Of a stretch of 64,000 bases of DNA, positions 1 through 64,000 are shown piece by piece. The DNA comes from Chrysemys picta bellii (Eukaryota): the NCBI RefSeq assembly GCF_011386835.1, contig NC_088800.1, forward strand, positions 15,500,001-15,564,000, written 5' to 3'. The position numbers were made by a program, and so were the translations under genes. The notes under the pieces were generated by a model. It did no database searches, was not told where the DNA came from, and saw nothing but the letters and a program-made list of their open reading frames with translations. The first letter of the stretch is position 1. Each line of letters begins with the position of its first letter.

Positions 1-1011
1 CAAACCCTTCCACCCCAGCCTCACCAAATAAATAATGAGCGTAGCACAGATGTAGCGAAGCAGAAAAATGAGGTTGCTTAGCTACCCTTGGGAACAGCCC
101 CAGGACTGAAATATTGGTCCCTTTAGGGGCCTCCACAGCACACCCCGGCTGAGCTTCTCAGAGCCGACGGTGCCTGAGAAAGGCGAGGGGCCACAAATCT
201 CAAGTGTTGCTGAAAATGGAGACCTGCACCCTGAGGGCGTCCCTTTAGACCCCTTCCATGCCGACTGCTGCCCTCACCATCACACGGTGCCGCTGGAACC
301 CAGGAATTTCAGAGGGAACGGACCAGACACACCAGGCAGCAATGCCAAATGCCCTTCAAATATTCCACTAGCCTAAGAGAATATGTAATCCGGAGCTGCC
401 CCTAGAAGACAGGGAACCCACCCCAAGGCTAGTGTGGGTTTGTTTGGCCACAATTACTTTCTGTGCATAAGGTAACTACTGGGCACGTGGCTAGTGTTCA
501 AAGGTGAGAGCCCAGTGCCGATGGGGCTATAGGAAAGCTCTCCTCGCACTGTTCAGCAGAGCCTGCTAGCCAAGGTCAGCTGCATGGACAGCGAGTGAGA
601 TATCAGGCGCCAGGAGACTTCCTTTTGCCCCCACGTTAAATGGCCACCTGTGAAATGCATTTCCAGCCCCAGGGGACCTGCACAGCTGAGTTACTGAAGA
701 TGTTGGAAGGGATGTTGCTCCACCCACATTTAGAAAAAAAGGCCCTTAGATAAAGCCTCACAGCTGGGACCCCCCAGTCAGAGCACATATTATGCCCCGT
801 ATTCAGTAACTGCATGTTATAGTAGCCAAAAACCTGAGTCCCAGCCGTGGTCACCAGTCATAAGTTTCAGAGTAAGGGCTGGGGGAGAGTAATGGAGGCA
901 ATCGCTTCTTTGTCAGGGCAGAAGCACGGTGCACTGCTTTGCAGGAACACACGTCCTGCCCTGGCCATGGGAGTCAGTCCAGGAGGGGAGTCTAAAAGCA
1001 GTCACATGTAC

Positions 1012-3619
1012 CAATATTGCCCTTGTCGTCCTCACGGATCTGGATGTCCTTGCTGGCCGTTTCCACTTGCAGCAGGTCCTGGAACTCCTCCTTATACACC
1101 TCCAGGTAGGAGACTCTGACCGTGTAGTCAATCAGGTCATTCTCATCAATGAGTTTGAAGGTCTCCGCCATGGCACGTGGGATGATGCCCTGCTCATCCT
1201 CATTGATAGAAGCTGGCAGGGAGAGACAGACACAATCATCAGAAGCAGTGGATGCCCAGAGAGCCAACTCCAGCGTGGTGTGCAGCAGGGGGCAATCAAA
1301 GCAGAGCACATCTCATGCCGCAAGGACAGTATGCCACAGGGACCAGCCTCACACCATCCCATGTGCTCAGCAGTGAGGTCCATATTAAAGGCCCCAAGGA
1401 GCACTTCTCATAGGAGGTCCTAGGGTCCTTGTCCAAAATTCTCCTCAACCCACTATTGCATTCCTGCTGCCCTTCACCCAGAGCTAGTGCATCTTAGGGT
1501 ATGTCTTCACAGTACAGTTAACCTAACCTGGGTGTGAGTGTTCCCACAGCCAACTATGCCCATGTCCTCACTGTTTCTGCACTCGCCCTTGTGTCTGGAG
1601 GCATATCCCACAGTTCTTTGTACTGAGATGTTCTAGGATTCTTTCCCAGCCAGTTGTGCCAATTGCAGGAAAATTTGTCTGTCTTTTGGGGGGAATTGTG
1701 GGAAGGTACTGGAGGATTATCAACATTCGAGTGATTTAGCCTGAATCCTCTCTGCAAAATGGACAGGCTGCAGCCTAAGTGAAAGCAAGGTCTGGGCTCT
1801 AACCCACACCCCTAGCCATGTAAGCTGGTCCAGGTTTAACCTGGGTCCGAGATTTTTCTGTGTGGAAAGTCCTGTGGGGGTTGGGCTAAAACATGGTGAA
1901 GAACCCAGGTTAACTGTGCAGTGAAGACACATCCTTAGTGGTACTGCATGTATGGAGCTGTAAAGTGCTCTCTTAAGGAGAGAAAAGTAAATTATAATAT
2001 CCGTAGGTCGCAACCATTATGGCTGAGGCTGAAATGTGATTGCCTTTGAATCCAGCACCGCTCAGAACTTTCTCCAATAAAAAAAAAAAATGTTCTTCTG
2101 GGCTGAGAATTTCTTTAAACTAAATTAAGTTTTACATTGATTTTTTTGGGGGGGGAGGAGGGGGGAAGGATATCCTCCATCTCCCCAAACCATCTGAAGT
2201 TATAAGACTCAAACTTGGCATGAAGACTCCTAACTGCAAAAGAAGAAGTCAAGCCAAACTTGAACACATAAAAGCAATTCGGTATTTTATAGCTATCTTT
2301 CTGCACATGCGCAGTAAATATTTTAAGGAGCCTTAGGTACCAAAACAGCCAACCCTTCAGTGTAAAAGCATTTATGGAAACTGAACAGCGGAAGCTCAAG
2401 AAAAGGGGAAAAAAGGAAATTGCAACAACAAAAACCTACAATGACATTAAATGCAAAACTCCTTCTGTTAAGGCTGAGTTAGGGTCTGTTACACTTAAAC
2501 AGCTATAGCAGTACTGCTGTAGCACTTCAGCATAGACACTTGCTACAGCGGCGGGAGGGTTTCTCCCGTCGGTCTAGTTAATCCACCTCCCTGAGAGGCA
2601 GTAGCTAGATTGATGGAAGAATTCTTCCATTGACCTAACACTGTCCAGACTGTGGGTTAGGTCGGCATCGCTGAGGGGTGTGGATTTTTCACACTCCGAG
2701 AGATGTAGCTATGCTGATGTAAGTTTTTAGTGTAGAACAGCTCTGAGAAATAAAGGAAGCAAGGCTCAGGGAAGTCAAAGGTGAAGACACCCTTAGAAAA
2801 ATCACAAAACAATCTCCTTGCTTGACCTTCCCAAGATAACCAAGTGGCAACCATACTTCATGGGCTGCTCAAACACAGTTATTGATCTCAAGCCAGTGGA
2901 TGAATAGTTTTGCAAAAGTTACATCAGGTTCCTATGGGAATATTACATCAGACACAGAAAAATACTATGTACGTGCAGTGTCTAGTTTTGCAGCTAAACA
3001 TAAAAGCTTACTATCAACTGGGCACCAGAAAGAGATGTGTCCTCTCTTGGTACAGGTGCAGGACAAGCTGAGGAGCCTTCGAATTTCCTCAACGTTTTGC
3101 CTGCTTCATTTCTCAGCCTTGAGGTTGCACTATCACCAGCTTTTCATGCTATTATTACTAAACTAGCCCAAGAAGTGCCATCTGCCCTGCTCACAACCAG
3201 GCCCTGGGCAGTGGATGGAGGAGGGAACCATTGCTACACATGCATCAAGGGGGGACAAGACTAGGAAGGTGCTACTTCTCCAGATACTCACAGACACTTG
3301 CTTCCCCAATGGTGTAGGTTTTGCCCGAGCCTGTCTGGCCATAAGCAAACACAGTAACATTGAAGCCTTCAAAGAAGGCCTCGACCAGCGGCTGCACGCA
3401 GGCGCCATACACCGACTCCTGGTTTGAGGATTCAGTGAAGACAGCATCAAAGTGGAAATGGCGGTTACGCCCCAGGGTCACCTCGTTGGTCTCTGGGTCT
3501 CCATGCAGGCAGGCCTCGTGCCCGTGCAACAGCTCCTTGGGCAGCAGGGGTCGAATGCGCACAGCCACTCTGACGGGAGTCTCTTCAGCTCGAGACTGGG
3601 CCTCAGCTTTCAGACCCAT
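1012..3619 (-). CDS. KIF7: Kinesin family member 7, first two coding exons (3619-3292, 1212-1012); gene continues off the left edge
   Basis: ATG at 3619-3617 (ACCATGG). Translation [34 protein letters not shown]...[19 protein letters not shown]|[30 protein letters not shown]...[14 protein letters not shown]...EDDKGNI contains the kinesin P-loop GQTGSGKT and closely matches KIF7. GT-AG junctions are phase-consistent; exon sizes 328 and 201 nt match human KIF7 as recalled. Confidence 0.97.
1497..1934. mobile_element. PIF/Harbinger-type MITE
   Basis: About 28-bp imperfect TIRs (GGGTATGTCTTCACAGTACAGTTAACCT / AGGTTAACTGTGCAGTGAAGACACATCC) flanked by TTA on both sides (1494-1496, 1935-1937). Confidence 0.8.
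2482..2743. mobile_element. PIF/Harbinger-type MITE (degenerate)
   Basis: Termini GGGTCTGTTACACT...AGTGTAGAACAGCTC resemble the GGxxxTGTCTACACT...AGTGTAGAC termini of turtle Harbinger MITEs; TTA on the left flank. Confidence 0.65.
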
Positions 3620-4529
3620 GGTCAGCAATCGCAGCAAAGTCAGGAGAGCCCGAAGTCAGGTGCCGGCACCAGCTCTCTGCCCACATGCTGTAAGGAGAGA
3701 ATCTGGGTTAATGTAGATCCATGCCAGCAATTGCCTTTGAGCAACCATCGAGAAAGGTTCCTGATGATCTGACTGAGGGATGCAGAGTGGGGCTGGAAAA
3801 ATACCCGGATCCAGCTACCCGGTGTCGGTGCAGGGCTAGGACCTACTGTACATTTACTAGAGCTTTATCCAGTCTTGTTTCACACATGCATTAGTTTTGG
3901 AGCTCCCACACATTTCTTGGGGGGCCATTCCCCAGCCAGCTCAACCCCAGAGCCAGGACTTTATCCCCATAGTCAGTCTGCATTTCCACACTGTGAATCT
4001 CCACCAGCTCCCCATGCACAGCCTGAACGATGCCTCTCGTCCCTGGAGTTCATCCACTTCACCTTGACTCTGCCCTGATGACATGTGGGTCACTCCCTTC
4101 CCCCACTCATCTGATTAAAATGGGGATAGGCTGGGGACATGGGCACAACTGGTAATCTGTGCCTCTTGGTGCCACCTACCAAGGCCTCTGGGCACCACCA
4201 CTAACAGGGAGGGCAGCACTCTCCATAACTACCCGGGGCCCTAGCAAATCCCCACCCCCGCAGGTACACACAGACCCTTAAGTCTCCCCAAGGGCTTCGG
4301 GAGCTGGGGGGGGGGGGGGAAGTGCTGCCCCACTGAGCCAGCTGGAGACAGGAGGGGTGCCCTGAGTCCCTCCAGATGGGAGAAGAGGGTCACCACACTG
4401 ATCCCAGGGCAGTGGCGTGGGGTGATGCCAAGGGACCCTGGGGTGGTGGGTGTACCATGCTGGGCCTGTACCCCCATCGCAGGGCACTGAGCCCCCTAGG
4501 GTGCTGGGCATGACGGGAGTACCGGGCTG

Positions 4530-4830
4530 AGCCCCAGGGAAGGGGTCACCGAGCGCCCCAGGGAAGTCCCACCCCGCAGCGCTCAGCCCAGGCAGCCCCC
4601 GCACTCACCCCGCGAGCCGGCCGGACAATAACAAGCCCCAGGCCGGGCGGAGGGGCCTGGCGCACGGGGATGGCGTCAGGCGCGCGCCCCGGGATGGGGG
4701 GTCTCGAGTCCCGTCCCGCCCCGCTAGCGCCGCCCCCACTAGGGGCGTCAACTCCGCCAGCCCGGCCCGTGCTAGGGCCAGTGTCCCCGGCCGGGACATC
4801 GACATGATCCCCCCGCAGAGTCCGACTCCA
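4530..4830 (-). promoter_or_regulatory. KIF7: CpG island with probable non-coding exon 1 of KIF7 (donor GTGAGT at 4608-4603)
   Basis: CpG-dense, GC-rich block about 1 kb upstream of the ATG exon. Consensus donor on the minus strand; matching acceptor TCTCTCCTTACAG ends at 3688. Confidence 0.7.
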
Positions 4831-5395
4831 GCATCATCAGCCCCCCAACCCTGCCACCCACCCCCTGCCCTGCTACCCCCACCCCCAGGGTCATCACCCG
4901 CCAGGGGCCTGCCCCCCCCAGCCCTGCCATCCCTCGCCAGGGTCATCAGCCACCCCAACCAGTATCATCAGCTTCCCCCAGCCCTGCCACACACCCCAAC
5001 CAGTGTCATCATCCTTCCCTGCCCCAACCAGGGTTATAACCCCCACCAGCCCTGCCACCCCCCACCGCATCATCAGACATCCTCCTCCCCTCCACTCCTG
5101 CCACACCTCCCCAACCAGGGTTATCACACACACACCAGCCCTGCCACCCCCAACCAGCATCATCAGACACCCCCCATTCCTGCCACCCCTCCCCAACCAG
5201 GGGTATCATCCCCACAGTCCTGCCATCCCCCTACCAGAGTCATCAGCCCCCTATCCATGCCATCCCCTCCCCAGCTCTGCCAACCCCCACCAAGCCCTGC
5301 CACCATCCTATTCCAACCAGGGTCATCAGCTCCCCCAACCCAGCCACCCCCTTTCCCCAACCACCCCTGGTGCCAGCCAGCCAAACACTGCCTGA
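4830..5395. repeat. Degenerate C-rich minisatellite (modules CCACCCCAACCAGGGTCATCA / CCAGCCCTGCCAC)
   Basis: Many imperfect copies of two short modules; extreme C-over-G strand skew. Confidence 0.85.
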
Positions 5396-5444
5396 TTTGG
5401 TGTAGGTACTCTGGCTGTCAGGAGTGATGGGGCGGGCTCACATG

Positions 5445-5640
5445 GCGGTGTCTTTGTAGCTCAGTGCAGAGTTGTGAAGGGCCCTGAAGGGTTGGGGCAA
5501 GAAGCTTGAAGTTGGTGCAGTAGAGGAGGGGGAGCCAGTGGAGGAAGTCAAGGAGGTGGAGGTGACATGGTGAGAGTGCTGGGCAAGGCAGCATTGTGGA
5601 CTGAGGAGGGGCGACGTGGGTGAGATTGGCACAAAGACAC
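5445..5640 (-). mobile_element. Ancient L2 LINE fragment (C-terminal part of ORF2)
   Basis: Minus-strand translation LLDFLHWLPLLYCTNFKLL resembles the L2-clade motif LHWLPxxxRIxFKxL. Confidence 0.5.
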
Positions 5641-6619
5641 CTCCTCAATTTGCCATCCCTGACAGGGGTCTGGGAGTCCGCTCAGCCAGTACAAATCCCC
5701 TCATTTAAAATACGGTGCAGTCTCGGCCCTGGTGAGAGGTCATGGGCGGGAGTCATAGGCTGAATGACCGCTCTGGACAACTGGGTTAATTGTGCTCATG
5801 ACACAAGTGACATGAGCTTGGTGATCTCAACTAGTGAGTGTTTGGCCACATCACAGAGTCATTGCACATAATGGCACAATTAGAAGTCCCTACATGTGCG
5901 ACAGACTAGGTCAGGGAGTGTTATAGTCAGGAATGAAGTGTGCGTGTTGGGGGGCGGGGAGTTGGTGGCAGACTGGAACAGGAGTAGGGAGCTGCATGTC
6001 ATAACAGATGTATCAGCAGAGTGGGGGCGCGGAGCACTGGAATTGCAGGGAGTGCTGCAGGTCAAGATCAAGGTGGCTTAGTGGAGTTATGGGGAGGAAC
6101 ATACCTGCCTTCCTCATCAGAAACCCCATAATTCATCCTGTAAGAGCAAAGTGGGAAGAATGCAGCCCTGTGATGCCTGCTGGGTGAGGTCCCATGGATG
6201 GATTGTCCTTCCAAGTGACATGCCCAATGCCTGGAAGGAGCTGGCAGCCTGCTCAGCTGAGGATCCACTATAGGACATGGTTTGGAGAACAGCTGCTGAA
6301 GTCAGACACTCTTTAGCCCCATCAGGCTCCCCCCAGCCCTGCGTTACTGCAGGGTCAGGTTTGGGGTCTTTCTTTTAGGATGATTTGATTGGTATCAAAG
6401 TTGGGATTTTTTAATCTTGGGAATCTTACAATGAATGGTTAGGGCTGTCGCTCTTGGTGTGTCACCCCCTGCAACCGTTGAGAATGGTATGGCCCATGCA
6501 GATTACTCCCTCAGTGAGGGCTAGAATAGGAAGAGACGGGAGTCATTCTACCTCTATCAGTGGAGAGGACTGGCAGGCAGACAGACAGACTGACTCTGCT
6601 GAGAGAGAGAGATCTACAA

Positions 6620-9600
6620 ATGGTTCTCCGAATCCCTCTGCGCAGAAGTGCCAGCTTCACCCCAGACCACCAGCCCTTGATGGAGATGTCCAATCCCACC
6701 ACGCTGAAAATGGAAGCGAATGTGCTAGTTCTGGGAGCAGACAGCGTGGGGAAATCAGGTGAGAACTTTAATCACCAAAGGAAGAGCAGGGAGAACATGG
6801 AAAACTTCCTAGCTGGGAGATCCCTGGAGCTGGGGAAAGCTCCCCCAGGGGAAGGGATATGACTGGGAGCTAGATCTTAGGGACTTTTAAAATCGAACTG
6901 GACAACGCTTGGAGAATAACGCTGTAGGGAACAATCCTGCCATAGCCAAAAGACAGCTGAGATGGGACCTGTTTGGTCTATTCCATCTCAAACAGCTGTG
7001 ATTCCAAGTGGGAAAGCAGAGCGCATCCTCTGAGACAACAAGAGAGTTTCATGATGGGTATGTTCTGTAAGTGAAAATGCTTCCTAGTCGGTTGCAGTCC
7101 ATTGAAATGCTGGTTTGGGAGAGTTCCTGATCTATTCATCCTTTCTTAGCAAACTTGCTGGTTGGACAATGTGTGAAATAAAATACAGAGATTGTTCACC
7201 CACAGCTCAGTGAGAGTTTAATGGATATAGAAATGGAGAGATGGCTCCATTGCAGAGCAGGCTGTCCACACCAGGCTGCGGCTGGTGCTGAGTTGGGCTC
7301 AGGGTAGTAATCACTCCGCTAGGGTTTGCAAGGGAACAAAAAAATGTCATTTTAAATCCTTAGGTTTCCCCCCCACACCCCCCGTTCTCTTCTTTGTAGC
7401 CTTGACGGTGCGTTTCCTTACCAGGCGATTCATCGGGGAATATGGAGACATGGGTGAGTGCCATGCTGGGGGCTTGCGTGTTAACTTCCCGTTGTTCTTG
7501 TGGGGTGTGAATTGACCAATTTGGAAAAGTCCTGATTTGCGTGACTGGTTCTCTGTGTGGGATTTGGCTGTTTCCTGAGCCCCCCCCCCCTTTTCCTCTC
7601 CAGGGCTCTTGCCTGCTACCTGCAGGCTTAAGGGTTAAATCTACTCATTGGAACCAGTTTGTGCATTTAGAAGCGTTTCTTGTAGAGATGTGAGGGGCTC
7701 CTGTGTGACCCGTGTGGGGCGGCTAGTGGGGATACAGGTGCAAGTGCACTGACTGAAGGACAGGAGGGAGATCGACACCCCGGCAGGCTTGGTTACCGGA
7801 TGGCAGACTCTGGCTGAATGCCAACATGCTAGGTGTGGCTCGTGCCTTACATACAGCACAAAGGCCGTGGTCCTAGCGCCCTGGAGGCTGATGTCCCACC
7901 TGGAGGGGAGGCTGTGTGTGCAGCAGGGAGGCAGTGGGTGGCAGGGTTGTCATCGAGAGGACACGGCTCTCTGGTTGTCTGTGATCGATACATGCAGTGA
8001 TCTTTGTGCCTTTTGGCAGAATTCATCTACAGCCACAGCCTGGCAATGGAGGGCAGAGAGATCCACGTCCACATATGGGACGTCCCCTGTTCACAGGTGA
8101 GGGGCCTCTGCTGCTGCTGTCTCACATTCTTGCCCCAAGGGAAAACTATTCCCCTAGCTAAGAAAACCCAAAGACAAACCATGGACTTGAAGCATCAGCC
8201 AGACTGTAACCCCTGCTTCCGACTCTCCCCAACCATGACTAACCTTTGGGCCAACCAGCTGGCTAGTGGGCAACTTGCAGGGATGGGGCCTCTCTCATGC
8301 TTCCAGCTGGAGGGTAAAGACCTTGGGACAGCAAAGACTGTATTCCCAGGCTAGCACCCGTGCAGGACTTGCCACCCTGCTCCACTAGTCCCCAGTGGGA
8401 AAGAAAGGGGATGAAGCAGCAGCTAGCTCAGTACTGGACCTGACTGAATGCCCCCCCACCCCACCCCCGTACTGGTTCAGTGGACGTGGCAGGGAGTTCC
8501 AAGTGAGGTCCTAAGCTGAGAACGCCAAACTCGTATAACCTGCAGCTAAAAGCCCTCTTTGCTCCATGCGATGCGAGGTGAGGATAGTAAGCCTGACTCT
8601 AGTCTCTTCCAAAGGGTTCTGGCCTAGCCTTGGTGGGCTCCGCCAGGTATCGCTCCTCCCCTTCCCTTTACTCGGAGGTTGTTGCTCTTCTCATTTCCCC
8701 CCCACCTTCCCTGTTCTCTTCTGCCCACTCGAGTGTTCCTCCCTGGGGAGGATGGGACTGCCTGTCCAAAGACGGGGTGTGCTGCATCTCTGCCAGCATG
8801 GAGTCAGAAGCCTCCAGCTGCTCTCTAGCCTGGCTGCTTTGCACAGAAGGGCAGGAAGTTGCTGCTAGGTGCAAGCACAGCCTCCTTGAACCAAACTGGT
8901 GAAAGGGCCCCTCCCCACCCCTCCTGGGAGTTGGAGGTGGCTGGGTTTGGATGTAGGTTAGGCGATAAAATCTTTACCTTTGGGTTATGGGTGCCAGTCT
9001 AGTTTGTGGCCCTGTGCTGGCCAAGACCAGAACCAGTCTCTCTCCTCTTGCAGCTGGTGTTTCCAGATCGGGGTTGATGTGACTGGCAGGGTTACTACCC
9101 AGCTGCAGTTGACCTGTATGTTGTTTAAAGGGGAGCATAGGAGCTTCAGTTTCCAGCCCAGCCAGATGATTGTGTGACCTTTGTCAGCACTAACATCCTC
9201 CCCAGAGACTCCCTCATTTATCAAACTCCACCCCATCTTCCTGTCCCATCTCGCCTTCCCTAGGACCGGGTGGATGAGAGCTCTGCCAAGGAAAAGCGAG
9301 TCCAGTGGGCAGATGGCTTCATCCTGGTCTACAGCATCTGCGACCGTGCCAGCTTCAACGTGCTGCGCCCCAAAGTCCAGGTCATCAAGGCAGCCAAGGA
9401 GGCTCTAAGCCAGGAGAAGGTGCCCATCGTCATCGTGGGCAACAAGCGGGACCTGCACCACCGGCGGGTGGTCTCCAGTGAGGAGGGCCGGCTCCTGGCG
9501 CTCTCCATGGACTGCGAGTTCTATGAGGTCTCTGCAGCTGAGGCCTATCATGGGGCACTCATGGTCTTCCAGGGGCTGGCGGAGCGCATCTGCGAGGCCA

Positions 9601-9689
9601 AGCTGGCACTGAAGAAGGGCACTGGGATCCGCAGCATTGTCAAAAGCATGTCGGCTGTGTTTGCTCGGAAGAGGACGGACTCACTCTGA
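6620..9689 (+). CDS. RERG-like (RERGL-family) Ras-superfamily small GTPase, 231 aa; exons 6620-6758, 7400-7453, 8020-8096, 9264-9689
   Basis: ATG in strong Kozak context (ACAAATGG). Three GT-AG introns, phases 1, 1, 0; total 696 nt. Protein: MVLRIPLRRSASFTPDHQPLMEMSNPTTLKMEANVLVLGADSVGKSALTVRFLTRRFIGEYGDMEFIYSHSLAMEGREIHVHIWDVPCSQDRVDESSAKEKRVQWADGFILVYSICDRASF...VIVGNKRDL...FYEVSAAE...SAVFARKRTDSL. Has G1 GxxxxGKS, G4 NKRD and G5 SAA. ALTVRFLT.RFIGEY and WADGF are RERG/RASL11/RASL12-family signatures; D.PCSQ is closest to RERGL. No CAAX box. Confidence 0.93.
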
Positions 9690-10374
9690 ACTGGAACCTG
9701 TGTGTTACTTCCCCATGTGCTTCCAGCTGGAAACACCAGAGTGCCCAGCCTCCTTCACTAGACTAACCCCTCCTATCCCAGTGACTGTGAAAAGAGCTGT
9801 GTAGTCTATCTGGGGAGTCAAATGGGTTCCCCCAATCTCACACCTGAGAGCCTCAGGAAAATGGCTGAATCTGCCCCTGCTAACATATATACCAGTGCAA
9901 CCTGGGGCCTTTATAATTCAACACGTAGGAGTCCATACTGTCCAACCCCACGGGGTTGGGCCCTATTATACAGTTACTAGCATGGTGTCCAATCTAGCTA
10001 TAAATGCGCCACCCCTTCCCTTGAGGAGAGGGTTCCTCAGCCAGGTAGTCTGAATTTTATGTATATTACAATATCATCTAGACACTCCAGTCAGCATTGG
10101 GGCCCCATTGTGCTGAGCTCACAGTCGCTCTTAGTTTTCACTCTGCTAAAGAAGTCCCCTCCCTTCCCTAATATTGGAAAACACCAGAGCATCTTTCTGC
10201 TGCTTCTGGGAGTATCTTACCTCCCCCAGTTCCTTTGGTGGGGAGCTGTCACTTCCTCTCAGTAAAGATGAGTGGGAAGGACCAGCTGTCCCCTAGCCCT
10301 CCGTTCCAATCTCAGCTGGGAATCTAGGAGCAATAACCTGGGCATGTGGCTGTTTGTGTCTGTCTTAGGTACTT

Positions 10375-10575
10375 ATGGTCTCTATCACCATAATATCTGA
10401 GCACCTCACAAGACTGCTGTGATGTGGGGCAGTGCTGTTAATCCTATTTTTACAGAGGGGGAACTGAGGCACAGACACATTAAGTGACTTGTCCAAGGTC
10501 ACACACAGTCTGGTAGATAAGGGAATTGACCCCTGGTTTCCAGAGTCCCAAGCTATTGCCCTGACCCGTAGACCC
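10375..10575 (-). mobile_element. MIR-like CORE-SINE
   Basis: CORE motif TTTTACAGAGGGGGAACTGAGGCACAGA...AAGTGACTTGTCCAAGGTCACACA. Confidence 0.75.
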
Positions 10576-11212
10576 TCCTTCCTTCCCCTTCACAGGGAGG
10601 TGGTACTGGGTAATGCTCCTTGTAAGCCTCTCTGATACTGATGTGCTTCTGGCGTGGCTAGTGGGTGCAGTCTCCATGTACAGAGGATGGCATCTATATC
10701 TGCCCCTTGGTGTTTCTCAGCATCTCAGATGTCTGTATCTTCAGCTGACACCAAAGCCCCTGGGATTCAGGGAACGTTGTCAGCCTCTGGTTCTGTTCCT
10801 CTTCTCTGTGCAATCTCGACCAGTTACTGAGCTGGCGTTGTCTGTGCCGAGCAGCTTCTCCCCCCGGTTCTTTTGCTGACAGCAGAGGTTTCTGTTGCTT
10901 AAACAATGCATTGTCCATGCATATAAGATTGGAGACTTGGCTGGTTTCCAGGACTCCAGACTCTAGCGTGGGATCCAGTGTATGGTAACCCGGTCCCTGC
11001 TGGGAGCCACAGTTTGTCTGCCCCTAGATGGTCACCGGGCAGGGCCTGTGAGTTGAAGGAAGGGCTAGGTTCTCCCCACAGATGGGCTGAAAACCAGTAA
11101 AATTCCTCTGAATGTGGAGCGGGGTCTCTGCTCCTTCTACCACAGCCCCTCCCCAGCACCAGGTTGAGTGTAAATAACAGGGTGCATCTGTGTAAACAGT
11201 GATTTCTACTGC

Positions 11213-11218
11213 AATAAA
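11213..11218 (+). promoter_or_regulatory. Candidate polyadenylation signal of the RERGL-like gene
   Basis: First AATAAA I found on the + strand after the stop at 9689. Confidence 0.4.
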
Positions 11219-12891
11219 CCCCCTTTGTATAGGAAGCTCCTGGCTCATCACGTCTGTGGTTTCTGTGCAGGGGAAGGGAGAACTCACCTCTGGAGGAGGT
11301 GGCTGAGGAGAACTGCCTTTTGGCCTAGCCGGCCCTAGAGTGTGACAGACCAAGGGCAGAAATCTGGGCACTGCTGCAATTTGGCTAAATCTCCCTCTTG
11401 CTGTAGTCCCAGGCCCTTCACTATTAATCCAGCACACAGTCAGCTCAAAGTGTCTGGGTGAACATGGGCCTTTTGCTGGCAGCCCAGCTCATGCAGCCGG
11501 TTTGATAGCTGGACAAACTGTTCTTTTCTCCCTTGGCTTTTGTACGCGGCTCCTGGTTTGGATCAGAGTGCTACGGAGCAGCATGTATATGATGAGCTGT
11601 GTGTGATTATTATTGGATTGGCATTGCAACGCGAGGGGCTCAGCCCCTTAGGACCGTGCCCCCCAACCTTGTGCTGCTGCGTGGCACTAACGTGTCAGAT
11701 TTGAACTAGTTTTGGGTTTCAAATCAAACCTGTGAGAGCGCTGACAGAAGGCAGAGCCTGGCTCGGGCTAGTTGTTGCAGCGCTGGAGGATGAGTTGGAC
11801 TGTCCCTCTGTCCACACTTACAGAGTGGGGCCCATTGCCTGGATTTGCAGAATCCCCAAATGTCTTGGTCCTTCAGCTCTCTGGGTCTGGCACTGGGAGC
11901 CAGGGCTCGGGAAAGCCCAGCTGTAGGAGCGGTTGCTGCCTGAGCTTTTCCCCATACAGAGTAGTGAAGAAACACTACAGCAGCTGTGCTGCATGACTGT
12001 GGAGTGCACGCTAGGGCAGACAAGGCAGGAATCTCGTGTCCCTGCTCTACAGCAGCTCAGCAGAGAGCTCCAGGGGGAGCATGTTTGCCTGCCTATGGCT
12101 GGAAGGTGGCCACAGCAGCTCCCAGCAGCGAGGACAGGACAGGACAGCTACGTCTGGCACTGCCCTCTTGTTCCAGGTCTGAGTAGGTTAGTCACATCAA
12201 TCGGGGCAGCCCCAAGCCTCCTGAAAATAGTCACCCCTTCATAAAGACAGAGAGCTGGAGGGGAGGAGCATCTCCAGCTAGGCCCGTTCCCTCCCATCCC
12301 CTAGTGAGTGGGCTGGGGATAAGGTTGAGGGTGTGGGCGAGGGGCATCCCATCTGATAAATGAAAGGGCCCAGCCTCCAGCCAATTGGCGGTTCAGACCC
12401 TTCTCTCCCCTCACTGACACCCTGGCGCAAACTCCCCTTTGCCTAAGGCCAGGAAGTGTAGGGCACTAGCCAGCCTGACACAAGGCACTGACAGGTTGGG
12501 GGGAGCTGGCATGGACTAGTCACGATACTGCAGAACACGCAGCCCTTCCCCAGCTGCTGGAGAGAGCAGCTAGCCCCAAAGGCCCAGATGCTGCCTCCCC
12601 TGCCAGGACCATGCACAGCACCACCCCGCCCTGTTTACAGGCTCATGGAGAAGCCAGCTCAGCAGCAGCTCTGCCCCAGCTCATGTCATGCTCTTTGGGC
12701 TGCAGCAGCCCCCAACCCCGTCTGTGGCTGTGCTGTTGGGATCAGGTCTTTGGACCTGTGCCGCCCCCACTCAGGGATGCAGGGACCAAGACAGCTGCAG
12801 TTCGATCCATTTTACTGGGGACGGCCTCAGTGGCACAATCTCACTCGCCCGGAGGAAACGAGCATACCAGGCACTAGACAAGTGGGGAACA

Positions 12892-12897
12892 TTTATT
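12892..12897 (-). promoter_or_regulatory. PLIN1: Candidate polyadenylation signal of PLIN1
   Basis: TTTATT on + (AATAAA on -), about 1.6 kb downstream of the PLIN1 stop codon. Confidence 0.4.
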
Positions 12898-14482
12898 ATT
12901 GCAGTAAATAGAAGAGCCGGTTGCTCTGATTGGGGGATGGGGAAACACACAGCTGGGAGGGGGATGCAGCTCACCTTCCTGCAGGGAACCTACCCAGATA
13001 CTGAGCTGCTCCTACAGGACAGGAAGAAAGGGGCTCCAAGAGCTTCCCAATGCCATAGACTGCATAGCACATGCCTTGTTACTGACTCCACAAAGCCCTA
13101 CCACCAACCACATGGAGGGCCAAGGAGATGGCCTGGCTTCTGGGGAGCTCCCATCCATGGATCCTGCCCCTGGGTCTCAAGTGACTTCTGCAGAGGAAGA
13201 CTAGGCCAGAGGAAGGATTGGCCTGCGTGGGGTAGGGGTGGGAAGGAATGAGGATGGGAAGCCACGTTCCCCCCTCAGACATTTATAAAGCTGCTGTCTG
13301 ATGGCCCTGGAAGGAGAGGGGCTGGTCTGCAGCAGAACTCAGCTCCCCCAGCCTACAGTGCAAAGACAAGTGTCCACCTCAGCTGCTGCCCACACAGGGT
13401 ACATGCCCGATAAGCCCTATTGAGCAAGGCCCAGCCATAAGCAACATGGCCTTCCAGCTCCTGCCCTTTCCTGCTCTCCTTTCCCACTCTTCTCTGCTCC
13501 CTCTTCCCCCTCCTCCTCTCTGCTCCCTCTCCCATCTCTGCTCCATCACATTAGAGCCTGCTTCTTCCTTCATGTTCCTGCTTCCTGTCCTCACATTCCC
13601 ATTCAGGAAATGCTCTCTTACTGTGTCGCTGCCATTCAACCCATCACAGGCAAGAGAGGACCAGAAATTGCCCCCTGCCCCACACTAGGGCTTGCTTATT
13701 CCATCTACCTCACAAGGCAGTTTGGGGGAAAAAAGCAACCCAGAATGACACATATTGCAAGCCATGTAACTACAAGGACCAGTGAACCTGGTGGAGAAAA
13801 GCCATCTTTGCTAAGGATTCAGCACTTTGTCCCTTCAACTGAGGGCTGAGAAGACGCCCAGGATAATACAAAAACCCCAGTGGCTCCCCCGGTAAAACCA
13901 GCACAGACCAGCCCTGACATTCCTGATACGGCTGCTGTAAAATACCAGCAGAATTAGGGATTGAGGGCCCTCTCTGACCTCTCTTCAGAAAGAAGCCAAC
14001 AGGGCACAACCCCATTTCTTTCTCTGTGGGGTCACTTTGGAGGGATGGACATGACACAAACTGCAACCCTGCCCTCGCTTTCCCCCCCATGGCCATAGTA
14101 ATACTGCACTGCAGGCCTCCCCACTAAGCAGGGCCTCAAGTCAGTCTCGGTCTCCGTGCCAGCTCCCCTCTGGGCAGACACACAGAAACAGGCCTGAACG
14201 CCCCCGACCTGCTGGGAAAGGGAATGAGCTGGGACCATCAAACTCATTTCACTCCTGGCCTCAAGCTGCACTTGACCCTGGTGCCAGAGGTGAAGGTAAG
14301 TCCCCGTCCCTGTCCCCTTGTCTGTGCTGGGGCTGTGCAGAAGGAGCACTGCTTTGAGATTAACTCCTCAGGGTCCTAATACTGAAACCAACAGCATGAT
14401 GCTCGACAAGGTGCTAAGCGCAGCAGGTGCAGGCTGGCATGTGTGAAGCAGGGAGAGAGTGAGCTCCGGCCCCTGCCCCCAC

Positions 14483-17400
14483 TCAGTCCTTCTTGAAGGC
14501 CGTGGTGTAGAGGTTGCTATAGTTAGCCCTGGTGTACACAGGCTCCGGGCTGTAGCGGTATGAATTTTTGCTTACCCTCCTGGTGCTGAGCCCCTCCCTG
14601 TAGGGGGAGAAGGCGGATTTGCGGGACAGGGGGTAGTCGGGCTCGAAGGTTGGACTCCGCTGTGGAGTCTGGCGCTGGATGGAGATGGGCTGCAGGAAGA
14701 AGGGATCCTCCAGCCCCAGGAAGGAGAGGGGATGGTGAGCTCGGTTGGCGCGCCAGTCTCCTCGCAACTGGGATTTCTCCGGGGACGGGGGAGCCACAGG
14801 CCTGGAGCCCTCCCGACTTCGTTGTGGCTCAGGAGGGGGCTCGCTCTCATGCGCCGGCTCCTCTTTCTTTGCCAGCAGCCTGGGGAGCTGAACAGCGAGA
14901 GAACACGTTAACACCCCTCCTGCCTATGGGTGGCCTGAAGCACCGCCCTGCCTCTTGGCCAATGGCTGCCAGAGGGACATCTGAGTACTGAGGAAACTGC
15001 ACTTAGCTCCTGTCTGCTCTGCACCGTAACTAAAGGAGCCCCCGACACTTATCAGAAGAGTTGCCGTTTGCCCCCACGTCTGGACAGAATCCACTGCCGC
15101 ACTGTCCCCACCCCAGAGGTGGCTGCATTTCAATGGTGCAGCATGTGCAGGAAGATGCTATGGAAATAAACAGAGGAAGGGCATGACTGGCCCTCCATCC
15201 TCTGCCTTCCTTCCCCACTGTTCATTCCCAGAGAGGGGGAGGAAACCCACCCCACAGCCCTGCTCTGTGAGGCCCAGCCTCCCTGTCCCCTCGGTGGGTG
15301 CAGAGTGTGAGGGGGCTGCATGAGCCTCAGGCCAAAGAGGCCTCCATCTGGACCATGCTGCCCAGAGGGAATTAATCCCTTTAGCTAAATCCCCACGCGC
15401 TGGGCAGGGATGAGGAGGCTTCACTGCAGCTCTTACACACCGAGTTCAACCCAACCTGGCAGGAATAAAAAGGCTAGGAGGGGGCTGGGGAGCTGGCGCA
15501 GTGGCCTTGGGGGGTAAGGAATGCCAAGACTGCAAAGCATGGCCCCCGCAGACGCCCTCCCTGGCCTTCAGCATCCTCCCTGCTTCCCCTGCAGGAGACG
15601 GGGCAGCAGGACCAGCCGCACCAAACTCATTCTCTGCTCAGTGGGGGGGACCCTGTGGGGTTAGCTCCCCCTCCTCATCCCACACATTCCTGCTTCAGAT
15701 TGGAGCCAAGCAGCCTCCCCTCCCCACAAGTGACTGCTCCCAGCCTAGGAGGTCACTCTGCTCGTCCTGGGACAGCATACCAAAGGGAGAGCGGCGCACT
15801 GGCCGAAGGGCCCACGGTGGCCCTCAGGACCAACTCAGGTCTGGAGATACTGCAGTGCTGCTGGGCCCAGACCTGCCGCCAGGTTCTGCTCAGGCTCCAA
15901 GGGACCTGCAGCTAACCCACCCCTCCCCCTCGGGCTCCAGGGGACTCTTCCCTCCTCAGGCCCGAGGCTCCAGGGGACCAGCCCTGCTCCCCTCCAGCCC
16001 TGCTCAGTAGCCAGGGGACAGGCTGCTGCAGCAGCTGGGAGATGCTAGAGGAGCACAGCTAGCTTCTCTAAATGGTTGATTCTGACTTGTCTCTCCAGCC
16101 AGGTGGGCACCGGAGCCCAGGTTCAGGCCCCTTAGCTCGGGTTGTCTCTCCCTGTCCAGATGAAGGATGTATTAGGTCTGGTTGGTCTGGTCTCGGCTGC
16201 TTCTGGGATTTTCACTGCAAGGCTTTTCCAAAGGCCCCCTGGCCTCAGGGGTGGAGACCCAAGGGGGCTGAGTGTTCCCCACCTCGCTCATGTGCTCAAA
16301 GACAGAGGGCCAAGGCTGCTTGGGGATGGGGAAGTGCACAAGTAAAGCCTCCGGAAGACAGGACCAGGTTGGCCCCTAGACCCAACCCTACTCCATCCCC
16401 AGCCAGGATCTGCCCTGTAACGTGCAGGGAGGATGGCTGCTGCCTGGACTCCCAAGTGGAGTCTGGCCCAGGCACCAGACACAGCAGGGTGACTGGTTCA
16501 ATGCTGGGGCTGGTCCCCTTTGCCATGTTGGCTTCTCCGCCCCAAGCCAGGCTGCCGAGCTGTACGGAAGGGTATGAGGAGTTGGGTCTGTGACCGGTCC
16601 CAGGACAGCAAGTGCTGCAGCCATGGGAGCAGGGACCCAGAGCCAGGTACCTCAATGTGACAGGAAGAGTCAGGGTGAGACGCCCTGGAGAGCAGTGCTT
16701 GGGGGGGTGACATCAAGGCACTGAGGCTTTTCCTGACTGCTGAGCCAGCCCAAGGGGTCTGTCGACAAGGAGGCAGTTCTGGCTGGATTCCCAGCAGCTA
16801 CTGGGACTGACGTAAGGAGGTGTCTGTGCTCTCGCTGGGCTGGTGTTTGCAAGAACCCACCTCCCCACACCACCACTCTGCAGAGGTGGCCCCTCCCTGC
16901 CAGGCACCTGCTCCCTTCACTCTGCAGAAAGAGCGCCAGGAGGAGACTGCAGAGCATCCCCTGCCACCAGGCGAGGGCACCTCCCCTGATCCTCCTCCCT
17001 CCCACCCAGTGGCATTTTGAGTCGTAAGTATAGTGCACACTGGAGAAAGATGGGACCTCAGGCTCCCACTGGAAAGCAACCCATTCTGGGGGACCCCTGC
17101 ATGCAGGGGACCGCCTTGTCCATGGACTATTACTGACACAGTCACAAACACTGACCAGGTAAGTAGGTGCCAGACACCAGCCCGCCCAGTGGGGCTCTGC
17201 ACCGGGAGCTGCTCAGAGGGCCTTGGGTCGTTATTCCCCAGCACACTGATCTGACAATACTGCCTGCTCCTCAATGGGTCCCTCTCCCTGCCCCTCCCAA
17301 TCTCTCTCTTCTACCCTTCACAAAGCCCTGTATCCTCGAGGCTACTCAGACCTTACACCCACCACGGAGCTGGGGCTCCCGGCCACTCCTGCCCCACAAA

Positions 17401-20400
17401 GCAGAAAAGCCTGCAGCTGAGAACTCGACTCCAGACAGGTCCCCAGGGGGTGGGCAGTGGAGCCCAGTGGGTTCAGGGGGCAGTCTGCGTCTCCATGGAC
17501 ACATGACTAATGGGCTGAGAGCCCTGGGTCAGGCGGGGGGGAGGGGCAGGAGGGGAGGAGGGAGGAAGGAATCAGCTGGAGGGGAGGTGGGTCACTCCCT
17601 GAACTTTCACCTTGCCAGGAATTTCTGGTCACAGACCCAGACTCTCTCAGCTGGGATTTCTTAGGACAGTCCATGTGAGCAGCACTCCGGGGGCCTGGCT
17701 GCAGTCGTCTGGGAAGGACAGACCCCACATGCAGTACGTGGCTTTTGGGCCAGCCAATCTGAGAGGCCCACATTAGCTAATGGGTGTGCCTGAGCACGTG
17801 GCTGTGCCCCTCACAGCTGACTGGCAGTAGCCCCTGCTTTGGGGCTCCAGACAACGCTCTCCAGTGACCATCAATCATGACTTTGGCTTCACAGGTGGAA
17901 GGGGGCAAAGGACTGGACTAGCAGGGGGGCTTCACGTCAGGACTGAAGGGCACTGGCACAGCTGGGTGTGAGGTGGCCAAGACTGGGGTGCATCAGCAGG
18001 GCACCCCTCTGCACCATGGCCCGTGTAAGCAAAGCCAAGAGTCCATCACTTCCCCAAGCCCAGGGAGGGCCCCTGCTCCATTCTGAGCTGAAGGAGCCAT
18101 CTCTCACATGGCCCAAAGGAGCCCCAGACTGGCAGCGAGTCTGCTGCTGTAGGAACCCTTGGTAGGATTCCCAGCAGGGAGGGGCTCCAGCCAGAGGTGG
18201 GGGAAGATACAGACCCCAGGCCAGAAGGGGCTGATCCTGGCCAAGAATGTCCTGCCCTCACACATCCCCCTCTCTCCTGCAGTGCAAGAGGGGAGCTCTC
18301 AGCGGAAGGGACAAACTCACCGGCACGTAGTGAGAAAGGGTCTCCACCATGCTCCCAGTGACGCTGCGTAGGGCATCCCCCAGAGTGCCCACCTTCTCTC
18401 TGGCTATGGAAGCTGCCTTGCGGGGGGTGAGTTGGAGCAGCTCCCCAGCTGTCCCCCAAGCAGCAGAGGGGACCCTCTTCACATTGGAGATGGTGGAGAG
18501 ATAGGCAGTTTGTAGGCTCTGGGCCATGCTGCCCAGGAGGCTTGGAGTCTTGGCACCCTCAGCCATCTGCAAAGAGAAACACGCCCAGACGCTCTGGTAA
18601 GTGCCAGGCACAGCCCATGCTGGGGAACAGCAGGCCCCAGGCACCATCTCTGTCCTGCAGCCCTGTCCTTCCCTTTGAGTGCCCCAGCCCCCAGCAGCCC
18701 AAAGACTGAACAGATGATTCGGAGCCAGTGCCATTGGCCTTGGGCTGAGCAGCTTGCACTGGGGCTTTATCCTGTCCTCTCTCGCCCAAGCCCCCAGGCC
18801 TCCAGAGACAAGACAAGCCTGCTCTCCCCTCCGTCTCCCCCATCCCCAGCTATTTGATTCCAGGCTGTGTTTCCGGTGGATGTTTGTCCAACTCCCCTAG
18901 TTGTACTGAGAGTGGGGAGGGCAAAGGTGCAGGGCTCTCACTTCCCTTCTTCCTTGTCCCAGCAGACCTCCTACTAGGGGAAAGCTTCCACTCAGCCATT
19001 TCCACAGCTTGAACTCCGTGCCAGGTTCTTGCCCCTGGTCTGGCAGCACAAAGCAGCTGTGAAGCTGGTGGATCTAGCCTCCCAAGGATTCCCCTGCAGA
19101 GGTGAACCCATCCCTAGGTGTCAGCGCTTCACCAGTAGTGGGTCTATGCCATCCCCTCTGTGCCCAGTGCAAGGCCCTGTGCCCTCTAGGGCAAAGAGGG
19201 GTGTAGCAGGGCATCCCTACTCACCAGCCAGCCCTGGCTGCCTAAACTGCCCCCTAGGACTGTGGGCCGAAAACTGGACGTTTGAGCAGCTTCCCCTGCT
19301 CCCCACCCCTCACTGCAACAAACAGAGCTCAGCCAGGCCAGAGACTCCAGGCCTCTGCATCTGACAGGCCTGGAGGCTGCCAACTCCCTTTTCAAGGGTA
19401 GTGGCTGAGGACAGGGGCCTCTCCAGAGCCTCCACCAAGTGAGGGAGGCTAAAGACCCTCACTTCCTGCCCCTCTGCCAGGGCTTCCAAACCCTCAGCTT
19501 GCAACAGCCATCTCCACCTGGGAGGGCACAAGCAGAGGGGACCCTTGAGAGCTGCCCAAGGTCACCAAGCCTGTTTCTTGGGAATAAAGACCAAGTGGCA
19601 GAGGGGCACGGGGAGCATGGCCCATGGGATCACAGTGGCTACTAAATAGAACTGTTTCCCTTTATGTGGCAGTGTTATCTAGCAGTTATTGCAGGGGGCT
19701 GGGAGCCAGGACTCATGGGTTCTGTACCCAGCTCTGCTACCAATTCCCTCTACAGCAGGGGTCAGCAACCTTTGGCACACGGCTTGCCAGGGTAAGTACC
19801 CTGGCGGGCCGGGCCGGTTTGTTTATCTGCCGCGTCCGCAGGTTCAGCCGATCGCAGCTCTCTCTGGCCGCGGTTCGCTGCTCCAGGCCAATGGGAGCTG
19901 CTGGAAGCGGCGCGGGCCAAGGGACGTACTGGCCGTCCTTCCCGCAGCTCCCATTGACCTGGAGCATCGAACCGCAGCCAGTGGGAGCTGCGATTGGCCG
20001 AACCTGCGGAGGCGGCAGATAAACAAACCGGCCCGGCCCAGCAGGGTGCTTATCCTGGCAAGACGTGTGCCAAAGGTTGCCGACCCCTGTTCTACAGCCT
20101 TGGGAGAATCACACACCCTTCCCTCCCCCACCTCCCTGAGCCTCAGCTTTCCCTCTGTACCTGATCCCTGACTGTACTAAGGGCCACAACTGCTGCCTTG
20201 GCCCCTGGACAGGGCCTGCAGGGGGCTTTGTAAAGATTCCCTCGCGGACCCCTCAGAGCAGGTGTGCCCCTCTCTGTACCTCACTTGCTTTGGTTTCTTC
20301 TTTCTTCAGCTCCTCCTTCTCTTGCTCCTGTTCTGACTCCTTACTTTGCTCCTTGCTCAGCCAACCAGCTGCTGCATTCTGCACATCATGCAAGACCTGC

Positions 20401-23400
20401 TGGGCCTTGGCCGTGCTCTGCCTGGCCACGGCACCCTGCAGCGAGAGAGAGCAGAGAGCCCGTGCTCACAGCTGGGATCTCGCCAGGGCCACCATGGAGC
20501 GGGGCAGCTGCTGCATTTCATGACTGCATCCCTTGTGCTTGAAACTGGCTCCCGAATCCAGGTGTTCTTGCAGCCCACCCTGGCAATGCATGATGGCCAG
20601 CACAAGGCTGATGAGTCAGAGTTCACTGCCCCTCGCCAGGGCTCCAGATTTCCACAGAAAAGCACTCAGCTAGCCTGCAGGCCAGCATCAAGGGAGGGGG
20701 AGCTGCACTAACACACAGCATAACACAGGACCTTTCCATGCGAGGGCCTAACTGTGCTTCATGCTGGGCAAGCCACCTCCGAGCCACGCCTGTTCCCACC
20801 TGCGCATGGGGGACAGCGCTGATGGAGCTGCGAGGCTAGGCCCGGTGCTGCTTTGCAGGCTCAGGTACTACAGTGAGGAGATGAACGCTAAGGGGAAAGC
20901 CTAGCAATAAATACGTTAAAATGCCAACATTTCCTCTGTCAGCCTCCTGCGATAGAGCTGAGGGACTCACAGGGAACACTCACCCACCACTAACATGCTG
21001 CCTTGTCTGGGTGCAAAGCAGCAGCTGTTTGACTGATCCATAACAAAGCTGCACACCAGTTTAGGACAGAAAGTAAAGAGAATTCCAGAGCCATTAAAAA
21101 CCACAGGAGGGATTTGTCGAGTCGAGATGCAATTACCCTGGATGGAATTTGGCCAGAACATAGGGGTCAAAACCCTAACTCTTTCCAAAAGTGACTTAAG
21201 ATCTTTAATAACCACAAGTGGCCCAGTCCTTGGAGTTAGGTACCATCCGATTCTCTCCCCTAACACCGCTCCCTGCAGCACAGCACCCCTCGTGTCATGC
21301 TGGGGCACTGTGGTCAACGAGTCACTCAGACCCCATCCCTTGCAGCAGCTCCATGTTCCTTGGAGGTCTCCCAGCCAACCCAGGCCAGCCTTGCTTAGCT
21401 TGTGAGCTCTAATCGGAATGAGTGGCTCGCAGGATCCATTCTGGGTCAGGGCTCTAATTGTGACGGGATGTCCAAGGGTCAGAGGACATAGAGACACACA
21501 TGGGAAGAAATCCCAAAAAGGCAGGGGGCTGTGGGGTTCTGGCGGGGGTGGTTTCCAACCCCAGGGGAGCAGAGTGGTGAGACGGTGGGTTGGAGGGGGC
21601 TTTTTACTCCTGATTTTATCTGTGCTTCCGCTGGGGCCTTTTGCTTTGGGAAGGATGTTATGTCAAGACCATTAATTAACATTCTAAATTTAGAGCCAGT
21701 TAAAAATAATCCATCCTGCTAGCTTGGTGGGGGCCTTGTGTGCACTGATGCCACAGAGATTATAAGGGGCCAGGACCCTGCCTGCTTTGGAGGGAGAGTG
21801 AGCAGCTAGCAGCAAAGAATGAGCCAAAGAGCCACTTGGCTCTTCCCATGGAGCAAGCAAAGAGAAATATATTCACCGCCGCAATGCCCAGCATCCTGTT
21901 CTCCACCAACCATGAGACCCTGAAAAGTTCTGGCCTGGCTCCTAGACAGGGCAGTAGTGGATGGGCCTCAGCAGTTAGAATAGGATGTTGGGTGGCAGGA
22001 CACCTGGGTTCTGCTCCTGACATGAACTTGCTGTGACCTTGGTGACTTGGGCAACTGTGTCTCAGTTTCTCCTCAGTGAAATGAGGATAAAACCCCGTCC
22101 TACCCTGCTGAGAGGCTTAACTGATTAGGGGGTGTAAAGCACTCAGAGCGCCTTAGAGACAGAAATAGACAGATGCAAAGATGAGAAGGGCTTTTAGTAT
22201 AATTTAGTATTACTTATGTTTATTTCCCTGTCTCTGTGCCAGCATCCTTCAGTATAGTTCAGGAGATGGGGATTGTGCAGTAACGGCTGCTAAACCAGCA
22301 GGGGGCCCCAAAGCACTGTTTTTGTCTAGGTCCTCCATTAAACATTGGTTGTCGTTTGTGTGGCTTGGGATCCAGCAGCGAGCCGGACTTTTTATAGATC
22401 CAAGGGGCTATGTTTTACGCCCATGTTTTACGGCAGATCAGTCCCGGCACTAAGCTGCTGCCAGGTTCCCCAGGAGTCACTGCATCAGGTTCCCCTTAGC
22501 TATGCAGTGCAGGGCGGGGGCACTCACCAAGCCTGGAATCCATGTGGTCAGCTCCTGCCCTCTGGCTCTAGTGCGCTGGATGGTTCTGGCTGTCTGCTGG
22601 TAGGCGCGGTGGGAGATGGTGCTGGCCAAAGCACCGATCCTGGTGAAGGTGCCAGGATCTGGCTGGGAGGGCGTCACTTCAGATCCATGCATCCTTGTGG
22701 GCTTATGACCTACGGGCAGAGAGGCAGAGCCAACTGGGAATGGGCATGAAACCAGTATGGGAAGAGGTGGGAACATCACACATGGCCTGGGATTCACCTG
22801 ACCAGCTCTGCACCCTCGGTCCATGGGAGACTTGGCATGGAACTGCTCTCCTGGGATCTCTGGGGGCAGAATTCTAGTGGTGCACAGGAGCAGGTCTTTG
22901 CGTCGGAACTGCCCCGCTACACCAGCTGTACCGCAAAGCCCCATACAGCTCTGTACAGTGCCTGGCACCCTAGGACTTTCATTTCTGAAGCCCCTTTTTC
23001 AGTCCTCCAGGCCTCCCCCTCAGCCCCAACCACCCAGCCAAGTGCAGTACCTTGCTGAGGAATAATCAGCCCCCCCCCACCTTTTCTCTTCTTTCAGGCT
23101 CCATCTGCAGGAGGCATCTGACTAGGGTGACAGCGCCACCTTGTGGAAAGCTCAGCAGCTGGCACCCTGAGAACTGGTTGGTTGCAGGAGGCAGATCGTA
23201 CCTGCGTTGGAAGGGCCCATCATGTGGGCCCCCTCGCACAGGTAGAATCACTGGGCCATTTACTGTGTCCGAGGACATAACAAGGAAGAAGGAACAATAA
23301 CCTGGGTATTCACGGGGCCACCCCTCCCTCCCTATTGCTACTCAGGACACCACCAGGGGATCTCCCGAGCAGGCTAGGTGAGAGAGAGGAGACTCTACCC

Positions 23401-26400
23401 TACCCCAGTGCACATAAATCCTCACACGTTCCCACGGAGGCATCCGCCAGGTGTGCGGGGAAGACAGCACAAAAGGGACATTCTCCCTCGGTCCTGGCCA
23501 GAACCAGCCGTAGTGCAGACAGGCTGGAAAAGCTGCCCGTGGACCTCAGTCTTGAATGGCAGCAAACTCTGCTAACCTGACCTGGAACTCCCACCCCCTC
23601 CACACTACCCCAGGCCTGCGCGTCTCCTGAGCAGAGGCCTGACAAACCCACTGAACTGGGCAATCTTCACTGTGCTGTGACCCAGGCAAAGGCCATCCGA
23701 GCCATTTTCGTGTGAAGCCGATTTGAGGCCAGGTCTCCCCAAAGGGAAAGGCTTCTGCATTAGCACCCAGTGCCCCCCTCCCACTCGTGACACCATCCAT
23801 TGATGATTGAGGAGGCAGAGTCACCTGGCTCATGCTCCTCTTCTGGCAGGAGAAACTCCACCAGCTTCTCCAGCTGTCCCAGGGCTCCATCTACCCCAGC
23901 TGCTGCCATCTGGCTAACCCGGCTGCTCCAGGTGTATTCTGCTGTGCGTCTTGCTGTGCTCTTGCTCAGCTCATAACCCTCAGCAGTCAGCCCCAAGACC
24001 CTGTCCAAGGTGCCAGCTATGGAGTTGCCAATGGTGCTCCTGGCACTTTGAATGGGGGTGGAGATGGAGCCCTTCAGTTCAGATGCAATCTGCACGAGGC
24101 GAGATGGAGAAGAGACATGCAACATGTGACAGTCACCCAGGTCTTGCTGCGGGAAGATACAGTGACCAATGGAACCCAAAGCATGGTTGTGTGTAGATGG
24201 TTCAGAGGCAGCTCCACAGGAGAGGAGCATCCGCGTCTAGATGGTCTCACTCTGGGTTGAAGGATGCTGAAGGGAAGGGGCACGGGGAGCAGCATGCTCA
24301 GGTGTGACATGAGCAGGTGTGACATGGCCCCACTGGTCTGCATGGCTTTAGCAATGACCCTAGGCCCCCCATACACTCACCCCTAGCTGTGGATGACTCT
24401 CTGGGGGCCCAGAGGAGACCAGTGGCTCCTAGCATGTTGCCCTATTAGCCTCAGAAGAGCCCATTAACAGCCAGTTATCACCCACATGGAATTAGGAATG
24501 AAGCCAATGCCCCCACTGTCCCATGACAACAGAGCTCTCCCCCGGGAGATCTGTGGGGTGGGCAACATCCAGGAATGGATGGGTCCCATGGGGTGGGGGG
24601 GGCAGCAAGAATGGATGGGTCCCACGGTGGGTGGGGGGCAGGAATGGATGGGTCCCATAGGCTGATGGGGGAGAGGGGTTGGGTCCGTTACTTACTTTCT
24701 CCACTGGGTACTGGAGGGCAGGGATCTTCTCCTCCAGGCGATCCAAGCCCCTACAGGCCAGGATGTTGGCAGCTGTGACTGAACCAGACAAAGCCTGGAT
24801 ATTAGCATGGTGGTATGTGCTGCATGGAGGGGGGTGGATGACTCAGTAGGGGGTTCCCTTTTCTGTGTCAGTGCAAATCCTGATACCCCACCAGAAAGCT
24901 GGCAGACTCTGTGCTGCAGGGAGGGGTGCAGGTGGCACAGTAGAGGGCACCTTTGCTCTCTGAGTCAGTACTAAACGCAATGCCCTGGAGCAGCGCTGAG
25001 GCTGGGGGCGGTGGGAAGGGGGAAGTGCAATGCTTCAGAAGAAGACTTAAGTGCAGTGCCCGGGCCCCTCCTCCCCGACAGGCTGAATGAGTTCATACTG
25101 TTTGGAAAGTGCTTGGATGGTGCAGGCAGGCAATATAGTAGAGCTAGTGCTGACGGATTCTACCCTCCCTCTGCCCTGTCCCCTGGCGGCTGCATCAGCA
25201 CCCTCCCGCTCCACATCTAACCTGCTGTGTCCTGGGGAAGTGCAGGACACACATGGGTCAGAGGGGACAATCAAAGGGGTGTGTCCAAGTCCACAACAGA
25301 CTACAGCTCCTGCAGGCCTGTGTCATGTTCCCTGCTTAGCGCCGCAAGGGCGGGCATTGAGTAGCTGAGCTCTGGCTGGAGGCTGGGTGCATCTGGGGCT
25401 TTGCTGCTCCAGGGCCCTGGCTTTGGCAGGCCGCAGCCAGTCAGGGAGTTAGCATTGGGAAAGAGCTGGGAAGGGGCCAGCTGGACAGAGCACTCCGGCC
25501 TCATGCTGAGCTGCTGACTTTGCACTTTCTTTTCCTCCCCCCTCCCCACCATGGGATGGAATCGGGATGATCTGGGAGCTGCAGACAGACCTGGACTTGA
25601 CCTTCCACTGATTTCCCCACAATTCATTTCTGGAGATGCTGCAGGGGCTTTTTCTTTGGGAAGGGAGGCTGGGCTAGAGGGGTGGCCAGGCCCTACTAGC
25701 AGGTCTGCCCGGGGGAATCCACAGCTGCCAGGCCCAGACACACTGCTCTGAGGGCCAGGGTAGGTCCTAATGTTCCAGATGTGTCCTAGAGAGAGGAGGG
25801 GCTCTGACTCGGAGACCTGTGTCTATAACACAGCAACAAAGAGCTTAAACCAGCCCAGGCAAAGCTTGAAGCCGAACTGCCTACCTAAGCCTATGTGGGA
25901 AATGTTTAGCACATGTACGGGCACTGTTCATCCTTCATTAACCCAGCACAGGGAGGGCTGACAGAGTCACATGCGCAAACTGAGGCAGGATAGTTACGAA
26001 ACTTGCCCCAGGCCATGGAGTGAGTTGGTGGCAGGGCCAGGCATAGAACAAGGTGTTTTCAACTCCCAATCTTGTGCTTTGGCCACTAGAATCTCTCCAC
26101 TGCAGCCTTCTTTTCACAGGCAGGGGATTCTCTGTGGCCGCTCCCATGTGCTGACAGTCCCTGGTTCCCACATGCTCCCTGTGCCCCACTCCCCTGCAGC
26201 TGGGAAGAATCCAGACTCACACTGAGGCTCCAGTCTGCGCACCACAGGCTCCATGCTCCACGCAGCCAGCGAGCTGGCCCCCTTGACTCCTCTCTCATAG
26301 GCCTCACATACCGACGCCACGAGTGGGTGTACCTCTTTGGTGCTGGTGTACGTCCTCTGAAGGCTTTCGCAGGTTGCGTTCACCACCGGCAGCTGCAAGA

Positions 26401-28085
26401 CCCTTTGCAGCACGTTCTCCTGGGTTCAGCAAGAAGGGGACAAGTTAGGGGACCATGCACAGGAGAGAGCCCTGCAGGAAGCACTTGCTAATATGGGAGC
26501 AGGAATCTCAGTGACACCATTTATGTAGCAACGGCCACACAGGTCTCCCCCATCAACTACAACAGTCAGTGTCTCAGCTCCTGCTGCAGCTGTGAGAGGA
26601 GACCCGGGGGCTTGTCTTTTGTTTCTCTGCAGCAATCAGGGTTGTGGGTGGGGGGTAGAGACGTGTTTATTTAACCCTCTTCTCCATGCATCCACTGGGA
26701 CCTTACCCTTAGGTTCTAGCACATCCTGTCACCATAGTGGTGGGTGAGGTATAAGACCCCGAATAGAACAGAAAGGAGGTGAGTGGGACAATCTGTAAAG
26801 ACACAGGACAGCCCCGTTTAAGAGACAGCACTCTCTGCGGAAGAGCCCTGCCATGTGCAGCTCACAGACAGCATGTTGGGAGGCCGGGCACTGTGTGCCT
26901 CTGCCCATGACCTTGTTTGCATGGGCTCTGCAGTGTGGGGTAATAATGCTAACTCCCAGACAACAGTCAGTAAGACATTACAGCTGGACAGAGTTCTCTG
27001 AACTGAAAGCACTGTTAGAACATTGTGCTCATACAAAGCAAGCCCTAAAAAAAAAAAGACATTCCTAGTTAAGTGAAAACACCTTGGCTCTGCCCCTTTA
27101 TCCCTGGCCCCCATCACCCAGTGCAGTACATGAGTCTGATCAGGACATTACGAAGTGGAGCGGTTCTCCAAGTCACCTCAGTGTGGGAGGAGGAATGGGG
27201 TAGATTGGGCTAATCAACACTTGGCGAATGGTGGCTATGAGGCAAGTGCTGTTTCTGGAATGCATGTTGCAGAGTAAGAGGAGATATTGGGGTTTCTAGT
27301 GATTTCCAGGGTGGGTGGGGGTGGGGAGGCGGGGAGAGTGTCTGTGTTTGGATTGGTGCCCATATATGTCCTGAGCTGATTATAGGTCTGTTCATACAAT
27401 AAATATTGTAGTCGATAGCATTTCCAGGGCTAGCAATCACATAACTCCTACACTGAGGCCATCTCAATGGCTCTGGTTCGTTACATTTGTACTGTATTCT
27501 TAGCACGGTAGCAGGTTTGTGGTCCGTACTGAAAAAGTGGGTAAGGTCAGTCACTGGGCATAGGGATTGTTGATATATAGGCAGTTAAAGGGTCAGAGTT
27601 AAGGTTGCTTCTGGACTCTGAACTACTGAGTTTCTAGACTTTAATTTTTTGGGCTTCTTTGGTTTTTGGGGGGACGAGGAAGCTGGGGTTTTTAGTAACT
27701 ACAATTTTCTAACCATGTTGTTTAATTTAATTGCTATTTACAATATTGATCGAATCAAAGATTTTGTCAGAATTTTTTAGATTTTTTTTTAAAGAGAAAG
27801 CATTTAAAAACACAGCTCTTGCTAAAGATTATCATTGTTTTCTTCCAGCAGACACTATCTATTGCTCTAATTACAGATCTGTTGCATAGACAATGCAGAC
27901 TTGTTCAACGGAACACAATACAGCATAATATTTGAATCAAATACTCCACTGGCAGCATTAGCAACCTCCTCCTCCTCAAGCCAGTCTGATGTTGCTCATA
28001 CACAGCTGTCTTTGCCTCTCCACCTCATGCCCACACTCACCTCTGTGCTTCCATTCTGCATTTTCTGGCTCTTGTTTGCTGCCAT
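14483..28085 (-). CDS. PLIN1: Perilipin-1, 526 aa; coding exons 28085-28041, 26419-26221, 24778-24696, 24089-23825, 22709-22528, 20435-20280, 18566-18321, 14887-14483
   Basis: Translation MAANKSQKMQNGSTE|ENVLQRVLQLPVVNATCESLQRTYTSTKEVHPLVASVCEAYERGVKGASSLAAWSMEPVVRRLEPQ|FTAANILACRGLDRLEEKIPALQYPVEK|IASELK...|...WIPGL|...|...SHYVP|LPRL...RRVS...TAFKKD. PAT domain present. All junctions GT-AG and in phase; total 1581 nt. Exon sizes 45, 83, 265 and 246 nt equal those of human PLIN1 as recalled. Confidence 0.96.
19756..20089. mobile_element. hAT-type palindromic MITE inserted in a MIR-like SINE
   Basis: TIRs CAGGGGTCAGCAACC / GGTTGCCGACCCCTG; 8-bp TSD CTCTACAG / TTCTACAG (7 of 8 match). The element is self-complementary along nearly its full length. 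MIR-like sequence lies on both flanks (about 19690-19755 and 20098-20165). Confidence 0.9.
20977..21415 (-). mobile_element. AmnSINE1-like Deu-domain SINE with 5S-rRNA-derived head
   Basis: Minus strand starts with AAGCTAAGCAAGGCTGGCCTGGGTTGGCTGGGAGACC (5S internal-promoter-like), followed by Deu-like GGCCAAATTCCA...GGGTAATT...TGTCCTAAACT...AAACAGCTGC. Confidence 0.75.
22000..22155 (+). mobile_element. MIR-like CORE-SINE
   Basis: TGTGACCTTGG...TGTCTCAGTTTCTCCTCAGTGAAATGAGGATAA...TGTAAAGCACT. Confidence 0.7.
24570..24660. repeat. Short tandem repeat, 3 copies of GAATGGATGGGTCCCA plus a G-run
   Basis: Direct inspection; lies just inside the PLIN1 intron after the 83-nt exon. Confidence 0.8.
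25965..26092 (-). mobile_element. MIR-like CORE-SINE fragment
   Basis: AAACTGAGGCAG...ACTTGCCCCAGGCCA...GTGGCAGGGCCAGGCATAGAAC. Confidence 0.6.
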
Positions 28086-28793
28086 CACGATACATCAGTC
28101 TGCAAAGCAAAGTTCAGAGCCTCGTCAAGGAGCTCCCTGGAAAAACAATGCTGGAAATGGTCTCAGTGCCTGTCTCTAGTCAGCCAAGTGGCTCTGATGG
28201 AGTCTCAAGCTGTATGGTACATTATGACCTCTTGCATCCTAGACTGGCAGGGGCAGAGAGCTACGCTGAGGCAGCACATGCCTCGGGTGGGTGAGACCTG
28301 GTATTGCTTAACAGCAACCCATCTATCCAATTAAGCATCAGAACTGGTGGTTCAAAGAAGAGTCCCAAATGATCCTCCCTCAGCTAAAGAAAGCGCCTGC
28401 AACACAGGGACTCAAAGAAGAGGTTGAGAGGCATCAGCAAAGCTGGGGAACCCAAAATTGGAGTAACAGTCCTGTGAGCCAGGGCTCCTGGATTGCAGAG
28501 CAGGGGGGTGGGAATTCGGGATATGAATAGCAGGGGTGCTGAGAGTCATGATTGAAGTGCAGCAGTACAGCTGTGCAGGGTGGAGGTGGAGGGCTGGGGT
28601 GGGGACTGCAGGGGCATTAGCAGGACTGTGCAAAGAACCCAGGAGAAGAGTAGCAAGAGATGCAGCAGGTCAGGATTGAGGCACACTGGCAAAGGTGAGG
28701 ATAATGGTCAGGGCTGGATTAGATGGTGCCGTGGTGGGTCAGGATGAAGCAGCATTGGCAGGGCTCAAGAGTGAAAGAGCACAATCCACTCAC

Positions 28794-28870
28794 GCCGTGC
28801 CAGCTCTGGAGCGCGCAGGTGGCAGACACACTCCACCTACTCAGGAGCACAGCTCAGTGCTAGTTCAGAT
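28794..28870 (-). other. PLIN1: Probable non-coding exon 1 of PLIN1 (donor GGC|GTGAGT at 28793); 5' limit unknown
   Basis: Consensus donor about 700 nt upstream of the ATG exon, whose acceptor is TTGCTTTGCAG ending at 28100. Mammalian PLIN1 has a non-coding first exon. Confidence 0.5.
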
Positions 28871-30524
28871 ACAGATTCCAAGACACCTCATTGTCATGTC
28901 CAATGCATTGCAACAGCACAATGCTTGCTCCATCCACTGTGGCCAATGCATCTCAAAGCCATCTCAGGAAGGAGCCTATTTCAACCTCCAAAACCCTAAT
29001 GCCACCTCAGGGGCACCCCTTCTGACATCCCCTATTGCCACTTCCAGCACAGATTCCTTCTTTCCCAGCCGATTAAATGCAGAACCATTAAGCAGAACTG
29101 CTTCGCCAGCTGTCCCCCGCCCCTCCCTTCCCTAGCATTAGGGAGACTGTACACTAGGCATTTGCCTGCTGTTGGGTACTCACGGAGCAGCAGTCGGACG
29201 CTGTCATCAGCAGGGTGCCAGGAGCTGAGAGCGTCTGGTTGTGCTAGCCACAGAGCAGATACTCTGACAAAGATGCATCTTACCCCAGACAGTACCGCCG
29301 CAAAGCCCCACCTCCCAGCTGCACGGGTCAAGGAGTCTGCAAGTTGCTGTGGTAACATGATGAATGGCTCCCTCGGCCATATCAAATTCAAAACAGATGA
29401 TTGCATGACCAGTCTGGAAAATGCCCCCCCCCTTCTCATTGCAGATCCTAGGAACTGAGACACAGGACCTGTATCTAACCCGACCCTACCAAAACAACGT
29501 AACAAACGGGGAGAGAAAAGTCCCTCGACATTAACACCTAGAATGGAACCATGAGCAATAGGCAGCCTGGAGGCAGTCAGGAAGAATAAGAAAGCTCTCG
29601 CTGGCAGGGTGACAATGTTGGTGGATGGATGGAGTGCAGTAGGGCTCACATATTTGGGACTGAAACCGTAGCTCACAAAATCTTACTTGAAAACTTAGTT
29701 CATTGGACAAAGACACTGCTGTGTGGATTGAAAACAGGCTACAAAGGAGAAAGATAAAAGGGATGTATTGAGTTGGGAGAGAGGGTTAGTGGGGAGCACA
29801 GAGATCACGGTTATGATTGGATTTATTTAACTTCAGTTGGAAGTGGCACATCAGTACAATTCAGAGAGACTGAGTCGGAAGGAGTGGTGAATGCCAGAGG
29901 ACAGAGAAATAATGCAAAGGGTCCTAGTGAGGTGAGAAGCCCAGAGGTACTTAATGGGAGGGAGGAATCCAGGGGTCAGCAAGGGCTGAAAGATACTGGT
30001 TGTTTGCAGACATGATGCTGGGGTGTCTTGAAACAGCCAGCAGCAGATGGGCAGGGGAGGCCCCTTGCCACCATAGTAGAAAGCCCTCTATTTGCTGAGT
30101 GGCTGCTTCATGCTTCCAGCTCCCCCAGCACAGCAGATGGGGCATGACGGTGCAGGTCCTTGAATACCCAGAGTTTCACAGCCTCCCTCAAGCTGGAGAA
30201 TGAGGGAGGTGGGAATCAGACACATACACAGACCCTGCTGACCCACCCACTCACCCTGGTTTGGGGGTATGGGGAGCAAGTTCCTAGCAAAGATATTCCC
30301 AGGCAGACAGGGCTATGGGGGAAAATCAGAGGCCGAGCCTTCGGGAAGACATATTCCCCATGCTAAAGGTGATAGAGCACACAGGGAGCAACCTGCCCCC
30401 ACACGCACACCTCAAGCTGCATGAGGCTGGCACTTCTACATTCCTGGCTGAGCTCTGCACCCCATGGAGGTGAAAAGGGAAAGGCAGCATAACCCTGTGT
30501 AAACTTTCCAGGCCATCCCCGTGA

Positions 30525-30598
30525 TGAGTCATGGCTCTCCAGACAGCAGGGCAAAGGGCAGCAGCTGCTCCAGAGCTGCAGCTCATGTATTTGGCAAT
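30525..30598. promoter_or_regulatory. Candidate PPAR enhancer: AP-1 TGAGTCA (30525-30531), DR1 AGGGCA-A-AGGGCA (30548-30560), C/EBP-like TTTGGCAAT (30590-30598)
   Basis: Three adipogenic motif matches within 75 bp, about 1.75 kb upstream of the PLIN1 exon-1 donor and downstream of PEX11A. Confidence 0.5.
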
Positions 30599-31139
30599 GG
30601 GCTTCCTGCTGGATCTTGCTAGTCTTAAGTAAAAGAACAACTGACCTGAACAGGAGGGGGAAGCATGTGGCTGAGCCGCCCTCCCTGTTGGCCTTAGCGG
30701 GAATTGAGACACAACACAACCTCTGCCCTGCTAAATGTCTTCATTTCATATCCCTCTCCACCCTACTGCAGGGAAAAGGCCACCCCAGCACTGTCCTGGC
30801 CCTCTGTCCATCCCAGCCCCGCTGCAGCACAAAGCCCTCATCAAAACATCCCCATCCACATATCTGTTCTCAGACCACTGCCCCTCTCCAGCTAGCCAGG
30901 CATGCTCTGTCCATGGCCCAGGAAACATCTCTACTCCTGCTGACTACAGCTAAAGCTCACATAGCCAACTAGGATCAGAGAGTGGGAGCCTTTAGAAGCT
31001 TAGCATCTCTAAGTCTGAGATTACAGGGGAAAGGGGTTGAGCCAGATCTCAGGAGACACAGGGATCATGGATATTGTAAAATTTCTCAAGGAGCACGTGG
31101 CTGCTGGTGATGCAGTCGTGGAAGAAACTTTCTTTCTAA

Positions 31140-31355
31140 ATCAGCACTGAACTCAATGCCTTGGACGTTGTTCAAGGGCACCATGCTGCTGGAGGTGCCA
31201 TTTTCAAGCTGTTTGTCACTCTTGTGTTAGCACCAAGGGCCCACTTAAGGCCCAGTTTTAATTATTACACTGTGCCCCATCTCCCATTTCAATTGGCAAA
31301 GTTATTCTTCATTCCCAGTCCTAAATGGTTATGCGTTATTAAACAGCTGCTGCAG
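31140..31355 (+). mobile_element. Deu-domain (AmnSINE-like) SINE fragment
   Basis: GCTGGAGGTGCCATTTT...TTTCAATTGG...TTATTCTTCATTCCCAGTCCTAAAT...TTAAACAGCTGC. Confidence 0.6.
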
Positions 31356-32959
31356 TTCATCCTAGAACTCTGGGACCCGTCTGGGAGAAGGGTAGCGTAT
31401 ACACAGAAGATACTAAGCACCCGTTGATGACAGTAGTGGTGCCTGTGTTGGACAGAAGGCCTCCGGCCCTCAGGACCTGCTCAGTGGCGGTAGGTCAGAT
31501 CTATTTCCATTTCACATAGACCCTCTCACAGAATTTGCCTTGGTGCATTTCGATACCCAAGATGTCAAGCACCTGGAGGCATATTTGCTCCCCCACCTCC
31601 TTTCTAAATGAAATCTTGCTCATTTCAACCGTGAGGAGGGTGGCTGGGCTTCCCCCTTCCCAGTGCTCCTAAGAGGAAATGTCTGTAATCCAGCTGCACA
31701 CATAGGCAGAGCATCTCTACTGATTCCACCTTCAGCCACCTCCTCTGCACATAACCCTGAAACAGACGCAGATTCAAACTCAGCTTCAGTTTATTAGTTG
31801 TGTTTCCCTAGACGATGTACAACAGCAGCAGCCCTTATTCCAGGAGCCTGAGGAGGTTGACCTAAAGAATTCTCTCCTTTTGGTTGATTCTCCAGCTTTA
31901 GTTAGATTAAGCTAAATTAAATAAATTAAACCCATAGCTTCCAGCTCCCAGGGGGAATCGCAAGTATTAGCTTCTAAAATCCAGTGACCTGCCTAAGCAA
32001 AGGACTAAGACAGGCCTGTTGGGATCCCATAGCAGTGAGCCTGGAAGCCTAAGCATCCTTGTCAGTCCCAGGTGGTGGTGTTACAGGTCAGCCCCTGGTG
32101 GGGGAAGGCTTTGAAGAGGCCAGCCAGCCTGAAAACCTTTCCTCACTTATCCCCCTTCTCCGCACAGGAGAGTTTTTTCACTCTTAGGCTGTCTCTCCTG
32201 GAGTCAGTGTGACTAGGCTGGCCCTTCCACGGTCCCTCTGTACCAGAAAACTACTGGGAAAGTTTGTAAACTCACCACCCTGCCCTCCCAGCTGTGGGGC
32301 GGGGTGAAGTCTCTGCATTGGTGGTGAGCGGAGATCACAGATCAGGCTCAGATCCAGAGAAGGGACCGTTTTGGCTCTTGCATCACAAGTAGATTCATTA
32401 GCATCTGTGGCTCAGCTCCTGTAGAAAGGTGGCATGTCTGTAAAGTCAGTCCCCCTCACCCAAAAGGATGTCAAACAACACAAATCATACACATTAGAAA
32501 AGTAGACAGTATTTTCTCCCATAACCTGTGTAATAATTCAAAGCAACATTCTACCTAGATGGCTGGGAGAACGAAAGGGACATTAGAGTGGTAGAACCCA
32601 CCCAAACAGAGAGGTGACATATGAGAAAACCACATGTCCTTATCCAAGCAGGTGGCCATGATGGGGAGGACTCTAGAGAGGGTCAGATAAAAGGATTCTC
32701 TTCTTGCAGGCGCTTATCAAAGGAATTTGGCATCAGCAAGCTCATCCCAGTCCAAGAGTGTAAGTTCCCTTTTCTGACAACACCCATTCCAGCTCACTCA
32801 CCAGGAGCCTTGGGGCAGGTTTCTCTCAATAGCAGGAGGATTTAAAACTGATAGTTGAAAACTTTCAGCAAAACTAAAGCAATATCAGTGCAAAAGCTGC
32901 TTCAGAGAGTCCAGAAATTATCACCCTCCTGGGATTGCCAGGGTTTGGTGTGTGTAGTT

Positions 32960-33380
32960 GGCAGAAGACTAGTGCTGGTGAATGGTGCCAGATCAGCAAT
33001 CGTGGAGACTGAAATCCTTTGCTTATCCCCAGCGTGAGCAGCACTGCAGTAAGCTACCCCCATACACTGGAAAAAGACAGTGTACCTAACCATGACCTGG
33101 AAGGACCCTTCTAGAGAGGAATTCAGATTCCATGGCCCAAGCAATCCTTGGCCTTGTATTGTCAACGAGGAGGGCAGATGGGGGGGTGGTTTCTGGGATA
33201 TAGACATCTATTCACTAGGAACTGGATCTAGTCCCACCAATACATAGTCAATGGTGGCCACTATAGCACCAAACAGTAGCACTCTTCAGTTACTACCAGC
33301 CTGGGCTGGATTTGAACCACTGCCTAGAGATGAAAAGCTCCGTATAACCAATTACCAGTCCCCTGGCATCATACATCCCC
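32960..33380 (-). mobile_element. LF-SINE-like element
   Basis: Minus-strand tRNA-like head GGGGATGTATGATGCCAGGGGGACTGGTAATTGG...GGAGCTTTTCATCTCTAGGCAGTGGTTCAAATCCAGCCCAGG, followed by CCAGTTCCTAGTG and GGCCAAGGATTGCTTGGGCC, resembling the LF-SINE consensus as recalled. Confidence 0.7.
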
Positions 33381-33912
33381 TCACAGAACTCACGATCCAG
33401 GCCATTTGAACTACAGTTCCCAAAGCCTTCCTGGTACCAACATGCTTGAATGTATTCAAGAAAGACAAATGATTGTATGAACCCTCATTGGTGAATTCTG
33501 CCTTTCCAGTGTCTGCACCACTACTTATGGCTTTTTATACAATTTTAGTTGTCTATGCAGCTATTCCACATGTCTATATTCAAATACAGGAGACAGCAAC
33601 ATGTCCTTAACTAGCAGCAATTTGTAAAGTCTTGATTTCCATGTTTCACAATATTCTTCAGGGATGTTTTGCTCAGTCCTTGCTCAGCCTCTTCACCGTT
33701 CTTCTCCATCATGTAGTATGTCACAGCACACAGCAGCCCCTCACCTGAGAGGATATCAGGAAGGAGGAGGAGGAAGTAAAGCTGACTCCTCCAGAGAACA
33801 AACCACATATGAAGAGTGATTGTCAAATGTGTTCATTTTTAAAATACCATCCTGGGAATGGAAACTGTCAGGGAAGCAAACCTGCCAGTTCACCGTATGT
33901 GATGCTCTCAGA

Positions 33913-36900
33913 TCAGTACTTCAGCTTCATATGTGGCCTTGCCACTGTGAGGATCCCCACCAGGGACGAGAGGAGGCCACAGAGCCCAATAACTCCTGGG
34001 TTGGTTTTGTAGATTCCCAGCTGGTCAAAAGGACTAGAGAGATCGCAAAGGTTCTTCACTGTGTCTAGCAACAAGGGAGGGTGTTTCCTCAGGGTGTGGT
34101 ACAGCAGGAGGAGAAAAGGCTGCAACCCACCTGCATGGAAACTGAACAGATCCTGATCTTGTTCATCACAATGAGAAGAGTTCTCCTTCCTTGCCTTCTC
34201 CCTTTGAGCCTCCTGTTCCATCTGCCAGGAGATCTCATACAAATCCCTGGTCAAATTCATCAGCAGTGAATAGTAATAGCATTTGGTAGCCCAGTTCCGC
34301 CACGTCTGCTTGTCAATGTCAGGGATGAGTCCAACACTCTTCACCCACAGGACTGTGTCACAGATGAAATACAGAACACGGTTGAGGTTGGAGGCTGTCA
34401 GGCAGAGACGGGGCACCAGGTCTGGTAGCTGGGTAGTTCGCCTGGCTGCTACCATGGCATGCACCATGTTGCCCAGTCTGAACACTGCAAGAGAACCCAG
34501 AGAAGTTAGCATGGCTCACTCCCTGTAGGCTGCCATCCAGTTCTGCTTTTCGACAACTAATTGCTCTTCTGGGCCTTGTATATTTAAATATTGTCTTTTC
34601 ATTTGAGGATAACTTTATATTTGCAGAAGTGAGAGGCTGGCAATAGTAGAGCCATGTATAGTAGACAGATACGATGCAAGCTTCACCCATATAGTTTTGT
34701 TGATGCACCTCAATATTCGCCAGCATCCCCTGCCATTCTAGTCCTGGGACATCCACACAGCTCTGCCAATGCCCGCCTGTCTGTCGTGACCTAGAACACC
34801 CTCCACTACTCCAGTCCCATTCTGGGGTCTCTTCTGAACGGGAACTACCGATCATGCTAAGTTCTAAGGTGTAAGTGAGAGAGCGATACAGACAGACACT
34901 CTGCTGTAACCTGAAGAGGATTTAACCCAGCTTTCTGGAAGGAAGGTGCTAGTGTACCAGTCCCATTGCACCTCTGAGCTACACCCTTTCTAAATTATTC
35001 TCGAGGGCTAATGATTCAGTCTGACCAACTCAGAACAACGCCTTTTCTCAGCTGCACATTTTTAGGGGAATTATGCTACAGCTAGTTCCCTGCCTGCAGG
35101 TGTCATATTTCAGTTCACAGCACCGATTACAAGTCTGCTTTCACTTACTCCACAGCATTGACTCCATCATGTGTATTTTCAGCAATACTAACCATACAAC
35201 ACAGCAGGTAATAAAGTGAGTGTAATTCTGGGGGGAGAAGGGTGTATCTACAATTCCATGACTACGCAAAATGAGGTCCTGTGATCCAAGGCTGCATGGT
35301 AATTTAACTACTTAAGAGCTGGCATAACTGGCATCTGCTTAGCTGGAATAAGCAATACGAACAGGGACCATCCCTCCGGATATGGGGTACTTACATTTAC
35401 GGCCAGAGCGCATGCTAGATTCCAACTTCTTGAGCTTCATTATCATCATCTCTTTGTCAGCCTTACGCTCTAATAAATAGCTAAGCAACATGCATGTGTG
35501 TTGAATGGCTCTGGAATGGAAAAAATGAGGAAAATGGTTGACAGGAGACACAAGGACCATTCGGAGGGGAGAGAGGGGAAGGGGGAGAAAGGAACAATTT
35601 CTTCCCAAGTTAGGGACTCCCTATGGACCATACCCATGCGACAGCACTGAGAGGTATAGAGATCACACGATATTACTTGTTAGGGTCAGCACTTTATGAC
35701 ATGAAGTGTAAGAAGCAATGCAAATGCAGCGTGAACATGACAATGGGAGACCATGCATCTGAGCAGCAAGCAGCCAATAGCGGGTTTTGTTGGGCACATT
35801 TGGCAATGCAATTGAATACTGCCTGAAACATCCACAGGCAAATACTGCAAAAATGCTAGCTTGCAGCAAGGCTCTGGGTCTATGAAGGGACAAAGCCAGT
35901 TTCCCTGACGGATCAAGATGCAGATCATTAGAATTTTTTGTTTTTCCAGAGTCTGTTATTTGTATTGTGTCCTCAGCAATCACTAAGCAGCAATACAGAC
36001 CCATTGGAATGGGTAGAATATGGAGATACCCCATAAAAGGGGTAAAGCTTCATAAATCACCTAACCCACTGCTGAAACCCAGCCAGCTCTGGGGTGGATC
36101 ACAGGAGCTGTGTGAGCACACACTAACATTGCACAATTTAGAAGTGGAAGTGAAAATCAATGTCTCCAATTGAATCTAGTAGCTTACAAATGAGTAAAGG
36201 AATTGAATTGAAACTGGAGGGAGGTTATACAGGAACAATCAATTAACTTGAGACAGACGGTGGCCGGCCATTGGGACAAACACCCCGCCACCTGGGGAAA
36301 GTGCTCAGAGATCACTAATAGCCACAGGAATCGCGGACCTGACTTCTACTTTTCATCCAAAGGCTGGTAGCTCCCTACAGCACAGCACCCCACTGGGGTC
36401 AGCACTGACTGGGGGAGCATGCCCCCTACTGAGCCCCACAGCACAGCACCCCCAGCACCACACTGGGGTCAGCACTGACTGGGGGAGCATGCCCCCTACT
36501 GAGCCCCACAGCACAGCACCCCCAGCACCGCACTGGGGTCAGCACTGACTGGGGGAGCATGCCCCCTACTGAGCCCCACAGCACAGCACCCCCAGCACCA
36601 CACTGGGGTCAGCACTGACTGGGGGAGCATGCCCCCTACTGAGCCCCACAGCACAGCACCCCCAGCACCACACTGGGGTCAGCACTGACTGGGGGAGCAT
36701 GCCCCCTACTGAGCCCCACAGCACAGCACCCCCAGCACCGCACTGGGGTCAGCACTGACGGGGGGACCATGCCCCCTACTGAGCCCCACACACCATAACA
36801 CCCCGTGGCACCGTGCTGGGGTCAGCACTGACTGGAGGAGTGTGCCCCATACTGAGCTCGCACCCCACAGCACCCTAGCACCGCGCTGGGGTCTCGAGTC

Positions 36901-37188
36901 AGCACTGACTGGGGGAGCGAGCCCCACCCGGCACCGCGCTGGGGTACTGAGGTCAGGCGCCGAGTCAGGGCTGGCTGCGCGGAGGCCCCGGCAGTGGCTC
37001 CCAGCGCTCTCAAGGGAGGCTCAGGTAAACCTGCCGCCCGGCTCGCGGCTGCAGGCGGGACCGGGCAGAGCTGCCGACAGCCCCCGACCGCGGCAGGGGC
37101 AGAGCTCAGCCCGAGCCCCCGGCCCCGCTCACCGGAAGAGCCGGTCCCGGCCCTGGGTCTGGTTGGTGAAGTTCACAAACGCCTCCAT
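33913..37188 (-). CDS. PEX11A: Peroxisomal biogenesis factor 11 alpha, 247 aa; exons 37188-37133, 35510-35395, 34484-33913
   Basis: Translation MEAFVNFTNQTQGRDRLFR|AIQHTCMLLSYLL...KLKKLESSMRSGRK|LFRLGNMVHA...LVPRLCLT...RDLYEI...HPPLLLDTVKNLCD...GIYKTNPGVIGLCGLLSSLVGILTVARPHMKLKY. Exon sizes 56, 116 and 572 nt equal those of human PEX11A as recalled; GT-AG junctions. Confidence 0.97.
36374..36951. repeat. 70-bp minisatellite in PEX11A intron 1 (5 near-perfect units at 36421-36770 plus degenerate flanking units)
   Basis: Unit GCCCCCTACTGAGCCCCACAGCACAGCACCCCCAGCACC(A/G)CACTGGGGTCAGCACTGACTGGGGGAGCAT starts at 36421, 36491, 36561, 36631 and 36701. Confidence 0.95.
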
Positions 37189-37440
37189 GCTGCCGCGGGG
37201 GGGGAGGGGGAGACCCCCTCAATCTCCTGCCGTGCTCGGGCTCGGGACGCCGCCCGGGACACACAGACAGGCTCCGCCCCGTGGAGCTGGGCCCGGAACC
37301 CTCCGCCCTGGGGCTTGTCTCCACCCGGACCGAGATCAGACTGGACCTAGCGCAGCAGTTACCATAGCAACCGATCAACGTTCGATTACAGGTGAGTGAG
37401 GGGGAGGGGACTAATCGCGGGGACGTATCCTCAGCAACCC
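36950..37440. promoter_or_regulatory. CpG island / bidirectional promoter of PEX11A (-) and WDR93 (+); WDR93 non-coding exon 1 donor CAG|GTGAGT after 37391
   Basis: CpG-dense. The PEX11A ATG (37188) and the WDR93 first donor (37392) are only about 200 bp apart and face away from each other. Confidence 0.85.
37358..37371. promoter_or_regulatory. RFX X-box GTTACCATAGCAAC
   Basis: Exact fit to the 14-bp X-box consensus GTYNCY-AT-RGNAAC, at the start of a ciliary gene. Confidence 0.8.
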
Positions 37441-37600
37441 CCCCCCCCGGGAAAGGGGATCCCCTCAGCAACAGCACCCGGGAATGGGGATCCCCTCAGC
37501 AGCACCTCCCAGGGAATGGTTATCCCCTAACAGGGGAATGGGGATCCCCTCAGCAACACCCTCCCCAGAAGTGGGGATCTCCTCAGCAACAACCCATCCC
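37430..37600. repeat. About 30-bp degenerate tandem repeat (GGAATGGGGATCCCCTCAGCA core, about 5 copies)
   Basis: Direct inspection; starts just after the WDR93 exon-1 donor. Confidence 0.8.
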
Positions 37601-38826
37601 CATGAATAGGGATAATTAATTCCAGGAGCCCCCCTGGAAATCCAGTGGCTGGGCCTCCCAGCTTTAAAAATTAAACCTTGTCGTAAGACTCAGCACTTAC
37701 CCCAGAATCACTTAGTCTTCAGGATCACATCAAAGCCTGCCTCTCATTTATCTATCTCCCCCACTCTCTGTCCCTTGGCATGCCCTTCATTGTAGAAGGT
37801 AGCATGGATCCTGATTTGTACCTAAGCAGTTCTAGTTGTTTTGTCTAGGACCTACTATCTGCTCCCAGGCTTGTTTGTGGGGTGGTAAATGGCACCCCTG
37901 CAGTTGCCAGCTCACAACACTGGTGGTTCACCCCATTTTCTCTGTATGAGTGGTTGAGTCAAGATGGCCTGCGGTCCCGAGCCAAATAAACCTGTACGGC
38001 AAGTGTTTAACTGGTGACATTTTAGAACTCCTCCAGCAGAGTGGAGGAGAGTGGAAAAGCTTATATAACTTGGGGTGTGGGTACAGCTCCCTGTAACTTT
38101 TCAGGAAAACGACTCTCTTGTGCTGGATTTTTTTACGCTTGTTTTCAGCCCAAAGGGGAATTTTTGGTACAGTTCCATTTGGCCCTTTCTGAGTTGTGTC
38201 AGTAGGAAATGTTTTGTTTTCCAAGTGTTTGTATATTATATTTCTGTGCGCTGATCATTGAGGTAAAGCCCCAAGGCCACCCAACAGGTCTGGAGCATCA
38301 TTGTGCTAGGCAATGTACAAACATCTAGGAAGTCAGAGGCCCTGTCGGTTAATTTAAGAGCTACTAACTTTCCATAAGCTTAGTTCACAGTGACACAGGC
38401 CTTTGACTAGTGCAAAGAAACGTGGTTTAGAAATAAGCAAAGTTTTAAGCAGTTTGAAAAATGTTCCTTTGAAACAAATCATATCTGTGACTTTCTCCAG
38501 GCTGGATAAGCAGGGAGACAGGCAAAAACCTGCCTACGTGTATCTTAATCTATGTGTAACACCACACCCAAAACGTGTATAACTAGCTGTGCATTTTAGA
38601 TGTCTAATCACTTGTGTACTTAACCTGCATATATCCACATGGATGGTACACGCATGGCACAGCACTGAGCTGTACAGGAGACCATGGGGAAAGCAGAAGC
38701 GAGTCCTACAAAATAGATATAGTCATTTCTCCATATAAAGATAGGAAGCTTCCTTCTTTGTTATAGCTAGATCCTAAGTATTTATCATCGTTTCCTCCCA
38801 TTATCTCCAGGATCTATTTACGGTAG

Positions 38827-57249
<18,423 letters not shown>

Positions 57250-58699
57250 TGGGGGCAGGAGGAGCTATAGTTCAGATCAACCTCGCAGCCCTGGGTTGGC
57301 ACTAGGCCCACAAGCCTGGCCCAGCATTGGCATTTTAACTGCAGACTATTTATTTTAACTGACTCATCTCCACCTCAAGGCAGCTCATCCCACTGACTGA
57401 CTTCCCCCACTCTAACCCAAGCCCACCGATCAGCCCATGCCAGCAGGGAGCAGCTCCTCCTCTCCTCATTCACCAAGGATACTTGCACCATATTTGGGGG
57501 GGCATTCTGATAGCAGTGTCTGCTCATCACAGGGAGGGACCCAGCAGCCCAAGCAGTTGAGCTAGAGAACGTGCAGCGCAGCTTTGAGTCCCCCACGGAC
57601 GTGGAAAGTCCGAGCCTAAGCAGAAGCTTCGTGAATGCAGTTGGGTCCATGTCTCTCCCTTTCAGTAAAGGCCTTCACACTGTTTGTATGTCTGTCTGTG
57701 GTGCTTCAGAGCATTGGCACTGAAGTGGGATTGCTCTTCTACCCCATCAGCTTTGGGGCTCCCCACAGGCTCATCCCCTTGCAATTTAACCAGCATGGTG
57801 CCTGGGGATGGGAGAGAATAGGACAGTGAATGCAGATGGACAAAGGCACCATTGTCCCACACGGTATTGGTGGCCTTTAGCAGCAACAGGGAATCCAGAT
57901 GTTCCCCTGAATCTCAAACTTTATTGACCAAGGATGGGCCAACACAGCGTTAGAGGCCTATGCTGGCACTGGCTATGCCTCTAGATGCTTCTTCCAGCCA
58001 GCATCACTTCTCTACCCAAACCCCACGCGAGGAAAGTGTTGCTCTCCATCAGGATCTTCAGTCAGCCCAACGAGATCTACCCATTTATCTAGGTTCTTGG
58101 CACTATGGTATCTGGACCCCTGCCATGGGGAAAGGATGAGGAGAACAGAAGAGAGGGGAAGGCCTGAGAGAGATGGGAGGGAGGAGCAGAACAGTGCTGG
58201 GGGTTGGTTTGATTTCTAGTCTCGCCTCCTTGCATCCACCCTAATCCTGCCATCAAAGCTGGGAATTATACAGAGCAAAGTCATTATTCCTGGACTTTGT
58301 CACTTGTCATGTCAGGGAAAGGGGGTACCTGCAGCCAACAGAGCTGCCTCTGTGACACTGCTGGGACTGACAGGCTGTAAGAGTAGGACTCTGGACTTGA
58401 GTCCTATGCGATAATGGAGAAATACTGACCACCTTTGGCCAGGAAATTCAGACTCCATTCCCAGCAGTCCCTGGAGGTGCTAGTTATTGTTAGGACATAT
58501 GGGGGGTTGGGCATTGCCCTCACAAACTACCTCTGCTGTTACAATCCCGAGAAAGTAACTTCTACACTGGGCCTTGCTGGATACCCAGAGCCAGGCACAC
58601 CTGACTGTGCTTAGGATTTGTTCCTGTTTGATCACCAATTCTGCCTGGACCCAGCAGAGTCAAGGGAAAGGGTAGGGACGGCTTTGTGGCCTGCAACAT

Positions 58700-58762
58700 G
58701 CAGGGGGTCAGACCAGATGATCATAATGGTCCCTTCTGACCTTAAAGTCTATGAGTCTATGA
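58700..58762 (+). mobile_element. CR1 LINE extreme 3' end with 8-bp tail repeats
   Basis: GATGATCATAATGGTCCCTTCTGACCTTAAAG followed by (TCTATGAG)2. Confidence 0.75.
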
Positions 58763-58892
58763 GCTGTTCCTTGGGGAATCAATAAGAAGACCGGATCACT
58801 CTGGACTAGAGAGGCTGCTAAAGGATTCCTGGGGGCTGCATGGGTCGGGGAGAGCTAGAACCACATTCATCCACACTGCGGGTTGCTTAGAA

Positions 58893-59225
58893 CAGTGGTT
58901 CTCAGAGCTGGTCTACCGCTTGTGTAGGGAGAGCCCCTGGCGGGCCGGGCCGGTTTGTTTACCTGCCCCATCCGCAGGTCTGGCCAATCGTGTCTCCCAC
59001 TGGCCACGGTTCGCTGCTCCAGGCCAATGGGGGCTGCGGGAAGCGGCGGCCAGTACGTCCCTCGGCCTGCACTGCTTCCCACAGCTCCCATTGGCCTGGA
59101 ATGGCAAACCATGGCCAGTGGGAGCCGCGATCGGCCGGACCTGTGGACGCGGCAGGTAAACAAACCGGCCCGGCCCGCCACGGGCTTTCCCTGAACAAGC
59201 GGCGGACCGGCTTTGAGAAGCACTG
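58893..59225. mobile_element. hAT-type palindromic MITE
   Basis: TIRs CAGTGGTTCTCA / TGAGAAGCACTG; perfect 8-bp TSD GCTTAGAA (58885-58892, 59226-59233). Confidence 0.92.
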
Positions 59226-60274
59226 GCTTAGAAGACGTTGAGAAGAGCAGCATCACGTCCAGTATTTGTTAGATGACTCCATTGAGCAGCAGAGGGAGCT
59301 CAGAGAATGTGTTTTGGTTTGAGCTGATCTATGGCCCAGGTCTGCATTCCTTGTGTACCTGCAACTCCAACTGACTTCAGCAGGCTTTGAATCAATCAAT
59401 CAGTCCTTAGTTCTGGGGGTAAGTTTTCCAAAAGGCTGAGGCCCAGCCTACGTAAGTTGGAGGCACAATTCCATCACTGGGGCACATGGAACAAGCACAA
59501 ACAGCCACTGCGAAAGGGAGGTTGCCCCTTGGGATAGTCAGCCCTTAAAGATTTAACACTAGACAGTGCCACTGCTGCCTCCTTGTGGTCAGCTGTTGTC
59601 ACTAGAGCAGTGGGCTGCAGACTGCTGCGTGCTTTGACTTTCAATAAGCAATCTTCCCCTTTGGAGGCAGGTGATAGATCCGGGGAGAAGAGACCAACAT
59701 CCTGCAGGGTTATGCGACAGCACAGCAGGCAGGGCAGCAGTCACATTGCGTTGCAGTCAGGTTCCAATCCCACAGGCTTTCCTCAGGCAGTTCTCCCTTG
59801 GACTTCAAACTGGGGCGTTTTGCCAAGTGAGGACCAAACCATTTTGCCTTGAATGTTTGTGGCCTTCGTGACCTAGGGGAGTAACATGCAATGGCTGGTG
59901 GGGCCCATTTCATCTATGGGGAATTCCCCAGGAAGGTGGCAATAAAGCAGCACACTAACCGTTGACTTTTTAAGCGCAGCATTGTCATAAATTACATCTG
60001 TGGCTAGTTCCTGGACTCTGCACAGAGATTGTGACTCAACAGCAGACATCCTTCTGTTCCTAGTGCTACTCAGTTTGCATATGCTTCTAGTTACAATGCA
60101 TCTTAAGCGTATGTGGCTCTTTACCGAAGACTTGAGCTCAGACCCTCAAGGGTATTTAGGCACCCAGCTCCAATTGACATCAAAAGTTTGTGCCTAAAAG
60201 CCTTTAAAATGTGGCCTTTAGGTCTGATCTTTTAACCACTACCACAATGTGATTCTCACGACCATGGTAGTCCT

Positions 60275-60393
60275 GTGACCAGATGTCCCGATTTTATAGG
60301 GACAGTCCTGATTTTTGGGTCTTTTTCTTATATAGGGATCTTATTACCCCCCACCCCCTGTCCTGATTTTTCACAGTTGCTGTCTGGTCACCT
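60275..60393. mobile_element. Short MER94/Blackjack-like MITE (degenerate termini)
   Basis: GTGACCAGATGTCCCG ... TCTGGTCACC inverted ends. Confidence 0.7.
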
Positions 60394-63300
60394 TGGCTTC
60401 CAGGAGTAAGCAGCAAAGGGGTGGGGCCTCAGATCATTAAACAGAAGCTGGGAGAGAAGCCCAGCCTCTACAGAACTGACCAAGACCCCAGAATGCTCTT
60501 GCAAATGCAGGAAGTCAATATAAAACCTAGATCTGTATAGAACTCTTCCCTGTGAATCTCCCCTATGTTAGCAGCTTGTAACTGTTTGCTCCCTCTAGTA
60601 GCTAATTTAACCCCTCCAGATATTAGTTTTCCAAAACTCAAAGGCTCAGCATAGAATTATTGTGGCTCTCCAGTAACACCAGCCCAGTTTGGGAGATGCC
60701 CATTTTCACTGCAGGCTCCCCCACAGCCTCCCCCTGGTGTTCAGTCACTTATCACTTGCCCAACAGGACTCTCTTTTGGCCTAAGTTTTCATGGGTGGTT
60801 TCAGCAATTTTGGGGGGGAAAGTGTAAAGAAAACCCATTCAGCTAGCAAAGCATAGGGCACGAGTAGGAAAGAAAACGATCCTTTACACACTTAGAGAGA
60901 GGTTCAGATGTTTGTTTTGCCTTTCAAAACTCATTTAGATTTAACCATTCAAAGCTGCCACCCTCACTGAGAGGTGTATGTTACTAAGTGTTGGAAATAA
61001 TAATGTTATTTGAAATTAATATTGCTGTGGGAAACCAAACACTAATTTAACCATACATTCCTTTATTAAATCCAAAGGCCAAAGGGTATTTATACAATTG
61101 CTCGAAATGTGCCTACAAAGCCTAAATAATCCACAATTTACTACACCCAATACAGTAACAAAAAGTATTCATAAGCATGTGATCAGTATACTTACAAATA
61201 GGCCAGACCTAGGGATGACAGTCTCATCCTGGCATACTCCCGCATGATAGTAGGGTCTGACAAAGAACCTTCAAATTCATAACTTTCATACCCTGCAACA
61301 AACATCAGAGCTAATTACTGCATTCAAATCACTTGTTAGCTAGACAACTCATCCTAATTTTGATCCAAATAAGATTTACAAGCCCCATCCCCCGCCCAGG
61401 GTCTTTCCTCCTTAATCTCTTCCCCTCCTTCCTGCTGGCCAACAGCTTTTTCATTGCACCTGGGTTCACATAGGATGGAGATAACACTGGTCTGTGGGGT
61501 GGGAAGGTCCACGTCGGCTCCTTTTATGAGAAATTCTTATTGAAAACCATCTGCAGTCAGCCCAATCAGTCAGAGGCCTTCTTAGAAGCTTCCCCTTATT
61601 CCATTAGTTATGCTTTGAACCAGACATCCTCCCTACTGCATTCCCTTTGGGCCTTATAACTCATTTTCAAGGCCATCCTTCTACCTCCTACGAGGGCCTC
61701 TCTTTACAACACACAGATATTTCCTTAATCCAAACTTAAACCAACTCGAATTATTTTTTTTAATCCTACACTAAGTTAGAGTAAGGGTGGGGGTGGGAGG
61801 GGTAAGAAATAAAGAGCCTGACTCTGCAGCTAAACATTGTGTTTCCTTTGTGCAAGATTCCCCATCCCCACCTTGCTTCCTGGGCTGCGGAATGGCAGCA
61901 GAGAGGATATGTGGCCACTACAACAGCACTAAGGCTAGATCAACCCTCCTACCATAAACACACACTGACAAGGATCCATGGCTGGGAAGTCCACATGCCC
62001 TGACGCTGTCCCCCAAAGAGCAATTATGGCTTCACAGCAGTCATCCCTGGAAGAGGGGGTATGATATGGGGGCAGATGTATTCACCTTTTCAATAGGTGG
62101 TCAGTTTGTTTGAATGTATTTATTCCTAGGCATGCTTATTAACAAACACAGAACTGTCATGAATAAAGCCCCACTAATGTGTCTGACCAAGATAACTAGG
62201 GGCGGGGAGACACCATGCAGAACAGAAAGGAATAACCAGTTGCAGGATGCTGATGAAGCGTCTTAATTTTTAGTCATGACTTTAATGCAGGTCAATTGTC
62301 TCCCCTTTCCCCTAAGGCCTACAGAATTGTTGGCATGATCAGCTATTTAAAATGTACATTGTGCTTTGGAGCACAGTAAACAGCTCTATGAACATTCTGG
62401 AGAGGATCGTAGGTAGTTAATCTTCCACTATTAAGGGGAACGCCTTCCACTCCCACTGCCTCAAAGTACTTGAGCCAAGCAGCTAGGGTGACTGCAGAGC
62501 TGGGGACATGATCCTGCTGCCACCACTGGGAGCTAATGAAAAGCCTTGTAAATACCAATATAAAGTAGAGATATAAATCCATCAGGGTTTTGATTGCTCT
62601 TTTGGAGGGGCTGAAATCTGTCCTCAGTGAGGTCAAAGGAGCTTCATGGGTTTAACTGAGTGTGGAACTTGGCCATCTATGATTTTTTAAAGAAAAAAAA
62701 AAAAGTATAGTGAACTCAAAGGATTATGCAAACAAGCAAACTAACAATGGCACCAAGATCCACATGGGGGAGCTCAAGCAACATCATTTGGAGAAAGCAG
62801 ATTGTTACAAGCTTTTATTCCATGGGGTGATTGTTTTTATGGGAGATGGTTTTCTGCTTTCATGTCACTAAATTGTCTGCTACACCTTCTGAGAAGCCAA
62901 ACACACATCCTGTCTGTTTCCTCACTCAGCTTTGCTGCAGTGATGGGGAATCTGAGACTGATCCAGTTCGGATTACGTTCACATCTGAACACAAAGGGCA
63001 GGTCCATCTAAATATTTACCAGCCAAGGGAAAGGTGGGTTCCCCATGACCTCTGTGGTGAGTGTTGCAAACACAGGTGAAGAGGGAGAACTAATGCAGAC
63101 AGCTGGATGGGGTGGCACTCCTCATATCCTGGGGGCCAGGAGGAGGCCAGGACCATTAAACTGGAGACCTCCACATTCTGGCCCCCAATGGTGCTCCTGT
63201 TGTCCCTGGCAGCATTTCGCCACTGGAAATATTCATGGATTCCAAGGCCAGAAGAGACCATTGTGATCATGTAGTCTGACCTCCTGTCTAACCCAGGCAA

Positions 63301-63739
63301 CAGAACTTAAGAACATAAGAATAGCCATACTGGGTCAGACCAATGGTCCACCTAGCCTGGTATCTTATCTTTGGACAGCGGCCAATACCAGATGCTTCAA
63401 TGGTAATTAACAGACCAGAGCAATCAAAGTTATTGCTGTCATCCAGTCTCAGCATCTGGCAGTCAGAGGCCTAGGGACACTAAGAGCATGGGGTTGCATC
63501 CCTGACCATCTTGGCTACTAGTCATTGATGGACCTAACCTCCATGAACTTATCTAATTCTTTTTTAAATCCAGTTATAGTTTTGACCTTCACAACATCCC
63601 CCGGCAACGAGTTCCACAGGTTGACTGTGCATTGTATGAAGAAGTACTTCCTTTTGTTTGTTTTAAACCTGCTGCCTGTTAATTTTGTTGGATGACCCCT
63701 GGGTCTTGTGTTATGTGAAGGGTAAACAACACATCCTTA

Positions 63740-63854
63740 AAAAGAACAGGAGTACTTGTGGCACCTTAGAGACTAACAAATTTATTAGAGCATAAGCTTT
63801 CGTGGACTACAGCCCACTTCTTCGGATGCATATATAACATGGCTGCTACTCTGA
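63740..63854. mobile_element. Short Penelope-like (pseudo-LTR) insertion with an inverted terminal piece, nested in CR1
   Basis: Recognised abundant turtle repeat AAGAACAGGAGTACTTGTGGCACCTTAGAGACTAAC...CTTCGGATGCA, then ACATGGCTGCTACTCTGA (the repeat's other end, inverted); 12-bp TSD AACACATCCTTA (63728-63739, 63855-63866). The Penelope assignment is from memory. Confidence 0.75.
63788..63825 (-). ncRNA. Minimal hammerhead ribozyme-like motif
   Basis: Minus strand CCGAAGA-A-GUGGGC(UGUA)GUCCAC-GAAA-GC(UUAU)GC-UC has a variant CUGANGA core, a 6-bp stem II, GAAA, a short stem III overlapping the palindrome AAGCUU, and a UC cleavage motif. Stem I pairing is poor. Confidence 0.5.
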
Positions 63855-64000
63855 AACACATCCTTAGTCACTTTCTCCACACCATTTATGATTGTATAGA
63901 CCTCTATCATATCTCCCCTTTGTCATCTCTTTTCCAAGCTGACCAGTCCCAGTCTTTTTAATTTTTCCTCCTATGGAAGCTGTTCCAAACCATTAATCAT

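Follow-up and report, generated by a model that had tools for sequence, protein, structure and literature searches.

The window analyzed here, a 64,000-nucleotide stretch of the Chrysemys picta bellii genome, contains a gene for a Ras-like GTPase on the plus strand, flanked on the minus strand by a KIF7-type kinesin gene on one side and, on the other, by a PLIN1-type perilipin gene followed by a PEX11A-type exon. The features of the locus are listed below.

3272..3637, minus strand: first coding exon of the KIF7-type kinesin (Pfam Kinesin, 5.6e-23), head-to-head with the GTPase gene and 3 kb away
4200..5400, no strand: GC-rich island between the divergent genes (GC 0.62-0.76), with an 82-bp C-rich tandem repeat
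6620..6758, plus strand: coding exon 1 (139 nt), with the start ATG, an N-terminal extension of ~30 amino acids (aa) (MVLRIPLRRSASF...) and the P-loop GADSVGKS
7364..7399, plus strand: in-frame segment 36 nt long, immediately 5' of exon 2, that a possible alternative acceptor (AG at 7362-7363) would include
7400..7453, plus strand: coding exon 2 (54 nt), encoding helix alpha1 and the switch I region RFLTRRFIGEYGDM, with no equivalent of Thr35
8020..8096, plus strand: coding exon 3 (77 nt), encoding beta2-beta3 and a degenerate G3 motif, WDVPCSQ instead of DTAGQ
9264..9689, plus strand: coding exon 4 (426 nt with the stop codon), encoding NKRD, SAA, helix alpha5 and the nearly invariant tail ...IVKSMSAVFARKRTDSL
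9690..11240, plus strand: putative 3' UTR; the first plus-strand AATAAA past the stop codon is at 11213-11218, and the end point is inferred
12892..26413, minus strand: PLIN1-type perilipin gene, tail-to-tail with the GTPase gene, from AATAAA (12892-12897) to the PAT-domain exon (26114-26413)
33913..34512, minus strand: PEX11A-type exon (Pfam PEX11, 2e-48), the third member of a conserved block

The original prediction placed the GTPase gene between KIF7 and PLIN1, and Pfam matches on either side, to the kinesin motor exon and to two perilipin exons (23760-24230 and 26114-26413, minus strand; Pfam Perilipin, 3.4e-28 and 4.4e-18), bear this out. In Caretta, Athene, Sminthopsis and Tachyglossus the ortholog has a gene for a kinesin of 1357-1381 aa on its upstream side, and in a bird, a teleost, a marsupial and a monotreme it has a perilipin gene on its downstream side; the kinesin/GTPase/perilipin order is found in turtle, bird, marsupial and monotreme. 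The GC-rich island may represent a shared promoter region of the kinesin and GTPase genes.

The GTPase gene is real and intact. As had been predicted, it is a complete four-exon gene with clean splice sites: the coding frame, which extends over 6620-9689, is intact, all three introns are of the GT-AG type, exon 1 ends in phase 1, and the four coding exons (139+54+77+426 = 696 nt) encode 231 aa, ending with TGA at 9687-9689. The start codon, thought to lie in a strong Kozak context, has G at +4 but C at -3 (ctacaaATGG) and is better described as adequate. Exon 4 has a match in the turtle's own genome at E 5e-85. Because the same exon lengths (x/54/77/426-429) yield the exact annotated proteins in six species (Caretta, Athene, Sminthopsis, Tachyglossus, Chanos and Heptranchias), the gene model is far beyond chance.

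The predicted Chrysemys isoform X1 (243 aa) contains the insertion GFPPTPPVLFFV, and the same letters are present in the window after the AG at 7362-7363, so that use of this upstream acceptor would add 12 aa between the P-loop and helix alpha1. Because such an insertion splits the P-loop from alpha1, we take isoform X1 to be either an artefact of prediction or non-productive, and the acceptor to be probably non-functional; exon 2 is 54 nt long in all six of the other species checked.

The turtle genome encodes three RERGL-type proteins, which fall into separate clades: the canonical RERGL (clade A) on contig C1, the gene in the window (clade B) on C10, and a third gene (clade C) on C20.

Protein family, fold and switch motifs

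The clade B protein belongs to the Ras family: it matches the Pfam Ras profile (PF00071) with an E-value of 1.1e-27 and a score of 97 bits, against a gathering cut-off of 21.6, and the AlphaFold model includes a confidently predicted G domain (residues 30-200, pLDDT about 80-97). The top Foldseek matches of this model are RASL12 (3c5c) and RERG (2atv), with TM-scores of about 0.9 by target, and KRAS also scores ~0.9. Among solved structures, the best match by sequence is RERG (1.5e-29), and RASL12 is also among the best. RERG is similar in fold (TM 0.92 by target) and likewise lacks a CAAX box but is only about 35% identical to the clade B protein, retains DPT (switch I) and DTAGQ (G3), and belongs to the other half of the phylogenetic tree. 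RASL12 (Foldseek E 7.5e-17, TM 0.89-0.90) also lacks the DxxG glycine (DTAD) but shows 32% identity, falls outside the RERGL superclade and differs at the C-terminus.

The nucleotide-binding motifs are intact (P-loop GADSVGKS, 39-46; NKRD, 150-153; SAA, 180-182), and residues G39, G44, K45, N150, D153 and S180 do not vary among 58 sequences; D85 is invariant as well. The switch regions are degenerate: in switch I (EYGDMEFIY) one residue is deleted and the threonine of the canonical G2 motif is missing, and G3 reads DVPCSQ, a departure from the canonical DxxG-Gln in which cysteine replaces glycine and the glutamine is displaced by one residue. In established Ras biochemistry, the switch I threonine and the DxxG glycine are the 'loaded-spring' sensors of the gamma-phosphate. 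Both residues are absent across the clade B orthologs examined, except that G3 of the echidna protein is DVPG; glycine can thus be tolerated at this position.

Do these proteins nevertheless operate as a conventional Ras-like switch, cycling between GDP and GTP with the help of a GEF and a GAP? This seems to us unlikely, notwithstanding the intact P-loop, NKRD and SAA motifs, the invariant D85, a glutamine just one residue past its usual place, the DVPG of the echidna protein, and the properties of the nearest characterized relative, RERG, a working GTPase that is reported to hydrolyze GTP and has a solved GDP-bound structure (2atv). Against such a switch stands the record of ~450 million years over which nearly every ortholog examined is without the switch I threonine, one residue having been deleted there (EYGD[MIL]E), and without the G3 glycine; because the two residues are absent in nearly all orthologs over this time, their loss looks selected for rather than accidental. 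We therefore lean towards the view that the clade B protein does not switch, and consider it probably an atypical, non-switching, non-lipidated G protein.

In the mechanism that we propose, the protein would bind Mg-guanine nucleotide through the retained residues (P-loop GxxxxGKS, D85, NKRD and SAA), with both 'loaded-spring' sensors (switch I threonine and DxxG glycine) lost and the catalytic glutamine displaced. Because the binding residues are kept, both sensors are lost, the glutamine is displaced and the turtle protein has no CAAX box, the clade B protein would be soluble and nucleotide-binding yet non-cycling. An amphipathic membrane helix in the tail was considered and dropped as unsupported, with 20% of shuffles attaining the hydrophobic moment of 0.38.

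The activity of such a protein would be set by its expression level and by modification of the conserved termini. The N-terminus, MVLR.PLRRS.S, is kept in tetrapods including marsupial and monotreme, and the C-terminal end, R-[KR]-R-T-[DN]-S-[LMFI], is near-invariant in clade B; the conserved basic C-terminus with its penultimate serine suggests phospho-regulation. The candidate sites are the N-terminal basic motif RRSAS and the C-terminal R-K-R-T-D-S-L, the second of which would fit a basophilic-kinase site and a mode III 14-3-3 site. In a mode III 14-3-3 site, a serine or threonine is penultimate and is preceded by basic residues, and the clade B tail conforms to this pattern. Co-folding of the unphosphorylated residues 190-231 with a single-exon 14-3-3 protein from the same genome gave a score of 0.02, which speaks neither for nor against binding. 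We regard control of the clade B protein by phosphorylation and 14-3-3 binding as a tentative proposal, more doubtful than the loss of switching.

The mode of control proposed here would be akin to that of the RGK and Rnd GTPases. The RGK (Gem, Rad, Rem) and Rnd proteins have non-canonical switch II or catalytic residues and terminal extensions, and their control operates through expression and through 14-3-3 proteins that bind phosphorylated serines at the N- and C-termini. The parallel is one of functional analogy only; these proteins are not close relatives of clade B (PDB matches to REM1 and RAD, 1e-19 to 1e-18).

Distribution, selection and expression

Clade B orthologs are present, among the best 120 protein matches, in sharks, ray-finned fish, coelacanth, amphibians, squamates, crocodilians, birds, a marsupial and a monotreme. 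The expectation that the gene had been kept in sauropsids and lost in mammals was accordingly too narrow on one side and too broad on the other: orthologs run from sharks to birds, and those of the marsupial and the monotreme lie between the kinesin and perilipin genes. No eutherian ortholog was found among the best 120 protein matches, down to 62% identity, and no eutherian proteins were found among the representatives of unknown origin that were looked up, all of which came from fish, lamprey, amphioxus or other invertebrates. Judging by this absence from protein databases, clade B was apparently lost in eutherians.

It is improbable that the gene is instead present in eutherians but un- or mis-annotated, such that nothing was lost. 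Absence from protein databases is weak evidence in itself, but hundreds of eutherian genomes have been annotated by the same pipeline that calls clade B in birds, reptiles, marsupials and monotremes, and none of them contributes to the best 120 matches; eutherian clade A proteins are abundant in the databases, and the unlabelled Logan clusters are all fish-like. Loss in eutherians is thus the reading that we adopt. Clade C has no birds or mammals among its best 120 matches. Marsupials seem to retain B without A and eutherians A without B, an apparently complementary pattern. Under the evolutionary scenario that we favor, jawed vertebrates would have ancestrally possessed three RERGL-type genes, A near RERG, B between KIF7 and PLIN1, and C next to another perilipin and PEX11 paralog; B would have been retained in cartilaginous and bony fish, amphibians, reptiles, birds, monotremes and marsupials, and then lost in eutherians.

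The clade B protein of Chrysemys shows 94-95% identity to its counterparts in other turtles, and dN/dS is 0.10-0.22 in deep pairs and 0.35 in the comparison with Caretta. That the turtle gene is a decaying or non-functional copy is very improbable. The Caretta ratio is the highest of all pairs and no sequencing run recorded as RNA contains the clade B gene, but the dS with respect to Caretta is just 0.07, because of which the ratio reflects few changes; moreover, the gene has an intact frame and canonical splice sites, and its product carries every invariant residue of the family. In small runs that are probably RNA (their type is guessed), the exon is far better represented than the intron, with 9264-10100 present at shares of 0.68-1.00 and intron 3 at a share of 0.31 at most. 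We take this contrast as soft evidence of transcription of what is, in our view, a functional gene.

Three paralogs and two duplicated blocks

In the maximum likelihood (ML) tree, the RERGL superclade, which consists of amphioxus and other invertebrate 'RERGL-like' proteins together with clades A, B and C, is separated from the RERG-type sequences by a branch with support of 97/89. Within it, clade A, which holds all eutherian RERGLs, is supported at 100/100, the group of B, C and lamprey at 100/97, and clade C at 97/88. Of the bootstrap trees, 98% contain a branch with clade B on one side; the clade's own branch has weak ultrafast bootstrap support (40/93). The approximately unbiased (AU) test rejects a single clade of B and eutherian RERGL (delta lnL 190.7, p 2.3e-62) and does not reject a single clade of A, B, C and lamprey (p 0.45).

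The clade B gene has none of the three attributes of RERGL proper, namely membership in a clade with eutherian RERGL, a locus near RERG, and five coding exons for about 204 aa with an RRKSV tail. The same turtle genome has its own canonical RERGL (C1:116.44-116.45 Mb), 1.8 Mb from RERG (C1:114.63 Mb). The A and B proteins are alike in the Ras fold, the RFLTRRFIGEY lead-in to switch I, the absence of the switch I threonine, the DxxG glycine and a CAAX box, the basic tail with a penultimate serine, and the intact NKxD and SAA motifs. They differ in gene structure (four exons and 231 aa in B versus five coding exons and 204 aa in A, which is without the N-terminal extension), in G3, which is one residue shorter in A (DPCSQ versus DVPCSQ), and in the tail (RRKSV in A versus RKRTDSL in B). 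Unlike clade B, clade A is present in eutherians, was not seen in marsupials, and occupies another locus.

These observations sustain the original prediction of a separate RERGL paralog and dispose of the case that had been named as its refutation, in which the gene would be truly orthologous to mammalian RERGL after a translocation in one lineage: all three clades bear the same NCBI name and have in common RFLTRRFIGEY, the loss of the switch threonine and glycine, and a basic C-terminal tail, and a paper on the devil, in which no RERGL was found in a marsupial, could suggest that one gene had moved, but this genome's RERGL (204 aa, five coding exons) is 72-77% identical to eutherian RERGL, the clade B protein shows only 35-41% identity to clade A proteins, and clade A is fully supported without clade B, so that, together with the AU test, the translocation is refuted and its probability is negligible. 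On the identity and evolutionary history of clade B, we conclude with considerable confidence that it is a conserved, functional, unnamed Ras member of the RERG/RERGL branch.

Clade C is the sister of clade B in the tree. The two proteins show 54-60% identity, start with MV.. and share a ...MSAVFGRRR tail; their genes have four exons, with middle exons of 54 and 77 nt and the same phases. Unlike clade B, clade C proteins end in RRRTE and have WDS.CPQ in G3. Both genes are tail-to-tail with a perilipin gene that is followed by a PEX11 paralog: the GTPase/perilipin/PEX11 blocks on C10 and C20 have the same order and orientation (GTPase -> <- perilipin <- PEX11). On C20, the clade C gene (19.764-19.767 Mb) is accompanied by a PAT exon at 19,717,863 and PEX11-like exons at 19,703,443-19,706,105, and a perilipin gene is located 8 kb downstream of the C-type gene of Chelonia. 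No perilipin was detected within 10 kb of the shark B gene, the amphioxus RERGL-like gene, the lamprey gene or the zebrafish C-type gene. The gar C-type gene adjoins genes for CKS- and PAPS_reduct-domain proteins, which we take to be CKS1B and FLAD1; on that assumption, the clade C region matches human 1q21 and not 15q26.

Clades B and C each contain sharks and bony vertebrates, and PLIN1, PLIN2, PLIN3-5 and plin6 have been described as 2R ohnologs (Granneman et al. 2017, PMC5342826). As sister clades situated in paralogous blocks, B and C have the makings of a 2R ohnolog pair, and because each heads a GTPase -> <- perilipin <- PEX11 block, they most probably go back, as ohnologs, to the genome duplications of early vertebrates. 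The earlier suggestion that the gene is an ohnolog is thus plausible with respect to B and C, whose blocks occur in two copies, one on C10 and one on C20; clade A may be a third ohnolog or an older duplicate, and we apply the suggestion to the B/C pair alone.

It is conceivable, if rather improbable, that the GTPase/perilipin/PEX11 triad is an ancient functional or co-regulated module, in which an ancestral RERGL-like G protein would have acted at lipid droplets or peroxisomes and had a regulatory landscape in common with both neighbors. If true, this would explain the persistence of the three-gene order in two ohnologous copies for more than 450 million years, as well as the apparently complementary A/B pattern in mammals.

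Implications for the RERGL family

The clade B gene is a modest evolutionary finding and reveals no new kind of biology and no new class of system. It has been automatically annotated in well over a hundred species and appears in one source under a zebrafish-style clone name, si:dkeyp-59c12.1; clade C is named zgc:64022 in one source. Literature searches by clone name, 14-3-3, pseudoGTPase and rergla/rerglb returned no functional work on the clade B paralog, as had been anticipated, and Diez et al. 2011 (PMC3141262) tabulated four RERGL-subfamily genes in zebrafish and went no further.

A single automatic name covers three old vertebrate genes, two of which, B and C, are without a eutherian counterpart among the proteins searched and therefore escape mouse and human research. 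An entry labelled "RERGL" in data from a bird, a marsupial or a fish may stand for any one of them, and their separation prevents false orthology calls; it also yields a clean example of the apparent differential loss of ohnologs among mammals. The predicted atypical Ras protein, with a degenerate switch and conserved terminal serine motifs, is open to study in zebrafish, Xenopus, chicken and opossum, and its fixed place next to PLIN1 and PEX11A, mirrored in a second block, suggests a testable link to lipid organelles.

The clade B gene and its setting in the window

Reading of the 6300-10000 interval and splicing of four open segments yields a RERGL-like gene of the Ras family, here assigned to clade B; clade A denotes canonical RERGL, and clade C a further RERGL-like gene of this turtle.

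Coding exons of the clade B gene and neighboring exons in the window
6620-6758, 7400-7453, 8020-8096, 9264-9689; + strand; coding exons of the clade B gene (splicing of open segments)
3272-3637; - strand; kinesin motor exon
23760-24230, 26114-26413; - strand; perilipin exons
33913-34512; - strand; PEX11 exon

All introns are GT-AG, and 696 nt of coding sequence specify a 231-aa product, in keeping with the original prediction of a complete 4-exon reading frame with clean splice sites; the strong Kozak context also claimed was overstated (ctacaaATGG, with G at +4 but C at -3). The protein matches the Pfam Ras domain (1.1e-27), and its nearest solved structures are RERG (2atv, 1.5e-29) and RASL12 (3c5c). 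The kinesin, perilipin and PEX11 exons bear out the neighbors that had been proposed, including the KIF7 and PLIN1 flanks. The kinesin and GTPase genes are arranged head-to-head, and between them is an island rich in GC (4200-5400, with GC as high as 0.76). Within this island, a C-rich tandem repeat (5017-5302; 82-bp unit, about 3 copies) gives rise, on either strand, to long proline-rich ORFs that are spurious. The first plus-strand AATAAA past the clade B stop is at 11213, and a minus-strand AATAAA at 12892 is probably the end of the perilipin gene, which would place these two genes tail-to-tail, about 1.7 kb apart. Elsewhere in the window, a very GC-rich minisatellite (55635-56813; units of 8-103 bp, CCCGGCCCCGCGG-like) gives rise, in several frames, to ORFs of 200-390 aa that overlap one another and is probably a CpG-island repeat, not coding sequence.

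The exact coding sequence was recovered in six other species, from shark to mammal, with exon lengths of x/54/77/426(429). Pairwise dN/dS (NG86) ranges over 0.10-0.22 between distantly related species; the value against Caretta is 0.35, at a dS of just 0.07. In small sequencing runs (29-134 million letters, type guessed to be RNA), the last exon plus 3' UTR are represented at shares of 0.68-1.00, whereas intron 3 reaches at most 0.31 or is not listed for the run. In much larger runs, of about 2000 million letters and in several cases guessed to be DNA, the intron has shares of 0.63-1.00. This exon-versus-intron contrast fits a spliced clade B transcript, as soft evidence and not proof.

Predicted properties of the clade B protein

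In the clade B alignments, the P-loop (GADSVGKS), D85, NKRD and SAA are all intact, and the protein is expected, from its sequence, to bind guanine nucleotide and Mg. One residue is deleted from switch I, which lacks the Thr (EYGDMEFIY), and in G3 (WDVPCSQ) Cys takes the place of the gamma-phosphate-contacting Gly and the Gln is shifted; elsewhere in clade B, the Gly site is occupied by Tyr, Asn or Ser, with Gly found in echidna only. These switch I and G3 defects are common to clades A and C. In Ras proteins, the switch I Thr and the G3 Gly drive the conformational change between the GDP and GTP states. Because both residues are lost, we lean toward the reading that the clade B protein would be an atypical G protein that binds nucleotide and does not cycle.

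The protein has no CAAX box. In its AlphaFold model, the G domain is predicted with confidence, the N-terminus (residues 1-25) is disordered, and confidence falls in a long terminal helix; Foldseek ranks RASL12 and RERG highest, together with further chains of the Ras family (RRAS2, Rap1, KRAS). Outside the G domain, the best-conserved parts are the two termini: the N-terminus reads MVLR.PLRRS.S in tetrapods, and the tail, which is not unusually amphipathic, hardly varies between shark and marsupial (GI[RK].IV[KR]SMSAVF.R[KR]RTDSL). The tails end in RxRxxS-L in clade B, RRKSV in clade A and RRRTE in clade C, so that all three clades have a penultimate Ser/Thr behind a basic cluster, a combination compatible with sites for basophilic kinases and with the mode III 14-3-3 motif. 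Such tails recall the mode of control of the RGK and Rnd GTPases, and control of the clade B tail by a kinase or 14-3-3 might be suggested by this analogy, tentatively and with considerable doubt. Separately, contig C23 of this genome carries a single-exon, full-length 14-3-3 gene (10,200,337-10,200,999; L034:1450-2187, minus strand), the 246-aa product of which resembles 14-3-3 sigma (stratifin).

Phylogeny and species range of the three RERGL-type genes

Searching the turtle's own 2.37 Gb genome in six frames recovered the clade B gene on contig C10, a far closer paralog on C20 (56% identity in the last exon) than the other matches, and weaker matches on C1, C4 and elsewhere. The C20 gene (clade C) was rebuilt with four exons in the same phases as in clade B, including middle exons of the same 54 and 77 nt, and encodes a 221-aa protein. 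Most of its intron 1 is filled with an imperfect, CCCTTCCCTCC-rich tandem repeat of about 1.3 kb (L015:1650-2930 of this C20 locus, minus strand). The clade A gene, rebuilt at C1:116.44-116.45 Mb, has five coding exons for 204 aa, ending in RRKSV. A last exon of RERG type is located 1.8 Mb away (C1:114.63 Mb), and its translation closely resembles the human RERG chain 2atv.

Relationships among the three genes were examined with a maximum likelihood tree (55 sequences, LG+C20 model; outgroups from an exhaustive representative search, named through exact look-up). Every eutherian RERGL, along with the C1 gene of this turtle, falls in clade A (support 100/100); clades B and C group with a lamprey gene (100/97). 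Clade C is supported at 97/88, and in 98% of bootstrap trees a branch sets clade B apart on one side, this branch itself being weak (40/93), with the marsupial and monotreme proteins together inside amniote clade B (100/98). Forcing clade B to join eutherian RERGL costs 190.7 log-likelihood units (p-AU 2.3e-62 in the AU test), which rules out the refuting case set out with the original prediction, namely that the gene is the translocated true ortholog of mammalian RERGL. A single clade of A, B, C and the lamprey gene is not rejected (p 0.45), so that a single pre-vertebrate ancestor of the three appears possible; a candidate pro-ortholog is the RERGL-like gene of amphioxus.

Searches with the three proteins returned non-overlapping sets of best matches that share one NCBI name. 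The best 120 matches to clade B comprise turtles (94-95%), the marsupial Sminthopsis (71%), the monotreme Tachyglossus (70%), squamates, crocodilians, birds, amphibians, coelacanth, gar, bowfin, bichir, many teleosts (gene si:dkeyp-59c12.1 in one source), sharks and rays, and no eutherian protein. The best matches to the clade C protein come from turtles, crocodilians, squamates, tuatara, amphibians, lungfish, coelacanth, ray-finned fish (zgc:64022 in one source) and one shark, with no bird or mammal protein among them. The top 120 matches to canonical RERGL include many eutherians (72-77%), sauropsids, amphibians, coelacanth, fish and one shark, and none is a marsupial or monotreme protein; the absence of marsupials agrees with a preprint in which Tasmanian devil RERGL was not findable (10.1101/2025.08.12.669816). 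Judging by protein-database searches and this one preprint only, clade B is apparently absent in eutherians and clade A in marsupials. Reciprocal loss of two paralogs within mammals is possible, with eutherians apparently lacking clade B, and marsupials and monotremes apparently lacking canonical RERGL.

The GTPase/perilipin/PEX11 block and its duplication

The order kinesin (-), GTPase (+), perilipin (-) is repeated in Sminthopsis, Tachyglossus and the owl Athene; the Caretta ortholog has the kinesin neighbor, and in the teleost Chanos a perilipin lies 2.4 kb downstream. This shared order indicates that the clade B locus is at least as old as the bony vertebrates. Sminthopsis and Tachyglossus keep the gene at the syntenic site, that is, in two of the three mammalian lineages, contrary to the proposed loss in mammals. 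A comparable block is located on C20:

The block on contig C20 of the same genome
C20:19,703,443-19,706,105; + strand; PEX11-like exons, 46-48% identical to the window PEX11
C20:19,717,863; + strand; perilipin PAT exon
C20:19.764-19.767 Mb; - strand; clade C GTPase

Once flipped, this block equals GTPase/PLIN1/PEX11A of the window in order and orientation. In Chelonia (locus L024), a 455-aa perilipin lies tail-to-tail with the clade C gene, 8 kb downstream; the KIF7 paralog (56%) is away from the C20 block, at C6:90.3 Mb. The gar clade C gene adjoins CKS- and PAPS_reduct-domain genes, which we take to be CKS1B and FLAD1; in human, these are located at 1q21.3. PLIN1, PLIN2, PLIN3-5 and plin6 have been argued to be 2R ohnologs of the human 15/9/19/1 paralogon (Granneman et al. 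2017, PMC5342826). Ohnology predicts duplication of the three-gene block along with the perilipins, and on this ground clades B and C are quite likely to be ohnologs. Of the ohnolog "kept in sauropsids and lost in mammals" that was envisaged, the ohnolog origin is retained as plausible, on the strength of the doubled block, and the lineage pattern is not.

The C20 perilipin gene has a PEX11B-like gene on one side and the clade C GTPase on the other (C20:19,703,443-19,767,054, loci L013 and L015; also Chelonia L024). The fourth 2R perilipin, plin6, of the human-chr1-like paralogon, is considered lost in lobe-finned vertebrates (Granneman et al. 2017, PMC5342826); the turtle gene may be a retained plin6 ortholog. 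Perilipin PAT-domain-like exons also form tandem arrays at C1:114,394,854-114,500,921 (+), with at least 8 copies spaced about 15-20 kb apart. RERG is a mere 125 kb or so from these copies, so that a RERG-family GTPase is found near perilipin genes for the third time. Further arrays of this kind occur at C1:113.78 Mb, C6:120.87-122.03 Mb, C25:8.73-9.22 Mb and C13:27.69-27.71 Mb, and the perilipin family may have undergone an unexpected expansion in this turtle.

The clade B gene is already auto-annotated in well over a hundred species, and four RERGL-subfamily genes have been counted in zebrafish (Diez et al. 2011, PMC3141262); our literature search found no paper separating the three clades, naming clade B, noting its eutherian absence or reporting a function. 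The clade B gene adds a new, as yet unnamed member to a family already known and does not represent a new kind of system. The points of most interest are the retention of the GTPase/perilipin/PEX11 block in two copies that are quite likely ohnologous, and the apparently complementary losses in mammals.
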